In this document: positions 1 through 64,000 of the stretch, piece after piece | Layout: each line of letters opens with the position of its first letter | How positions within the stretch are numbered: the stretch's first letter is position 1 | Assembly: GCA_038063735.1 (NCBI GenBank) | Contig: JBBTUN010000009.1 | Location: forward strand, 12,491-76,490 | Reading direction: 5' to 3' | From: Patescibacteria group bacterium | Lineage (GTDB): Bacteria; Patescibacteriota; Microgenomatia; Curtissbacterales; GWA2-41-24 | Length of the DNA stretch: 64,000 bases | Program-made: the position numbers and the translations under genes | The notes under the pieces: generated by a model | Database searches by the model: none | What the model was told of the DNA's origin: nothing | The model's input: the letters and a program-made list of their open reading frames with translations, nothing else

Positions 1-143
1 ATTGGAAACGTGATTCCATATTTTGTGGTGACATCCTCTGTTGGAGTTTGGGCATGTGTCGATTTTGCAAGAAACAGTAAAACAAGTGAGGCTGCAAGTA
101 AAATTATAAGGTGGAGAAAGGTCGTTTTTAGAATTTGTGTCAT
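1..143 (-). CDS. 5' end of a secreted hypothetical protein gene that continues beyond the window edge (N-terminal signal peptide only)
   Basis: Minus-strand ATG at 141-143 overlaps (ATGA) the stop of the upstream minus-strand ORF. Translation reads MTQILKTTFLHLIILLAASLVLLFLAKSTHAQ..., a typical signal peptide, and continues open to position 1. Confidence 0.3.
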   Translation of the reverse strand, partial: MTQILKTTFLHLIILLAASLVLLFLAKSTHAQTPTEDVTTKYGITFP

Positions 144-382
144 TTTAAATTGTCGAAAGGATTTTTATTTTCATCAAATGGATTGACGTACTGATTTTTT
201 TCATCAAATGGATTAACGTATTCTTTTTTTATTTGAACTGCTGCTTCTGTAGTGGCCTGGTTGTTTGTTTGTGAGAAATTTTTCTTAGTAGTTAGTAGGT
301 ATAGAAGAGATGCTACGGCTAAAATACTGGCAAGGATTAAGACTAGGACTATTATGTGGGCAAAACCCTTTTTATAGGTCAC
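140..382 (-). CDS. small membrane-anchored hypothetical protein with a duplicated YVNPFDE motif
   Basis: 80-aa ORF with one hydrophobic helix (IIVLVLILASILAVASLLYLL) and a tandem YVNPFDE(K/N) repeat at the C-terminal end. No family recognised. Confidence 0.3.
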   Translation of the reverse strand: MTYKKGFAHIIVLVLILASILAVASLLYLLTTKKNFSQTNNQATTEAAVQIKKEYVNPFDEKNQYVNPFDENKNPFDNLK

Positions 383-490
383 AATTTCAGTATTTAGATT
401 ATTATATTATTTGTCAAGTTTTTATTTGTCAAGTTTAATTTATTAGCCTCCTCTTGAAGTAAATTAAATTGTTCTTGTTACAATACTTTC

Positions 491-1156
491 ATGGATTCAA
501 GCCCCGCAGCACAAAAAGATTGGCAAACAAGGATTTTTGAAATTTTTGCAAGACTTTCTCCAAAAATAATTTTGCTTTTTCATCTTTTTAACTACGCTTT
601 TGCCACAGTTGTTGTAATACTTGGGTATTTGGAATTTACAAATAGTAATCTTGCCCCTTCTATTTATAGCCTTGGCAAACACTTCGGCCAGTTAGCGGTG
701 ACGCTACTTGGGATTGTGGTTCTTCCCGGAATTTTGGGAAGGCTTAGAATTGAGATTAAGCTAACACGCTTAATTACGCTTTTTCGCAGACAGCTGGGAA
801 TTACTGTTTTTGTGTTGGGACTATCTCACTATTTGCTGATCCGGTTTGTGCCGACCCTGGCCGGGATTTATAAATTTGAGTTTCCGTATCCGGTGCTCTT
901 TGAAAATTTTGGCGCTTTGGCTCTGTTTATTTTATTTTGGCTGTTTATTACTTCTAATAATGCGTCTGTTAAAAAAATGAGCATATGGTGGAAGAGGCTA
1001 CATCGCTTTGTTTACGTTGCTGTTTGGCTTTTGGTTTTCCATACGGGATTGCAGAGGTTAAGCGTTTGGACTATGGGAATTGGAATAGTAGCAATTCTAG
1101 AGGCAGTTTCTTTAATTTATGATTACTTTAGAAAGAAGAATTTTAGACAAAGTTAG
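491..1156 (+). CDS. ferric-reductase-like transmembrane domain protein (MsrQ/YedZ-like heme-binding membrane subunit)
   Basis: 221 aa with about six TM helices and conserved His in helices (WKRLHRFVYVAVWLLVFHTGL) resembling the YedZ/MsrQ ferric reductase TM domain. ATG start at 491. Confidence 0.45.
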   Translation: MDSSPAAQKDWQTRIFEIFARLSPKIILLFHLFNYAFATVVVILGYLEFTNSNLAPSIYSLGKHFGQLAVTLLGIVVLPGILGRLRIEIKLTRLITLFRRQLGITVFVLGLSHYLLIRFVPTLAGIYKFEFPYPVLFENFGALALFILFWLFITSNNASVKKMSIWWKRLHRFVYVAVWLLVFHTGLQRLSVWTMGIGIVAILEAVSLIYDYFRKKNFRQS

Positions 1157-1366
1157 CACCGGTACCGCAAGTGGAGGCAATAGCAGCTCCGGTTAAGACC
1201 ACGGCGAGCGCAATGCTGACATAGGTTAACCTTTTAAATTGCGCTTTTAAATCTTTAATTTCGTGCCTTAGTTGTTTTCGATATTTTTTTAACTTCATCT
1301 AAATTTATTTTAACACCAAAATGCAAAAGAAGATGTGGGATAATTAGAACGAATGGTTCGATAGTT

Positions 1367-2380
1367 ATGATTATTCGCGAAGTACAGGATAGGGAAAAAG
1401 GCGCTTATAACAAACTCGTCGGGCATATTATCCAATCTTGGGAATGGGGACAGTTTAGAAAAAGCACCGGTTTGGACTTGGTGAGACTTGGCCATTACAG
1501 TGGCAATAAGCTTGTTAAGGCATACCAGTTAACCTTCCATGCGGTACCAATGTTTAAACAGACTATTGGATACTTACCGAAGGGGCCACTGCCGGACCGC
1601 GATATGTTAAGGGCGCTTGTAGATCTTGGAAAAAGTAGAAATGCCGCTTATATAAAAATAGAGCCGAATGTGATAATTGGCGATAAGCAAGAAGCGATAA
1701 GAGATAAGTTAGAACATTTAGGGTTGGTTGAATCTAAAAAATCTTTATTTACAAAATATAATTTCATTATTGATCTGGCCCGTACAAAGGAAGAGTTAAT
1801 GGCTTCGTTTTCGCAAAAAACTCGTTACAACATTGGTGTGGCGCAAAGAAAAGGTGTAGAGGTTTACGAGAGCCAAGAAGACGCTGACTTTGAAATTTAT
1901 TTAAAACTTTATTTTGATACGACGAGTCGCCAAAAATATTTTGGCCATACGCCCGATTACCACAAAAAAATCTGGGCAACCTTGGCGCCTGCCAATATGT
2001 GTCGGTTGCTGATAGCCAAATACGAAGGTAAGCCTCTTGTTGCCTGGATGCTATTTAATTTTGGGGACACGCTTTATTATCCCTATGGAGGCTCGTCCAA
2101 AGAACACAGGGAAGTGATGGCTTCCAATTTAGTTTGTTTTGAGGCAATTGCGCTGGGTAAAAAAATGGGCTTGAGTAATTTTGATATGTGGGGGGCACTG
2201 GGTCCTGATGCATCAAGCACGGACCCTTGGTTCGGTTTTCATAAATTTAAGGCAGGTTACGGACCAAAACATGTGGAATACGTGGGGACTTACGACCTTA
2301 TTTTAAAAAATGCTCTTTACAATACATTAAATCTTGCAGACCGCGTCCGGTGGAGCATATTGAAAGCTACCAGAAGGTAG
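1367..2380 (+). CDS. FemAB-family peptidoglycan interpeptide-bridge aminoacyltransferase-like protein
   Basis: 337 aa. Central KTRYNIGVAQRKGVEV matches the FemAB family signature (K-x-R-x-N-I-R-K-A-x-K-x-G-V). Size and GNAT-like second half (GGSSKEHREVMASNL...) are consistent with FemX-like enzymes. Confidence 0.5.
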   Translation: MIIREVQDREKGAYNKLVGHIIQSWEWGQFRKSTGLDLVRLGHYSGNKLVKAYQLTFHAVPMFKQTIGYLPKGPLPDRDMLRALVDLGKSRNAAYIKIEPNVIIGDKQEAIRDKLEHLGLVESKKSLFTKYNFIIDLARTKEELMASFSQKTRYNIGVAQRKGVEVYESQEDADFEIYLKLYFDTTSRQKYFGHTPDYHKKIWATLAPANMCRLLIAKYEGKPLVAWMLFNFGDTLYYPYGGSSKEHREVMASNLVCFEAIALGKKMGLSNFDMWGALGPDASSTDPWFGFHKFKAGYGPKHVEYVGTYDLILKNALYNTLNLADRVRWSILKATRR

Positions 2381-2381
2381 A

Positions 2382-2906
2382 TTAAATAATATATAAAAAT
2401 ATTTTGCCCTCGGTTTTGTCGGGTTTTTTGTTTGGAAAGGGATTTGTATTTACAACAACTCGTGTGCCGTGTTGTGCATTTGTGTATATAAAATCTTCAA
2501 ATTTTTTTGTTTTTTTGGCAAGCGAATAAACAAAAATAACATCTGCGACCTTAAGATCCGCTTTCCACATAGACTGCGCATTAATTTTTACCTGTTCATC
2601 AAGCCCCTTTAGTTTTCTTTTAAGTTTTGACAGTGCAATTAAAAATGGGTTTATTTCGTACCCAACCGCAAAGGCTCCAAAACTTGCAGCTTCGAAAAGA
2701 AGGCGTCCATCGCCTGAGCCCAAATCAACAACTGTTTCCCTTTTTTTTATATGCGCAAGCTTTGTTAGATTTTTTATACTCTCTCTCTTTGCGCCTACAT
2801 AGGGCAACTCCAGAAAAAAATCCACGCAATAAAAAATGCCAACTAGTATTACAAAAAGAAGCGCTGCAACCAACAGTATGATGACTGTGCCAATTACTAT
2901 TTGCAT
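2382..2906 (-). CDS. membrane-anchored class I SAM-dependent methyltransferase
   Basis: N-terminal TM helix followed by SAM-binding motif I VVDLGSGDGRLLFEAA and motif II-like acidic residue (GYEINP). 174 aa. Confidence 0.55.
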   Translation of the reverse strand: MQIVIGTVIILLVAALLFVILVGIFYCVDFFLELPYVGAKRESIKNLTKLAHIKKRETVVDLGSGDGRLLFEAASFGAFAVGYEINPFLIALSKLKRKLKGLDEQVKINAQSMWKADLKVADVIFVYSLAKKTKKFEDFIYTNAQHGTRVVVNTNPFPNKKPDKTEGKIFLYII

Positions 2907-3112
2907 TATTTTTTCTTTAAGCTTTTATAAAGCTTTATGCTTAAAACAATTACAGCAACAAGGCTACCCAGTAAAAGGATTGTAAAAATTATTCTCATTT
3001 TAATGATTATAAACTTCCAAGCGTGATTGGCCAAGGATTTCTGCAACAACTAAGAGGGATTTCTAGGCAAATTGCTTTTTTAGCGTACTTTGTATATATT
3101 CTCCCTAGCGAT

Positions 3113-3523
3113 ATGAGCTTGAAATTTATTCTTTATATTTTGGGGGCGCTGATTTTATTAGGCGGTCTCTTTTTTGCTTTCAGGCCAAAAACAGTTCAAG
3201 CTCCACAAAGCCCTGTCGTGACTAGTGAGTCAACAACTTCTGCTAACGTTGCCAACAAGGTTAAAACGTTCGAGCTGGTGGTTCGTGACAATAAACTCGC
3301 CCCTGGCCCGTCAACTTTGAGTGTTGTGCAAGGCGATGATGTAGTTATTAAAATTGCGTCTGACGTGAATGGTGAATTTCACTTGCATGGATATGATAAG
3401 TTTGTCGACTTGGAAAAAGATGCTACTGTTGAGCTTAAATTTAATGCCAATCTCAGCGGTAGGTTTCCGTTTGAGCTTGAGGATACCAAAACGGATCTTG
3501 GAGCTTTAGAAGTTAACCCCTAG
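3113..3523 (+). CDS. membrane-anchored secreted protein with a cupredoxin-like beta-sandwich domain lacking canonical Cu ligands
   Basis: The ORF track start (3023) is GTG. An in-frame ATG at 3113 precedes the TM anchor (MSLKFILYILGALILLGGLFFAF). The C-terminal domain pattern (VVQGDDVVIKIASDVNGEFHLHGYDKF ... GRFPFEL) resembles COX2/cupredoxin-like folds. The stop is 7 nt before the next gene. Confidence 0.3.
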   Translation: MSLKFILYILGALILLGGLFFAFRPKTVQAPQSPVVTSESTTSANVANKVKTFELVVRDNKLAPGPSTLSVVQGDDVVIKIASDVNGEFHLHGYDKFVDLEKDATVELKFNANLSGRFPFELEDTKTDLGALEVNP

Positions 3524-3529
3524 AACTTA

Positions 3530-4957
3530 ATGGCGAGGTTATTAAGTTTCTTATTTATTATTTTTCTTCCCTTTATTTTTCCCGGGCAAATTCACGCACA
3601 CGCTTTTGGGCAATTATACAATTTGCCGGTGCCATTTTGGCTGTACTTATACGGCGGGGCAGCAGCAATTATTGTTTCTTTTTTGGTAATTGGCTATTTT
3701 TTTAACAAAGATAGTAATTTAGAGAAGTATCCGACTGTAAACCTATCGAAGCTTGGTCTATTTTCGACACTTACAAAACCGTGGTTCGTAGGATTTTTAA
3801 AGCTGGCAAGCGTTTTTTTGCTTTTTTTAACTATTGCCTGCGGCCTGGTTGGCGAGAATAATCCGACGGTGAATTTTAACATGACATTTTTTTGGGTTAT
3901 TTTTGTTTTGGGCTTTGCCTATTTTGTGGCTATATTTGGAGATTTATGGACTATTGTTAATCCATGGAAAGTGTTGACAGATTTTATTGAGAAGGCTTTT
4001 GGGAAAAATTTGGTTGGCATTATTAAGTACCCAAAACTCCTGGGATATTTGCCGGCATTTACTTTTTACTTTCTTTTTATTTGGTTGGAGCTTTTTGGAC
4101 AAACTATGCCTTTTAGCCTTTCTGTCGTGCTTTTAATATATACATTGGCCAATGCTTTTGGAGTAGTTCTAATAGGTCGCGAAAACTGGTTTAAATATTG
4201 TGAATTCTTTTCTGTATTTTTCAGAATACTTGGGAAAATTTCGGCTGTGGAAGCGAGAGGCGGTAGATTTTATCTTAGGGTGCCATTTGTGGGATTGCTT
4301 GGGGGCAGAGCTGACAATTTTGGTTTGGTAATTTTCATTTTATTTATGCTTTCCTCAACCGCCTTTGACGGCTTTAAATCAACGGCCGTTGGGGCTGCTG
4401 CCGTTAGAATACTTGTTTCGTTTACAGGCATATTTTTGGGTCAAGGTTCCTTTTTGGCAGTTCAGACTGCCGGGGTTTTAGGTTTGCTTTTATCACCGCT
4501 GATTTTTCTGTACCTTTACTTAATGCTCCTAGCCTTTGCAAAAGTTCTTTCCGGCAGCACCCAACCTTTAAAGGAACTAGCCCTGGATTTTGCTTTTTCT
4601 CTTATTCCTATTGCGTTTGTTTACAACGTTGCCCATTACTATACGTTAATTTTGACGGAAGGATGGAACATGATAAGAATAATTTCTGACCCTTTTGGGT
4701 TTGGTTGGAACTTGTTTGGAACAAGCGGGCTTGCAACAAACCCATTAATAGTCAGCGCTAACATTGGTTGGCACTTACAGGTTGGCATAATTTTAGTTGG
4801 ACATATTGCAGGGGTTTATCTTGCACATTTGGTCGCTCTAAGAGTTTTTCCCTCTCGCAAAAAAGCCTTGATGAGCCAATTACCAATGTTGGTTTTGATG
4901 GTTATGTATACTATGATCGGGCTTTGGATACTTGCGCAACCCATTGTTGGCGGTTAA
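3530..4957 (+). CDS. polytopic integral membrane protein (>=12 predicted TM helices), function unknown
   Basis: 475 aa and very hydrophobic, with a signal-peptide-like N-terminus ending ...IHAHAF. Likely co-transcribed with the preceding cupredoxin-like gene (7-nt gap). Confidence 0.4.
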   Translation: MARLLSFLFIIFLPFIFPGQIHAHAFGQLYNLPVPFWLYLYGGAAAIIVSFLVIGYFFNKDSNLEKYPTVNLSKLGLFSTLTKPWFVGFLKLASVFLLFLTIACGLVGENNPTVNFNMTFFWVIFVLGFAYFVAIFGDLWTIVNPWKVLTDFIEKAFGKNLVGIIKYPKLLGYLPAFTFYFLFIWLELFGQTMPFSLSVVLLIYTLANAFGVVLIGRENWFKYCEFFSVFFRILGKISAVEARGGRFYLRVPFVGLLGGRADNFGLVIFILFMLSSTAFDGFKSTAVGAAAVRILVSFTGIFLGQGSFLAVQTAGVLGLLLSPLIFLYLYLMLLAFAKVLSGSTQPLKELALDFAFSLIPIAFVYNVAHYYTLILTEGWNMIRIISDPFGFGWNLFGTSGLATNPLIVSANIGWHLQVGIILVGHIAGVYLAHLVALRVFPSRKKALMSQLPMLVLMVMYTMIGLWILAQPIVGG

Positions 4958-4970
4958 AACTTTCTGGAGA

Positions 4971-7916
4971 TTACTGCGCCTTTGCAAGGCTAAATGGACA
5001 GATTGAATTGTAGGCGCAGTATATGCAAGCCGGCTCGCGTCCGAAGTACTTGGGGCTGGCAATAAAATGATTGGTTTTGGTGTCTCTTTTAATGTTTTGG
5101 GCAGTTTCTACTATTAATTTTTCGACTTTTTGCAAATCTTTTTCTGTGGGCCGGTAGGCACCAATAATGCCTGTTTCCAAAAAGTAGAGCGCGACTTTTT
5201 CGGGCATTATTTTGTGACGTTTAAAATAATAGAGGGCGTAAAGTGCCAGTTGAGTTGATTCTTTTGCCTGGGCGTTTGCCCTTTCCTGGTCTATGTTTTC
5301 GGATGATTTGTAATCGATAATCGTAATTTTAGAACCTGGTTTAACGTCTACTCTATCGAACCTACCTACCAAGGTTACACCTTCTACTGCGAACTTAAAT
5401 GGCGATTCAATGAGCGTTGGCACGTCTTTGGACTTTGACTCCCGAGCGAAAAATTCTTCCAGGGCAAGTTTCCCTTGTATTTTTCTCTTCTCTTCATGTT
5501 CGACTGTTAAGAATCCTTCGCTATCCCAGGCGTTTTCAAAAACTTCTAAAAGTGCCTTGAGCGTCATAACTTTACCCTGTTTTTTAATGCGGTTGAATTG
5601 GGCAACGGCGGCATGGAGTGCGGCTCCGTAAACAATTGCGTGGTGCTTCAAAATTGGCAGTCGCAGGATATGAACATAGCGGTATTTGTAAGCGCAAGTT
5701 AGATAGTCATCCATGGAACCTTGAGTGAGCTTTAAGGTGTCGACATCAAAAAGCATAGTTTGGGCGCTTATTCTGGCAACCGGGGCAAATTTTTCAATTT
5801 TCTCGAGTGGCGACAGTGGACTTGGAGACATTGTTGACTTGGATTTATCGAGAGCTTCCAAAACAAAAGGTGAAATTTTTTTGATTCGTTTGCCGCCAAC
5901 ATCCCGAGATGAGGTAAGATACAATAAATCTTTTGCACGAGTCATGCCAACGTAAAAAAGACGTCTTTCTTCTTCCAAATGCCAGTCACCACTTGGCAGG
6001 GATTCTTTAATAAGTTTTTCCGGCAGCTCGATTGCCTCCGGACGAACACGGGACGGAAAGCGGTTTGATATTAAATTGACCATAAAAACGACCGGGAATT
6101 CCAGGCCTTTTGCGCCGTGGATGGTCATGACGTTAACGGCATCTGTGTCCGGGTCGAATTCAATTGTTGTCGGATCGTCGCCAGCAGTGCGGATGCTTTC
6201 CAAATAATCTATAAATTGTGTAACGGTTTGAATATTTGCGACTTGTTCAAATTCTTTTATTTTTTCAAAAAATTTAGCAATATTTTGAATTTTAATTTGG
6301 CCTTCAACTTTGTCTTCTTTATCAAGACGAGTTAGATAGCCGGATTTTTTAAGGAAAGTGTAGAGGATACGGCCTACCTTCTCTTTTGCAGACATTTTAA
6401 TTGCCTCAGTAAGATCTTGGAGCAATTTTTCTATGATAGCGTGAGATTCTTTGGTGATATCGAGCCCTTCGGTACTGATTTTGTCTAAGTTGGTAAGGAC
6501 GTAGTAAAGAGAACGGGTTTTTCTTTTGGCAAACGATATTAATTTCAGTGTTTCTTGAGGCGGCAATTCGTAGAGGTCCGATGTTAGGAGGTTGTAAACA
6601 TTAAGACTATCTTCAAAATTAGAAATTGCCGTTAAAAATGAGATTAAAACTTTTACTTCTTCCTGCTGGTAAAGACCAGAAGAGCCCACAAATTTGTGCG
6701 GAATGCCGCGCATATTAAGGGCTCGCAAGAAATAGTCCGCTTGGGAATTGGCGCGCACAAGGATTGCGAAATCGCGGTATGAATACGGTTGACGGTTGAC
6801 GGTTGACGGTTGACGGTTTTTTCGGGATGCCAGTTTTGCAATTTCTTCGGCGACCAAGTCTGCCTCTTCGGAGATAGTATCTGCAAATAATTCTTGAGGG
6901 CTTGCGCCGGTTTTTTTTCTTGCACTTTTCAGCTTTTTATTTATTTTGTTTTTAATTTCAAGCCTATCGGGGTTGTTGTGGATAATAAGCCTGTATGAGC
7001 TGTCTAGAATTGCCTGCGTCGAGCGGTAATTTTCTACCAGTACTATCTGTTTTGCTTTGGGGAAATTTTTTACGAACTCTAATATATTAGATACGGCGGC
7101 TCCACGGAATTTATAAATAGACTGGTCGTCGTCTCCGACGACACAAATGTTTTTGTGAGCGGATGCAAGCATTGTGACAAGCTGGTTTTGAGCAAAATTT
7201 GTGTCCTGGTATTCGTCAACTAAAATGTATTTAAATTTTTGCTGATAAGTTTTCAGTATCGCCGGGCGTTTTTTGAATAGATCGATGGCTTTTACGACCT
7301 GGTCTCCAAAATCCAGGAGGTTTGCTTCATCTTTATACTTTTCGTACTGTTGGTAGGCCCGGGCAAGTTCTGTGATTTTTAGGCTTTCCGTTTTTTCTTG
7401 GTTTTTATGGCTTTTTGCAAATTTAGCAAATTCGTCCGGAGAAATGTTCTCGTCTTTTAGGCGCGAGAAAAAAGAAAGCATTGCAGAAGCGAATTTTGTG
7501 GGATTGCCCAGTGGCCGGTAATAATTGAGGTTGAAGCGGAATAGGTTTTGCTGAAAAAATAGAACCTGTTGAGGGCGGGACAAAACTTTAAAGTCTGGGC
7601 TTAGGCCAACGTCCAGGGCATTATCGCGCAGAATTCTGTCTCCAAAAGCGTGGAATGTGGAAATCCAGGTATCTATAAAACCGTATGGAACCAGGGTGTC
7701 TACGCGCTCTTCCATTTCTCCGGCGGCTTTATCGGTAAAGGTCAGAGCGAGGATTTCCGAAGGCCTGGCCAGCTTTTTTTCGATAATATAAGCGATTCTT
7801 CTGGCAATAACGGTGGTTTTACCGGTTCCGGCACCCGCAATAATTAAAAGAGGACCTTGTGTGGTGGTTACCGCCTCTTTTTGCTGTGGATTAAGTTCTT
7901 TGAGAATGTCTGACAC
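4971..7916 (-). CDS. UvrD/PcrA-family SF1 DNA helicase fused to a C-terminal RecB/Cas4-like PD-(D/E)xK nuclease with a Cys4 iron-sulfur cluster
   Basis: N-terminus LNPQQKEAV...GAGTGKTTVIARRIAYII (UvrD motif I). Motifs II (VDEYQDTN) and VI-like are present. The C-terminus has GRFDRVD, IIDYKS, QLALYAL and CIYCAYNSIC (CxxCx5C), typical of AddB/Cas4-type nucleases. GTG start at 7916. An in-frame heptanucleotide tandem repeat sits in a helicase loop (see findings). Confidence 0.8.
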   Translation of the reverse strand: MSDILKELNPQQKEAVTTTQGPLLIIAGAGTGKTTVIARRIAYIIEKKLARPSEILALTFTDKAAGEMEERVDTLVPYGFIDTWISTFHAFGDRILRDNALDVGLSPDFKVLSRPQQVLFFQQNLFRFNLNYYRPLGNPTKFASAMLSFFSRLKDENISPDEFAKFAKSHKNQEKTESLKITELARAYQQYEKYKDEANLLDFGDQVVKAIDLFKKRPAILKTYQQKFKYILVDEYQDTNFAQNQLVTMLASAHKNICVVGDDDQSIYKFRGAAVSNILEFVKNFPKAKQIVLVENYRSTQAILDSSYRLIIHNNPDRLEIKNKINKKLKSARKKTGASPQELFADTISEEADLVAEEIAKLASRKNRQPSTVNRQPYSYRDFAILVRANSQADYFLRALNMRGIPHKFVGSSGLYQQEEVKVLISFLTAISNFEDSLNVYNLLTSDLYELPPQETLKLISFAKRKTRSLYYVLTNLDKISTEGLDITKESHAIIEKLLQDLTEAIKMSAKEKVGRILYTFLKKSGYLTRLDKEDKVEGQIKIQNIAKFFEKIKEFEQVANIQTVTQFIDYLESIRTAGDDPTTIEFDPDTDAVNVMTIHGAKGLEFPVVFMVNLISNRFPSRVRPEAIELPEKLIKESLPSGDWHLEEERRLFYVGMTRAKDLLYLTSSRDVGGKRIKKISPFVLEALDKSKSTMSPSPLSPLEKIEKFAPVARISAQTMLFDVDTLKLTQGSMDDYLTCAYKYRYVHILRLPILKHHAIVYGAALHAAVAQFNRIKKQGKVMTLKALLEVFENAWDSEGFLTVEHEEKRKIQGKLALEEFFARESKSKDVPTLIESPFKFAVEGVTLVGRFDRVDVKPGSKITIIDYKSSENIDQERANAQAKESTQLALYALYYFKRHKIMPEKVALYFLETGIIGAYRPTEKDLQKVEKLIVETAQNIKRDTKTNHFIASPKYFGREPACIYCAYNSICPFSLAKAQ
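6785..6819. repeat. heptanucleotide tandem repeat (ACGGTTG x4 + partial) inside the helicase-nuclease coding region
   Basis: Seen directly: gaat ACGGTTG ACGGTTG ACGGTTG ACGGTTG ACGGTTT. It encodes NRQPSTVNRQP in the helicase frame. Confidence 0.8.
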
Positions 7917-7955
7917 GTGGCTATTTTAGCATGGAATTATTACTCTACTTGCGGC

Positions 7956-8948
7956 TTATTTACCTTTTATAGACTTTATAGTTTTTGCTTCGATGTTTTG
8001 TACTGTGGAGATTTTCGTTGACAGGCGAGTATAGCGCGTATTTACGTCGTCGCTACTTGCTGCGGCGTTTTTGATGTGTTTTGTGAGAACTGAAAGGGAT
8101 GAGCCGAATTTGTCGGTTTCGTCGGAAATTTCGCGTAATGCCGCCAGAATTTGGCCGGCCTGGGCTTCGATTTTAGACCCTTCCAGAGACATAATAATGG
8201 CGCGAAGATAAGCGTACATTGTCGACGGTGATACGGGTCGGACACGTTTGCGGTAAGCATAATCGTCCAGATCCGGAGCGTTGCTGATCATTTCGTAATA
8301 AACGGGTTCTGACGGGATATACATAAGTGCAAAATCCAATGTGCCTTCCTGCGGGCGGATGTATTTGGTGGATATGGCATCAATATGTTTCTTGACGTCT
8401 GTGATAAATAATTTGCGCATTTGATCTATTTCCTTTTCGTCTTTGGCTTTTTGCATTTTGCGGAAATTTTCCATGGGAAATTTGGCGTCAATTGGGATTA
8501 TGCCCTGTTCGAGTTGAAGTGCTGCATCGACAATTTCTCCGCCTTTGAAAGCGTATTGAAGGTGAAAGTTTTGTTTTGGCAGCACCTGGCCAAGCAGGTC
8601 TTTTAAAACAGACTCCCCTATTTGGCCGCGCATTTTGGGGGAACGCAGGAATTCCTGTAGTTCCTTCATCGACCTGCCCAGCTCTGTCATTTCGCCGACA
8701 GATTTTGAAACGCCCGAAATTGCCATGGCTGCCCTATCCAGGCGTTCGTTGATTGCCCTGCTTTGCATAACCATGGAGTTTGTACTTTTATCCATTGAGC
8801 CACGCATATCGGAAACTAACTGAGTGAGGAGTTTCGTGGTTTCGTCAGATTTTTTGGAATCCGTGAGTTTTTTTATTTGAAGGTAGATGAGTGCAAAGGC
8901 AACAGCAACAAGGCCGCCGACTATCAATACGGTGAATTGAGAATCCAT
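7956..8948 (-). CDS. rmuC: DNA recombination protein RmuC
   Basis: N-terminal TM helix plus long coiled coil, then the RmuC core (IPIDAKFPMENF..., LDFALMYIPSEPVYY). Size of 330 aa is typical. Confidence 0.65.
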   Translation of the reverse strand: MDSQFTVLIVGGLVAVAFALIYLQIKKLTDSKKSDETTKLLTQLVSDMRGSMDKSTNSMVMQSRAINERLDRAAMAISGVSKSVGEMTELGRSMKELQEFLRSPKMRGQIGESVLKDLLGQVLPKQNFHLQYAFKGGEIVDAALQLEQGIIPIDAKFPMENFRKMQKAKDEKEIDQMRKLFITDVKKHIDAISTKYIRPQEGTLDFALMYIPSEPVYYEMISNAPDLDDYAYRKRVRPVSPSTMYAYLRAIIMSLEGSKIEAQAGQILAALREISDETDKFGSSLSVLTKHIKNAAASSDDVNTRYTRLSTKISTVQNIEAKTIKSIKGK

Positions 8949-9068
8949 GCCGTAGATTTTAGCACAGGAAATTGAAGTTCTCGACTAACTCGAACAATAT
9001 TAATAAACTCATCACAATTATTCTTCGACCCTGTGGAGAAGTTTCTTGATTCCAATTACAATGAATGT

Positions 9069-9437
9069 ATGTCCCGTTTTTTGCCTTTGGTGTTTTTGGT
9101 TTCTATATTTTCACTTTTTGGAATTGTCTGGATTATTTGGGACGTTGACCCAACTAACGCACCTTTATACGTATTTGCTATTTTGACGCTTCTGGTGACA
9201 CTGGCTGTGTGGGGATTTTTGGGACTTTCCCTGTATTTTATAAGGACAAGGTTTTACAGGCGATTTTCTAAAAACTGGTATATATACACTTCGTTTAAGA
9301 TGGCTTTTTTTGTAGCTTTGTTTGCCGGGCTGGCCTGCGGACTTACGGTCATCAAGCTGATATCAATTTTTAATCTGATGCTGGCGATTTTGGCGGTTGG
9401 ATTATTTGCTACCTGGAGTTTTTTGGGGAAGAAATAG
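9069..9437 (+). CDS. small polytopic membrane protein, hypothetical
   Basis: The track ORF begins at a GTG (9033) inside a conserved promoter-like motif. The first in-frame ATG is at 9069 (MSRFLPLVFLVSIF...). Four hydrophobic helices. Confidence 0.35.
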   Translation: MSRFLPLVFLVSIFSLFGIVWIIWDVDPTNAPLYVFAILTLLVTLAVWGFLGLSLYFIRTRFYRRFSKNWYIYTSFKMAFFVALFAGLACGLTVIKLISIFNLMLAILAVGLFATWSFLGKK

Positions 9438-9477
9438 AAGTTACAAGTTCTAAGTTATAAGTCGCAAGTTAAATTTA

Positions 9478-9957
9478 TCACTTATCACTTAAAATAATTA
9501 TCCCTTCGCGCCAGCCGCCCGGGTCTTTAATGTTTTTGGCGTCTTTGGTGATGATGTGAGTTGTTATTGCAATTGCCTTGTTTTTGTAGTCTGTCGGGAT
9601 TTGCCAGTTTAATTTGTAAGGAGCTTGAGTTACCTCGCCTATCATATTCCATTTGCCATCCGCATATGTTTTTGCCCAAAACTCTACTTTTTGGGCATTT
9701 TGAGGTTCATCTACCGAAAGCTCTATAGGCAGACTATCTGTTTTTACGATATCTCCAGCAGCAGGGCTTATTATTCTTCCACCCTGGGAAATAGTCTGCT
9801 CGTTTATTCCGCCCGAAGATTTTTGGGTGAGGAGTGGTCTAATTATTAAAAAAATAATAATTAGCGCAAAAATAACCAGAGCTACAGCTCCAATTGGGTT
9901 TATTGGCCATCCTTTTTCTCCTTTTTCGACCGGACCGCGTTTCTCTCCTTCTGGCAT
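9478..9957 (-). CDS. membrane-anchored exported hypothetical protein
   Basis: 159 aa with an N-terminal TM helix (ALVIFALIIIFLIIRPLL) followed by a soluble domain. No recognised family. Confidence 0.35.
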   Translation of the reverse strand: MPEGEKRGPVEKGEKGWPINPIGAVALVIFALIIIFLIIRPLLTQKSSGGINEQTISQGGRIISPAAGDIVKTDSLPIELSVDEPQNAQKVEFWAKTYADGKWNMIGEVTQAPYKLNWQIPTDYKNKAIAITTHIITKDAKNIKDPGGWREGIIILSDK

Positions 9958-10032
9958 ATGAAGCCTATTATATCAAGACTTTGACAGACGCGTAATTGGT
10001 GCTTGTGTTTGCGGCTCTACCCGATAGATAAA

Positions 10033-10102
10033 TTTTGATAATTCAGAAGCTCTGGGTATCAAAATCAGTTCACTATTCAATGAGCCGATTTTGATATAGA
10101 AT
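10033..10102. promoter_or_regulatory. candidate operator/promoter upstream of the PBP gene: TTTTGATA x3 including inverted repeat TATCAAAATC-N21-GATTTTGATA overlapping TATAGAAT
   Basis: Seen directly at 10033-10040, 10057-10066 and 10088-10097. The -10-like TATAGAAT is at 10095-10102, 39 nt upstream of the ATG at 10141. Confidence 0.35.
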
Positions 10103-10140
10103 ACAGGAGTTTTCTAATTTAATTATCTTCCACAAATTAC

Positions 10141-12549
10141 ATGAGAAAAGGACTATTGAAGCTGCCCCTTAAAATTTTGGATTTTATTGTGGGCATTTTA
10201 ACCTGGTTCATCCGTTTAGTTAGCTTTATGGGTGATGTCACGATCTGGATAATAAAGCAGTTTTTAAAGACAATATTCACCGTCCTTGCCAAGGCCCATC
10301 TTGATCTTGTTAAAACCGGTCCTGCCCATTTCTTTAGAAAAATTCTTCATAACCCTATTATCTATTACGAGAGAAGTTTTAAGGTTGGCCTTTTGACCAT
10401 ATTTTTGGGTCTGGTTGCCATGTGGTTTTTTACAAAAGATTTGCCCTCTCCCAAACAACTATCTACAAAACCACTCGCGCAAACTACAAAAATTTACGAC
10501 CGGAATGAAGTACTGTTATATAACGTATATACGGATGAGAATAGAACTTTGGTACCACTAGGTGAGATTCCAGAAAACTTAAAGCATGCAACTATTGCAA
10601 TTGAAGATAAGGATTTTTATAAGCACAAGGGTTTTGATATTTACGGAATTGTGCGGGCGTTTAGCAAAATAGTTCTTAAGCAAGAAGTGCAGGGCGGCTC
10701 AACGATTACTCAGCAGCTTGTTAAAAGTGTATTTTTGTCTCCGGAACGAACCTTAACGCGAAAAGCCAAAGAGCTTTATCTGGCATTTCGCGTTGAAATG
10801 GCCTTCCCAAAGGATAAGATTTTGGAAATGTACTTAAACCAAGTGCCTTATGGCGGGACTGCCTTTGGCGTAGAAGCGGCTTCCGAGCAGTACTTTGGGA
10901 AAAAAGTACAAGATTTAACTCTTTCCGAATCAGCGCTTTTGGCCGGTCTTCCTCAGGCACCAAGCTACTATTCCCCTTTCGGACAAGACCAGGGCAGGGC
11001 TAAGAGTAGACAAAGGCTGGTCTTAAATAGAATGGTGCAGGATGGGTATATAAGTCGCGAACAAGCGCAGGAGGCAGATGATGCGCCCCTTAATTTTAAG
11101 TCTTCTATCGTTGATATACGCGCGCCTCATTTTGTGACATACGTTCGGGAATATCTGGCAGAAAAATACGGTGAAGCTTATGCTGCCCAGGGCGGTCTGA
11201 AGGTAAAAACTACACTTGATGTGGATCTGCAGAACAAGGCGCAAAAAATAGTTGCCGATAATATTGATAAGTTAAAAGCATATAACGTGGGTAATGGCGC
11301 AGCACTGGTTACAAAACCCGGGACAGGAGAAATTTTGGCAATGGTTGGATCCCGGGATTTTTTTGATATAGAGCATGACGGTAACGTAAATGTGACAACG
11401 GCGCTTAGGCAACCAGGTTCTTCCATAAAACCAATAAACTATGCTACCGCCTTTGAGCATAAGTTAATAACTCCGGCGACAATTATTATGGATATTCCAA
11501 CAACATTTCCCGGAACACCGCAGTATAAGCCGGTAAATTATGACGGACGCTTTCATGGCCCTGTTGCCGTTAGAAATGCCCTTGCAAGTTCTTACAACAT
11601 TCCTGCTGTTAAGGTGCTGGCTCTCAATGGGGTCGGGGAAATGATAAAGCAGGCACGCGAGATGGGAATTAATTCGTTTACGGATGAATCGCGTTACGGG
11701 CTTTCTTTAACTCTTGGAGGCGGCGAAGTTAAAATGACAGAGCTTTCCACAGCTTTTGGTGTTTTTGCAAATAGCGGCGAGCGGGTTGACCTAAACCCTA
11801 TCCTAAAAATCGAGGACTCCAAAGGAAGAGTTTTGGAGGAGTTTAAACCAAGAACGGCAAAGAAGGTTCTCTCTCCGGCAGCATCGTATTTAATCTCTTC
11901 CATTTTAAGCGACAATGGTGCAAGGTCAGCCGCTTTTGGGGCCACGAGTCAACTTGTTGTTAAGGGGAAAACCGTTGCCGTTAAAACAGGGACAACAGAC
12001 GATAAACGAGACAACTGGACTGTTGGTTACACTCCAACTTATTTAGTTGCCACTTGGGTTGGCAATAATGACAATAAACCAATGAATCCGGCCATAACTT
12101 CCGGTGTTACGGGAGCTGCCCCGATATGGAATCAAATAATGACCGAGGTGCTTCACGACAAAGTTAATGAGTCGTTTAGACAGCTCTCTAGCGTTAAAGC
12201 TACCCAAATTTGTTCCACAACTGGTGGGCCGCAAAGAGAGGGTTGTGCAAATAGAGTGGAATATTTTATTGCAGGGACGGAACCCACCAAAGACACTTTT
12301 GTTAAGGCTAAAGTTTGGATTGATAATACAACAGGGCAGGTCGTGGAGCCAAATTCACCTAACGCTTCGGAGCAGGAGCAAATAATTTTGGAGGATCAGT
12401 TTAGCAAAAAACAGTATTGCGTTTCTTGCCCGCAGGTTTACCCATCACCCAACCCATCGCCGTCCCCAGCGCCAAACCAGCCCGCAACGACTACTGTTAC
12501 CAATGGTAGTGGGCAGAATAATAATCAAACGATTAATCTTAGTTTTTAG
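10141..12549 (+). CDS. class A penicillin-binding protein (bifunctional GT51 transglycosylase / transpeptidase, PBP1A-type)
   Basis: GT51 motifs EDKDFYKHKGFD and GGSTITQQLVK. Transpeptidase motifs SSIKP (SxxK), SYN (SxN) and KTGTT. N-terminal TM anchor and a Pro/Ser-rich C-terminal tail. Confidence 0.9.
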   Translation: MRKGLLKLPLKILDFIVGILTWFIRLVSFMGDVTIWIIKQFLKTIFTVLAKAHLDLVKTGPAHFFRKILHNPIIYYERSFKVGLLTIFLGLVAMWFFTKDLPSPKQLSTKPLAQTTKIYDRNEVLLYNVYTDENRTLVPLGEIPENLKHATIAIEDKDFYKHKGFDIYGIVRAFSKIVLKQEVQGGSTITQQLVKSVFLSPERTLTRKAKELYLAFRVEMAFPKDKILEMYLNQVPYGGTAFGVEAASEQYFGKKVQDLTLSESALLAGLPQAPSYYSPFGQDQGRAKSRQRLVLNRMVQDGYISREQAQEADDAPLNFKSSIVDIRAPHFVTYVREYLAEKYGEAYAAQGGLKVKTTLDVDLQNKAQKIVADNIDKLKAYNVGNGAALVTKPGTGEILAMVGSRDFFDIEHDGNVNVTTALRQPGSSIKPINYATAFEHKLITPATIIMDIPTTFPGTPQYKPVNYDGRFHGPVAVRNALASSYNIPAVKVLALNGVGEMIKQAREMGINSFTDESRYGLSLTLGGGEVKMTELSTAFGVFANSGERVDLNPILKIEDSKGRVLEEFKPRTAKKVLSPAASYLISSILSDNGARSAAFGATSQLVVKGKTVAVKTGTTDDKRDNWTVGYTPTYLVATWVGNNDNKPMNPAITSGVTGAAPIWNQIMTEVLHDKVNESFRQLSSVKATQICSTTGGPQREGCANRVEYFIAGTEPTKDTFVKAKVWIDNTTGQVVEPNSPNASEQEQIILEDQFSKKQYCVSCPQVYPSPNPSPSPAPNQPATTTVTNGSGQNNNQTINLSF

Positions 12550-13160
12550 TTGAGAAATTGAAAAGTGGAGAGGATTTGGTCAAACATAGAATAAGATTCT
12601 TGGTCTTCTTTTGGACGAATATCTATTCTCACAACATTAGATTTATCGTCGGTATAAATCCAATAATAAACAGTAGAGCTGTTTGCTCGATTAACATAAT
12701 AAGCAGGGAGTCCAGCGACCGTAGTTATCTTTAAGTCGCTACCCCCGACGACTTGAGCTTCAGAAAGGTCTTTCCCCCTTGCAAGAATGGCAAGCGATTT
12801 AGGATAGGGATCGATAATTGATCCTGCGGGCAAGGTTAGCTTATTACCTATGTAAAAAACTACACCTCCAGGGATTTCATCAATTTTTACCTCACTAGGA
12901 TATTTTATGCTAAACATAATTTGATCAGATTTATACGTTTTCCAATTTGCAGTTTCATCCTTCGCTGAAGCTTCGGTTGACAAGTCATCTTTCGGTGATT
13001 GTTTGGGTGACGGTGATGGTATTGGTGAGACTTGGGCGGGTGGAGTTGGTTGTGGAGGTTTGAGCAGATATTTTGAATTGATGTAAAAGATAAGGGCAAA
13101 AGAAAGCGTAATTACGGCGAGGATAATAACTGCGGTTGGGTGATAAAAACCTTTTTTCAT
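12546..13160 (-). CDS. exported hypothetical protein with Pro-rich linker
   Basis: N-terminal TM/signal (AVIILAVITLSFALIFYI), a PQPTPPAQVSPIPSPSPKQSP linker, then a globular domain. No family recognised. Confidence 0.35.
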   Translation of the reverse strand: MKKGFYHPTAVIILAVITLSFALIFYINSKYLLKPPQPTPPAQVSPIPSPSPKQSPKDDLSTEASAKDETANWKTYKSDQIMFSIKYPSEVKIDEIPGGVVFYIGNKLTLPAGSIIDPYPKSLAILARGKDLSEAQVVGGSDLKITTVAGLPAYYVNRANSSTVYYWIYTDDKSNVVRIDIRPKEDQESYSMFDQILSTFQFLN

Positions 13161-13162
13161 TC

Positions 13163-13951
13163 TTAATTGAACTTTTCGATGCCGATTAAATCTATAGAGG
13201 CGAATATGTCTTTAATTATTTTTTCATTTTCCTTATAAGGGGCATTAATTTTTGCGGAAATTGAAAACCCTTGATCTTGATAAATGGTAGAGGCACCAAT
13301 GCTTTCTGAATTGTCAGTCTCTGTTAAGTAGCACGCATTTATACTTTGAGTCTTTATTTGAATCTTGGACCAATTTTCACATCCTCCACCTAGACCCGAT
13401 CCGTATAAAACTTCTAATGTTCCTTCTGGGCCACCAAAAAAGAATTTTCTGTAAAAAGGATCAGAAAAAGTTGAAGTTTGTTTCCACTTTGGCGGAAGCA
13501 TTAATGTGAAGGTTTTTTGTGGGTTTGTGAATGAAATCCAATTTGTTGTTTTGCTAATTTTGTCTATGGTATTTTCACTTTGCTCAACTTTTACTCGATA
13601 AGGGATAGGCACAATTTCTTTTAAACTTACGTTTCCTAATGAAGATACAAAGTAGGTATTTTTTGTACTTTTGTCAGCGCAAATAAGGTAAAGGGTTACT
13701 TCTTCCCCGAAAGCTGGTGACAAACCTAGTCGCTGGGACAAAGAAGGTAATCTCATCATTGTGTCTCCTGTTTCGCTTGAATATTCTTCTCGATTTAATT
13801 CGCGACATGATTTATCCAGGGAACTTAGAACCTTATCTCTTGCAAATGATTGGCTTATCCAGGGAGCTTGAGCTATGACATAAATTGATAGGGAAATAAG
13901 AAAAGAGATAACTACAACTATTACAGTTGCGAATCCTTTGTGGGCAGGCAT
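13163..13951 (-). CDS. exported hypothetical protein
   Basis: 262 aa with an N-terminal TM/signal segment. Adjacent to and co-oriented with the previous gene (2-nt gap). Confidence 0.35.
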   Translation of the reverse strand: MPAHKGFATVIVVVISFLISLSIYVIAQAPWISQSFARDKVLSSLDKSCRELNREEYSSETGDTMMRLPSLSQRLGLSPAFGEEVTLYLICADKSTKNTYFVSSLGNVSLKEIVPIPYRVKVEQSENTIDKISKTTNWISFTNPQKTFTLMLPPKWKQTSTFSDPFYRKFFFGGPEGTLEVLYGSGLGGGCENWSKIQIKTQSINACYLTETDNSESIGASTIYQDQGFSISAKINAPYKENEKIIKDIFASIDLIGIEKFN

Positions 13952-14155
13952 ATAACTATTAAGGCATGTTGAGGACAGAGAGTCAAAAATTTAGAGAGTT
14001 GGAGAAACAAAGAGTCAGAGAGTGATAGTTGGTGAGTTGGATTTTAGGTGGTAGATGATAGATGATAGAGATTGAGGATCTTATTGTTCGACCTTGTGGA
14101 GAACTTCTCTAAATTTGAAACTTCTCGACTACGCTCGAAGAATACAATATAATTC

Positions 14156-15586
14156 ATGGCTATGAACAAACGTGTTTACATTGCCCAGGCTATTCCTTAT
14201 GTTAACGCGGCCCCACATGTGGGGCATGCGCTGGAATACGTGCAGGCCGATTGTTTGGCGCGGTTTTGGCGAGCGAGCGGATATGAAACTTTTTATTCGG
14301 ACGGGGCGGATGAAAATTCATTGAAAAATGTGCAGGCTGCGGAAAAGGAGGGTGTTCCCGTTCAAAAGTTAGTGGATAAATATGCAAAGACTTTTTCGGA
14401 TTTAAAAGAAGTTTTAAATTTGACCTTCGATGTTTTTAATAGGACATCGTCACCAAATCACTTTAAAGGCGCGCAGAAACTTTGGAGTCTTTGTAAAAAA
14501 GAGGATATATACAAAAAGAAATATCATGGACTATATTGTGTCGGTTGTGAACAGTTTTATACTCCGAGTGAGCTGATTGATGGCAAATGCCCGGAACATT
14601 TGAGTGTACCAGAGGAAGTTGAGGAGGAAAATTATTTTTTTAAACTTTCCAACTACCAAAAGTTTTTGGAGGATTTGATTGAAGGCGATAAATTAAAAAT
14701 TGTTCCTCAGGCAAAAAAGAACGAGATTACTTCCTTTATAAAAAGTGGCCTTGAGGATTTTAGTATTTCCAGATCTCGCGAGCGAGCTCGCGGTTGGGGT
14801 GTACCGGTTCCCAACGATAATAGTCAGGTGCTTTATGTTTGGTTTGACGCGCTGGTTACATACCTAACTGCTTTAGGGTTCGGATCAAAAGATGAGGGTT
14901 TGTATAAAAAATATTGGCTCGAAAATAAACAAATAATTCAAGTACTGGGCAAAGGCATCAACAGGTTTCATACAATTTATTGGCCGGCAATGCTGGCTTC
15001 TGCAGGACTCCCCTTGCCAACGGAAGTTTTTGTGCATGGCTATATTACAGTGGACGGGCAAAAAATTTCTAAATCACTGGGAAATTCGATTGACCCTTTA
15101 GATTTGGTTAATAAGTATGGATCTGAGGTAATACGTTACTTTTTGCTTCGCGAAATACCTGCTTGGGGAGATGGCGACTTTTCCGAAAGACGCTTAAAGG
15201 AGCTTTATAATGGCGAACTTGCTAATGGCTTAGGTAATCTGGTTGCCCGCGTTGCAAGACTTGCTGCTGATACAAAGTTAAATTTGCCGGAAAAGAAAAA
15301 TTACACTTTTAAGAAAGAAGTATCAGATTCTCTGAAAAACTTTAGATTCGACCAGGCAATTTTTTCTATTTGGGAAGAAATTTCTAAACTCGACAAATTA
15401 ATTAATGAACAAAAGCCCTGGGAACTAGAAAGCGCGGATCTAAAACGAGTGATCTCACCAATTGCGGTACAGATTCGGGAGATTGCTTTTAATTTGTCTC
15501 CTTTTATGCCAGAGACATCTGCAAAAATTCTGGCACAATTTACCGGTAATGTTGACCAGGGAAAGCCCTTGTTCCCTCGAATATAA
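14156..15586 (+). CDS. metG: methionyl-tRNA synthetase (short form)
   Basis: HIGH motif (PYVNAAPHVGHALE), zinc knuckle CVGC...CPEH, KMSKS variant KISKSLGN, and the MetRS-typical IRYFLLRE and GELANGLGNLV. Confidence 0.85.
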   Translation: MAMNKRVYIAQAIPYVNAAPHVGHALEYVQADCLARFWRASGYETFYSDGADENSLKNVQAAEKEGVPVQKLVDKYAKTFSDLKEVLNLTFDVFNRTSSPNHFKGAQKLWSLCKKEDIYKKKYHGLYCVGCEQFYTPSELIDGKCPEHLSVPEEVEEENYFFKLSNYQKFLEDLIEGDKLKIVPQAKKNEITSFIKSGLEDFSISRSRERARGWGVPVPNDNSQVLYVWFDALVTYLTALGFGSKDEGLYKKYWLENKQIIQVLGKGINRFHTIYWPAMLASAGLPLPTEVFVHGYITVDGQKISKSLGNSIDPLDLVNKYGSEVIRYFLLREIPAWGDGDFSERRLKELYNGELANGLGNLVARVARLAADTKLNLPEKKNYTFKKEVSDSLKNFRFDQAIFSIWEEISKLDKLINEQKPWELESADLKRVISPIAVQIREIAFNLSPFMPETSAKILAQFTGNVDQGKPLFPRI

Positions 15587-16393
15587 ATGTTAGTCGATAC
15601 TCACGCTCACCTTGATGCCTTAGAAAATTTGGAAGAAGTAATTGCGCACGCAAAAGCGGCGGGTGTTTCCAAAATTATCACGATTGGAACAAATATAGAA
15701 TCCAGTAAAAAAGCTATTGATATTGCGGAAAAATATTCAAATGACGACATTAAAATTTATGCGACAGTTGGAACACATCCATATGACGGCAGAGACGAAA
15801 TTGCCCAGCTGGGAATAGAAAAATGCTTAGCACCTATTAAGAGCCTGGCCGGATCTTCTAAAAAAATTGTTGGTGTCGGAGAAGCTGGGCTGGATTACTA
15901 TTTTACAACTGACAAAAAAATAGAGAAAACAACCGAGCAAGAAAAGAGTGTGCAAAGGAAGTTATTTGAGGCGCAAATTAAGCTTGCAAATGCAGTCGGT
16001 TTGCCTCTGGTTATACACTGTCGAGGTGGCTGGGACGAGATCTTTGACCTGCTTGGCAAAACGGGTTTGGAAAAGGGAGTTTTTCATTCATTTACAGGTA
16101 GTGTCGCTGATGCTCAAGCTGCTTGTGCTTTGGGTTTTTATGTTTCGTTTTCGGGAATAGTCACGTTCAAAAATGCAAAAGAAATACAAGAGGCGGGCAA
16201 AGTCGTTCCCAGCGACAAAATATTAGTCGAGACAGATTGCCCATATTTATCGCCCGAACCTTTTCGGGGACAGAAAAATGAGCCGGCTAATGTTAGAATA
16301 ACAGCTGAATTTCTTGCCGGCATCCGCAGCGCTTCATATAGTGAGTTTGCGCAAGCTTCAATGCAAAATGCACAAAAACTGTTTAACATCTGA
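15587..16393 (+). CDS. tatD: TatD-family metal-dependent deoxyribonuclease/hydrolase
   Basis: N-terminal LVDTHAHLD motif and conserved His/Asp pattern (HCRGGWDE, ETDCPYL). Start codon immediately follows the metG stop. Confidence 0.85.
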   Translation: MLVDTHAHLDALENLEEVIAHAKAAGVSKIITIGTNIESSKKAIDIAEKYSNDDIKIYATVGTHPYDGRDEIAQLGIEKCLAPIKSLAGSSKKIVGVGEAGLDYYFTTDKKIEKTTEQEKSVQRKLFEAQIKLANAVGLPLVIHCRGGWDEIFDLLGKTGLEKGVFHSFTGSVADAQAACALGFYVSFSGIVTFKNAKEIQEAGKVVPSDKILVETDCPYLSPEPFRGQKNEPANVRITAEFLAGIRSASYSEFAQASMQNAQKLFNI

Positions 16394-16455
16394 ATATTGG
16401 TTATTTTATGACTATAGGGTATAATTAAGCTCTAGATATTTTTCGAGATAGATGT

Positions 16456-17946
16456 ATGGTCAAAAGATTAGTTGAAAAATACGACAAACAGGTTCACAGA
16501 TTCCTGGAAATATTACCAGGCACGTTTTCGTGGACTTTGATACTGTTCCCTTTTTGGGGTTCTTTCTGGATCCCTCACTATGTTGCCTACTTTATTATAA
16601 TTTTTATAGTTTTTTGGTTTTATAAATCAGCATCATTGGCAATAACCTCTATTATTTCGCATCTTAAGCTTAGAGCATCGGAAAAATACGACTGGCTGAG
16701 TGACGCAAAAACGCTCTCCAATTACAAGAAGCTTCACCACTTAATAATTGTTCCAACATACAAGGAACCATTGCATACAATTGAGGCCGGAATTAAGTCG
16801 ATTGCAAAGCAGGATATTGATAAAAAACAAATATCGGTGTGTGTTGGATTTGAGGCACGGGAAGGCAAAGATGCCCGGGAAAAAGCAGCGGTAATTGAAA
16901 AAGAGTTTAAAGGCGTTTTTGCTAACCTTATTGTTTCATTTCACCCAGACATAGAGCGCGAAGTTAAAGGCAAGTCCTCAAATCAAGCATATGCCGTAAA
17001 AGTTGCCAAGAAAAAATTAATAGGCGTGCAAAGGCGCGATATCAACTTTATCACTGTAACTTCAAAAGACGCTGACGGGATACTAAGCGAGAAGTATTTA
17101 GCCTGTCTTTCGTATAAATTTCTTACCCAGGAAAACAGACATTTATTATTTTGGCAGCCAATTGTACTTTTTTACTCCAACATTTGGAAAGTGCCGGCAC
17201 CCATTCGTGTTATCAGCTCCCTTTCCTCCGTATGGCAAACAGGTCTTAACTCCAGAACTGACAGATTGGTTAATTACTCTATGTATTCCGTTTCTATGAA
17301 GCTTTTGGACGATGTTGGCTATTGGGACGTGGATGTTATCCCAGAGGACTATCGAATATTTTTCAAAACATATTTTGCAAAAGATGGAAAGGTGGACGTT
17401 GATCCGGTATTTTTGCCGGTCTATGCAGATGCTGCAGAGTCCACTGGTTACGTCAAATCTCTTTTTAACCTGTATGAACAGGAAAAAAGATGGGCCTGGG
17501 GAGTTAGCGACGATGCCTATTTTATTAAGAAATGGTTAACTTACACACATATACCTTTTTGGCAAAGGACAATTAGGGTTTTTAAGGTGCTGGAAGATCA
17601 CTTTTTGTGGCCAGTGCATTGGTTTGTTATTACGCTTGGTGCCACAATTCCGGTTCTTTTGAACCCTGCGTTTGCGCAAACCGTGATGGGCCAAAACTTG
17701 CCTAGAATTTCTTTTGGAATACTCACAAGCTGCTGGGTATTTTTGGCAATAGTTCTTTTAATTGATATTAGACAGAGGCCAAAAAGAGAAGGCAAAGTGG
17801 GTATTTTAAAGAAGCTTGTTACGCCTTTTGAATTTATTATGATGCCGGTGGTAACACTAATTTTTACCGCTCTTCCAGGAATTGATGCCCACACGCGTTT
17901 GATGTTGGGTAAATACCTTGAGTACAAGGTCACCGAGAAAGTGTAG
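16456..17946 (+). CDS. membrane-embedded processive family-2 glycosyltransferase (cellulose/chitin/hyaluronan-synthase-like)
   Basis: N- and C-terminal TM helices flank a cytoplasmic domain carrying IIVPTYKEP, DAD (DxD), EDYRIF and YEQEKRWAWG (QxxRW) motifs, diagnostic of processive GT2 synthases. Confidence 0.5.
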   Translation: MVKRLVEKYDKQVHRFLEILPGTFSWTLILFPFWGSFWIPHYVAYFIIIFIVFWFYKSASLAITSIISHLKLRASEKYDWLSDAKTLSNYKKLHHLIIVPTYKEPLHTIEAGIKSIAKQDIDKKQISVCVGFEAREGKDAREKAAVIEKEFKGVFANLIVSFHPDIEREVKGKSSNQAYAVKVAKKKLIGVQRRDINFITVTSKDADGILSEKYLACLSYKFLTQENRHLLFWQPIVLFYSNIWKVPAPIRVISSLSSVWQTGLNSRTDRLVNYSMYSVSMKLLDDVGYWDVDVIPEDYRIFFKTYFAKDGKVDVDPVFLPVYADAAESTGYVKSLFNLYEQEKRWAWGVSDDAYFIKKWLTYTHIPFWQRTIRVFKVLEDHFLWPVHWFVITLGATIPVLLNPAFAQTVMGQNLPRISFGILTSCWVFLAIVLLIDIRQRPKREGKVGILKKLVTPFEFIMMPVVTLIFTALPGIDAHTRLMLGKYLEYKVTEKV

Positions 17947-18030
17947 TTAGTTCATGGTTTTATGATAGCTCCCTAGATTCCCATTTGCGAATTGTTATCT
18001 AGCATTGTTTGTGACTATACTAACTAGCAG

Positions 18031-19377
18031 ATGTTTAATTTTCTTGCCCAAAATTATCTGACGCGCGGTTTTTGGGGGGACGAGGCGTGGACTTCTATGA
18101 TTTCACTGCTTCCCTACACGCAGATGTTAAAGACGACGGCTGCAGATTTTCATCCTCCAGGTTACTACACCATTGTGGGGCTTGTTTACAGGTTTTTGCC
18201 CCCTACCGAGATTAATACCAGACTTGTTTCCTTAGTTTTTTACTTTCTGACGCTTTTTATGGTTTATAAGCTGGCCAGTTATGTGAAGGGGGGTACTTTT
18301 GGGGTTTTGAGTGCATTGGTCGTGGCCTTAAATCCTATATTCTTTACATATGCATTTGAGGCAAGGAATTACACAATGTTTGCCTTTGTAGCTACGGGGT
18401 CTGTATTTTTTCTGATTGAACTGTCTAAAAAGTTTTCAAAAGCACGCGCTATTGCATTTATTTTGTTTACAACACTTGGAATGTACACACATTACTACAT
18501 GTTTTTTATTTTAGGGGCGCAAGGCATTTATCTTCTGCTTTTTGATAGAAAAATATTTCTTAAGATGATGCTTCTTTACGTTGTTGTAGGGGTGTTGTAC
18601 CTACCCTGGTTGAAGGCTCTGGTGGGACAACTTACGTCGGTTTCCTCAAGCTACTGGATAGCTCCGATTGATTGGCGGCACACGCATTACGAGGCTCTAC
18701 TTAGAATTTTAGGCGGTGAGCAAAAGAATGACGTGTTAAATATATTTTCTCTGAGAGACACATTGTTTTGGTTGTCTATAAGTTTACTTGGACTAGGGGT
18801 TGTGCAGCATATTTTGCGCCATAAATTCGAAAAGCCGTATCTTTTAATTTGGCTTTGGGCAGTTGTCCCTTTTATTCTGGCAACTCTGCCCGGGCTTCAG
18901 GTTGACGGTTTTAAATTCCCGTTTAGGCCAATATTTTTTTGGAGGTATTTAATTGGGTCTTCCATTCCGCTTTCTATGGTGATTGTTCACGCCGGCCTAA
19001 AACTTCCCAAGCAAATGGCTTTAGTTCTTATTGGTGCGATTATATTGTTGTCGGCAATTGTCGATGTGCGGACTTTTAGTTCATCTCCGTATTCATTCCG
19101 GGAAGAGTATCAAAATAAGGTGTTAGAACAAATTGAGACGAGTGATGATATTGTGACTATTTTACCTTCGTTTGCCGAAGTTATATATTATAAGGACCGG
19201 AATGGTTTAAGCAACAATTTGATTGTTTCACCCGAAGGCCTTGTGCAGTCATCCGGTAAAAGCTTGCTGGACACGTACGTTGAGAATGGTAAAGTAACTC
19301 TTGGAGAGAGTAAAGGCGCTAATTTTGAACTGCGTCGAGACGACAACGGACAGATTAAGACTATTAATGATAGATGA
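18031..19377 (+). CDS. GT-C fold polytopic glycosyltransferase (ArnT/PMT/arabinosyltransferase-like)
   Basis: 448 aa, with an acidic FWGDEAW motif in the first extracytoplasmic loop and about 11 TM helices, typical of lipid-phosphate-sugar dependent GT-C enzymes. Confidence 0.45.
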   Translation: MFNFLAQNYLTRGFWGDEAWTSMISLLPYTQMLKTTAADFHPPGYYTIVGLVYRFLPPTEINTRLVSLVFYFLTLFMVYKLASYVKGGTFGVLSALVVALNPIFFTYAFEARNYTMFAFVATGSVFFLIELSKKFSKARAIAFILFTTLGMYTHYYMFFILGAQGIYLLLFDRKIFLKMMLLYVVVGVLYLPWLKALVGQLTSVSSSYWIAPIDWRHTHYEALLRILGGEQKNDVLNIFSLRDTLFWLSISLLGLGVVQHILRHKFEKPYLLIWLWAVVPFILATLPGLQVDGFKFPFRPIFFWRYLIGSSIPLSMVIVHAGLKLPKQMALVLIGAIILLSAIVDVRTFSSSPYSFREEYQNKVLEQIETSDDIVTILPSFAEVIYYKDRNGLSNNLIVSPEGLVQSSGKSLLDTYVENGKVTLGESKGANFELRRDDNGQIKTINDR

Positions 19378-20858
19378 AAAGTTTGCTTACTAAACTTGAG
19401 AGGCACCATTTACTAATTTTTGTTGTACTTTTTTTGACTTTTATTTTTCGATTCCCATCCCTATTTGAACCGTTTTGGTACGGAGATGAGGGTATTTTTG
19501 CAGCGGTCGGGCGAAACCTAAATTTTGGTGGAGTACTTTACCAAACTGCTTGGGACAATAAACCTCCAATGATATATCTGACTTATGCTGGGATATTTTC
19601 GATGTTCGGCGTATCTATGTTTTGGCTTAGGCTCGTAACAATTGTGGTGGTTCTTGCAACTTCTGCCGTAATTTACGAAATCGGTAATATGACTATTGGT
19701 AAACATAGAGCGCTTATTGCTGCATTTATTTTTGGTCTAATAACTTCGTTTAGGTTAGTTGAAGGCAACTTGGCACTAACCGAAATATTTATGATACTAC
19801 CAATTTCTTTGGCAATCTGGATTGCAATAAAGCGAAATTTTGACTACGTCTCTCTATTTGCGTCCGGGGTACTTATTTCAGTGGCTTCTTTGTACAAACA
19901 AGTTGGCGCATTTGAGGCAGCAGCGCTTGGAATCTATGTTTTATTGCAAAAAGACAGTTTGGTTGGATTTATTAAAAAAGGCTTTGCACTATCCTTGGGT
20001 TTTGTTGTTCCATACGCTATAACAATTGGATATTTTGCCTCAAAAGGCTTAGTTTCCGACTACATTTTTGGGGCATACACATATTACAAAATTTATCTCA
20101 ATGAAAGCCCTCAATATGCATTCTTAATTAATACGGCGAAATATTTGCCCGTTGTTTCAACAGTTTTCTACGGTCTCTGGAAAAAATTTAAAGGTGTCGA
20201 TGTTGGTTACAATCATCTGCTGCTTCTTTGGCTTTCGTTGTCTCTGTTGGGAAGTTATTTTTCCGGAAGAACCTACGGTCATTATCTCGTTCAAGCAGTT
20301 CCGGCTCTCTCGCTACTTTTGGCATCCATTAATCTTAAAGGCGTATCTTTGAGTAAGGAGAGGCTTTTGTATGCGACTTTGTTTCTTCTTCCCGTTTTGT
20401 TTTTAACAAGGCTTTTCTTTTCAACATTTATTGTTAATGGCCCTGTTTCTCAGGCTAAATACTGGGTTAATTTTTCCCAAAAGGTGACAGGCGTCAAAAC
20501 TTTGGACGAATATAATAATTTTTTTGATACTAATGTAAACACAATCATGGCTTTATCTGACTTCCTGAAAATGAATGGGGGCTATGGAAAATCTATTTAT
20601 ATATGGGGAGATTTTCCCTGGTTGTATGCGATGATGGATGCAAAAAACCCGTCGCGGTACGTTACATCTTTTCATGTATTTGGAGTACCCAACGGACAAG
20701 AAGAAGTGGTCAGGGATTTGGTGGATAAGACACCTTTGTATATTATTAAGCCGCAAACCTCTATTGGCCACTTTAATGAGCTTGAGAATTTGTTAGGTGC
20801 AAAGTATACTCTTCAGGCAAAAATAAACAATGCCGATGTTTACGCTTTAATAAAGTGA
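19374..20858 (+). CDS. GT-C fold glycosyltransferase, family 39/83-like (ArnT/PMT-type)
   Basis: FWYGDEGIF and DNKPPMIYL motifs match the ArnT/PMT N-terminal signature. About 12 TM helices. Start overlaps the previous stop (ATGA). Confidence 0.55.
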   Translation: MKSLLTKLERHHLLIFVVLFLTFIFRFPSLFEPFWYGDEGIFAAVGRNLNFGGVLYQTAWDNKPPMIYLTYAGIFSMFGVSMFWLRLVTIVVVLATSAVIYEIGNMTIGKHRALIAAFIFGLITSFRLVEGNLALTEIFMILPISLAIWIAIKRNFDYVSLFASGVLISVASLYKQVGAFEAAALGIYVLLQKDSLVGFIKKGFALSLGFVVPYAITIGYFASKGLVSDYIFGAYTYYKIYLNESPQYAFLINTAKYLPVVSTVFYGLWKKFKGVDVGYNHLLLLWLSLSLLGSYFSGRTYGHYLVQAVPALSLLLASINLKGVSLSKERLLYATLFLLPVLFLTRLFFSTFIVNGPVSQAKYWVNFSQKVTGVKTLDEYNNFFDTNVNTIMALSDFLKMNGGYGKSIYIWGDFPWLYAMMDAKNPSRYVTSFHVFGVPNGQEEVVRDLVDKTPLYIIKPQTSIGHFNELENLLGAKYTLQAKINNADVYALIK

Positions 20859-20870
20859 AAATTGATATTT

Positions 20871-21296
20871 ATGGCAACATCAAATGTGGATACACAATCT
20901 CTACCCAAACTTGGTGGAATAACACCTAGCCGATTTTCAATAAGTGAAGAGGTTCAAAAGGGAGTTGTATCCGACAAGTTTAACCTCGTTGTTTTTTCGC
21001 TTTGCGCGATTTTTGTCATTTTGCAGGTTCTAATACTAATTTTTTACTGGAAACGCCTGCCTCCGCAGATCCCTTTGTTTTACTCAAAACCGTGGGGAGA
21101 CGCAATGCTGGCTACCAACTTCTTCGTTTGGATTTTACCAATGCTGGGCGCTCTTTTTGTTTTTTTAAATTTTTTAATTGTAATTTTTTTAACACGAGAT
21201 AATAAATTTTTATCGAGAGCCCTTATTGTTGCCAGTTTAATTGTTGGCTTTTTAACTTTTTATGCTACCCTTAAGGTCATTACACTAATAGCATGA
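20871..21296 (+). CDS. small membrane protein, hypothetical
   Basis: The track start is TTG at 20862. The first ATG is at 20871 (MATSNVDTQ...). Three hydrophobic helices. The stop overlaps the next gene's start. Confidence 0.3.
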   Translation: MATSNVDTQSLPKLGGITPSRFSISEEVQKGVVSDKFNLVVFSLCAIFVILQVLILIFYWKRLPPQIPLFYSKPWGDAMLATNFFVWILPMLGALFVFLNFLIVIFLTRDNKFLSRALIVASLIVGFLTFYATLKVITLIA

Positions 21297-22375
21297 CCTC
21301 ACTCGCTGCTTTTGTTCTGTCTCTTTTTTTGAGCTTAATTTTCGTAAAATGTACAACTTGGAGTGCTTTAAAAATTGGCCTTGTTGATGATCCAAAAAAA
21401 AGAAAGCATCCTGCTGCTATGCATACAAAGCCCATACCACGTGCAGGTGGTTTGCCAATATTTTTAGCTTTTTTAATAACTTCTCTGATTTTTGTTCAAT
21501 TTTCTCAGAAGTTTTTTGGGATAATCTTGGGAGGGCTTGTTTTGATACTAGTGGGAATTTTGGATGACAAGTACGACTTGAAAAGTCTCTATAAGTTTGG
21601 TGGGCAAATGCTGGCGGCTGTTATCGTCGTTGCGTCTGGGATTGGCATTAGCTTTATAACAAATCCGTTTCAGCTTTTTGAAAACAATTTACCTGGCGTG
21701 ATTCGGCTGGATGAGTGGAAGATTGTTTTTGATTTCTTTGGAACCCACTCAATAGTGATACTTGCCGATCTCTTTGCGCTGTTTTGGATAGTATGGGTAA
21801 TTAATATGGTTAATTTTTCAGCAGGTGTTGACGGTCAACTCGGCGGGATTGCTCTTGTTACACTACTGGTTATTTTTGTAGCGTCACTGCGGTTTGGTGC
21901 AGATCCGACACAAAGTATTGTGACAACGCTTGCAGTTATTGGGTCCGGAGCAACTCTTGGATTCTTGATATTTAATGTTTATCCCGCCAAAATTTTCCCG
22001 GGTGACAGCGGTTCGTACTTTTTGGGCTTTTTGATAGCTGTTCTTGCGATTTTGGCTGGTGCCCGTGTTGGCACTGCTATTTTGGTAATGGCTGTGCCTT
22101 TGATTGATGGCGTTTTTACAGTCGTTAGGCGTATCGCTGAGGGTAAATCTCCATTTACCGGCGACAGAAAACATTTGCACCACCGGCTTTTAGAACTCGG
22201 CTTTAACCCAAGGGAGGTTTCCTTGTTTTATTGGCTTTTGTGTGCTATTTTAGGCGCGGTTGCGCTAGTTTTGCCTGCCGATCAAAAGTTATTTGCTGGC
22301 GTATTTATAGCTATAATAGTATTAGGCGGAATTTTATGGATAAATACAAGTTTACAGGGTACGGACCGAAAGTAA
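21293..22375 (+). CDS. polyprenyl-phosphate N-acetylhexosamine-1-phosphate transferase, WecA/MraY family (GT4)
   Basis: DDKYDL (DDxxD) and VNMVNFSAGVDGQLGG (NxxNxxDGxDGL) motifs. About 11 TM helices. 360 aa. Confidence 0.75.
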   Translation: MTSLAAFVLSLFLSLIFVKCTTWSALKIGLVDDPKKRKHPAAMHTKPIPRAGGLPIFLAFLITSLIFVQFSQKFFGIILGGLVLILVGILDDKYDLKSLYKFGGQMLAAVIVVASGIGISFITNPFQLFENNLPGVIRLDEWKIVFDFFGTHSIVILADLFALFWIVWVINMVNFSAGVDGQLGGIALVTLLVIFVASLRFGADPTQSIVTTLAVIGSGATLGFLIFNVYPAKIFPGDSGSYFLGFLIAVLAILAGARVGTAILVMAVPLIDGVFTVVRRIAEGKSPFTGDRKHLHHRLLELGFNPREVSLFYWLLCAILGAVALVLPADQKLFAGVFIAIIVLGGILWINTSLQGTDRK

Positions 22376-23346
22376 TCTGGATACCATTTTGGCTGTTTGT
22401 TTCGTCCCGCCCCCGTCAGTGGCTTAAAAATTTGGCGCTTTTTGCAGCCCTTGTATTTGATGGCTCATTCTTTGTCGGGGAAAAATTCTTTTTAACTGTT
22501 ATCGGGTTTTTCATATTTTGTTTGATTACCTCGGGAATTTATATAATTAATGATGTCATAGACCGCAAGAAAGACCTTTCCCACCCTTTTAAAAGTAATA
22601 GGCCGATAGCCGCGGGCAGAGTTAGTCCTCTGATTGCGACTGTTTGGGCAATAGTAGTTTTGGTGTTTGGCCTTGTTTTGGCCTCTTCTCTATCTACATT
22701 TTTTTTATATGCTTGCGTTGCTTACATCGCTTTACAAGTTACTTATTCCTTATTTTTAAGGTCTTATATGCTGCTTGACGTAATGGCAATTGCGTCTGGA
22801 TTTTTGCTTAGGGTGTATGCCGGTGCGGTACTAATTGATGCACATGTTACTGTCTGGTTTATGTTAACTGTTGCCTCGCTTGCTCTATTTTTGGCGATCG
22901 GTAAAAGGCGAAGTGAACGCACGCTTCTTATGGGTTCCGGAGCAAGGGGAATCGATACAAGGCAAATCCTTAATAAATACCCCGAAACATTACTTGACGG
23001 GCTAACCATTATGTTTGCAACAGCTTGCTGGTTTTCTTACACCATGTTTACCTTTTTGCAACCGCCGCCTTCTGCGGGGCCGCAAGTTTTGGTATTATTT
23101 GGCGATTATTTGCCAAGAACTTTTCTGGCATCAAAATGGCTGATGGCAACGGTACCTTTTGTAATCTATGGTGTGATGAGATATTTGTATGTTATTTATG
23201 AGAAAAAAGAAGGCGAATCACCTGAGCGGGTTTTACTTTCCGACATACCGCTTCTTTCCTCGGTAGTGCTTTGGATTTTTATAGTCTTTCTGGTAATTTA
23301 CGGCTCGGATATTTTACCTGCAAAACTGGTGCGATTTTTACAGTAA
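22336..23346 (+). CDS. UbiA-family decaprenyl-phosphate phosphoribosyltransferase-like enzyme (DPPR synthase-like)
   Basis: The ORF track starts at TTG 22231 inside the upstream gene. The ATG at 22336 (MDKYKF...) is the likely start. LITSGIYIINDVIDRKKDLSHPFKSNRPIAAG matches the DPPR-synthase (Rv3806c-type) signature NDxxDxxxDxxHPxKxxRPIAxG. Polytopic membrane protein. Confidence 0.65.
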   Translation: MDKYKFTGYGPKVIWIPFWLFVSSRPRQWLKNLALFAALVFDGSFFVGEKFFLTVIGFFIFCLITSGIYIINDVIDRKKDLSHPFKSNRPIAAGRVSPLIATVWAIVVLVFGLVLASSLSTFFLYACVAYIALQVTYSLFLRSYMLLDVMAIASGFLLRVYAGAVLIDAHVTVWFMLTVASLALFLAIGKRRSERTLLMGSGARGIDTRQILNKYPETLLDGLTIMFATACWFSYTMFTFLQPPPSAGPQVLVLFGDYLPRTFLASKWLMATVPFVIYGVMRYLYVIYEKKEGESPERVLLSDIPLLSSVVLWIFIVFLVIYGSDILPAKLVRFLQ

Positions 23347-23590
23347 CTTCTGAGTGACTTGATCTCGTTGCTTATTGATATGTTTTGTCATGTTTAGTAT
23401 TAATTAGTCATGAATAGTAATGTGGTTTATACGCTGGAAGAAGTGCTTGGCCTCGACAATGATTTATGTCTGGCGGAAAAAGAAGACTTAAAAAGTATCG
23501 CAAAGGTTGAGTCTGAGGTTAAAAAAGCAAGATCGCGGTTATGGTGGTTACCATAGTTTGGGCTAATTTATTTGGTTTTTAATTCATTAC

Positions 23591-23908
23591 TCAGAAGTTA
23601 ACATGTTGGCGGCCTATTGGCACGATTTTTATTAGTAAGCGCCCTTTGAGGGCTTGAGTTACTTTTTCAAGAGTTTTGAGAGAGTAACCTGTGTAGTCTG
23701 CTGATTCGATTCTTGCGATATTGGATTGCCTGGTACCAACTAGTTTTGCCAGTTGAGTTTGAGTTAACCCGATTTTTTTTCTAAGATCACAAATCTGAAA
23801 AGCAATGTCCCATGCCTGACCGGCCTTTTTAAATTCCTCTTTTAATGAGGGGTCTTTCTTCAGTAGTTTTTCTGTTAATTTATCTAAATCGTCCTTTTTT
23901 CTTTTCAT
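23591..23908 (-). CDS. HTH XRE-family antitoxin (HigA-like)
   Basis: 105 aa. The C-terminal HTH (LTQTQLAKLVGTRQSNIARIE) is of Cro/C1 type. Start overlaps the stop of the upstream toxin gene (ATGA). Confidence 0.65.
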   Translation of the reverse strand: MKRKKDDLDKLTEKLLKKDPSLKEEFKKAGQAWDIAFQICDLRKKIGLTQTQLAKLVGTRQSNIARIESADYTGYSLKTLEKVTQALKGRLLIKIVPIGRQHVNF

Positions 23909-24261
23909 GAATCTTTCCTCGCTTTTAGTTCTTTTAATCTTTTCCTGGCAATTTCCAGTTCATTTGATGGTGTTTTCTGTTGCTTTTTAACAAAAACGTG
24001 CAGCAAGATAATTATCCTTCCTTTGTCAAAAGTATATATTATTCTTAGGATATCCGTTCCCGATTTTATTCTTAACTCCCATAATCCAGATTCGATATGC
24101 TTAGATAATGGTTCCTTGTGATAGCTTCTATTTCGTAGCTTCTCGATTCCTTCTCTAGCCTTTACAAGTAGTTGCCTGTTTCTGTTTGCAAGACCTAGAA
24201 AAAATTCTTCAATAGGACTTTTGCTTGAATTACTTTTGTAAAAGATTATTTCAAAATCCAT
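23905..24261 (-). CDS. RelE/ParE-superfamily toxin (HigB/Gp49-like), type II TA toxin
   Basis: 118 aa. Its size, position immediately upstream of an XRE antitoxin, and the conserved basic C-terminal half (GLWELRIKSGTDILRIIYTF...ILLHVFVKKQQKTP) are typical of HigB-like toxins. A perfect palindrome sits just upstream. Confidence 0.55.
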   Translation of the reverse strand: MDFEIIFYKSNSSKSPIEEFFLGLANRNRQLLVKAREGIEKLRNRSYHKEPLSKHIESGLWELRIKSGTDILRIIYTFDKGRIIILLHVFVKKQQKTPSNELEIARKRLKELKARKDS

Positions 24262-24269
24262 TTAATTAT

Positions 24270-24285
24270 ATCAAATTTGATATAT
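24270..24285. promoter_or_regulatory. perfect 16-bp palindrome ATATCAAATTTGATAT, candidate operator of the toxin-antitoxin operon
   Basis: Seen directly in the sequence, 9 nt upstream of the toxin start codon, inside an AT-rich promoter region (TATAGATTCAAT nearby). Confidence 0.5.
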
Positions 24286-24336
24286 AGATTCAATACTTAA
24301 ATCTAAGAAAAATTATATCACAGGCGAAAAATGTGG

Positions 24337-25422
24337 TTAGCCTTGATTTTGATTGTCCTGAGGGTTGTTTTGGAGCTTTGGCTGGGCGTCGAGAGTCGGA
24401 AAACGCGGGTCGGGGTTAGGGGTCGACGAGCTTTTGGTTGGCGAAGAAGCAGAATCTTCCTTCTTAACTTTCTTACTTTTAAGCAAAGCTATAAGCATGG
24501 GTATTGTAAACAATGCTGTGAGAAGAATATATGGCGGTAAGGTGATTAAAGTTCCTGTGCCTGAAAAAGAATCTATACTTCTAGTTCCACCATCGCCAAA
24601 TTGCCCGGCATACATTAATATTACCCAAAATGGTATAACAACGATTAATGAATAAAAAAGAACCTTTCTGATTTGTTTCAAAAACAAAAGTGACTTTTCA
24701 GGATCATCTCCAGCTGATTTATTGAAGAAAAAAAATAGTAGATTACTAGCCACAATTAAGACTAAGGCTCCATCAAAATAATCGAATAAATGTCGGAAAA
24801 CATATGATCCGAATCTGCTCAAGGACAAAATGGCGAAAGTAGAAATAATTTCGGAAAATATTATAAAAACAAAATTTATAATTGCGAAAGGTAAGCTGAT
24901 TTCTGTTTGTGTTTGTTTCAGAGCATAACCAGTGCCTGATGAGTTTTCAGCATATGCTTGTGTATGTGAGTACCATAATCTCCATAAATGGCGGGTGGTC
25001 AACAGTGTTACAAATAGGGAAATTAAACCGGCTACTATGAAAATAATGCCTGCAACTGCTCCCCATTCTTCACCGATGGTAGATTGATGAGTTGCTTCAT
25101 AATTTATGATCCATAAACTCCATATTATTCCGTAAACAGATAAACAAATGAGTAAAATATTTAGTATTAATCCAGTAATTCCTGCCCATGATTTTTTTAA
25201 AAGAATTCCACATGCGCATAAGAAAATGCTCATTGTTGCTATTAGTAATAACAGTTGTAAAAGACCTTTCCCTGGACCGACTCCATCAATAGTGCTGAGG
25301 AGTATCAAAAATGCAATTGCAGCAAGAATAAAATATGGAAATGAAAGTATAATGCTGAAGCCTTTTTTAGTGTTAAGTTCTGTTTGCTGATTTTGTAGCT
25401 GGATTTGTGAGTTTTGTTCCAT
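24337..25422 (-). CDS. polytopic membrane protein with Pro/Ser-rich C-terminal tail, hypothetical
   Basis: 361 aa with at least eight hydrophobic helices and a C-terminal PTKSSSTPNPDPRFP low-complexity tail. Confidence 0.35.
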   Translation of the reverse strand: MEQNSQIQLQNQQTELNTKKGFSIILSFPYFILAAIAFLILLSTIDGVGPGKGLLQLLLLIATMSIFLCACGILLKKSWAGITGLILNILLICLSVYGIIWSLWIINYEATHQSTIGEEWGAVAGIIFIVAGLISLFVTLLTTRHLWRLWYSHTQAYAENSSGTGYALKQTQTEISLPFAIINFVFIIFSEIISTFAILSLSRFGSYVFRHLFDYFDGALVLIVASNLLFFFFNKSAGDDPEKSLLFLKQIRKVLFYSLIVVIPFWVILMYAGQFGDGGTRSIDSFSGTGTLITLPPYILLTALFTIPMLIALLKSKKVKKEDSASSPTKSSSTPNPDPRFPTLDAQPKLQNNPQDNQNQG

Positions 25423-25868
25423 TAATTAGTCTGGATTTGGAAGGTTACCGATTGGGCGTCAGTTGCTGATTGCGACAGAAGGCTGATTGGGGTGGATGAT
25501 TGGGATGGGATGTTGATTTTAATTAACTGATTATTTAAATTTTCTCCAAAAAAAAGCTTGTTTTCTGTTGATTGATTTTTGATTGTGTAAGTTTTGGTTT
25601 CGCTTGTCGGATTGTTGACGATGATAATGGACAAGTATGCCTGGGATGGTACCTGTTTGGTAAGGGTGATTGTATAGGTATTTTGTGATTGGCTGAAAGT
25701 CATACTGGGGAATTTTTCGGTTTGGGAAACTAAAAGATATGGCGACTCTGATTTTACACCGGCTACTTGGGCAAAGTTTTTGGCAAAGTAGATTGGCGCT
25801 GCGATCAGCGAAACAAGAAAGAACACAGCGAGCAGGTTATAAACGATTGTCGCTAAGTGATGCTTCAT
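25422..25868 (-). CDS. membrane-anchored exported hypothetical protein
   Basis: 148 aa with an N-terminal TM helix and a Ser/Thr/Gln-rich body. Stop overlaps the next gene's start. Confidence 0.3.
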   Translation of the reverse strand: MKHHLATIVYNLLAVFFLVSLIAAPIYFAKNFAQVAGVKSESPYLLVSQTEKFPSMTFSQSQNTYTITLTKQVPSQAYLSIIIVNNPTSETKTYTIKNQSTENKLFFGENLNNQLIKINIPSQSSTPISLLSQSATDAQSVTFQIQTN

Positions 25869-25870
25869 AA

Positions 25871-25945
25871 TCTATTAATTTTAAATTTTAAGTTTTTAAT
25901 TTTAATTGAATTTTTAATGTTTAAATTTTTAAAATTTCTTTTAGT
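25871..25945. repeat. AT-rich ~70-nt dispersed intergenic repeat, copy 1
   Basis: TTAATTTTAAATTTTAAGTTTTTAATTTTAATTGAATTTTTAATGTTTAAATTTTTAAAATTT aligns at roughly 85% identity with 43971-44050. Confidence 0.6.
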
Positions 25946-26477
25946 TCCACCTTGTTATTTCCATTTCTTTTTGAACATCCATTGCAAAAATCCACGTGAA
26001 GTTTGCAGCGACGATGAGCGCAATAACCGTAATTTGAGGGTATGTAACACCAGAAATTGTTGAAGCTATTAAAAAACCGGTGCTTAGCCATAAAAATATT
26101 AACCAGATGGTTGCTATGTGATAGAGGTGGAAACTTGAGAGAATTAGGTTTTCCAAGTTAAGCGACGCCAGTTTTTGCTGAGTTTGCGGGGTAACGTGTG
26201 TTTCATGCAGGAAATGGGCACGCATTAAAACAATTAGAGTGCCTGCGGCGGCTGTTAAAAACATGGCCAGATTGGAATAATTCTCGGCAATTACGTAGTT
26301 GGGCAGGTTTGCAAAGACAACTTTCGGCAGGACGTTAAAAGCGCCACCAAAAACCACTTCATATTTAAAATTAAAAAAATAGGCAGACACAAGCAGCCCA
26401 GCCATTTTGGCGATAATTAAAATAACTGCCGGGATTATGGCTTCGTCTATGAGTTTTGCTAGCGATTTGGCTACCAT
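25941..26477 (-). CDS. polytopic membrane protein, hypothetical
   Basis: 178 aa with five hydrophobic helices. Confidence 0.35.
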   Translation of the reverse strand: MVAKSLAKLIDEAIIPAVILIIAKMAGLLVSAYFFNFKYEVVFGGAFNVLPKVVFANLPNYVIAENYSNLAMFLTAAAGTLIVLMRAHFLHETHVTPQTQQKLASLNLENLILSSFHLYHIATIWLIFLWLSTGFLIASTISGVTYPQITVIALIVAANFTWIFAMDVQKEMEITRWN

Positions 26478-26487
26478 AAATTTAGTA

Positions 26488-26600
26488 TACCAGTAGAGGT
26501 CAGTAGTATCGGTGAGTCGGTATAGTCGGTAAGAAAATATTGTACTGATATTACTGACAATACTGAATATGCCGACATTTACTGATTTTTACTGAAATTT
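26488..26600. repeat. palindromically arranged array of 8-9 bp CAGTA/TCGGTA units (about 6 forward + 6 inverted)
   Basis: The left arm reads CAGTAGAGGTCAGTAGTATCGGTGAGTCGGTATAGTCGGTAAG, and the right arm TACTGATATTACTGACAATACTGAATATGCCGACATTTACTGATTTTTACTGA is its near reverse complement. Intergenic between two minus-strand genes. Confidence 0.65.
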
Positions 26601-27424
26601 TATATCTTCTTGGTGTATTGCTTGGAAATCCAGCCCAATTTGCCTTCGAAGGAAATTTTTATCCAATCTTCGGTTTCCTGGATAATTTCCAGTTTATCCC
26701 CTGTGTTTACCCTGCCAATTTCAGCCGAATCCAGCACCGGTTCTTTTCTTACTTTAAGATACCCCTGCGGAGTCTTGGCAATTTCTACTTCGGGAGTGTC
26801 GGTTTTAACGCTTTCGGTCGACGTGGGGTTTTTTGCCAACTCGGATGCCAATGTTACGCTGGCCACAAGCTTATATTTAGATGAGGTTTTTATGGCAAAT
26901 TCCCGATCTATAAAACCCTGGCCTTTGCTGATTCCTACTTTATGATCACCATTTTCTAAATCTGTAATAATTAGGGGTGTTTTACCTTTATATTTACCGT
27001 CTATGGTTATTTCTGCATCAGTTGGATTGGACGCAATAAATACGTCATTTTTACCCTTCTCCAGCCACAGAATTTCCCCACTTTGAGCCATTAAATTGTT
27101 ATTGAGTTCGCGATTTACGACAGTTAAGGTGCTTGGGTAAAGATCGATTTTACTTATATAGGAAGCTTCGGAAGCCGTAACTTTAAGGGTGTATGATCCA
27201 CTTTTGAGCTGGTCGGAGAAAAATGGGGTTTTCCCTAAGTGTTTCCCGTCCAGAAAAACCGAAGCTTCGGGGGTGGAAGTTACCTGCAGTGCGGCCGGCT
27301 TGGCAGTGCCAATGAGCGAGCAGCCACTTAATGAGGTTGCAAGTAGTAGGTAGAGGGTGGTAGGTAGCAGGTATTTTTTTACGACTAACGATGAACGATT
27401 AACAATGAACGTGATACTAGGCAT
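26600..27424 (-). CDS. lipoprotein with tandem PEGA domains and a C-terminal bacterial SH3 (SH3b) domain
   Basis: The track start is a TTG. The in-frame ATG begins MPSITF..., and the signal peptide ends in the lipobox LSGC. PEGA-like repeats are present (YTLKVTASEASY, HKVGISKGQGFIDREF). The C-terminal SH3b reads GYLKVRKEPVLDSAEIGRVNTGDKLEIIQETEDWIKI. Confidence 0.55.
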   Translation of the reverse strand: MPSITFIVNRSSLVVKKYLLPTTLYLLLATSLSGCSLIGTAKPAALQVTSTPEASVFLDGKHLGKTPFFSDQLKSGSYTLKVTASEASYISKIDLYPSTLTVVNRELNNNLMAQSGEILWLEKGKNDVFIASNPTDAEITIDGKYKGKTPLIITDLENGDHKVGISKGQGFIDREFAIKTSSKYKLVASVTLASELAKNPTSTESVKTDTPEVEIAKTPQGYLKVRKEPVLDSAEIGRVNTGDKLEIIQETEDWIKISFEGKLGWISKQYTKKI

Positions 27425-27714
27425 TGCAATTAAGGTAACATTTGCGCATAGTTGGCGCAAGCATTTTAACGATAATTTTACTTCTTTTGAAGCTATTATA
27501 TCAAACTATAAGCTATGAATTTAACTGTGGGGCTGTGGGTACCTAAAAGTTGGTTCCATTTGCTTTTTATCTTACTATCGGTTTGACTTTGGAGTTAGAA
27601 TTTGCTATAATTCGCCTTTGTAAATACCTCGACTATGGGCTTATAGTCCATATTCCCCTTCTCTTTTTTATAGGGGCGTATTGTGGCTTTGAAGCCTGAG
27701 GTTAGGAGAAAAAT

Positions 27715-28473
27715 ATGAAACTAAAATTAAAAAAGATCGCCCATGGGCATTTAAAGCTTTTTGCGCGCCATTTCAAAAAGGCGTCTAAAAAGGTTGTACT
27801 GCAAAATGCCTATAGCAGGCTCATTCGTAGATACGCACGAATGGAGGCTGGGCTCGCTATTAAAAAAGGTCTTGTGCAGGCTAAGTTTCAATTCAAAATA
27901 AGGCCAAGGCTAAAACTGGCGATTGTGGTACTTTTGGTGCTGGTTTTGGCACAATTCGGCTCAGAGTATGCTTCCGGCTATCTCCATTCGAAAGAGAATG
28001 AAATTAAAGTTAACGGCCAGCCTATACTTGTTGCCGCAAAAAGTGCCGATTCACAGAAATCTGAGGCAGATGTTGAGATATCAGCTGTTGTTTCCGCTCG
28101 TATTTCTCCCTTTGACTACAAATACCCGGTCGAAAATGGCCGAATAAGCCAAGGTTATTCGAGTTACCATAGGGCGTACGATATTGCCACTGCCTTGGGT
28201 AACGAAATAACACCTATTGGTAGCGGTATTGTGGAATATGCGGGATTTGTGCCTGATGGCAAAGGTAACATTGTAATTGTCGACCACGGTGATGGTTTGA
28301 AATCGATTTATGCTCATATGGGCAAAATCGACGTTGGCTTAGGTAATATGGTTAATGGTAAAAGTGGACTTGGTACCGTCGGACTTACGGGGCATACCAC
28401 GGGTCCGCACGTTCATTTAGAGCTATATGACAAAGGTGTTGCTGTTAATCCCGGAAGCGTTCTGCCCCGTTAA
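27715..28473 (+). CDS. M23-family (LytM-type) peptidoglycan metalloendopeptidase
   Basis: HRAYDIA, IVIVDHGDGLKSIYAHM and GLTGHTTGPHVHLELY motifs (the HxxxD and HxH zinc ligands of M23). N-terminal TM anchor. Confidence 0.8.
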   Translation: MKLKLKKIAHGHLKLFARHFKKASKKVVLQNAYSRLIRRYARMEAGLAIKKGLVQAKFQFKIRPRLKLAIVVLLVLVLAQFGSEYASGYLHSKENEIKVNGQPILVAAKSADSQKSEADVEISAVVSARISPFDYKYPVENGRISQGYSSYHRAYDIATALGNEITPIGSGIVEYAGFVPDGKGNIVIVDHGDGLKSIYAHMGKIDVGLGNMVNGKSGLGTVGLTGHTTGPHVHLELYDKGVAVNPGSVLPR

Positions 28474-29078
28474 GAGGAAAGTGTTCTTAGCTTAAAATCT
28501 TCCTTTGGCTCCTCTTCACCAGAAGCATTCCAGCCTTCTTCGATTTTTTCGGTTAATTCTTCGATCATTATCTTAAACTCAAGCGGATTTCCAATGTTTT
28601 CTATAACAATTTCTCTTTGGTCAAAGCCTGCAGTAATAATTACCAGGTCCCCAGTATTGAATAAGAATCTCTGAAAAAATGATTGCTCCACGGTTACGTG
28701 GGTGATTGCAGTGAGCGGCGCAGTTACTATTTTTCTTGAAAAAATTCCCCGCACTATTAGAAACCTGCGATTTGTTAAGGCATAGACAAAGGATTGGCGA
28801 AGCCTTATTAGGCGTGAATATTTTGGAGTAAAGTAAATGAGAAGAAAAAGTGGTATTACCCCAAAATATTTAAGATAAGAATAATTTGGTATCTCTATAA
28901 CACCAAAAAACATGAAGATCGCAATATAGGTAAATATTAGGGGAATAACAAGCATAAAGAGCAAATTTAGATAGAAAAAACGTTTTCCTATTCCAGTAAC
29001 ATAAACAACTTGTTCTCCACTTGACAATAATTTGGATAACCTTTTTTTCTGGGATTTTGTAGGGGGTTTGGCTATCAT
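28470..29078 (-). CDS. membrane protein with bacterial PH (bPH_2/YdbT-like) domain
   Basis: 202 aa. A GEQVVYVTGIGKRFFY segment is followed by two TM helices, and the C-terminal part has bPH_2-like beta-strand periodicity. Confidence 0.45.
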   Translation of the reverse strand: MIAKPPTKSQKKRLSKLLSSGEQVVYVTGIGKRFFYLNLLFMLVIPLIFTYIAIFMFFGVIEIPNYSYLKYFGVIPLFLLIYFTPKYSRLIRLRQSFVYALTNRRFLIVRGIFSRKIVTAPLTAITHVTVEQSFFQRFLFNTGDLVIITAGFDQREIVIENIGNPLEFKIMIEELTEKIEEGWNASGEEEPKEDFKLRTLSS

Positions 29079-29150
29079 TATTTTTAAGTATAAGGTAGAC
29101 GTTTGACATTTGCCAATTTTGAGTACAACAATTGAATATCACACTGCCTT

Positions 29151-29819
29151 ATGGATGAATCAGCTAGCGGAAGCATTTTTTCTAAAATCGTCGGGGCAAT
29201 TTTTGTACTGGCCGTTTTGGACTTAATGTTTATTAATTGGTGGCTGTTAAAAAAAAGCGACGCTGCCAATGTTAGCTTTTTGCCGCCTAGCGCAAGTCCC
29301 CAAGTTCTAAATAGCCCACTACCTCAACCTTCGCCATCCCCACCGGATGTTGAGGCCAAAAAAGAGGGCGCCAAGTTGAGCGATAGCGCGAAGGTGACAA
29401 CCACAAACCCACCGCTTGCGTCGCCAACACCTACAGTTGTTGTTCAAACACCAAACAAGGAGATTTTCGTACCGATGGGTACGGGACAAACAAAAAGTGG
29501 CACATTTGCGGATCTAAATGGCGTTGAAATTGGCATAGACACTACTAAATACTCCGGTATAGATTACATTGTTTTTGAGGGGTCCATTTGGGTTGATGGG
29601 GGCAACGGACGTGCCTGGGCGCAAATTAGAAATGTTGAGGATAATAACCCCCTAATTGAAAGCCAGATTTCTAACCCAACACTTACTCCCCTGCTTAAAA
29701 CATCAGGGAAAATACCACTGCCTTCCGGCTACAGAACGTATCGTGTGCAGGCAAAAACAGATTTGACGGAATTTGCGGCGCATGTTGAGAATGCACATCT
29801 GAAGATAGTGCTTAAGTAG
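29151..29819 (+). CDS. membrane-anchored exported hypothetical protein with Pro-rich linker
   Basis: 222 aa with an N-terminal TM helix, a PQPSPSPPDVEAKKE linker and a beta-rich domain. Confidence 0.35.
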   Translation: MDESASGSIFSKIVGAIFVLAVLDLMFINWWLLKKSDAANVSFLPPSASPQVLNSPLPQPSPSPPDVEAKKEGAKLSDSAKVTTTNPPLASPTPTVVVQTPNKEIFVPMGTGQTKSGTFADLNGVEIGIDTTKYSGIDYIVFEGSIWVDGGNGRAWAQIRNVEDNNPLIESQISNPTLTPLLKTSGKIPLPSGYRTYRVQAKTDLTEFAAHVENAHLKIVLK

Positions 29820-29823
29820 ATGT

Positions 29824-30120
29824 GTGGCTGTGATAGAATTGGGTGATGTTAAAATGATTGGTTCAAAATTTAGACAAGAGTTAATCAAGCAAATGATTAC
29901 GCTCTCTTCTGCCGGCTTTGGGGTTGTGGCGGCTCTTGCCTGGAATACGGCCATCCAGGCGTTTGTGGATGAGTACATTAACAAATACTTATCTGTCGGG
30001 TCCGGAATTTTATCCAAATTTATTTACGCCATTGTGATTACCGCCGTTGCGGTTCTTGTTACTTATCAGCTTACAAAAATGTTTAAGGTTGAAGACGAAA
30101 AGTCTAAGAGCGAAAAGTAA
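29824..30120 (+). CDS. small two-helix membrane protein, hypothetical
   Basis: 98 aa with two hydrophobic helices and a basic C-terminal tail. Confidence 0.3.
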   Translation: MAVIELGDVKMIGSKFRQELIKQMITLSSAGFGVVAALAWNTAIQAFVDEYINKYLSVGSGILSKFIYAIVITAVAVLVTYQLTKMFKVEDEKSKSEK

Positions 30121-30364
30121 GACTACTGTTTTGCGCGGCTTGCATGGCTGCTGACTGTTCCAAGACTCTTGCAATATTTACCCCTGATTTGTCCAGTTGT
30201 TCAAGTCTTTCTCGTATTTCATCAGGTGTATTTAATATACCGCGTTGTTGGTCGCTGAATATTTGATTCCCAGCTCTTACTGCCAGATCTTCTTCCGGAG
30301 AAAGTGGTGCTAATTCTCGTTTAACTGCGCCAATGAACTTGGAAAGAAGCTCACAAGATGCCAT
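30104..30364 (-). CDS. small hypothetical protein
   Basis: 86-aa ORF convergent with the preceding gene. No family recognised, and the coding status is uncertain. Confidence 0.25.
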   Translation of the reverse strand: MASCELLSKFIGAVKRELAPLSPEEDLAVRAGNQIFSDQQRGILNTPDEIRERLEQLDKSGVNIARVLEQSAAMQAAQNSSLTFRS

Positions 30365-30424
30365 AAGGCATTGTACATCTCGTTTTTAATGAAAACAATC
30401 GTTTGTTTTGGTTTGGGGAACTAT

Positions 30425-32050
30425 TTAATATTCGCCCATGCCGCCGGGTGGCATCATTGGAGCTTTTTCCTTTTCGGGAAGATCGGTAATTAGTGCCTCT
30501 GTGGTTAGAATCATCATAGCAACAGATGATGCGTTTTGAAGAGCAGAGCGGGTAACCTTTACAGGATCAATAACGCCTGCTGTTACCAAATCTTCAAATT
30601 TTTCATTTGCAGCATTAAGCCCAACGTTACCGGTTGCTTTTTCTACTTCTTTTACAACCCATCCTGCGTCTAGCCCGCAATTTTCAGCCAGCTTTGCAAG
30701 AGGTTTGGTAAGCGCAGCTTTGACAATTTCGACTCCGATTCGCTCATCAACATCAGTTGCTGCGGTGATCATTTTATCCAAGACTTTGCTTGCGCGAACC
30801 AATGCTACTCCACCTCCAACTACGTAACCTTCTTCGACTGCCGCTTTGGTGGCATGGACCGCATCGTCTACTCTTTCCTTCTTTTCTTTAAGTTCAACCT
30901 CCGTGGCTGCACCAACATTAATGACTGCTACCCCACCGGAAAGTTTGGCAAGTCTTTCTTCGAGTTTTTCGCGGTCGAAGTCGCTGTCAGTTGTATCAAG
31001 TTCATTTTTGATTTGCTTGATTCTGCCATCTATTGCATTTTTTGTGCCTTTTCCGCCAACTATAATTGTGTTTTCTTTATCGGAAATGACCTGGTCGGCT
31101 TTACCTAAGTCGTCAACTGTAACAGACTCCAGTTTTCTTCCTAAATCTTCCGAGATGACATTTCCACCAGTCAAGACTGCGATATCTTCTAACATTTCTT
31201 TGCGGCGGTCACCAAAACCCGGAGCTTTAATTGCCAAAACGTTGAATGTGCTTCTGAGCTTGTTAACGACAAGGGTTGCCAGCGCTTCGCCTTCTACTTC
31301 GTCGGCGATAATAACCAAGTTTTTACTGATCTTGACAAAATTTTCCAGGAAAGCCAGAAGGTCGTTTAAGGAAGCTATTTTTTGGTCGGTTATTAATATG
31401 TGAGCGTCATCTATAATTGCTTTCATTTTGTCCGCGTCTGTCACAAAGTAAGGAGATATGTATCCCCTGTCAAACTCCATACCCTCTTTTGTGTCAACGG
31501 ATGTTTCCAGGCCTTTTGATTCTTCGACTGTAACTACGCCGTCGGGTCCGACTTTGTCGAGAGCTTCTGCAATCATTTTGCCGATTGTGGCGTCAGCGGC
31601 ACTAATCGTTGCGATCTTTTCGATTTCACCGTGGTCTGCGACTTTTTTGGCTGTTCTTTTGAGTTCTGCAACAACAGCTTCGGTGGCTTTTTCTACTCCC
31701 CGTTTTAAAACCATGGGGTTTGAGCCTGCTGTGACATTTTTGAGACCTTGGTCGACTATGGCTTGGGCAAGAACAGTGGCAGTTGTGGTGCCGTCCCCTG
31801 CTACGTCATTGGTTTTGCTTGCCGCTTCACGAACGAGCGATGCGCCCATATTTTCGAATGGGTCTTCAAGTTCAATTTCTTTAGCAACACTAACGCCGTC
31901 GTGGATTACGTTTGGGGCCCCCCACTTCTTGTCTAATGCGACATTTCTACCTTTAGGACCCAGAGTAGTTGCAACAGCCATGGCCAATTTGTCTACACCG
32001 CTTTTTAGCTTTGTTCGTGCTTCTTCTGCGTATAAAAGTTGTTTTGCCAT
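30425..32050 (-). CDS. groL: chaperonin GroEL (60 kDa)
   Basis: [15 protein letters not shown]... start, the [18 protein letters not shown] segment, and a C-terminal GGMG-type tail (PPGGMGEY). Confidence 0.95.
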
Positions 32051-32086
32051 AAATTAGTTGATTGTTGATAGTTGATGGTTCATAGC

Positions 32087-32371
32087 TTACTTGGTGATAA
32101 TTGCCATTAAATCATCGAATTTAATGAGCATCATTTCTTTGCCTTCGACTTTAAGTTCGTTGCCGCCCCATTTTTTGTAAATGACCTTGTCCCCTACTTT
32201 GACCGGACATTTGACGGTTTTGCCATCTTCGACCAAATCATCACCCGCGGCTATGACTTTTCCTTCTTGAGGTTTTTCTTCCGCTGATTCCGGAAGTAGT
32301 ATTCCGGACGCGGTTTTAGTTTCTTTTGGTGCGGGTTCTATTAGTACGTATCCTGCTAATGGTTTGATCAT
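32087..32371 (-). CDS. groS: co-chaperonin GroES (10 kDa)
   Basis: 94 aa. MIKPLAGYVLIE ... GKVIAAGDD ... VKVGDKVIY is classic GroES. Located 36 nt upstream of groL on the same strand. Confidence 0.9.
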   Translation of the reverse strand: MIKPLAGYVLIEPAPKETKTASGILLPESAEEKPQEGKVIAAGDDLVEDGKTVKCPVKVGDKVIYKKWGGNELKVEGKEMMLIKFDDLMAIITK

Positions 32372-32460
32372 AAAGTTAATCGTTAATGGTAAATAGATTT
32401 GGACAGACCTTACTCTATTTGGGCAAAAATCACAAGCAGTTATTGCTTGCGACTGCTAGT

Positions 32461-32489
32461 ATTATAGCTTTGATTTTTTGTTTGTCAAG
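32461..32489 (-). promoter_or_regulatory. sigma70-type promoter of the groES-groEL operon (TTGACA-N16-TATAAT on the minus strand)
   Basis: The reverse complement of 32461-32489 reads TTGACAAACAAAAAATCAAAGCTATAAT. It lies about 90 nt upstream of the groES start. No CIRCE element was found. Confidence 0.5.
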
Positions 32490-32513
32490 AGGTCTGCTAA
32501 ACACAGAGATTTT

Positions 32514-33782
32514 TTATTTGGCTTGCTTAGGCACAATGACTGCTGCGGTTATTACGGCGCCAATGCCGGGTGCGCAGATTAGAAACGGCTGGCGGGGGTT
32601 GAGTTTTCCGGTTCTTGCCAGATGCTCCCAAATAACCAGTGTTGTTGCCGAACTGCTGTTAGAGCGTCCAATTTCTCCCAGTAAAAAATCGGGGATATTC
32701 AAGTTTGCCAGATTTGGATATTTCCCCACTCTATTTTGTATGCCTTCGTTTACCTTCAAGCTTGGCTGATGCATAACGACTTGTCTGACATCAACTTTTT
32801 TTGCCTGGGCGCATTCAACCACTTTTTGAATAACCTCTGCAGTTGCCCTTATAAAAAAAGTGGCAGTTTTTATACCGTCCATCTCGGCCGGAAGGTCACT
32901 TTCGGGATCTTCTATTTTGATAAAAAATCCTTTTTCCGAGACCGAACTAATGTCTATTCCGCTTTCTGAAAAAATATAGTGAGCCGGAATTACATCGTCT
33001 GACGGCGGCAAGCCATAATCCGTATGAAAGCGAATGGGTGCTCCGTCGTATACTATGTGGGTTCTTGCCGAAACCACTTCAAAATCAGCCGGATTGTAAG
33101 CAATTATTGCGTAATCGTCACCAAAAATTGTAGGTATGCCCATGTTTTTTAGTGTAAGCTGGCCATCTGATGTGTGCTGGCTTAATGGTTCCAGTGCGCA
33201 GACTACAACATTTTTATCTCTTGCTTCCGGGTCAAGAAGAGAATCGTCAAAAGCGGTGGCTGCACCGGCGCAGGCAACCCGATATGGCCTTGTGATTACC
33301 GTGGCCGGATCGATGTTTGCCTGATCTAACATGAGCTCGGCAACTTCCGGAGAAAGCGAGGCGGAAGTATCAAAAAGATAGTCGATGTGATCCCAACCTT
33401 GTCGCTGCATAGCTTCACGGACTAATTCGGCTCCGATGGCCGCTGTTCTTTCAAGAACCCTGGCTGGGTCGCGAGTTAATTCAGTTGACGAGTACCTGGT
33501 AGACATACCTGTTGCATCTATAAATTTGCCTATAGACTTGGGCAGTTCAGCTTCTTCAATTGAGCCTGGTGTTGCACGTGAGTTTCTGAGAATTTTGTCT
33601 GTAAGAGTGGCGTTATCAAGTTTGTAACCAGAAACTTGGCTGGCAAGAGTTGCCGGACCAAAATTTACGACAGTTTGCCTTTCAACAAACTCTGGTCCCA
33701 CGGTAGGAAATGCGTGTTGCGCTTCCGGTGTCATGCTATTTCTTGGATAATGATACCAAAAATTACTTTTTCGTCTTTGCAA
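32514..33782 (-). CDS. thiolase-fold condensing enzyme, FabH (KAS III)/type III PKS-like
   Basis: It aligns to FabH with the active-site Cys in YRVACAGAATAFD, His in VMHQPSLKVNEGI (HQANxRI-like) and Asn in GRSNSSSAT (GNTSAAS-like), and the C-terminus ICAPGIGAVITAAV resembles GGGFTWGSALV. It has an ~80-aa N-terminal extension. An alternative ATG at 33734 would remove the overlap with pyrG. Confidence 0.5.
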   Translation of the reverse strand: MQRRKSNFWYHYPRNSMTPEAQHAFPTVGPEFVERQTVVNFGPATLASQVSGYKLDNATLTDKILRNSRATPGSIEEAELPKSIGKFIDATGMSTRYSSTELTRDPARVLERTAAIGAELVREAMQRQGWDHIDYLFDTSASLSPEVAELMLDQANIDPATVITRPYRVACAGAATAFDDSLLDPEARDKNVVVCALEPLSQHTSDGQLTLKNMGIPTIFGDDYAIIAYNPADFEVVSARTHIVYDGAPIRFHTDYGLPPSDDVIPAHYIFSESGIDISSVSEKGFFIKIEDPESDLPAEMDGIKTATFFIRATAEVIQKVVECAQAKKVDVRQVVMHQPSLKVNEGIQNRVGKYPNLANLNIPDFLLGEIGRSNSSSATTLVIWEHLARTGKLNPRQPFLICAPGIGAVITAAVIVPKQAK

Positions 33783-35385
33783 CTGCCGCCATAAAGGCTA
33801 TGTACAGAGGGTGTGGGGCAAGGGGGCGGGATTTTAATTCGGGATGAAACTGGACTCCGACAAAAAACGGGTGGTCTTTGAGCTCAATTGCTTCTACTAA
33901 ATGATCGTCTTTAGTAGTTGCGGAAATTATCATTCCTTTTGCTTCAAATTTTTGACGATATTCATTATTAAATTCGTACCTGTGACGGTGACGATCGGCA
34001 CCGGTTGTTGATTTGTAAGCTTTTTCAAATTTTGTGCCTTTTTTGGCTTTCCACTCCCAACTACCAAGCCTTTGAGTGCCTCCCAAATTGTGATATTTAA
34101 GGAGTTCTTTTTGGCTTTCCATTTCGTGAATAATAGGATTTTTTGTTTTGGGGTCAATTTCTGTGGTGTTGGCATCTTTTAAGCCTAAAACGTTTCTGGC
34201 AAATTCAATGGCTGCTTGTTGCAAACCATAACAAAGACCAAAATATGGAATCTTGTTTTCGCGCGCAAACTTGATCGATTCTACTATCCCCTCTACTGCC
34301 CGAGAGCCGTAGCCTCCAGGTACAATGATGCCGTCGAAACCATTGAGCATATCTGTGCCTTCCTTTTCTATAGTTGCCGAATCAATCCAAGCCATTTTAG
34401 GCTTAATATCAAAGTGCGACGATGCATGGCGAATAGATTCAATTACGGACAGATATGCGTCGGCCAGGGTAAAGTCGCCAGTTGAGAAATACTTACCTAC
34501 CATGGCAATTTTTGCTGTTTTTTTGGCGGTTAATGTTGTGTTGACCATAACTTTCCAAGAGGCCAGGTCGCTGGTTCTGGGTTTTGTACCCAATTTATTT
34601 AATATTTTTTCGGAAAGATTCTGATTTTCAAAGTTAAGTGGAACCTGGTAAATACTCTCAACATCGGGAGCAGAAATTATGCCCAGAGGGTCTATCCCAC
34701 AGGCAATGGCTATTTTTTCTTTTCTTTTTTCGTCGACTGCAACCTGAGAACGCGCCAAAACAAAATCGGCATGGATGCCGGCTTGGGCCAGCTGCTGAAT
34801 GGACATTTGAGCGGGTTTACTCTTCATCTCCCCTATTGAAGACGGAATTGGAAGATAAGTTAAGTGAATGTGCAGGATATCATTTGGATTTTGCAATTTC
34901 ATTAGACGGTTGGCTTCCAAAAAGAGTAGGTTTTGATACTCCCCTACTGTTCCGCCAATTTCCAAAAGAACAATTTCTGCTTTATTGGTTTTGGCGCAAT
35001 CTTCTATCCGCTTAATAATTTCTCTTGGCGGATCCTGGAAAAACTCCACGGTTTTACCTTCGTAGCCAAGCGCTCGTTCTTTTTCTATAATCGTTTTAAA
35101 AACCTGACCCGTGGTCATGTAGTTTGTAGAGTTTAAACTTTGGTTTAGGAAGCGTTCGTAGTTACCCAAATCCTGATCACATTCCATGCCATCATCCAGT
35201 ATGAATACTTCACCATGTTCAATTGGATTTAAAGTTCCGGCGTCGACGTTAAGGTAAGGGTCTGCCTTCATTGCTGTTACTCTGTAGCCACGGGATTTTA
35301 AGAGGAGGGCGATAGACGAGGTTGCAACACCTTTTCCTATTCCGGAGATAACTCCGCCTGATATAAAGATGACCTTAGTGTTCAT
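33763..35385 (-). CDS. pyrG: CTP synthase (glutamine-hydrolysing)
   Basis: The N-terminal synthase domain begins MNTKVIFISGGVISGIGKG, and the C-terminal class I glutamine amidotransferase carries GLCYGLQ. The ATG at 35385 has a good RBS (AAAGGGGA), whereas the track start 35427 adds 14 aa. Confidence 0.9.
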   Translation of the reverse strand: MNTKVIFISGGVISGIGKGVATSSIALLLKSRGYRVTAMKADPYLNVDAGTLNPIEHGEVFILDDGMECDQDLGNYERFLNQSLNSTNYMTTGQVFKTIIEKERALGYEGKTVEFFQDPPREIIKRIEDCAKTNKAEIVLLEIGGTVGEYQNLLFLEANRLMKLQNPNDILHIHLTYLPIPSSIGEMKSKPAQMSIQQLAQAGIHADFVLARSQVAVDEKRKEKIAIACGIDPLGIISAPDVESIYQVPLNFENQNLSEKILNKLGTKPRTSDLASWKVMVNTTLTAKKTAKIAMVGKYFSTGDFTLADAYLSVIESIRHASSHFDIKPKMAWIDSATIEKEGTDMLNGFDGIIVPGGYGSRAVEGIVESIKFARENKIPYFGLCYGLQQAAIEFARNVLGLKDANTTEIDPKTKNPIIHEMESQKELLKYHNLGGTQRLGSWEWKAKKGTKFEKAYKSTTGADRHRHRYEFNNEYRQKFEAKGMIISATTKDDHLVEAIELKDHPFFVGVQFHPELKSRPLAPHPLYIAFMAAVAKTKK

Positions 35386-35481
35386 GAAAAAATCCCCTTT
35401 CGCTAAAGCTACAGGGGACTCGTGCACCCCCAGGGGTGCCCGCTATAATTGTCTCAAAAGAAGATCAATTTTGTCAAGAAA

Positions 35482-35820
35482 TCAGCCTTGAGGAGGTTTT
35501 TTGGATTTAGGAATTGGAAGAGTTGCTGTTATCTCCGTCTGTGATCTTGCGCTGCGATCTTTTCTCTCAAATGCTTGATCCTCTTCTCCTTCGTGCCATA
35601 GTTCCTGCCGCAAAACAGTTATCTCACCTGGTGCGGAAATACCAATTTTAACTCGATCTCGCTCTACACCTAAAACACGTACAAGAATGTTTCCAGATAT
35701 CACTATGCCTTGATCTACTTTTCTTGTTAGGATAAGCATACCGTCTTCATCCTCGTGAAGTTTCTTTGCGGCATCCACAACTTTCGCCGGAATTGATTTC
35801 AATCCTTCTTTCACATTCAT
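35482..35820 (-). CDS. csrA: carbon storage regulator CsrA (RNA-binding global regulator)
   Basis: MLILTRKVDQGIVISGNILVRVLGVERDRVKIGISAPGEITVLRQELW closely matches the CsrA core. The ORF as drawn has a 27-aa N-terminal extension. The internal ATG at 35739 is preceded by GAGGA and may be the true start. Confidence 0.7.
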   Translation of the reverse strand: MNVKEGLKSIPAKVVDAAKKLHEDEDGMLILTRKVDQGIVISGNILVRVLGVERDRVKIGISAPGEITVLRQELWHEGEEDQAFERKDRSARSQTEITATLPIPKSKKPPQG

Positions 35821-35840
35821 AACAGATGAGAATTTTACCC

Positions 35841-36728
35841 CTATAGGATACTATTGTCAATACGGACGTATACTTTGAATTTTTTTCTGTAGACATCCAG
35901 TACTTTTTTTTGGATATTCTTTGGATGGAAGAAAAGTTGAGTGTTCCCTATTTGCTCTATGGTTATTTTAGAACGCATGTAGTTTAGTTGGAAACTTTTT
36001 AGTAAGTTTTCGATAAGAGACAAGCAATAAGAGACAAGCAATATGTTTACGTGTGCTTTTTGCTTTTTGCTTTTTGCTTTTTGCTTTTCTGCCTTCCAAT
36101 TTGGCAGGTATTTATGGATCCAGTTGTTTGCCTTGACGAATTTTGCGTATGTGTTGTTTTTATCGTAGATTGGCTTTAATTGCGCTATTTCGTGGGCTGT
36201 GTACAGGTTTTCCTCACTGATTTTTAGATTTGCCTCATCTATAAAAATGTTGAGACAGGCTCTATTGTTTTGAAATTTTGAGCGCGGTGATCTTTTATAC
36301 GGAAGCAGAACAAGGTTTGCAAAGAATCTCGTCGTCCAGATTGTATTTTTAGCGGTGATAATTAGAAGGTCTATGTCATCGCTGGCTGTGCTGTTATTCA
36401 TGGACAAAGCGCCGGTTATGGCAACAAGATTGATTGTCGGGATCACTCTGAGTAGCTTTGAAAAGAATATTGCTTTAGCATATTTTTTCTTCGAGTATTT
36501 GTTTCTGGTTATTCTTTTTTTCACCAGGCCGTACCTTTTTTGCAGGAAAAAGTAGTTTTTTGTCTCCCCTATTTTATGTTCGGCTATGAGTATAGTGAGG
36601 GTTTTTGCTACTTGAGTTTTTGTCGCTTTATTTTCTACAAGGTAATTTTGTACTTCACCTGGAGTGAGAGGATAGTCAAAAATGTCACCATAGACAAGCG
36701 TTGCAAGAGTTGCCTGCTTTAAATTCAT
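35841..36728 (-). CDS. Pol-beta-superfamily nucleotidyltransferase-domain protein, function unknown
   Basis: GALSMNNSTASDDIDLLII matches the NTase G[SG]-x(9-13)-D-x-[DE] motif, and there is a further acidic residue downstream (FIDEAN). 295 aa. Contains an 8-bp x4.5 tandem repeat and a 14-bp tandem duplication in the C-terminal coding region. Confidence 0.4.
   Translation of the reverse strand: MNLKQATLATLVYGDIFDYPLTPGEVQNYLVENKATKTQVAKTLTILIAEHKIGETKNYFFLQKRYGLVKKRITRNKYSKKKYAKAIFFSKLLRVIPTINLVAITGALSMNNSTASDDIDLLIITAKNTIWTTRFFANLVLLPYKRSPRSKFQNNRACLNIFIDEANLKISEENLYTAHEIAQLKPIYDKNNTYAKFVKANNWIHKYLPNWKAEKQKAKSKKQKAHVNILLVSYCLSLIENLLKSFQLNYMRSKITIEQIGNTQLFFHPKNIQKKVLDVYRKKFKVYVRIDNSIL
36054..36088. 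repeat. octanucleotide tandem repeat (TGCTTTTT x4.5) inside the nucleotidyltransferase-domain gene
   Basis: Seen directly. It encodes KQKAKSKKQKAKS on the minus strand and lies adjacent to a perfect 14-bp tandem duplication ATAAGAGACAAGCA x2 (36013-36040). Confidence 0.8.
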
Positions 36729-36764
36729 GGAAGAAATATATAACAGAGCGGGTGCTATGTAAAC

Positions 36765-38081
36765 TTACTTTGCCGGAGTAGTTTGATATTTTGCAAAAAC
36801 TTTGGCGATATTAGCGGCTGTAGTCTTTAGGGCTTCCGTTGCGGGGGTTCCCGCTATTGCACTGTTTATTGCGTCTTCGTAGGCCTTAATTATTTGATCG
36901 TTTAAGCCGTTATCGAATGTTCGGGACGCCATTGGGAATGATTGCATATATGGTGCATCTGTCATATAGGCACCGACATACGGGTCCGACGCCAGTTTGG
37001 CTGCAAGCGTAATTTTGGGATATGCCTCGCCAAAAATTCTGCCCGGCGTCTTTTGAGCTTCGGTGTAGAGTTTGACCATAGTTGAATCCTCCTGAAGATA
37101 TTTGACGAACTTCCATGCTTCTTCCTGGCTTGTTGATTTAGAAGATACGCCAAGCGCCCAATAGCTACCCCAGGTGATTTTGTTATTGTCTAGTTGCGGG
37201 ACAGGCGCGATTTTAAAGTTTAACGTAGGATTTGACGCTTTTATTTCTGCTGCTCTCCAACTTGGTGCAAAATACATTGCCAGATTGCCGCCGGTAAACG
37301 CAATCGTAGAGGCCGGTTGAGCCTCATCCCAAACGCGGTTTTCGCTTTTTGTAAATTTTGTGTAGTATTCCAGGGAGTCTGCCGATCTTTGATCTGTAGG
37401 ATTTTTGATATCGCCCCCATTTTGCAATATCATAAGCCCAAGGATGTCTGAGAAATGGTCTACATTCGATGCTGTACCTAGGGCAACACCACCGGTTCTA
37501 ATATTACCATCCGGCCCTTTGACGGTAAGTTTTGCAGCATCCTGGGAAAGCTCCTGCCAAGTGGCCGGTGGCTGCGATATGCCTGCTGCCTTAAAGATAT
37601 CTTCGTTCCAATAAAGGCCTAAGCCATCTATGCCGGTTGGCACACCAACAAATTTTTTACCGGAATTTCTAAGATCTGTAAAAACAACGGGGAAGTAATC
37701 TTTTTTAATATCGGCGGATGTAATTATTTTGGCTGGAATTTCTGACATTTCATTTTGCAGCATTGGCGTCCAGGTATTATGAAACACAAAGACGTCCGGT
37801 CCTTTGCCGGAATTTATTTGTTCTTGCAGGGACTCGCGATATTGCTGGCGGTTTCTCTTTTCGTAAACAATGTTTACATTAGGGTGGTCTTTTTTGTAAT
37901 CCGTAATAACTTGATTTACAACAGATGCAGATTCCCAAAGGCCCCAAAACTTTAATGTAACTTCTTTATTGCCTGCTCCCTGTGGCAGGAGTTTACAGGC
38001 ACTTAAGACAAACGAAGCTACCAATACTAGCAGTAGTTTGGGCAAAAAGTTCATCACTTGAGTATGGTGATTTATACGCAC
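36765..38081 (-). CDS. carbohydrate ABC-transporter substrate-binding lipoprotein (family 1 SBP), orphan
   Basis: 438 aa with a lipoprotein signal (LSAC). The overall pattern resembles extracellular solute-binding protein family 1. No permease or ATPase genes nearby. Confidence 0.6.
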   Translation of the reverse strand: MRINHHTQVMNFLPKLLLVLVASFVLSACKLLPQGAGNKEVTLKFWGLWESASVVNQVITDYKKDHPNVNIVYEKRNRQQYRESLQEQINSGKGPDVFVFHNTWTPMLQNEMSEIPAKIITSADIKKDYFPVVFTDLRNSGKKFVGVPTGIDGLGLYWNEDIFKAAGISQPPATWQELSQDAAKLTVKGPDGNIRTGGVALGTASNVDHFSDILGLMILQNGGDIKNPTDQRSADSLEYYTKFTKSENRVWDEAQPASTIAFTGGNLAMYFAPSWRAAEIKASNPTLNFKIAPVPQLDNNKITWGSYWALGVSSKSTSQEEAWKFVKYLQEDSTMVKLYTEAQKTPGRIFGEAYPKITLAAKLASDPYVGAYMTDAPYMQSFPMASRTFDNGLNDQIIKAYEDAINSAIAGTPATEALKTTAANIAKVFAKYQTTPAK

Positions 38082-38119
38082 AATTCTATGATATCATATG
38101 CTTAAAATAAGTATGAGAA

Positions 38120-39988
38120 ATGAAGGGTAATAAACACAAAAAGAAGCGTTTTTTGAAAGATCCCCGAGTATTGGTTGTTTCGGGCGGACTGTTTGTGGTG
38201 CTTGCCATTTTTCTAAGTTTTTTTGCATATGAAATTTATTTTTCCGACAAAGTTTACCCTAATGTTTACTTTGCAGGTGAAAAGGTTGGCGGGCTTACTA
38301 AGGCCGAGCTTGCGACTAGAGTAGAGGCAAGAATTAACAAAGTGCGGTCGGAGGAAATTGTTTTTAACTTGGACGGTAAAGAGATCAAGGCTAATTTAGA
38401 TGAGGTTGGTGTAGATTTTGACCCCAAAGCCACTATCGGGGAAATTTATGCTGTTGGAAGAACTCCTCAAAACGCACTGGGCGCACTTGCGCTAATTATT
38501 CATCCTGTTAATGTGAAGGCAGACCACGTTGTGAGTTTCGATAAATTGACTACTTTGACAAACAGATTGTTTACGCCTTACGAAAAACAGCCGCAAAATG
38601 CTGATATTGAATATGTAAACGGGAGTTTTGTCTTGGTAAAAGAGGAGGCAGGTAGACTTGTAGACCGGTCTTTATTGTATGGGGAACTTGCAAAAGATTT
38701 AGATACACTGGATTTTAGTCCGATAAATGCAGCGCTTGTGGATAAAACCCCGGACATTAAGCAAGCACAGTTAGAAAAGGCGTACGAGAACGTTCGGATA
38801 ATTGCCAAGGTTCAAATAACGTTGTCGCATGACTATGACAAATGGAGTCTGGGCGGAAAAACATTGTTGGATTTGCTTCGAATTTATCCTTATAACCAAA
38901 GTTCCGATAACGTTGCCCAGATTAGTTTAGGAAATGGAGACATAACTATCAAGAGAATTTACACCGGTGATTTTGCCGAGAATGATCTTGATATTAATTT
39001 GGATCAGGCAACAATAGACGCCTATCTTGCCGGTATTGCCAAGGTCATTGATAAGCCAACTCGCGATGCCACTTTAAGATTTGAAGGTGGCAAGGTTATC
39101 GAGTTTTCCAGTGCCCAGGATGGACAAGTTCTTGATCGTGACAAGATTAAAAAACTTATCCTGGACAGATTGTCTATAAATAATACAAATGGCGCTCAGA
39201 AGGTTGCTATTGAGCTGCCTGTAAAAGTTACAAAAGCCAAAATCGACAACGCAGAAGTAAATTCACTGGGAATTCACGAGCTCATTGGGTCTGGAGTATC
39301 TTATTTTAGCGGATCAATACCAAATAGGGTTTTTAATATTTCGCTCGGGTCCAGCTTAATAAATGGGGTTTTGGTAAAACCGGGTGAGACATTTTCTTTT
39401 ACCAACCTTGTCGGAGCGGTTTCGAAAGAGCAGGGTTTTAAACAGGCGTATGTAATTAATGCAGGCAGAACTGTACTTGACGACGGCGGAGGTATTTGCC
39501 AGGTTTCTACAACTGTATTTCGGGCAGCTTTAAACGCGGGACTTCCTATTGTAAAGAGAACGGCTCATGCTTACCGGGTTTCTTATTATGAGCAGCACGG
39601 CTTTAAGCCCGGCATGGATGCAACTATTTTTTCTCCAAATGTAGATTTTCAATTTAAGAATGACACCAGTCACCATGTTTTGGTTCAGACTACCGTTGAT
39701 AAAGCTAACTCCCGATTGCAAGTTGATATATACGGAACAGGTGACGGCCGAAAGGTTGAAATCAGTGATCCGGTTGTAAACAATATTGTACCTGCTCCGG
39801 AACCAAAGTACCAAGATGACCCAACCCTCCCTAAAGGAACAACAAAGCAGGTTGATTTTGCGGCAGCCGGTGCAACTGCCGTATTTGGCAGAAAAGTGTA
39901 TAAGGGTGGGCAATTGGTTATTGATGAAAAATTTAAATCAAATTTTAGGCCATGGCAAGCCGTGTTTTTAGTTGGTACGGCGGGATAG
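38120..39988 (+). CDS. VanW-family protein with N-terminal TM anchor
   Basis: PGETFSFTNLVG ... GGGICQVSTTVFRAALNAGLPIVKRTAHAY matches the VanW domain core. The upstream region has PG-binding-like repeats. 622 aa. Confidence 0.7.
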   Translation: MKGNKHKKKRFLKDPRVLVVSGGLFVVLAIFLSFFAYEIYFSDKVYPNVYFAGEKVGGLTKAELATRVEARINKVRSEEIVFNLDGKEIKANLDEVGVDFDPKATIGEIYAVGRTPQNALGALALIIHPVNVKADHVVSFDKLTTLTNRLFTPYEKQPQNADIEYVNGSFVLVKEEAGRLVDRSLLYGELAKDLDTLDFSPINAALVDKTPDIKQAQLEKAYENVRIIAKVQITLSHDYDKWSLGGKTLLDLLRIYPYNQSSDNVAQISLGNGDITIKRIYTGDFAENDLDINLDQATIDAYLAGIAKVIDKPTRDATLRFEGGKVIEFSSAQDGQVLDRDKIKKLILDRLSINNTNGAQKVAIELPVKVTKAKIDNAEVNSLGIHELIGSGVSYFSGSIPNRVFNISLGSSLINGVLVKPGETFSFTNLVGAVSKEQGFKQAYVINAGRTVLDDGGGICQVSTTVFRAALNAGLPIVKRTAHAYRVSYYEQHGFKPGMDATIFSPNVDFQFKNDTSHHVLVQTTVDKANSRLQVDIYGTGDGRKVEISDPVVNNIVPAPEPKYQDDPTLPKGTTKQVDFAAAGATAVFGRKVYKGGQLVIDEKFKSNFRPWQAVFLVGTAG

Positions 39989-40005
39989 AATGTTAGGATA
40001 GCGAC

Positions 40006-40515
40006 ATGAAAAAAGATTTAGCAATAATCGGAGGTTTGTTTGTAGTTATTATTGTCCTTGTAATTTTTGGGCAAGGTTTTACATCCGGTGGTTTTTTATC
40101 GAGCTCAGGTACGTCTGGGTCTGCAACTAAATCTGCGGTTTTATCCGGTCAAATACCAGTGGCAGTAAAAAGTTTAAACGCTTCGGCGACAGTTGCAACG
40201 ACCCCGGACCAAAGGAAAAAGGGCCTTGCAAACCTAGATTCGCTTCCACTTAATAGCGCAATGCTTTTTGTATTTGATCATAAAGACTCTTATGCTATTT
40301 GGATGAAAGATATGCGGTTTGCCATAGACATAATATGGATAGACGAAAATAAAAAAATAGTTGATATTGCCCAAAATGTTGCTCCGGAGCCCAAGAAAAA
40401 AGATCGCGAATTAACTGTTTACAGGCCTAAGGCAGACGCAAAGTATGTACTGGAAGTAAACGCCGGCCTGGCTTCTCTCAATGGACTAGTGCTGGGCGAC
40501 CCTGTACAATTTTAG
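40006..40515 (+). CDS. DUF192-domain exported protein
   Basis: AMLFVFDHKDSYAIWMKDMRFAIDIIWIDENKKIV matches the DUF192 (COG1430) core. N-terminal TM anchor. Confidence 0.55.
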   Translation: MKKDLAIIGGLFVVIIVLVIFGQGFTSGGFLSSSGTSGSATKSAVLSGQIPVAVKSLNASATVATTPDQRKKGLANLDSLPLNSAMLFVFDHKDSYAIWMKDMRFAIDIIWIDENKKIVDIAQNVAPEPKKKDRELTVYRPKADAKYVLEVNAGLASLNGLVLGDPVQF

Positions 40516-40518
40516 GCC

Positions 40519-41532
40519 ATGTTAACACTGGGCATTGAATCCACTTGCGATGAAACAGGCGTGGCGCTTGTTCGCGATGGGAAGATTATTGAGGTTAATA
40601 GACTCAGTTCTTCGGTTGACTTACAAAAAAAATTTGGCGGTGTAATACCGGAGGTTGCCGCGCGCGAGCAAGTTAAAGTAATAATCCCATTAATTTCGGA
40701 TGCTTTGTCCGGAATAAGCCTTAATGCTATTGATGCAATAGCAGTAAGCTTCGGGCCGGGCCTTGTTGGTTCGCTTTTAGTCGGTGTCGAAACGGCAAAA
40801 GCTCTTGCGTATACTTTAGGTAAACCTTTGATCGCTGTTAATCATTTGGAGGGGCATATATATGCAAATTGGTTGGAGTCAAATCCCAAATTTCCTTTAA
40901 TTGGGTTGATTGTTTCGGGGGGGCATACTGATTTGATTTTGATGCGAAGACAAGGTGATTTTAAATTGCTGGGTTCAACGCTTGATGACGCATGCGGCGA
41001 GGCATTTGATAAGGTGGCAAAATTTTTGGAGCTTGGATACCCGGGAGGGCCAGAGATCGAGGTGGAAGCTCAAAAATACAAAGTGCCAAATAGGAATGAT
41101 GAAGCCGAAAGTTTACTCAATCCGATGTTTCCAAGCCCGATGATAGGTAGCAGTAATTTTAATTTTTCTTTCTCTGGACTCAAGACGGCAGTGGTTAATT
41201 ATGTAAGCAAAAATAATATTCAGCTAGAAGCGAAGAATGTTTCCAGAATTGCTTATTATTTCCAGGATAGTGTTGTACGAGTGCTAGTCAATAAGACGTT
41301 AAAGGCGGCAAAAAAATATCGCGTGGAGTCTATAGTGGTGGGTGGAGGTGTTGCTGCTAACACCAGGTTGAGAGACGAACTTTTAAAAAAAGTTGATAGA
41401 GATTACAAGGTTTATTTTCCCGAGAAAAAGTTTAGCGTGGACAATGGAGCAATGATAGCGGCTGCAGCTTTTTACAAAAATATACCTGTTGATCCATTAA
41501 AACTTTTCGCTGACCCTAATCTTCACTTTTGA
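40519..41532 (+). CDS. tsaD: tRNA N6-adenosine threonylcarbamoyltransferase TsaD (Kae1/Gcp)
   Basis: MLTLGIESTCDETGVALV start, LEGHIYANWL and GGVAAN motifs. 337 aa. Confidence 0.9.
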   Translation: MLTLGIESTCDETGVALVRDGKIIEVNRLSSSVDLQKKFGGVIPEVAAREQVKVIIPLISDALSGISLNAIDAIAVSFGPGLVGSLLVGVETAKALAYTLGKPLIAVNHLEGHIYANWLESNPKFPLIGLIVSGGHTDLILMRRQGDFKLLGSTLDDACGEAFDKVAKFLELGYPGGPEIEVEAQKYKVPNRNDEAESLLNPMFPSPMIGSSNFNFSFSGLKTAVVNYVSKNNIQLEAKNVSRIAYYFQDSVVRVLVNKTLKAAKKYRVESIVVGGGVAANTRLRDELLKKVDRDYKVYFPEKKFSVDNGAMIAAAAFYKNIPVDPLKLFADPNLHF

Positions 41533-41684
41533 AAAAATGCTTCGCTGATATATAATTTTTACAAATTAAAAGTAGTTGGATGTTGACGACATAAAGTTTT
41601 CAACATGACTCAGATTTTGGCAAAATGCTTTGCACGTGATAGGTCGGCACGTGAAACCATTGGTTATAAATGTAAGAAAATAAA

Positions 41685-43970
41685 ATGAGACAAAAAGACA
41701 TAGAGACAAAGACACAAATTAAAAATAGTTTTAAAGAGGAAAAAGAAATATACGCTTTTTGGGAAAAGGAAAAGTTTTTTTCATTCGACTCAAAAACTTC
41801 AAAAAATATTTATTCTCTTTTAATGCCCCCGCCCAACTTAACCGGTGAATTGCATTTGGGTCACGCCCTTCAGCACTGCATCATGGATGCTATTGCTAGA
41901 TATAAACGCCTCTCTGGTTTTGAGGTTTTACTTCTTCCTGGCGTGGACCATGCCGGCATCCAATTTGAAGGAACGCTAGACAAAAAACTTTCCAAAGAGG
42001 GCAAGACGAAGAAAAGTTTGGGCAGAGAAAAATGGTTAGAAGAAGCATGGAAATTTAAAGATGAAGTTTATAAATCTTTTCATGATACCTGGACATTATT
42101 TGGTATTTCTGCAGACTGGTCTCGTGAAGTTTTTACTTTGGATAATGGACCAAAAAAAGCTGTTTTTGAAGAATTTAAAACTTTTTGGGATAAAGGATTA
42201 ATTTATAAAGGGCCATACATTGTGCAGTGGTGTCCTAAGTGCAACACGGCAATTGAAGATGTGGAAATGGAATACCTGGAAAAACGCGAGACACTTTACT
42301 TCTTAAAATATGGCCCTTTGACATTGGCAACGGCAAGGCCCGAAACAAAGTTTGGAGACACTGCTATGGCGGTTAATCCCACGGACAAAAGGTATAAGGA
42401 CTTTATCGGAAAAGAATTTGAAATAGAAACACTAAACGGCAAAAAGATGATGATTGTTGTAGGGGATGATGCCGTTGATCCAAAATTTGGAACAGGAGTT
42501 ATCAAAGTAACCCCAGGGCATGATTTTACCGATTATGAAATTGGCAAGCGTCATAATTTGCCAATTATTCAGGTAATTAGTAAGGAGGGAAGACTCACGG
42601 AATTGGCCGGGAAATATGCCGGTATGAAAGTCTTGGAAGCAAGGGCAGTGATGATTCCCGATTTAAAAGCGAAAGGGATCTTAGTAAAGGAGGAGGAATA
42701 TATTCATAACGTCTCCGTTTGTGAAAGATGCAAAAGCGTCGTTGAGCCGTTAATTTCCGAGGAATGGTTTGTAAAAATGAAAGATATTGCAAAAGGCGGA
42801 ATTGCTGCGATTAACAAAGATCAGATAAAGTTCTTACCAAAAAATTATAAAGGGATTATTTTGGATTGGCTTGAGGAATTGCATGACTGGTGTATTTCCA
42901 GATCTCTTTGGTGGGGACATAGGATTCCTGTTTGGTATAAGAGAAGTGATAAGAGACAAGCGATAAGCAAAGCTTTTCTACGAATAAGTGATAAGCCAGA
43001 AAGGTCTGAAATGAGAGTTTCACTTGAGTCGCCCGGAAAAGGCTGGGTGCAGGATGAGCAGGTTTTGGATACTTGGTTTTCGTCGGGGTTGTGGCCATTA
43101 AGCACTCTGGGCTGGCCGAAGGTTACGGGTCCTGTCAGTGATTTCCCTCCCGTTAGTGCTCGTTCGAGTGAACAATCAAAAGGTAATCTAAAAGAAACTG
43201 TCGAACTGCGCGCTGACAGGAGCCTTTCCACCACTGCCACCCGTTCCCGGGATGGACTTTATGAGTCGGCCTTTCCGTGGGATTTTGAAATTAGCGCACC
43301 GGAAATTAAATACCTGTGGATTGCCAGGATGATTATGCTTTCAGTTTATTTCACCGACGAAATTCCTTTTAAAACGATGTTTTTCCACGGCATGTTAAGG
43401 GACTTGGAAGGGCGTAAATTTTCTAAATCTTTAGGAAATGGTATCGAACCGCAGTACTTGGTTGATAAGTGGGGCGTCGATGCCTCCCGGATGGCTTTAT
43501 ACACTTATTCGATTCCGGGAAGGGACGGCCGTGTTAACAAGGCAGTTCTGGATGAAAGGGGCAAAAACTTCAGGAATTTTGGAACTAAAATTAGAAACAT
43601 TGCACGGTTTGTGCTGGAGCTTAAGCGACAAGAGACAAGCAACAAGAGACAAGAGAAAAATGAATACAGTGATCAATGGATAGTGGAGGAATTGGATAAG
43701 ACTATAAAAAAAGTTACCAAGAATTTGGATAATTTAGAACTTCATTTGGCAGTGGAGGAATTGTACGAGTTTGTGTGGCATAAGTTTGCCGACAAATATA
43801 TTGAATCAGCAAAGGAAAGAAGAGGAGATGCGCAGCCAACTTTGGAAAATGTCCTGAAGCAGGTTTTGATTCTTCTGCATCCTTTCATGCCGTTTTTGAC
43901 TGAGGAAGTTTATCAGATGTTTGATGTAAAAAAGAAATCGATAATGTTGGAAGAATGGCCTTCTGTCTAA
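41685..43970 (+). CDS. valS: valyl-tRNA synthetase (shortened, 761 aa) with an unusual low-complexity insertion
   Basis: PPPNLTGELHLGHAL (HIGH), ATARPETKFGDTAMAVNPTDKRY and GHDFTDYEIGKRHNLP (ValRS signatures), WCISRSLWWGHRIP, DTWFSSGLWPLSTLGWP, and KFSKSLGN (KMSKS). There is a ~40-aa Ser/Arg-rich insert between LGWP and the WIARMIM motif. Confidence 0.85.
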   Translation: MRQKDIETKTQIKNSFKEEKEIYAFWEKEKFFSFDSKTSKNIYSLLMPPPNLTGELHLGHALQHCIMDAIARYKRLSGFEVLLLPGVDHAGIQFEGTLDKKLSKEGKTKKSLGREKWLEEAWKFKDEVYKSFHDTWTLFGISADWSREVFTLDNGPKKAVFEEFKTFWDKGLIYKGPYIVQWCPKCNTAIEDVEMEYLEKRETLYFLKYGPLTLATARPETKFGDTAMAVNPTDKRYKDFIGKEFEIETLNGKKMMIVVGDDAVDPKFGTGVIKVTPGHDFTDYEIGKRHNLPIIQVISKEGRLTELAGKYAGMKVLEARAVMIPDLKAKGILVKEEEYIHNVSVCERCKSVVEPLISEEWFVKMKDIAKGGIAAINKDQIKFLPKNYKGIILDWLEELHDWCISRSLWWGHRIPVWYKRSDKRQAISKAFLRISDKPERSEMRVSLESPGKGWVQDEQVLDTWFSSGLWPLSTLGWPKVTGPVSDFPPVSARSSEQSKGNLKETVELRADRSLSTTATRSRDGLYESAFPWDFEISAPEIKYLWIARMIMLSVYFTDEIPFKTMFFHGMLRDLEGRKFSKSLGNGIEPQYLVDKWGVDASRMALYTYSIPGRDGRVNKAVLDERGKNFRNFGTKIRNIARFVLELKRQETSNKRQEKNEYSDQWIVEELDKTIKKVTKNLDNLELHLAVEELYEFVWHKFADKYIESAKERRGDAQPTLENVLKQVLILLHPFMPFLTEEVYQMFDVKKKSIMLEEWPSV

Positions 43971-44075
43971 TTTTTAATTTTAAGTTTTAAATTTTTATTG
44001 AATTATTAATGTTTAAATTATTTAAAATTTTAATTTGATTGAAAATTATAAATTAAGAATTTAAAATTAAATAGT
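43971..44075. repeat. AT-rich ~70-nt dispersed intergenic repeat, copy 2, between convergent valS and rplY
   Basis: TTTTTAATTTTAAGTTTTAAATTTTTATTGAATTATTAATGTTTAAATTATTTAAAATTTT has the same word order as copy 1. Confidence 0.6.
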
Positions 44076-44154
44076 AATTCCCGCAAAATTCTTGCAGTAA
44101 TTACCGCATCTATTTAAGTATCAAATGTGTCAAAAGTATCTAGAGTATCAAAGG

Positions 44155-44871
44155 TTATTCTGATTTTTCTTCTTGGGGCTTTTCGGAAGTTTCGGCACCT
44201 TCGGCTGATGCTTCGCCTTCGGCTGCACCCTCTGCACCTTCAGCTGGGGCTTCTACGGCGACAGCTTCGGCCTGTTCTGCTTCGACTTCGGCTTCTAATT
44301 CTTCCATTTCTTTGGTGACAAGTTCTCCAATTTGGGCAACAACAAGTTCTTCGTCTGTGAGAACTTCGATTTTGGATCTGTCAACTTTTAAGTCTTTAAC
44401 TTTTATTTCATCATCAATATTTAAAAGATTTGTAATATCGACTTCGATGTTTTCCGGCAGGTCTCCAGGGAGAGCTTCTACTTCTACTTCTGTAATGGGG
44501 GTTAGCAAAAGGCCGATTTTCTTTTCGACTGCGGGGGACTCGCCAATAATTTCTATGGGTACGTTAACTTTGACTTTCTCGGAAAGATTTACCTGGTAAA
44601 AGTCGATGTGCACGAGATCGTCGGTTATTGGGTTAAGTTGCGTGTCTCTAACCATTACCGGTTTTTTAACGCCATCTATAGTTAGCGCAATTATCCCGGT
44701 TTCCCCGACCTTTTCGAAAACTTTTGCAAAGTCATGGGCATTAACCTGGACATGGTCTGTTTCTACTTTATGGCCAAAAACGTGCGCAGGGAGAATCCCT
44801 TCTCTTCGAAGTTGTTTGACTTTTTTCCCAAGTATTGTTCGCTTTTGGGCAACTAATGGCGTCTGTTCCAT
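44155..44871 (-). CDS. rplY: ribosomal protein L25/general stress protein Ctc form with acidic Ala/Glu-rich C-terminal extension
   Basis: MEQTPLVAQKRTILGKKVKQLRREGILPAHVFG is the L25 N-terminal signature. The C-terminal 60 aa are an EAEAVAVEAPAEG low-complexity tail. Confidence 0.8.
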   Translation of the reverse strand: MEQTPLVAQKRTILGKKVKQLRREGILPAHVFGHKVETDHVQVNAHDFAKVFEKVGETGIIALTIDGVKKPVMVRDTQLNPITDDLVHIDFYQVNLSEKVKVNVPIEIIGESPAVEKKIGLLLTPITEVEVEALPGDLPENIEVDITNLLNIDDEIKVKDLKVDRSKIEVLTDEELVVAQIGELVTKEMEELEAEVEAEQAEAVAVEAPAEGAEGAAEGEASAEGAETSEKPQEEKSE

Positions 44872-45079
44872 GCTTTTACTTTAAGGACAAACCTAAAACG
44901 GTTTTTCCTTAATATTCCTTTTCCCTTTGTTGAATAATTTAAACTAGCAAAAGCTAGATTTAAATTAGAATTAAAGGAGTTGACAAGAGATGATACCAAA
45001 TATTCATTTGAAAGGTCAAACTATAGGGGCCCACCCTTGTAATTTTGGCTGGCGTTTATATATAGTGAAGTAAGAGTAG

Positions 45080-45445
45080 ATGCAAGAGCCACTTTCGGTA
45101 AAAACTCAAATAGAAAAAGACGTTTTGGCGCGAATACTTTTGGGGCTTCACAATTTTACAATGACTGTAGAAGCGGCCCGGGAAATTGCAAGAATGACTT
45201 TGGCGACAGTAGATAAAATCGTAAAACACGAGGAGACAGTGGTTGAATTTTATCGTGATTTGGCCAAAAAGCATAAATCTTTTGAGATCTTGTATACTAA
45301 GGTAAAAGGCGAGATTTTAAGAGGCCAGGAGATTACCGCTTACCGCGATGCGTTGAATTTGGTTAACGAGGGTAAGATAGAAGAGGCTAATAAAATCGCC
45401 CAAGGCGCACTAGATATAACTGCCAATGAAACAGCTGACGCTTGA
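45080..45445 (+). CDS. hypothetical alpha-helical protein, first gene of a three-gene operon
   Basis: 121 aa with no recognised family. The stop overlaps the next ORF's start by 20 nt. Confidence 0.3.
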   Translation: MQEPLSVKTQIEKDVLARILLGLHNFTMTVEAAREIARMTLATVDKIVKHEETVVEFYRDLAKKHKSFEILYTKVKGEILRGQEITAYRDALNLVNEGKIEEANKIAQGALDITANETADA

Positions 45446-45866
45446 TACGATTATTGACGGACTAAGTGACGCGCCTATTTCTATTGGGGATAGGTTGACT
45501 ACTTTGGGAGTTGAGGAGAATACTCTTTCTACATTTTCCAAGGAACTTTTGGAAACTGTTGTTTATGGAAGCAGCTTTTTGAAGTTTTTACAGGAAAACA
45601 GAGACAAGCTTGGCATAAATGGGGAAATTCCGGCGGAAGCGTTGCCGGAGGATTTTAAAGACGCTTTTGAAGAGGGTGAGGCGACTTTAGAAAACAGACT
45701 CGTTGCTGCAGGCTTTCCTAAAGAAGACCTTTCTGCTATTTTTGGCGAGGATACCTTACAACTTTCTCTTTCTGCCCAAGAATTCACCGCTTTTATAGAA
45801 AAGAACCCAGACAAATTTTTAGCAGGAATAAAAAACCTGGCAGGAGTGGGGGCTACCGATGCCTGA
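45426..45866 (+). CDS. hypothetical acidic protein, second gene of the operon
   Basis: 146 aa and Glu/Asp-rich. The stop overlaps the next ORF's start by 8 nt. Confidence 0.3.
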   Translation: MKQLTLDTIIDGLSDAPISIGDRLTTLGVEENTLSTFSKELLETVVYGSSFLKFLQENRDKLGINGEIPAEALPEDFKDAFEEGEATLENRLVAAGFPKEDLSAIFGEDTLQLSLSAQEFTAFIEKNPDKFLAGIKNLAGVGATDA

Positions 45867-48423
45867 CGACGAGAAGAAAGATGAATTAACTACCCCCGAA
45901 GCTGGTAGTAACACGCCGCCTAGTGCTGAGCAATTAGATGCCGGGCAAACTGCGGCAAGACAAACTGAAGATGCCGCGAGAAAAGCTTCCGAAGCAGGTG
46001 GGCTAGAACAAGGTCTAAAAAGCGTAGCGTCTGCTGGTGATGCTGGACAGGAAGGAAATGGTGGCAATATAGCGCCTGAGCAACCTGGACCAAGAGTTCC
46101 AATTGAACCTGGCGAAAGTCTTACCACCGAGGAATATTTTGATTCTGTTTCCAAAGCTCCAAACACAGATGCACTACTTGCGAAAATGCCGCCTGGATTA
46201 AGAGCGGGTTACGATCGTTACACAGCAGAACATCCTATTGAGCCAAGAGATGGTCTTAATAGATTAGGCGATGGATCTGTTGATTACGGTGATGGGGTAA
46301 TTGGACCTTCTGCTGAAGATATTGCCCGAGCTAAAGGACCGCCTGTGGAGTCTGGTGCGGGAGCTAAAGAAATTTTAAACCAGGGGGCAGAAGAGCTTAG
46401 ACGCAGAGAAGCTGCAGCCGGTGGCGGTGAACCGCCGGTGGATGTTCCTCCGGTTGCTGCGGCAGATAACGACGGTAATGGTAACGAAACAGATGGTGCA
46501 ACTCCCCCTGTAGAAAAGATGTCAAGATACACGGTTGCTGATTCAAACGAAAGTATTGCACGCGATATGGTGAGGAGGCACGACGCAGGTGAGGATGCAG
46601 ACCCCAATGATGGTTTTTTGGAGTTGCCACTTGAAAAAAAAGCTTATGTGATAAGTGATTTGTATGGACTTTACCTCGAGAGGGGTGTTGATGATAAAGA
46701 TCATAAGGAATTTCTGGATGATATTAGAGAAGGTTTTGAAGATGAAATTGCCGCTCTACCGGATGGGGATGAGAAAACGAGATACGAGCAGGAAATGGCT
46801 GACTGGGATAAGTACTTGAGGGTCGAAGGTACGGCAAGTCCTGATACTGGTGGAGCGTCTGAAAATGTCGACCAGGCAAAAGGCATACGTGATAGTTTAG
46901 ACGCGGGCATGGATCCGGAGGAACTGCGAAGGACCATTGCAGGCAATCCGGAAGCAGCAGCAATTTTAGATAGCGTACTGGCAGAAAGAGGTGCAGCGCC
47001 GCCCGCGCCTGATGCAAGTACTCCGGAAACCCCAGAACCGGCAAGGCCAAGCGCGCCAACTCCCGAACCTGCTGCTCCCTCTCGTGCAGACACACTAAGG
47101 GCACGCGCGGCAGATAGTTTGAGTGAGGAAGAGTTGGCTTATATGAGGTTGGCGGACATGAAACCCAAGGCACTCGCAAGAGAGTTGAGAAGGAAACAAG
47201 CCAGATTAAAAACATTAGAAAGACTCTTAGATAGAACAGCAGATGATACAAAAGCGGCAGAGTATGCAGAAAAAGCTGGGAAGCTGGAGGACGAGATCGA
47301 CTTTATCAAGCAAGTTATGGAGGACGAGGGTGTCGATGCTGATGAGGCAGGCAATGGAGGTACAAGTAATAAAAGTGAGAAGCAGACGGAAGCTGCCAGA
47401 AAACTGGAAGAGAAGATGGATGACTACAGGAGGTTCGGTGAGAGTACTTTTGATGAGTTAAAGAAAACGGAAGACAAGGAGCAAGGTGTTCTAAAGGGTT
47501 TGAGAGAGTCATTTTCTCGTGCAAAGTCAAAAGAGGAGCGAGACTTAATTAATAGTAAAATCGCCGAGGCTGAAGCAAGGCTCGCTGTTATAAAAAGCTT
47601 TAAAGCAGAAAAAGAAGTTGGACACTTAGAGGATAAGAACGACGAGGCGATTAAAGAAACACAACTAAGACGTAGAGAGCTGGGTGAAACTGCTTATCTT
47701 GAAGGGAATATTAAGAATAACAAAACAGCACTGGAAGCGCTAGATAAGGATATTCTGGCAATCGAGGAGAAAATTCTAAAGGAGAGAGAAGGGAGCGAGG
47801 AATGGAAACGGCTCAACCACCAAAAACTAGAACTTAGTAAGCGGGCAAATAAGATGCGAGAGACTTTGCGCTTAGATGAGGACGCTTTGGAAGTTGCCAA
47901 AGAAAAGGCAAAGAAAGATGTAAAACTTAGATCGACATGGGAAAATATAGATCAAAAGAGCCCCGAAGAGTACAGGGCGATGTCCCGTGAAGAACAGATA
48001 AAATACCTTGATGAGGTAGCAAAGGTTTTGCCTGAAGGAAAGAGATATAATTTCGATAATCTTAACGGAAGAGCAATGGCTGGGCAACCTTTGTCCATTG
48101 AAGAGCGTGCGTATCTGCAGAACGAGATTTCACATAGACTACTTGCTGGGACATACGATGCTAAATGCATCACAAAATTAGTCCAATATCCAGAAATTGC
48201 AGATGGTGTGATTGAGAAATTCATGTACCATAAAAGTTTGGAGAAGTGGCGAAGAGAGAATTGTCCGAATGGTTGGGAAAAGGTGATTGATCTTGCTAAG
48301 AAATATCCTGCTTTATTTGCGATACTGGCTGCATTGATGGCAGCTGGAGTCACGGCTTCTGGTGGCGGTATTCCAGCTTTGGGATTTGCAAGTATGGGGG
48401 CTAAAAAAGGAATTTTTGGGTAG
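45859..48423 (+). CDS. large (854 aa) intrinsically disordered / coiled-coil protein with a single C-terminal membrane anchor, function unknown
   Basis: The N-terminal ~420 aa are Ala/Gly/Pro/Glu/Asp-rich and encoded by DNA of visibly higher GC than the surroundings. The middle ~280 aa are Lys/Glu-rich heptad coiled coil. The C-terminus has one hydrophobic helix (LFAILAALMAAGVTASGGGIPALGFA). No signal peptide. Confidence 0.45.
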   Translation: MPDDEKKDELTTPEAGSNTPPSAEQLDAGQTAARQTEDAARKASEAGGLEQGLKSVASAGDAGQEGNGGNIAPEQPGPRVPIEPGESLTTEEYFDSVSKAPNTDALLAKMPPGLRAGYDRYTAEHPIEPRDGLNRLGDGSVDYGDGVIGPSAEDIARAKGPPVESGAGAKEILNQGAEELRRREAAAGGGEPPVDVPPVAAADNDGNGNETDGATPPVEKMSRYTVADSNESIARDMVRRHDAGEDADPNDGFLELPLEKKAYVISDLYGLYLERGVDDKDHKEFLDDIREGFEDEIAALPDGDEKTRYEQEMADWDKYLRVEGTASPDTGGASENVDQAKGIRDSLDAGMDPEELRRTIAGNPEAAAILDSVLAERGAAPPAPDASTPETPEPARPSAPTPEPAAPSRADTLRARAADSLSEEELAYMRLADMKPKALARELRRKQARLKTLERLLDRTADDTKAAEYAEKAGKLEDEIDFIKQVMEDEGVDADEAGNGGTSNKSEKQTEAARKLEEKMDDYRRFGESTFDELKKTEDKEQGVLKGLRESFSRAKSKEERDLINSKIAEAEARLAVIKSFKAEKEVGHLEDKNDEAIKETQLRRRELGETAYLEGNIKNNKTALEALDKDILAIEEKILKEREGSEEWKRLNHQKLELSKRANKMRETLRLDEDALEVAKEKAKKDVKLRSTWENIDQKSPEEYRAMSREEQIKYLDEVAKVLPEGKRYNFDNLNGRAMAGQPLSIEERAYLQNEISHRLLAGTYDAKCITKLVQYPEIADGVIEKFMYHKSLEKWRRENCPNGWEKVIDLAKKYPALFAILAALMAAGVTASGGGIPALGFASMGAKKGIFG

Positions 48424-48513
48424 GTCGGTGGGTCGGTAGAGTCAGTAAAATCAGTAATGTAGGTAAAATCGGTATAGTCGGTAATTTCAGTGTTTTCAGT
48501 AAAGTCGGTAAGC
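48422..48513. repeat. direct array of about 11 GTCGGTA/TCAGTA 8-9 bp units, same family as the 26.5 kb array
   Basis: GTCGGTGGGTCGGTAGAGTCAGTAAAATCAGTAATGTAGGTAAAATCGGTATAGTCGGTAATTTCAGTGTTTTCAGTAAAGTCGGTAAGC. Located between convergent genes. Confidence 0.65.
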
Positions 48514-48521
48514 AAAAATAA

Positions 48522-51482
48522 CTATTTCTTGGAAACTTTTATTAAAAATTGGCGGTCGGTATTTAAATTTGTTTGAGCGGTTACGTTTTGTTTGCCGCCA
48601 ACGCCAGCGCTGCAATCAGAAGATCCTGAATCTAGTTCAGTATGACAAGGAGAAGCAGAGTCGATTTTTAGGTAGGCTGGCAGGTTAAAGGTGAATTTAA
48701 ATGGGTCTTTTTCTGTACCGGGTTGTTTTTGCACATAAAGAGAATATGCCGGGGCTTGCTCGAGCTTTATGTTTTTTGGAATTCTGTAGACAAAAGTTAT
48801 GGTTCTTTCTTCTTTAACAGGCACTTCCACAAGAGTCGCAAAAGCGGTTAAGTTTCCTTGAGTCGTCACTTCTACTTTGGCCTCATCGCTGGTGGCTTGA
48901 TTTTTTAACTTATCTTTAGATGCGACATTTTGCCCGTCGTCATAACTTTCCAGGCCACTTCCAAGTGGCGTAAAAACTCTTAAATAATTAACGTATGTTC
49001 CACCCGGCCAAGTATCTGCCGGGCTATTATTTTTGTAGGTTATTGCCAGTTTGGCCACGAGTCCCGCATCTCGGTCTACAGTCATTTCGTAATTAACATC
49101 TCTATTTAGATATCTATTTACTTTATTGGCGCCCACATTTGCTTCGGACAGGGCTAAATAGTCGCTTGTGGCATTTTTGTTGTCCTGGGGATTGTAGGTA
49201 AACGGTGGTGTTAAATTGCTCCAATTTTTAACTTTTACATACGTAGAAAGGCTGGGGTTATCAAAAGAGATTAGCATGTGTTTTTGGGCGAGTGCTTCAC
49301 CGGTTGTGGTAAGTAGCGCAAGCCAGGGTAAGTGGTCGTTCCCCTGGGTGGGAGTTGAGAAACTTGCAACGACTTTACCAATCAGTTTATTTGTAAGGGA
49401 GGTAAAGAAATCGCGCTTTTGAGTGGAACCGGGGAAAAAGCCGACTTCGGCATAATATTCCCCTTTATCAAAAAGGTTACCAGCCGTTATTTCTTCGTTG
49501 TAATCGTCAAGTTTTATGGGGCCAATTTTTTCCAGCAGTTTTTGCATGTAGTCAAGGTCTATGGCAATTACTCCATCAACTGTTTTGCCTGTTTCCTTTT
49601 TATAAAAATCGCGGGCGGTTTTGGCGTTGATTTCGAAATCCGTACTCCAATTGGAATCCCGCAGGTATAGTTGCTTGACACCCAACTTTTCCACAAGAGG
49701 CGCGGGCGGATTGATCTTTTCTTTGAGTTGGCCGTCTATTGTATAAATATCCTCGACATTAATTGACTTTAGTTTGCCACTTTCCAAAACTATTTCTCCG
49801 AAATTACCGATGAAACCTCCTCCCGGCCTTAGCTCTGAGTTATTCTGGAGCAAGATTAGGTAAGTTTTTTTTGAATCGATACCAATAAGATCTGCAGTTA
49901 GGTTTGTTAACTCAAGCGTATTAAGGCTTAGTTCGTTTAAAGATTTTATGTTTGTTTCCAGGCTGTTTAACTTAGATTTAAAGATGCCGTTTTTTTGGGC
50001 ACTTTGGACTAGTGCCAGGGCCCTGGCGCTTTCGAAATAGGCCTTGCTTATTAAGGCCTGTGGGTCCTCTATATTGAAAGTGCTTTTGGCCGGTTTGTCC
50101 GAGGCGATGTACTCAAGATCGACAGCAAGCGTCTTTGCTCCGCTAATGAAATTGGCAAAGGCAGACGCAGTTAGCTGGGCACTTTCGAGTGAGTTACTGA
50201 CGCTTTGAATTTTTTTGGGAATGACAAGAGAGACGGGATAAGTTAATTTATTGAATTCCCAATTTGCACTGCCAAAAGAATTTTTGGCACTCGTTGCTTT
50301 TTTAAGCGCTGTATCAAAATCCCCGGACTGAAGTTTTATTTGCGCGCTCTTTAGAGAATTTACACCAGAGTAAAGATCCAGGCTAATTTTGCCCGTGAAC
50401 ACAACGATAACCAGTACAAAAACAAATAAAACTGCGAGTTTTGATTTGAAGCTAAATCCAAAGCTTGGTAATTTGGGTAACTTTTTGGGTAGTGATTTTT
50501 TAAGTTGAGGCGAAACTTCATGCTTTTCTACTGTTTTTGGTAAAACTACTTCGGGACGCGCGAGAAGAGGGTCCAGGAAACTAAGCTTTTTTACCATATC
50601 TTTGTCTTTAAAAAATGTCAGTGTGTTTTCTAAGCCTTCCTTCAAATTAAACCTGGGCGAGAAACCAAGATCATGGATTCTGACAACAGGTTCGGGTTTT
50701 GGTTTTTCGATTTGCGGCTCACCGGCAAAAAAGAGGCTTAGTTCTTTTTGAAGTAGAATGTGGGCGCTGTTTTTTATTTCGTAGGCACAAGACAGCGCCG
50801 TCAGGGGGCTAGTGGAGATTATAAACCGGATGTTTTTGCCAGAATCGTTGGCCATGAATTTGTTGAATGCATGAAGCGCATCGTCGATATATGTTGGATA
50901 AATCATGGTCAAGCCTTCACTCTCCAAAATTATTTTGTCGGTTTGGGTTGCCTGGGTAATGAGGTAAATAAGCTCGTTATTTTCAAAGTAACTATCTTTG
51001 GTGTTTTTTTCGTACTTATTGTGAAGCTTTATGCCGGGGCCATAAATATCTCCCATTAAAAAAAGTTTGATGTTTTTTTTCGCTTCTTCGTCGCGCGCCG
51101 CAAAATCCAGGAAATCTGAACTTGTGGTAATTTTGGCAACAAAAATGACCTTTGAGGTACCACTTCTTGCTTTTGAAATTAGGTTCGAGGTGACGGCGGA
51201 GACTTTTGAAGCGGAAAAATCTCCTCCGGCATTTAAATCTTCACTTGTTAAGTGGATGATTAGATCAAATGTGGGTAAATGGTTTGGGAAAGGCTGTGCC
51301 AGATCTATGTCTACAAAGGTAAATCTATGATCCTGGAGAACATCTTCTTGCGGTTGAGTTTTGCCCGCGCCATAAATTTGGTAACCTCTTTTGAGCAAGT
51401 TTTTTGCAAGCGCGGAACCAAAACAACTGCCTACATCGGTTATTAATATTTGCGATTTTGTTGTTTGGGCAGGGGCATCCAT
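48522..51482 (-). CDS. fusion protein: N-terminal NAD-dependent epimerase/dehydratase (SDR) domain, TM helix, C-terminal DUF4012-like extracytoplasmic domain
   Basis: The N-terminus ILITDVGSCFGSALAKNLLKRGYQIYGAG is a Rossmann motif. A TM helix lies at ~aa 345-365 (LAVLFVFVLVIVVFTG). The ~600-aa C-terminal domain has the size and composition typical of DUF4012 proteins found in polysaccharide loci. Confidence 0.45.
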   Translation of the reverse strand: MDAPAQTTKSQILITDVGSCFGSALAKNLLKRGYQIYGAGKTQPQEDVLQDHRFTFVDIDLAQPFPNHLPTFDLIIHLTSEDLNAGGDFSASKVSAVTSNLISKARSGTSKVIFVAKITTSSDFLDFAARDEEAKKNIKLFLMGDIYGPGIKLHNKYEKNTKDSYFENNELIYLITQATQTDKIILESEGLTMIYPTYIDDALHAFNKFMANDSGKNIRFIISTSPLTALSCAYEIKNSAHILLQKELSLFFAGEPQIEKPKPEPVVRIHDLGFSPRFNLKEGLENTLTFFKDKDMVKKLSFLDPLLARPEVVLPKTVEKHEVSPQLKKSLPKKLPKLPSFGFSFKSKLAVLFVFVLVIVVFTGKISLDLYSGVNSLKSAQIKLQSGDFDTALKKATSAKNSFGSANWEFNKLTYPVSLVIPKKIQSVSNSLESAQLTASAFANFISGAKTLAVDLEYIASDKPAKSTFNIEDPQALISKAYFESARALALVQSAQKNGIFKSKLNSLETNIKSLNELSLNTLELTNLTADLIGIDSKKTYLILLQNNSELRPGGGFIGNFGEIVLESGKLKSINVEDIYTIDGQLKEKINPPAPLVEKLGVKQLYLRDSNWSTDFEINAKTARDFYKKETGKTVDGVIAIDLDYMQKLLEKIGPIKLDDYNEEITAGNLFDKGEYYAEVGFFPGSTQKRDFFTSLTNKLIGKVVASFSTPTQGNDHLPWLALLTTTGEALAQKHMLISFDNPSLSTYVKVKNWSNLTPPFTYNPQDNKNATSDYLALSEANVGANKVNRYLNRDVNYEMTVDRDAGLVAKLAITYKNNSPADTWPGGTYVNYLRVFTPLGSGLESYDDGQNVASKDKLKNQATSDEAKVEVTTQGNLTAFATLVEVPVKEERTITFVYRIPKNIKLEQAPAYSLYVQKQPGTEKDPFKFTFNLPAYLKIDSASPCHTELDSGSSDCSAGVGGKQNVTAQTNLNTDRQFLIKVSKK

Positions 51483-52042
51483 TAAAGCTTAAGGTATTTG
51501 GCGAGCGCTAAAATCGATAACGAAGCAATAAAGCCAAGACTTGCGCCAAATGCGGCCATAATTTTGCTATTTAAAACCTGCCGTGTCGGGTCGTTTGGAA
51601 TGCCAACGCCCACGAGTTCTATATTCGCTTGCGGCACAAGGTTTTTAATTTTCTCGTTATATGAATATATGACTTTTGTCGATGTTTGACTGGAAACGTC
51701 TTTGTTTTTGGCAGTAACGGTTATTCTGATTACCTGAGGCGCCATTTTCCTGACTTCCAGTTGAGATTCTCCTAAATCTGCCCCGCTTGCAAAATCGGGG
51801 CTTTGTAAGATAGCAACGGTGGTGTCGGTGAGATTTGATGAATCAACCCGAGGAGAATTTTCGCTTAGGGTATTTTTGTCCTGTACTTTCACAAAGAGCA
51901 GCGTTTGCTGTTGGTAACCGGACTTTAAAAATTTGGTGGATGAAAATCCGACGCTTGATGCCACAAGAGTAATTATGGCGATAAATATTAAATTTTTCTT
52001 TATTTGACTAGTTAAATCTTTAATTTCCATACCATTTTGCAA
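51482..52042 (-). CDS. short Wzz/YveK-like polysaccharide chain-length-determinant-type membrane protein (two TM helices)
   Basis: N-terminus EIKDLTSQIKKNLIFIAIITLVASSVGF (Wzz N-terminal-like), a C-terminal TM helix, and a periplasmic segment between them. 186 aa. Start overlaps the previous gene's stop. Confidence 0.3.
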   Translation of the reverse strand: MQNGMEIKDLTSQIKKNLIFIAIITLVASSVGFSSTKFLKSGYQQQTLLFVKVQDKNTLSENSPRVDSSNLTDTTVAILQSPDFASGADLGESQLEVRKMAPQVIRITVTAKNKDVSSQTSTKVIYSYNEKIKNLVPQANIELVGVGIPNDPTRQVLNSKIMAAFGASLGFIASLSILALAKYLKL

Positions 52043-52433
52043 GAGTAGTATCGAGCGCCAAATTTACTAATCTGTCGGCTTCTTTATTTTGCTCTCTTGG
52101 CACATGTTTGTAGACAATTTTACTAAAGCTTGTCTCCAGTTGCCTAATTTTAACAATTAATTCGCGGATTGTTGCGTTTTTTACTTTGTATAGACCGTTT
52201 AGCTGTGAAACCACAAGCAAAGAGTCGAGGTTAAATGTAAGCTCTTCATCTTTAGTGTTTTCTTTTAACCAACTTAGCGCCTCAATAACTGCCGTATATT
52301 CCGCGGTGTTATTGGTTGCTATACCTATGTATCCGAAGCCTTCTTTAACCAACTTACCATTGGATTTAACTACAAAGCCAAAGGCTGCCGGGCCGGGGTT
52401 GCCGCGAGATCCGCCATCGCAATTAATAAGCAT
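52020..52433 (-). CDS. rnhA: ribonuclease HI
   Basis: MLINCDGGSRGNPGPAAFGFVV ... TNNTAEYTAVIEAL ... the DEDD catalytic pattern of RNase H1. 137 aa. Confidence 0.85.
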   Translation of the reverse strand: MLINCDGGSRGNPGPAAFGFVVKSNGKLVKEGFGYIGIATNNTAEYTAVIEALSWLKENTKDEELTFNLDSLLVVSQLNGLYKVKNATIRELIVKIRQLETSFSKIVYKHVPREQNKEADRLVNLALDTTLAKWYGN

Positions 52434-52486
52434 GTTGGTATTTTAGTGTATAGGCGGTAAGTTTGCTAGACAATGCTTTGAGGTTC

Positions 52487-53731
52487 TCAGTCTTTGTTTT
52501 GCCTTACCAAAAAGATAATAAGCATAAGAGTAATTAGGCTTTCGGAAAAAATAGTCACAATTGCGGCCGCCAGAAATCCATACTTGGGAATTAATAATAA
52601 GTTGAGTAATAAGTTAACGACTGCACCTACCGCGTAGATTGCGATCAACTGTTTTTGTCTATTTTTAATAATCAGGATGTGCCAGAGAAGAGCGGAGATG
52701 AAGAAGAATGGCATGCCAAGAGCAAGAATAACGAGCGCCATTTGAGAACCATTGAACCTGGCACCAAATAGAGGCGGGATTAAATAGGACGCAATTATTA
52801 AGCCAAGAGAGAGAAATATTGAGACGACTGTTAAAATCTGCAACCATCTTTTAATCTGTTTTTGATACTCCGGTTTATCTTGTGCATACAGCCCCGTTAA
52901 GAGCGGGTAAAGGGCGTTCGTGAAGAATATGGGTATAGACAGCGCTGCTTCAAAAAATTGGTATGCAAGGCCGTAAAGACCTACTTCTTGGGGCGGGCGG
53001 GTGTAAGCAAGAATAAATACGTCAGTTCTAAAATAAACGAGATTTAGAATTAGGGCGGTGCCAATTGGCCACGCATCTTTTAGAAAGCTTTTGGTATGCG
53101 AGATTGAAAAAGAGGGATAAATAGGAGCTTTAAAATATTTGTAAATTATGAAAAAGGCAACGATTACAAATGTTAACCCCCCGAATATGTACGAGACTGT
53201 ATACAGATAAATAGTTGGGGCAAACACGCTAGTGATTGACGTTAATAAAAGTATGACCAGCGTGCCTGCTACTGCGGCAATAACCGATAAATCGTAGCGC
53301 AGTTTTTTCTGAAAGAAGGCATTTGACGAGGTGAAGAGGGCTTGGGTAATTATCGTTGCAGACGCGATCAGTATGCCAAATTTGACCTGGGGAGTGAAAC
53401 CCAAACCGAGCTCTTTGTTGTAGGGTAATATCTGGCTAATCACAATTGCCGATCCCGCCAGTATTATTGCTAAAACCAGCCTCATGCCAATTAGGTAAGG
53501 CAGGAATTCTCTTATGTCTTTGCGACTGGAAATTTTGACGTAAATTGCGTTAAAGCCAAAATCGGCAAATGTATAAAAATAGCCGATAAAAACAAATATT
53601 TTAGTGAACTCCCCATAGCCGGCCGGTCCCAAAGAACGACCGATAAGCAGGGTGATGACAAGAGATGCGGATGCAGTAATTGCTTTACCTAAAATTTGGG
53701 CGGATGTGTTATAAAAAACTTTTTTAAACAT
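52487..53731 (-). CDS. oligosaccharide/polysaccharide flippase, Wzx (MOP superfamily)
   Basis: 414 aa with 12-14 TM helices. N-terminus VFYNTSAQILGKAITASASLVITLLIGRSLGPAGYGEF is typical of Wzx/PST-family flippases. Confidence 0.6.
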   Translation of the reverse strand: MFKKVFYNTSAQILGKAITASASLVITLLIGRSLGPAGYGEFTKIFVFIGYFYTFADFGFNAIYVKISSRKDIREFLPYLIGMRLVLAIILAGSAIVISQILPYNKELGLGFTPQVKFGILIASATIITQALFTSSNAFFQKKLRYDLSVIAAVAGTLVILLLTSITSVFAPTIYLYTVSYIFGGLTFVIVAFFIIYKYFKAPIYPSFSISHTKSFLKDAWPIGTALILNLVYFRTDVFILAYTRPPQEVGLYGLAYQFFEAALSIPIFFTNALYPLLTGLYAQDKPEYQKQIKRWLQILTVVSIFLSLGLIIASYLIPPLFGARFNGSQMALVILALGMPFFFISALLWHILIIKNRQKQLIAIYAVGAVVNLLLNLLLIPKYGFLAAAIVTIFSESLITLMLIIFLVRQNKD

Positions 53732-53757
53732 AGGATATTTTTTGTAACTTCAATATA

Positions 53758-54987
53758 TCAGGAAGACGAGTTTTTTTGCGAGCTTAGTATGTAGGACAAG
53801 GACAACCAGAGTACGAGTTGCCCCTGCTGTAGTGTCCACATAAAATGATCGATACTTAAATAAATAAGTACTACAAAAAACAAGAATAGTCTCGCTTTGT
53901 CTTTCGTAAATTTTGAAACGGTAAGAAGAATGAGCGAAAATAATAACAAACCCAATAAGCCGTTTTCAGCAAGAATCAGCAAGAATACGTTATGAACGGG
54001 CTGAAGAAGTCTAACTTCCGAAACAGATTGCAAATTAAGCTTTGAAATTGCCAGTATAAAATTATTACTGCCCACACCCAGGATAATATTTTGAGATGCA
54101 ACCAGTAGCGCTGCTTGGGAAAGAAGAATGCGCTCGGCGATTGTATCTATGCTTCTTGGGAGCAGGGCGAAGACGTAGATGAGAACCAAAATAACGATTG
54201 TTAGAGCAGCCACAACTAAATGGGTCCGTTTTTTTACAATGACTACCGGGCTAATAAAAAGCATAATAAGAGCTGTTTTGGAAAAAGAGGCAAAGATTGA
54301 TATTATTGCCAGTGCGTGGGGGATGATTGCCTTTTTTGGCAGAGGGTATAAATCATTATTTTTTAGGGAACTGGCCAGTATAATCAGGAGAACCAGGTTG
54401 AATGCGCCCATAACGTTGGGGTGCGGAAAAGTTCCATATGGTCTTAGGAACTGGTTTTGAAAAATTTCAATATGAGCAATGCCTGTGGTTGTTGTGTCAA
54501 ACGATCTTTCCCCAAGAAACCAAAGACCCAGCGACCTTTGAGTTATAAATTGATAGACAACCACTAGAGATTGCCAAGTAAGAGTAAACTTAAATATCCG
54601 CAGCGCAAGGGTGAACACTTTTTTTTGAGATAAATAGTAGGCGGCTGGTATAGAAAAGGCGGCCAGTTCAACTAGTTTTATCAAAAAAAACAGTGTTGCC
54701 TCTTTGCTTTCTTTTATGAAAAAGGCGCAAAGCGCAAGGTACGTGAGAAATGCACCTATGGCCAGCAAATACCATTTTTTGTCGGCGCAAAAATCTTTTA
54801 TTTTTTTTAGGCTTGAAATGCTGCTTAGCAAAAACAGGATTATTAGTATGTCACTTAAATAAATGGATGGAATTCGATAGTCGATGGGAATTCCAAGTAC
54901 ATAAGAAAAGGACAGTGGGAAAAATTTATTTAACTGAAGGGGGATAGTTAGAAGAACCACCAAGAAAAGGCGTTCTGTCCTTGCCAT
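53758..54987 (-). CDS. O-antigen ligase/polymerase-like (Wzy_C) polytopic membrane protein
   Basis: 409 aa with about 11 TM helices and a larger external loop. Its position next to Wzx suggests a Wzy/WaaL-type enzyme. Assignment is by topology and context only. Confidence 0.35.
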   Translation of the reverse strand: MARTERLFLVVLLTIPLQLNKFFPLSFSYVLGIPIDYRIPSIYLSDILIILFLLSSISSLKKIKDFCADKKWYLLAIGAFLTYLALCAFFIKESKEATLFFLIKLVELAAFSIPAAYYLSQKKVFTLALRIFKFTLTWQSLVVVYQFITQRSLGLWFLGERSFDTTTTGIAHIEIFQNQFLRPYGTFPHPNVMGAFNLVLLIILASSLKNNDLYPLPKKAIIPHALAIISIFASFSKTALIMLFISPVVIVKKRTHLVVAALTIVILVLIYVFALLPRSIDTIAERILLSQAALLVASQNIILGVGSNNFILAISKLNLQSVSEVRLLQPVHNVFLLILAENGLLGLLLFSLILLTVSKFTKDKARLFLFFVVLIYLSIDHFMWTLQQGQLVLWLSLSYILSSQKNSSS

Positions 54988-54990
54988 TTG

Positions 54991-55476
54991 TTACCCGGTG
55001 CGGGGCTTGATCACAAGATACCTTGAGTCTCCTTCTCCTACCGATTCTGTTGTCACTTTAGGATGATTTGTAAACAGCGCATGGATAACACGCCTTTCTG
55101 AGGGTTTCAGGTTATATAGAACTTCTTGTTCGTGGGTTTCCTCGACTTTCTCAGCAGCATTCAGGGCCATTTTTTCTAGTTTTTGTTCTTTGGCCCTGCG
55201 CCAGTTATCAATGTCCAAGAATACTTCGAAGTCATCTTCTCCTGTTTGAGACTTTAACCTTACCGCCATAACAAACTGCAGACTTTCCAGGTTGCTTCCG
55301 TATTTGCCAATGAGAAGTGATGAGTCTTCCGATTTGATATCAACAAAATAATTGTTATCTATTTTAGAAATTTCGGCTGTTGCCGAAACGCCCAGTCTTT
55401 CTATTAGATCTTTAACACATTGAGCGACAAGGTTTTCGTCAAGCTTTATTTTTTTTGTTTTCGCGGGTCCTGTCAC
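54991..55476 (-). CDS. Jag/KhpB-like RNA-binding protein (KH + R3H domains)
   Basis: KH-like LLIGKYGSNLESLQFV and R3H LKPSERRVIHALFTNHPKVTTESVGEGDSRYLVI. Located in the conserved position downstream of yidC. Confidence 0.7.
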   Translation of the reverse strand: MTGPAKTKKIKLDENLVAQCVKDLIERLGVSATAEISKIDNNYFVDIKSEDSSLLIGKYGSNLESLQFVMAVRLKSQTGEDDFEVFLDIDNWRRAKEQKLEKMALNAAEKVEETHEQEVLYNLKPSERRVIHALFTNHPKVTTESVGEGDSRYLVIKPRTG

Positions 55477-55624
55477 AACATTCCTTCCCGCCAGTGCTCG
55501 CTCGACAAAATAATTGATCGATAGTTAACGAAACTGGCTAGAGCTGCGCGCTGTCGGGATCCTTTCCAGTTGTGCCACCCGCTCAGTGTTGGACCATTTG
55601 ATATCTGAAATTGGTAATTGATAA

Positions 55625-56458
55625 TTACTTCCTCCATTTTTCCGGCAAATATTTATTAAGGGAGCCTGCTCCCATGATTTTATACTGCTGAACTATACCA
55701 ATTATTGTAAACGTATTCCAGTAAAGCGAAAGCCCAACAGGGAAGCCATACGAAAAAAAGGCGATCATTGCCGGCATAATCAAGGCCATTTGGGTTTGCA
55801 TTTGAGCCATCGAATCCTCAAGGCTGTCGCCTTTACCGTCTTTGCCCTTTTTTTTGACGAGAGCCGTAGCCGGTTTTTCGGGATTCACCAGCATCTTTGA
55901 TTGAATGAATTGAAAGACTCCGGTAAGAATTGGGATTATCAATATAAAAATCCCAATAGTTGCCCACTCGTTTGGTTTACTGGACAAACTTAGGCCAAAA
56001 AAAGATGTGTCTGGGATATTTGCCAGTTTTAGTGAAGGGATATATACACGGTCGTTAATATTTGTCAGAAGTTCGCTACTATTTAGATCCACAAACTTTA
56101 AAAGCACCTGGTAAAGAGCAATGAAAACCGGAATCTGAAGAACCAAGGGCAAGCAGCCTGCTGCCGGATTAACACCGTGTTCCTTGTAAAGCTTACTGAC
56201 TTCCTGCTGGTGACGAACTTTGTCACTGCCATGGGTTGCTTTAATTCTGTCCAAGTGCGGCTTTAATTCGGCCATTTTCTTACTGCTTTTAAGCTGGGCG
56301 GTTGTTAGGGGCCAAAGGATTAGTCTAATGACGACTGTTAGGATAATTATTGAAAAACCAAGAGCACCCGGAACCTTAACCTGCGAAAAAGCAGCGTAGA
56401 TTACAATCAGCACGTTTAGGATGGGGTTGATAAGTAGAGCGTCGAAAATATTCATCAT
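55625..56458 (-). CDS. yidC: membrane protein insertase YidC/Oxa1 (short Gram-positive-type)
   Basis: 277 aa with five TM helices, and [19 protein letters not shown] typical of YidC. Located downstream of yidD/rnpA. Confidence 0.85.
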
Positions 56459-56664
56459 GTTAGTGGATCAATAATTTGCCTTTTGGTGAGCGGGTGGCAC
56501 GCCAGTAGCCTTTTGATTGACAAGGCCAAGCCTTTTCCAAAACCATACTTTTCGAACGCTTGTTGCGAGTAAGCGGAACATGTTGGCAGGAAACGGCAAG
56601 TGACAAGCGTTGACGGGAAAATAATATGATATAGGCGGTAAGCAATTTTAATAATTCTTATCAT
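56455..56664 (-). CDS. yidD: membrane protein insertion efficiency factor YidD
   Basis: [37 protein letters not shown] matches the YidD signature. 69 aa. Confidence 0.8.
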
Positions 56665-56980
56665 TGTGTATTTTTTTTAAGGACTCTTCGATTTCTACAC
56701 CCACCTCCTTTTGGGTCGAGTGGGCAAAATTAATTTTGGCAATAAAAAGCAGTTCTGCCTTAATATCCTTTTTATTCTTAAGGCTTGCGGCCACCAAGCG
56801 CTTCATTCTATTTCTATCTACCGCAAGTTTTGCAATTTTTTTAGATACTACCGTTGCTGCTTTAAACTGTGGCGCTTTTTTATAAATGATATCAAAGCGC
56901 AAGCCCAAAATCCTCTGGCCTTTAAATCTTCCTGAATTTTTATTTTTGGATAAATTTAAACGGCTAATTTTCGCCAACAT
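56648..56980 (-). CDS. rnpA: ribonuclease P protein component
   Basis: 110 aa, basic. [23 protein letters not shown] ... RNRMKRLV is the RnpA pattern. The start overlaps the rpmH stop (TAATG). Confidence 0.8.
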
Positions 56981-57117
56981 TAAACTGTTAACTTCGCGCG
57001 TTTTTTGGTTCTTCTTCTTTTGACAACATTTTGTCCGTCGGTTGTTCTCATGCGCACGCGAAAACCGTGTGTTTTGGCCCTTTTTCTTTTTTTAGGTTGA
57101 TAAGTTCGTTTTGGCAT
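56980..57117 (-). CDS. rpmH: 50S ribosomal protein L34
   Basis: Absent from the ORF track because it is under 60 aa. The minus-strand translation [45 protein letters not shown] is a textbook L34. Confidence 0.85.
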
Positions 57118-57198
57118 GAGGTAAAGATTATACTAAGGGCAAAAAATTTGCAAGTTGTTGCCTAAATAGATAGTTTTTACACATTTAATTTTGATATG

Positions 57199-57227
57199 TT
57201 GACAGTGTGGAAAAGATTTGTAATTAT
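57199..57227 (+). promoter_or_regulatory. candidate dnaA promoter TTGACA-N16-TAATTAT overlapping a DnaA box
   Basis: TTGACAGTGTGGAAAAGATTTGTAATTAT. The spacer contains TGTGGAAAA, which is TTTTCCACA on the opposite strand, suggesting autoregulation. Confidence 0.4.
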
Positions 57228-57350
57228 GGATACCGGACTTAAGTTTTAGTCCACTTTTAGTAGATTTAAAATCTTCAGTAAAAATTGCCTGCACAAAATT
57301 TTACCGGAGCATGAGCTTGCTCTAACTGCCATAAACTCTTTGAGATTAAT

Positions 57351-58706
57351 ATGTATAAGATCGGCCAAAAGGTGTGGGGAGAAGTCCTTAGCGACCTTAA
57401 AATATCTGTTTCTGCTTCGAATTTTAAGACCTGGTTTTTGGGGTCCTATGTTATGGATTTTAAAAAAGAGGAGAATTCTAACGTTTTAACGATTGGAGTA
57501 AAAAGCAGCTTTTTGAAAGAACAAATTGAAAGGCGATACCAGGACACAATTAACCAAATACTAGTTAGAAAAAAGGCCAACACCAATGTTAATTTTGTTG
57601 TTGGACAGCCTAATAGAGTGGAAGAGCAGACTAATACACCGTTATTCACAGGCGTTGCTCAACAATTCTTCCAACCGCTTAGGCGACCCGATTCCCTCAA
57701 TGCGGGCTACACCTTTAAAAACTATGTGGTTGGGGTTTCCAATAATCTTGCTTATATAGCTGCAACCCAGGTAGTTGGCGACCCGGGCAAAATTTATAAT
57801 CCCTTTCTTGTTTATGGACCAACCGGGGTTGGTAAAACTCATCTTTTGCAAGCTATTGGTAATGATTTTTTGGCAAAGTATACGGACGCAAAAGTTCTTT
57901 ATGTAACAGCAGAAAAGTTTACGAACGATTACTTAGAATCGCTTTCTAACAAAACGCAGATTGCCTTCCGCAGCAAGTATAGAAACGTCCACTTGTTAAT
58001 TATTGATGACATGCAATTTTTGGCAGGTAAAGAAAGTACACAAGATGAATTCTTCCACACTTTTAACGACCTGGACCTGGCCGGCCGGCAAATAATTGCG
58101 GCTTGCGACAGACACCCAAAAGACTTGGGGAAATTAAAAGAGAGACTTGTAAGCAGATTCCTGGGCGGTATGTGTGTTGATATTGGGCCGGCTGACTTAG
58201 ATATGAAAATCGCTATCGTTAAGTCAAAATGCGACGAGCGTGGAGTAAGTGTTGCCAATGATGTTATTGAGCATATAGCCAGTCAATGCAGTGGGGGAGC
58301 CCGTGAACTTGAGGGGATGCTGACGACAACACTCGCCCACATTAGACTTTCGGGTGGAAACACAAACACCAATGATATTAAAAATGCAATTCTCAGGAAT
58401 AAAAAGTTTATACCTAAAAAATTAACAATAGGTATGGTGAGCGACGCGGTATGTAGACATTTTAAGGTTTCCCTCGAGGATTTGAGAGGCTCTTCCAGAA
58501 AGGCCCGAACTGTTTATATTAGGCAGCTACTTATGTATATGCTGAGAAAAGAGCTTGAGTTGCCTCTTGTTGCAATTGGCGATGTTTTGGGGGGCCGCGA
58601 CCACTCAACTGTTATACATAGTGTTTATAAGATGGAAACAGAGATAAGCCTCAAGCAAAGTTTGCGTGATGAGGTGCACCGCATTAAGTCCCTTTTGGAA
58701 GCTTAA
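57351..58706 (+). CDS. dnaA: chromosomal replication initiator protein DnaA
   Basis: N-terminus MYKIGQKVWGEVLSDLK...NFKTWF, AAA+ Walker A GPTGVGKTHLLQAIGN, and C-terminal DNA-binding domain (VYIRQLLMYMLRKEL...RDHSTVIHS). Confidence 0.95.
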   Translation: MYKIGQKVWGEVLSDLKISVSASNFKTWFLGSYVMDFKKEENSNVLTIGVKSSFLKEQIERRYQDTINQILVRKKANTNVNFVVGQPNRVEEQTNTPLFTGVAQQFFQPLRRPDSLNAGYTFKNYVVGVSNNLAYIAATQVVGDPGKIYNPFLVYGPTGVGKTHLLQAIGNDFLAKYTDAKVLYVTAEKFTNDYLESLSNKTQIAFRSKYRNVHLLIIDDMQFLAGKESTQDEFFHTFNDLDLAGRQIIAACDRHPKDLGKLKERLVSRFLGGMCVDIGPADLDMKIAIVKSKCDERGVSVANDVIEHIASQCSGGARELEGMLTTTLAHIRLSGGNTNTNDIKNAILRNKKFIPKKLTIGMVSDAVCRHFKVSLEDLRGSSRKARTVYIRQLLMYMLRKELELPLVAIGDVLGGRDHSTVIHSVYKMETEISLKQSLRDEVHRIKSLLEA

Positions 58707-58967
58707 GTTCTCCCCATGTTTTAAACACATAATTTTTGGCTTGGCCTACTAAATAACGGTGGTTTTGAACATAGTTTTCCACAACACACCAGCCTTAACT
58801 ATTTCTTTTTTATTAACTTTTCCACATTACTATATAAACTACTACTGTTTTGATTAAGCTAGAAAATTAGATATATTAAAGTGTTATAATCACGAGGGGA
58901 TTACGTTACAACTTAATCTTTTTGACTTCTGCCCACAGGTTTTTTCTCGGAACCCCAAATTTGGTAA
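58707..58967. other. probable chromosomal origin of replication (oriC) in the dnaA-dnaN intergenic region
   Basis: Two perfect TTTTCCACA DnaA boxes in the same orientation (58775-58783 and 58818-58826) are followed by a ~60 nt AT-rich stretch (TATATAAACTACTACTGTTTTGATTAAGCTAGAAAATTAGATATATTAAAG) suitable as a DNA unwinding element. Confidence 0.5.
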
Positions 58968-60110
58968 ATGAAATTTTCAATAAATCAACAAGTATTTTTA
59001 AAGTCTTTAAGTGTTGTCAATAGATCTCTTTTGTCCAAAAGCAACTTACCAATACTTGCCAATGTTTTAATAAGTGCCAAAGGCGGCAAGATAGAGTTTG
59101 TAACAACAAGCCTGGAGACTGCAACCAGGGTAGAAATAGCAGGGAAGGTGACAGAGGAAGGAAGAACAACCCTGCCTAGCAGGGCGGTGAACGAATTTGT
59201 TTCACAACTTAATGAAGTAGAACTATCTTTTGAAAAGCTTGGGGAAGAAGTTCTTATTTCTGCACCGGGGTTTAAGGCAAGGTTTGCGACAATGGCAGCT
59301 GAAGAGTTCCCGGCAATTCCAAAAGTTGACAGCGGGAAACAGGTGGAAGTTGTGGGCCAGGACTTTGTTGAGGGGATAAACAAGGTAGTATTTTGTGCCG
59401 CAGTTGATGAGAGCCGGCCGATTTTAACCGGCGTGCTTGTTGAGACAAATAAGAAGGGTTTTTCTATGGTTGCAACCGATGGGTTCCGCTTGGGTTTTTG
59501 CCAGGTTAAGGTGGAGGGGCAGCAGGAGCCGGGCGGCCTCAAATTTATAATACCCGCAAAGGCGCTTAGTGAAATAGCCAAGATAATATCAGAATCAAAT
59601 GAAGAAAAAGGGGTAGGGGTAAAGGTTAAAATGATGGTGTCTGATAACTTGAGCCAGGTAGTTTTTAAGATAAATAATGTAGAGTTTACATCCCGACTTA
59701 TTGAAGGAGTTTTTCCAAACTGGGAGAAGCTGATCCCAAGCACATTTAGTTCAAAGGCAAAACTTAATAGGGGTGAATTCTTAAGACTTATTAAAATTGC
59801 CTCAATTTTTTCCCGGGACTCCGGCAATATAGTCAAATTGAGCCTTGAGAATGGTGGGAAGACCTCGAAGCTCTCGGTTAATTCTACAACAGCGCAGGTT
59901 GGGTCAAGTGAATCGGAAATACCAATTGCTATGGATGGGAAAGGCGGGGAGATTGCTTTTAATTATCGTTATCTAATAGAGGCACTAACTACCATCGGAG
60001 AAGAGGATGTGAATTTTGAAATGAATGAGAGTTTAAATCCGGGTAAAATAACAGGAACTACTGATGACAATTTTTTCCATATAATCATGCCTGTTCGATT
60101 GCAGAATTGA
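58968..60110 (+). CDS. dnaN: DNA polymerase III beta sliding clamp
   Basis: MKFSINQQVFLKSLSVVNRSL... in a three-domain, 380-aa protein immediately downstream of dnaA. Confidence 0.9.
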   Translation: MKFSINQQVFLKSLSVVNRSLLSKSNLPILANVLISAKGGKIEFVTTSLETATRVEIAGKVTEEGRTTLPSRAVNEFVSQLNEVELSFEKLGEEVLISAPGFKARFATMAAEEFPAIPKVDSGKQVEVVGQDFVEGINKVVFCAAVDESRPILTGVLVETNKKGFSMVATDGFRLGFCQVKVEGQQEPGGLKFIIPAKALSEIAKIISESNEEKGVGVKVKMMVSDNLSQVVFKINNVEFTSRLIEGVFPNWEKLIPSTFSSKAKLNRGEFLRLIKIASIFSRDSGNIVKLSLENGGKTSKLSVNSTTAQVGSSESEIPIAMDGKGGEIAFNYRYLIEALTTIGEEDVNFEMNESLNPGKITGTTDDNFFHIIMPVRLQN

Positions 60111-60148
60111 CCTTTGGCATTTGACAATTGACCTTTGGCATTTGACAA
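60107..60148 (+). repeat. perfect 21-bp tandem direct repeat (TTGACCTTTGGCATTTGACAA x2) spanning the dnaN stop and the start of the downstream gene
   Basis: Seen directly. Copy 1 is 60107-60127 and copy 2 is 60128-60148. Each copy holds two TTGAC half-sites. Confidence 0.7.
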
Positions 60149-60458
60149 TCTCTTTGTGTTTAAACCGGTTGGATCTTTGATTAACAAAATACCCCAAAGG
60201 GCGAAGGTTGGCGACGCTTTGGTTGCTATTAGGGTGAGACAAGCTGCAAAGGATGCATTGGACGGTTTTCTTAAAAATTACCCGCCAGAGGTTAGAAGTG
60301 GTGTAAAAATAAAAACATACAAAAATGGGGTTTTGACCATTAATGCTACACCTTCGGTCTCCGCGGAACTGCATATGAGCGCCAATAGGTTAATTGAGGA
60401 GGTAAACTATATCTTAAAGACAAAGGCTGTCAAGGCTCTGAGGTTTAAGGCATTTTAG
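60135..60458 (+). CDS. DUF721-domain protein (DciA-like, possible helicase-loader/replication-associated factor)
   Basis: 107 aa. The pattern VGDALVAIRVRQAAKDALDGFL...VKIKTYKNGVLTINATPSVSAELHMSANRLIEEVNYIL fits DUF721 proteins commonly encoded next to dnaN. The start is TTG (60135) or GTG (60156), and no ATG is available. Confidence 0.4.
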   Translation: MAFDNLFVFKPVGSLINKIPQRAKVGDALVAIRVRQAAKDALDGFLKNYPPEVRSGVKIKTYKNGVLTINATPSVSAELHMSANRLIEEVNYILKTKAVKALRFKAF

Positions 60459-61495
60459 GGAGAGACAGCGGGGAGATACATTATTACGGATCCAGGCGCA
60501 CCCTTTGAAGTTGTAAAATTACCTTCGAAAACATAAATTGGCTGAATTGTTCCATCTGGTTTATTTGTGTAGAAATAAGCTAAGTAAATATTTTTGATAG
60601 TTACGGTACCAATTTCTTGCACGTTAAGGTTGTAAAGGTCATTTGCCTGCCCAAATTTATCGAGAATGAAAGCAGAGGTTATAACAGCTTTCTTAGCATT
60701 AAGTTCGCTAAGCGCTGTTTGTTTATTTTTTAATTTGTAACTTTCTGACTCGTCAAACGAGAAAGGGTAAGTGATATTGGCTTCAATAACGTTTCCGTCC
60801 TGGCTAACCTTAATTTTTGCAAAAGAGGGCTGTCGTGAGTTAGTAAGAACTTTGTACGCGCCTATGTTTAGGTCGAAAGAGAATTCTATGAATTGAGCAG
60901 AGTCCTTTGGGGCGCTTACGTAGGCGTCTCCCTGGATTTTTTGGTAGTTGGTTTGGGAAGAGTTAATAGTCAACTCGAATGGTAAAAAGCCTAAATTGTT
61001 TAGAAAGCCTGACGCGGCCCCTATCAATTCTTCGGTGGGTTTTTGTCCAGTTGAGTTTTGCAGCGTCTTGTTTGTGTATCTTATTTCCTTTTTATTAATT
61101 TCCAGATCGTGGGTTGGTGTATTAAAGCTATACTGGATGCCCGAATAAGTGTTTTCTTTGAGAGTTGGCTTTGGGTCAAGCCCAAAACTTTTGGCAGTTG
61201 TTGACGCTTGCTCGTCACTTAGCTCGGTGGGTTTTAGGTTATAAGTGGGAAGCTTGTCTGGTATTTTCGGGAAGGCTGCTTCAACTTTGAATGAAGAGGC
61301 GGATTTGTCAGTATTTTGTTCGATTGCTGGTCGGGGAATTGAAGGACTTGTCGGGGTTTTGAGACCTTGGACTTTTAAAAATATCAAATAGAGAAGCGGT
61401 GGAATCAGAAGAAAAAAGACCAGGGGAAGAATATATTTTTTTATATATGCAGATGTTTCTCCAAGTGTTGCCATGGTTAGTAGGTTACCCCGCAA
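60455..61495 (-). CDS. membrane-anchored exported hypothetical protein
   Basis: 346 aa with an N-terminal TM helix (ILPLVFFLLIPPLLYLIFL). No recognised family. Overlaps the upstream large gene by 19 nt. Confidence 0.35.
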   Translation of the reverse strand: MRGNLLTMATLGETSAYIKKYILPLVFFLLIPPLLYLIFLKVQGLKTPTSPSIPRPAIEQNTDKSASSFKVEAAFPKIPDKLPTYNLKPTELSDEQASTTAKSFGLDPKPTLKENTYSGIQYSFNTPTHDLEINKKEIRYTNKTLQNSTGQKPTEELIGAASGFLNNLGFLPFELTINSSQTNYQKIQGDAYVSAPKDSAQFIEFSFDLNIGAYKVLTNSRQPSFAKIKVSQDGNVIEANITYPFSFDESESYKLKNKQTALSELNAKKAVITSAFILDKFGQANDLYNLNVQEIGTVTIKNIYLAYFYTNKPDGTIQPIYVFEGNFTTSKGAPGSVIMYLPAVSP

Positions 61496-63936
61496 GCGGC
61501 TTCTCCATCGCAGGTTTGGGGAGGAGAGGTTGGGATATATGGGGTTGTCATATTTAGACCGATAAACGAATAGTGTAAATGCGGACCGGTGACGTGACCA
61601 GTGTCGCCTACTCTGCCAATTTGTGTGCCAAATGTAATTGGTTGGTTCGGAGCGACAAGCGCATCGATACTATTTAGGTGCGCCCACCTGGCAGTAAAGG
61701 CGGTGCCATTACAGTTTCCGGCCACGTCGACAAATCTACCATAACCATTATCGTTCGCGTCATTTACTCTAATCGCCGTGCCGGTAAAGGTTGCAAAAGT
61801 CGGGGTATTAGTTGTTGTTGCGCCGGCGATGTCGATTGCTTCTTCACCGAATGCAAAAAGTGCGTTGTGAGACCAGGCACCCTTAATACCTTGGCTGATT
61901 GTTCCTGCTGCCGTCGGCCAGCCGGCTGGGCAATTTGCCGGCGGGTTACCGATTTGAACGGTTGTTGTAGCCGAATCTGTTTTGGTGGTGCCATCGGCCA
62001 TTGTGGCATTGACAGTAATTGTATTGATGATACTTGAATCGGTTGGGATTGAAGTTGTGGATATTGGAATATTGACGCTGCAGAAATTATTGGGAGCGAT
62101 TGGGGTAGGTTCCGGGCATCCGGCTTGTAGTGCGAGAGAAATGGGGTTTCCATTTTTATCTTGAGTTATCGGAGCCGAATCAATGCCATTTTTATCTCTA
62201 TATCTTAAAAAGTCGACCATGGTGTGACTTTGGATTGCCTGGGATTTGGCAGTTAGTTTTATGGTGAAGGTGACGACAGCTCCCGGAGTAGCAAGTTGCC
62301 TGGGATCTGCTGTTTTTTCGATGGTAAAGAATTCGTTTACACCAGGGATTACGACCTCCGATGCTAAATCACCTTCCGGTGTGTAGAAGGCGGAGTTGGT
62401 GACAACGCCTGCAAGAATCGTGCCGGTAGTTATGGATGCAATGCTGCCGCCGATTGCGACTGTGGTGATATTGCCTGCAATGGCGCTTCCAGAAGAAGTT
62501 AGTGCGTTAAGAGTACCTTTGGCGATGGTACCTAAGAATCCGAAAGTGCTTTCGGCTGCTGTGGCGACTCCTCCCCAGATTGAGGAGGCAATGCCGGTTG
62601 CAAAGGTGCCCGCAGAACTTATCAAAGTTGCAGATGCGTTACCTACACCACTGCCGACATATTCGATGCCGCCTTTTGCTCCACTACCAAAGTTGCTAAC
62701 CCAATCCCGAAATGCATTGAACGGTTTGGTGATAATTTCCCAAGGATGGGTAGCCAGGTGAATGGTGGCCAGTGGGTCTACCCAGCCGCGCCAGGCCCAG
62801 TATCCTACCCAGCCAATATATAAAAATGGTCCGACAACAGGTACAGCAAGAAGCGGCAACCCAGTAACAAGGCCAAAGGCCAGGCCGGATATTACGCCTA
62901 ATAGCTTGGCCATCAACATTAGCCACAAAAGGAATATCAAAGCCTGGATGGCGGCCATTATTTTTAGAACTTTTACGAGTAGTCTTTTGAGCTTATCCTT
63001 AAAAAGGAGGGCTATATTTGCTACAGCACCGACCAGGGTGCCGCTGGTAATTAGAATTTTTAGCGCTTTAATTACTTTGATAAGTGTTTTTATTGTGCTG
63101 GCAATACCTTTTACGTTTGAGACCAAGTTGACGGCAGGTGCAATTGCAGCTGCGCCGAGTGCTGTTGCCTTATTTTGGGCACCGGTTGCTACTGCCTGGC
63201 CTACCGATTTTGCGGCGGTTTTGGGGCTTGTTACCGCCGTTCTGGTAAATTTGGCTCCTTGGCTAATTCCTCCAACAACTTTTACGGTGTTATCTTTAAA
63301 ATTTATGAATGGTCGCGCGACAACATAGCCTGCGTCTTTGGCCATGTTTTTGGCACCGGACTTTACGGACCTAAATATTTTTTGTCTGAGAGTCGGTTTT
63401 TCGAAGATACTGAGATCCGGTGGGGTTGCTCCCTGGCCGCTTGCTGCCGGAATCGGTATTTGAATTGGCTTTAGTGCTTGCGGAGCTTGGGGTGCAGCGG
63501 CATTTGCTTGCATCTGCTTTACTTTTTCGGCTTCCGCGATGATTGTTCCTGCCACTAGCCCAGTACCTGCAGCTTTTGCGCCTTCCAGTTTTTTACTCTC
63601 ACGGTTTAGCTCGGATTGTTCTTTGGCAATCTCCGCGTTTAGCTGTTTGATTTCGCGGTCCGATTCCAAAAAGCGCTCCCGTGTTTTTTCGGCTTCCTCT
63701 GTGAGAGTTTCAATTGAGGCAAACTTTTCTTCAATACTTTTTGCCAATATCTCGGCTTGTTCGTGTTGGCCTTGGCTGGTTGCGAGAGTCTGCGCGGCCT
63801 GGAGTTCTGTTATTGTCTTTCTGGTTTGGTCTATAGTGGCTTTGAGGGACTTTTGTTTTTCCCTGAGAGATACGAATTGGTTAGATCTTAGGCCCCTTGC
63901 TCTTTTAAGCCCGTCTAATTTTATTGAAATTGCCAT
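61477..63936 (-). CDS. large (819 aa) multi-domain envelope protein: N-terminal coiled coil, Gly/Ala/Ser-rich polytopic membrane region, DUF11-like beta domain, C-terminal M23 peptidase
   Basis: The coiled coil spans aa 1-130. Several hydrophobic or glycine-zipper segments follow (e.g. LLWLMLMAKLLGVISGLAFGLVTGLPLLAVPVVGPFLYIGWVGYW). The C-terminus has the M23 motifs ...GRFVDVAG...GDTGHVTGPHLHYSF. Confidence 0.55.
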   Translation of the reverse strand: MAISIKLDGLKRARGLRSNQFVSLREKQKSLKATIDQTRKTITELQAAQTLATSQGQHEQAEILAKSIEEKFASIETLTEEAEKTRERFLESDREIKQLNAEIAKEQSELNRESKKLEGAKAAGTGLVAGTIIAEAEKVKQMQANAAAPQAPQALKPIQIPIPAASGQGATPPDLSIFEKPTLRQKIFRSVKSGAKNMAKDAGYVVARPFINFKDNTVKVVGGISQGAKFTRTAVTSPKTAAKSVGQAVATGAQNKATALGAAAIAPAVNLVSNVKGIASTIKTLIKVIKALKILITSGTLVGAVANIALLFKDKLKRLLVKVLKIMAAIQALIFLLWLMLMAKLLGVISGLAFGLVTGLPLLAVPVVGPFLYIGWVGYWAWRGWVDPLATIHLATHPWEIITKPFNAFRDWVSNFGSGAKGGIEYVGSGVGNASATLISSAGTFATGIASSIWGGVATAAESTFGFLGTIAKGTLNALTSSGSAIAGNITTVAIGGSIASITTGTILAGVVTNSAFYTPEGDLASEVVIPGVNEFFTIEKTADPRQLATPGAVVTFTIKLTAKSQAIQSHTMVDFLRYRDKNGIDSAPITQDKNGNPISLALQAGCPEPTPIAPNNFCSVNIPISTTSIPTDSSIINTITVNATMADGTTKTDSATTTVQIGNPPANCPAGWPTAAGTISQGIKGAWSHNALFAFGEEAIDIAGATTTNTPTFATFTGTAIRVNDANDNGYGRFVDVAGNCNGTAFTARWAHLNSIDALVAPNQPITFGTQIGRVGDTGHVTGPHLHYSFIGLNMTTPYIPTSPPQTCDGEAACGVTY

Positions 63937-64000
63937 GGCAGAGTTTGTTGTCTATAACAATATATCACTTGGTAGGCAAAAACTCACAGATTCCTTACCA

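What the first reader, a model, noticed from the sequence alone, without database searches (positions are those of the whole stretch)
45080..48423. Compositionally atypical three-gene operon encoding a giant disordered coiled-coil, tail-anchored protein
Three overlapping ORFs (121, 146 and 854 aa) have no recognisable family. The first ~1.4 kb of the large ORF (about 45.86-47.25 kb) is visibly GC-richer than the surrounding ~40% GC genome, with codons such as GCC/GCG/CCG/GGC abundant. It encodes an Ala/Gly/Pro/Glu/Asp-rich segment with PEP/PAP motifs. Next comes ~280 aa of Lys/Glu-rich coiled coil and a single C-terminal hydrophobic helix, with no signal peptide, so the protein is tail-anchored with its bulk cytoplasmic or on the surface of another cell. 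The composition suggests horizontal acquisition or strong selection for disorder. In an episymbiotic CPR lifestyle such a protein could be a scaffold or attachment organelle component. The locus ends in an array of GTCGGTA repeats (separate finding).
Basis: partly seen in the sequence, partly recalled or inferred. Interest (0 to 1): 0.6.

Follow-up and report, generated by a model that had tools for sequence, protein, structure and literature searches.

The report
Curtissbacteria-specific tail-anchored disordered protein operon
A three-gene operon found only in one small group of ultra-small (CPR) bacteria encodes two small helical proteins and a long, mostly acidic and floppy protein anchored to the membrane by its tail; its high GC content comes from its amino-acid make-up, not foreign origin, and its function is unknown.

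Summary
The three overlapping + strand ORFs (121, 146 and 854 aa) are real. None matches Pfam, NCBIfam, PHROGs, PADLOC or PDB, and two AlphaFold models have no significant fold match.

The first 1.4 kb of the large ORF is the GC-richest stretch of the window (0.50 against 0.41, about +3.3 SD). The excess lies in codon positions 1 and 2. GC3 (0.34-0.37) is at or below the window mean, and GCC/GGC are rare. So the cause is Ala/Gly/Pro/Glu/Asp content, not foreign codon usage.

The operon sits in the same gene order in about 40 Candidatus Curtissbacteria loci, roughly 9 kb from dnaA. Horizontal acquisition is therefore not supported.

All credible large-protein homologues lack an N-terminal hydrophobic segment. 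They share a fast-evolving N-region of very variable length that is acidic in all but the most distant member, a Glu/Lys-rich helical stretch (absent in that member), a conserved ~115-aa helical domain and a C-terminal hydrophobic anchor. The coiled-coil signal is weak and segmented, and residues 222-322 look folded.

An exhaustive profile search found only about a dozen ORF2 clusters among 1.84 billion proteins.

My best reading is a membrane-tethered cytoplasmic scaffold working with the two small proteins. That part is inferred, not shown.

The parts
45037..45066 (+). Promoter-like site (TTGTAA-18-TATAGT) 14 nt upstream of ORF1, in the 208-bp divergent gap shared with the L25 gene
   Evidence: It matches 9 of 12 positions. 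The number of such sites in the region is not above the shuffle expectation, so this is only a candidate.
45080..45445 (+). ORF1, 121 aa: small orphan protein, probably helical (inferred from sequence, not modelled), conserved across the family
   Evidence: 38-53% identity in 9 relatives. No consistent Pfam hit and no PDB hit. dN/dS 0.08 against L018.
45426..45445 (+). Dual-coding overlap: the end of ORF1 (…TANETADA) and the start of ORF2 (MKQLTL…)
   Evidence: The overlap is 20 or 23 nt in essentially all ~40 loci. The context ACTGCCAATGAAACAGCT is nearly invariant, and ORF2 usually has no Shine-Dalgarno of its own.
45426..45866 (+). ORF2, 146 aa: acidic protein made of two copies of a ~55-aa module (bridge, helix, short helices, bridge, long helix)
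45859..46521 (+). ORF3 residues 1-221: acidic Ala/Gly/Pro/Glu/Asp-rich, predicted disordered, fast-evolving
   Evidence: Pro+Gly 15-30%, on the disordered side of the charge-hydropathy boundary. 66% identity to L018 where ORF2 is 88% identical. dN/dS 0.355.
46522..46824 (+). ORF3 residues 222-322: clade-specific, probably folded helical sub-domain embedded in the N-region
   Evidence: Low Pro+Gly (7-15%) and low disorder-propensity score. Conserved in L018 and L020, absent from L017 and more distant members. dN/dS 0.23.
46825..47118 (+). ORF3 residues 323-420: second low-complexity stretch including the PAP/PEP-rich linker; this is the GC maximum of the window
   Evidence: The 46800-47199 window has GC 0.55.
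47119..47958 (+). ORF3 residues 421-700: Glu/Lys-rich helical region with segmented, modest heptad periodicity
   Evidence: heptad test. (residues 659-697 modelled as one long helix). 50% identity to L020. Absent from the most distant member L048.
47959..48303 (+). ORF3 residues 701-815: conserved membrane-proximal all-helical domain, the family signature
   Evidence: Alignments A3 and A7. AF2 pLDDT 75-92, pTM 0.66. No PDB sequence or fold relative. No consistent Pfam hit in 21 members.
48304..48423 (+). ORF3 residues 816-854 plus stop: C-terminal membrane anchor. A ~21-residue hydrophobic helix is followed by Gly-Gly-Gly-Ile-Pro, a short Gly/Ala-rich stretch and a basic end (KKGIFG)
   Evidence: The anchor is present in 22 of 24 non-identical homologues.
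48424..48520 (.). About 10 degenerate copies of a 9-nt unit (RTCRGTAAN) filling the gap between the convergent stop codons of ORF3 and the DUF4012 gene. Not part of the operon's conserved core
   Evidence: The gap is only 1-65 bp in relatives. The RNA fold is weaker than shuffled sequence (z +1.74).

Best explanation
This is a vertically inherited three-gene operon restricted to Candidatus Curtissbacteria. Its products most likely form a membrane-tethered complex on the cytoplasmic face of the cell membrane.

SHOWN
- The three genes are always together, in the same order and tightly coupled. ORF1 and ORF2 share a conserved 20/23-nt dual-coding overlap, and ORF2 and ORF3 overlap or abut.
- ORF3 lacks any N-terminal hydrophobic segment and ends in a conserved hydrophobic anchor, preceded by a conserved ~115-aa helical domain.
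- Upstream of that domain, the helical Glu/Lys-rich stretch and the N-region vary enormously in length (about 40 to 640 aa). The N-region is acidic in all but the most distant member and evolves 3-4 times faster than the small ORFs.
- The GC excess is a by-product of Ala/Gly/Pro/Glu/Asp codons.

INFERRED
- ORF3 is inserted post-translationally by its tail, for example by the YidC encoded 7 kb away, with its bulk in the cytoplasm.
- The conserved membrane-proximal domain is the docking site for ORF1 and/or ORF2.
- The helical segments oligomerise.
- The acidic disordered N-region projects from the membrane as a flexible, negatively charged spacer or recruitment arm. Its length and sequence are free to drift, but its composition is not.
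- The cellular process it serves (pole or contact-site organisation, division, envelope assembly) is not determined.
For: ORFs and overlaps.

Orphan status. Fold searches.

Composition. GC1/GC2/GC3 of the N part are 0.65/0.50/0.34. The third-position C versus G bias follows the strand across the whole window.

Conserved synteny and taxonomic restriction:
- Loci.
- only 7 of 185,579 species genomes carry it, all Curtissbacteria-type.
- 31 metagenome loci.
- 18 hits in 1.84 billion representatives, 12 of them full length or nearly so.
-.

Anchor and missing signal peptide across the family.

Conserved C-domain.

Rate gradient: against L020: ORF2 59%, C-domain 52%, helical region 50%, N-region 32-37%; dN/dS 0.08, 0.11, 0.23, 0.36.

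Link of the ORF2 module to the membrane: in P0038, P0039 and P0045 a single ORF2-like module sits at the N-terminus, with no signal peptide, followed by a linker and a TM helix. So the module also occurs directly tethered to the inner face of a membrane.

yidC in the window. Bacterial tail-anchor criteria: PMC3087755.
Against: - No direct evidence shows that ORF1 or ORF2 binds ORF3.
- Topology rests on hydropathy and on the absence of a signal peptide only. The anchor has basic residues on both sides.
- In about a third of members the anchor is followed by a ~20-aa Gly/Ala-rich uncharged stretch. It could therefore be a hairpin rather than a single span.
- The coiled-coil signal is weak.
- The C-domain model used only two sequences.
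- Synteny is uninformative about function, because the whole 14-kb region is collinear in all relatives.
- Profile-profile searches against Pfam/PDB (HHpred) and the AlphaFold database could not be run. A very remote known relative is therefore not excluded.
Confidence: 0.5

Rival explanations
1. Surface fibril. The bulk of ORF3 is outside the cell, like a Gram-positive M-protein-type fibril. It would have a variable N-terminal tip, a helical stalk, and a C-terminal sorting or anchoring signal (short motif, hydrophobic helix, basic tail). It would be used for contact with a host cell.
For: - The N-region is hypervariable in length and sequence.
- The C-terminus is tripartite: a conserved 'K-K-N-P-G-W'-like motif, a hydrophobic stretch and a basic end.
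- The operon is adjacent to envelope-polysaccharide genes.
- CPR bacteria are thought to live attached to hosts (general knowledge).
Against: - No N-terminal hydrophobic segment exists in any of the 22 credible members, and no upstream extension of the ORF is possible.
- NCBIfam, which to my knowledge includes models for C-terminal sorting signals, gives no hit at E<=1.
- dN/dS of the N-region is 0.36, so selection is not diversifying.
- The co-translated partners ORF1 and ORF2 also lack signal peptides.
- The ORF2 module is found on the N-terminal (cytoplasmic) side of a TM helix in P0038 and P0045.
- The juxtamembrane segment before the anchor is itself net positive.
Confidence: 0.1
2. Accessory of the neighbouring envelope-polysaccharide machinery. 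The tethered complex would regulate or scaffold the DUF4012, Wzz-like, Polysacc_synt (flippase-type) and Wzy_C proteins encoded immediately downstream on the other strand.
For: ORF3 is convergent with and directly abuts the DUF4012 gene in every locus examined, with gaps of 1-98 bp. All these partners are membrane proteins.
Against: - The genes are on opposite strands, so they are not co-transcribed.
- The entire region from VanW to Polysacc_synt is collinear in all relatives. Adjacency therefore carries no specific signal.
- DUF4012/Wzz/Wzy clusters are, to my knowledge, widespread, whereas ORF1-3 were found only in Curtissbacteria-type loci here.
Confidence: 0.12
3. One reading: a horizontally acquired, compositionally foreign island.
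For: The segment is the GC-richest 1.4 kb of the window.
Against: - GC3 is 0.34-0.37 against a window mean of 0.385. The third-position C/G bias is typical of + strand genes.
- The GC excess is confined to codon positions 1 and 2.
- The same gene order is kept in relatives down to 33% ORF2 identity.
- There are no mobile-element, phage or defence signatures.
- The locus sits in a housekeeping region 9 kb from dnaA.
Confidence: 0.02

Closest known systems
Bacterial tail-anchored membrane proteins (a class defined by topology; e.g. Streptomyces TAMPs, E. coli TssL/SciP, DjlC, Flk)
   Same: No N-terminal signal sequence, a hydrophilic N-terminus, and one hydrophobic segment within ~30 residues of the C-terminus (criteria from PMC3087755). 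A YidC insertase is encoded nearby.
   Different: ORF3 is much larger than typical bacterial examples. About 60% of it is low-complexity acidic sequence. The tail often carries an extra Gly/Ala-rich stretch after a conserved Pro. No sequence relationship to any described member.
Mycoplasma pneumoniae attachment-organelle core proteins with acidic proline-rich (APR) regions, especially P65 (also HMW1)
   Same: The order of parts matches. P65 has an N-terminal intrinsically disordered acidic/Pro-rich region (1-217), then three short coiled-coil segments (218-320), then a helical C-terminal region (321-405) (PMC11940719). Both occur in small, genome-reduced, host-associated bacteria.
   Different: No detectable homology. 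There are no DPN(Q)AY repeats. As far as I know P65 has no membrane anchor. ORF3 comes with two dedicated small partners. Nothing is known about where ORF3 localises.
Membrane-anchored or polar scaffold proteins with long disordered linkers (ZipA, HubP/FimV, PopZ, TolA) - comparison from general knowledge
   Same: They combine a membrane or oligomerisation module with a long Pro/Glu/Ala-rich or charged flexible region that acts as a tether or recruitment hub.
   Different: ZipA, HubP and TolA are anchored by an N-terminal helix, and PopZ is soluble. Here the anchor is C-terminal and the conserved globular domain is next to the membrane, not at the far end. No Pfam, NCBIfam or fold similarity.

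Membership tests
Bacterial tail-anchored membrane proteins (topological class) | No N-terminal signal sequence, with a correctly placed start codon | tested here: met
   Maximum 19-residue hydropathy in the first 30 windows is -0.62 in the window protein and at most 1.24 in all homologues. The ORF begins at the first start codon after an in-frame stop. No dedicated predictor (SignalP) was available.
Bacterial tail-anchored membrane proteins (topological class) | One (rarely two) transmembrane segment at the extreme C-terminus | tested here: met
   One segment with KD19 above 1.6, at residues 816-838 of 854, and none elsewhere (maximum 0.60). The same holds in 22 of 24 homologues. A single span versus a hairpin is not resolved.
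Bacterial tail-anchored membrane proteins (topological class) | The tail is sufficient for membrane targeting, and the N-terminal bulk is cytoplasmic | not testable with these tools
   Needs fractionation, protease protection or reporter fusions.
Mycoplasma terminal-organelle APR proteins (P65/HMW1) | Acidic, proline-rich disordered region followed by coiled coil | tested here: inconclusive
   The acidic Pro/Ala-rich region is present. The coiled-coil signal is only modest.
Mycoplasma terminal-organelle APR proteins (P65/HMW1) | Sequence homology or signature repeats (EAGR box, DPN(Q)AY) | tested here: not met
   No Pfam hit at E<=1 other than noise. 'DPN' occurs once and is not repeated. No tandem repeats in the ORF.
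C-terminal sorting-signal surface proteins (LPXTG, PEP-CTERM and relatives) | N-terminal signal peptide, plus a signature motif, TM helix and basic cluster at the C-terminus | tested here: not met
   The hydrophobic helix and basic end are present. There is no signal peptide in any member, and no NCBIfam model matched. The PEP strings lie in the N-region, about 400 residues from the anchor.
EF-hand pair proteins (for ORF2) | Significant fold match and conserved Ca-binding loop ligands | tested here: not met

The most novel reading that the evidence does not exclude
ORF1-3 build a lineage-specific internal scaffold, analogous to but not homologous with the Mycoplasma attachment-organelle core. 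It would be anchored in the membrane by ORF3's tail and would organise a specialised membrane zone of a Curtissbacteria cell, such as the host-contact site or a pole. The expandable acidic disordered arm would act as a spacer or client-recruiting brush.
Probability: 0.12. Interest if true: 0.7.

Novelty: new variant of a known kind. Interest (0 to 1): 0.3.

Why it matters
Little is known about CPR cell biology because few CPR bacteria have been cultured. This operon has been kept intact and tightly coupled throughout one CPR lineage, next to the replication origin. It encodes a membrane-tethered protein dominated by disorder, which makes it a concrete, clonable candidate for a lineage-specific structural or organising system.

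The methodological point is that a local GC peak in an AT-rich genome can be produced entirely by an Ala/Gly/Pro-rich low-complexity protein. GC by codon position should be checked before such a peak is read as horizontal transfer.

As it stands, this is one of very many orphan gene families in CPR genomes, with no functional evidence.

Tried and rejected
- Full-length ORF3 and the 9-sequence C-terminal alignment in the word-indexed protein search were both saturated by low-complexity words. They returned only the protein itself and one fragment.
- The afdb50 fold library was unavailable.
- Horizontal transfer was rejected on GC3, strand bias and synteny.
- Phage or defence origin was rejected.
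- An ORF2-like module hidden in the ORF3 C-domain, or an ORF1 relation to it, was rejected. hhalign probability was below 1%.
- The giant hits P0042 and P0043 to the ORF2 profile are spurious. P0043 is clearly eukaryotic (ankyrin repeats, ZU5, death domain) and P0042 is a repeat protein without Pfam hits. Both match only through a short VxGQxFLKxL-like motif.
- Weak Pfam hits (DUF5101 for ORF1, capSnatchArena for ORF2, GHMP_kinases_C for ORF3) do not recur among family members and are noise.
- The EF-hand resemblance of ORF2 is at noise level.
- The downstream 9-nt repeats are not a hairpin terminator.
- Synteny in the most divergent member (L048) is the same as elsewhere, so it could not separate functional linkage from general collinearity.
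Full report
**1. The observation**

They overlap by 20 and 8 nt.

The GC claim holds numerically.
- The window averages 0.411 GC.
- The highest 400-bp window in the whole 64 kb is at 46.8 kb (0.5525, about +3.6 SD).
- The highest 1400-bp window starts at 45.8 kb (0.501, about +3.3 SD).
- The segment 45859-47250 is 0.496, and the rest of the ORF is 0.429.

The codon-level description does not hold.
- In the GC-rich part, GC by codon position is 0.653 / 0.500 / 0.336.
- The mean of 50 window genes is 0.488 / 0.363 / 0.385, with SD 0.053 / 0.038 / 0.041.
- GCC supplies 6 of 66 Ala codons and GGC 7 of 43 Gly codons.
- My first comparison suggested unusual avoidance of C-ending codons. One search showed this is a strand effect. 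Across the window, + strand genes have C3 of about 0.15 and G3 of about 0.22, and - strand genes have the reverse. ORF3 is an ordinary + strand gene.
- The GC peak is therefore a consequence of Ala/Gly/Pro/Glu/Asp/Arg codons.
- A second gene in the window (an M23 peptidase, 61477-63936) is about as GC-rich for the same reason, with GC2 of 0.49.

**2. Not foreign: a conserved, lineage-restricted operon**

ORF3 is identical to a 'hypothetical protein' of a Patescibacteria MAG.

ORF2 has about 25 relatives at 42-88% identity. The named ones are from Candidatus Curtissbacteria, which belongs to the Microgenomates group of the Patescibacteria/CPR.

In five divergent contigs the gene order is the same: VanW, DUF192, TsaD, class-I aaRS, (TPR), L25 on the - strand, ORF1, ORF2, ORF3, then DUF4012, a Wzz-like gene, RNase H and Polysacc_synt, all on the - strand. 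The window has the same neighbours. It also carries yidC, jag, dnaA and dnaN 7-11 kb downstream. This is core chromosome next to the origin.

The family is small.
- A scan of one genome per species (185,579 species) found only 7 loci. All are Curtissbacteria, or MAGs deposited as 'uncultured Gammaproteobacteria' that carry the same locus.
- A metagenome scan added 31 loci.
- An exhaustive HMMER search with the 20-sequence ORF2 profile over 1.84 billion representatives gave 18 hits. Twelve are full-length or nearly full-length ORF2 proteins. The others are fragments, two membrane-anchored single-module proteins, and two spurious matches to large repeat proteins.

Even the most distant member (L048, ORF2 33% identical) has the same neighbours.

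**3. Coupling**

The ORF1-ORF2 overlap is 20 or 23 nt in essentially every locus. ORF2 and ORF3 overlap or abut, between -4 and +20 nt, in nearly all.

The overlap encodes ORF1's conserved C-terminal TANET and ORF2's conserved N-terminal MKQL at the same time. As a result the context ACTGCCAATGAAACAGCT is nearly invariant. ORF2 usually has no Shine-Dalgarno sequence of its own, whereas ORF3 usually has a GGAGG-like one. This is what translational coupling of subunits made in fixed proportion looks like. That reading is an inference.

**4. Anatomy of the large protein**

I analysed 24 non-identical complete homologues of 370-971 aa.
- None has an N-terminal hydrophobic segment.
- 22 have a single strongly hydrophobic segment (19-residue Kyte-Doolittle mean 1.76-2.61) ending 6-29 residues from the C-terminus. 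The two exceptions end mid-domain or out of frame and look like assembly truncations.
- The anchor is an uncharged stretch of 14-49 residues. It starts with a ~20-residue helix. In 16 of 22 a Pro follows at position 17-26, then a variable Gly/Ala-rich extension. Net-positive segments lie on both sides.
- AF2 draws two short helices separated by the GGGIP break in the window protein. A single span and a hairpin both remain possible.

Before the anchor lies a conserved ~115-aa domain, with motifs such as MS..E(F/Y), YPE(I/V)..AV and P..WEK…FAK(K/N)NPGW. It is modelled as a compact all-helical domain, with pLDDT 75-92 and pTM 0.66 from only two sequences.

Before that lies a Glu/Lys-rich helical region. 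My heptad test finds five segments above the 95th percentile of shuffles and none above the 99th, with register shifts. I therefore call it a segmented helical region with modest coiled-coil propensity. L048 lacks it.

The N-region, defined as everything before the last 330 residues, is 40-641 aa long.
- It is rich in Ala/Glu/Pro/Gly/Gln, with net charge -4 to -61 in members of 544 aa or more. In the shortest, most distant member (L048) the 40-residue N-region is net +4.
- It cannot be aligned between distant members.
- In the window protein most of it falls on the disordered side of the charge-hydropathy boundary, with 15-30% Pro+Gly.
- Residues 222-322 are an exception. They have low Pro+Gly and are conserved in L018 and L020, at about 40% identity to L020. 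They are absent from L017 and from all distant members. This is a clade-specific, probably folded insert.

**5. Evolutionary rates**

Identity to L020 by region:

| Region | Identity |
|---|---|
| ORF2 | 59% |
| ORF3 C-domain | 52% |
| ORF3 helical region | 50% |
| ORF3 N-region | 32-37%, with many gaps |

dN/dS against the closest relative L018, where dS is 0.5-0.8 and not saturated:

| Region | dN/dS |
|---|---|
| ORF1 | 0.08 |
| ORF2 | 0.11 |
| ORF3 sub-domain (222-322) | 0.23 |
| ORF3 disordered N-region (1-221) | 0.36 |

The N-region is under relaxed purifying selection on composition. There is no sign of diversifying selection.

**6. The small proteins**

ORF1 is 38-53% identical across the family and has no relatives in Pfam or PDB.

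ORF2 is an internal duplication of a ~55-aa module. It is modelled at pLDDT 77 as two copies of bridge, helix, short helices, bridge, long helix.
- EF-hand pair proteins crowd the top of both lists, but at noise level, and the Ca-binding loop ligands are not conserved. This is a lead only.
- Profile-profile comparison shows no relation among ORF1, ORF2 and the ORF3 C-domain.

The informative distant hits are P0038 and P0044 (295-296 aa) and P0039 and P0045 (118 and 225 aa). Each has one ORF2-like module at the N-terminus with no signal peptide, then a Pro-rich linker, a TM helix, and an unassigned outer domain. So the module also exists directly tethered to the cytoplasmic face of a membrane. 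This fits ORF2 acting at the membrane together with ORF3.

**7. Mechanism**

I commit to a membrane-tethered cytoplasmic complex. Section 4 establishes the architecture, and the rest is inference.
- ORF3 is inserted by its tail.
- Its conserved membrane-proximal domain is the functional core and the probable docking site for ORF1 and ORF2.
- The helical segments oligomerise.
- The acidic disordered arm is an expandable spacer or recruitment element.

I put about 0.5 on this as a whole. The architectural half is much more secure than the interaction half.

Rivals:
- An extracellular fibril with a C-terminal sorting-type signal (about 0.1). The main objection is the universal lack of a signal peptide, together with the cytoplasmic partners.
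- An accessory of the adjacent polysaccharide machinery (about 0.12). Adjacency is uninformative because the whole region is collinear.
- Horizontal acquisition (about 0.02).

**8. Comparison with known systems**

By topology it meets the sequence criteria for bacterial tail-anchored proteins (PMC3087755).

By domain order it closely parallels Mycoplasma pneumoniae P65, which has a disordered acidic/Pro-rich region, then segmented coiled coil, then a helical C-terminal region (PMC11940719). There is no homology, no signature repeats and, as far as I know, no anchor in P65.

It is not a member of the SMC, EzrA, ZipA or DivIVA families or of the sorting-signal families by any test available here.

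**9. Verdict**

This is a real, conserved, orphan operon. The striking GC signal is explained by amino-acid composition, and the horizontal-transfer idea fails.

The kind of thing is familiar: a tail-anchored, disorder-rich helical scaffold with small partners. The families are new and restricted to Curtissbacteria.

Interest is modest (0.3). Orphan, disorder-rich proteins are common in CPR genomes and no function is established. The tight conservation near the origin and the parallel with P65 still make it a reasonable target for CPR cell biology.

Noticed in passing
window 48424-48520: About 10 degenerate copies of a 9-nt unit (consensus GTCGGTAAA) fill exactly the gap between the convergent stop codons of ORF3 and the DUF4012 gene. 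Relatives have only 1-65 bp there, so the array is lineage-specific. As RNA it folds less well than shuffled sequence (z +1.74), so it is not a hairpin terminator.
   Followed up: partly
window 45426-45445 and the equivalent position in ~40 loci: A conserved 20/23-nt dual-coding overlap. The same bases encode ORF1's conserved ...TANET end and ORF2's conserved MKQL start, which gives a nearly invariant ACTGCCAATGAAACAGCT.
   Followed up: yes
window 54991-60110: jag (KH/R3H), yidC, dnaA and dnaN are present, so the replication origin probably lies near 56.5-57.3 kb. Third-position C versus G content of genes flips with coding strand across the whole window (+ genes C3 about 0.15 and G3 about 0.22; - genes the reverse).
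   Followed up: partly
window 61477-63936 (-): An 819-aa M23 peptidase with an N-terminal coiled-coil-like region, several hydrophobic segments and Ala/Gly/Thr-rich stretches. It is the second GC-rich region of the window (0.48; GC2 0.49), again because of amino-acid composition.
   Followed up: partly
window 43000-43400 (inside the class-I aaRS gene 41685-43970): A local GC rise to 0.48 coincides with a Ser/Arg/Thr-rich stretch (…VSARSSEQSKGNLKETVELRADRSLSTTATRSRDG…). It looks like an insertion between the two tRNA-synt_1 matches.
   Followed up: no
window 43971-44154, compared with L004-L008: Relatives carry a 146-172-aa gene between the aaRS and L25 genes, with weak or faint TPR hits in some. 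The window has only a 184-bp gap there.
   Followed up: no
L011, L013, L014 (contigs CAYMGH010000115.1, CAYGDE010000007.1, CAYMIE010000031.1): MAGs deposited as 'uncultured Gammaproteobacteria' carry this Curtissbacteria-type operon. The taxonomic labels are probably wrong.
   Followed up: no
L007/L040 7435-7596; L026; L031: In one lineage ORF3 is preceded by a separate 49-aa ORF and a 157-nt gap, which could be a frameshift or a split gene. Two other loci have ORF3 truncated before the anchor. These are likely assembly errors or pseudogenes.
   Followed up: no
P0038, P0044, P0039, P0045 (metagenomic proteins, no window coordinates): An orphan family of bitopic proteins. Each has one ORF2-like module, a Pro-rich linker, a TM helix, a ~100-aa unassigned outer domain and, in P0045, a Pro/Thr-rich tail. 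Their source organisms are unknown.
   Followed up: partly
window 48522-51482 (-): The 986-aa DUF4012 protein has a weak N-terminal epimerase-like (Rossmann) match (E 0.078) and a central hydrophobic segment. It heads a conserved cluster of Wzz-like, RNase H, Polysacc_synt and Wzy_C genes.
   Followed up: no
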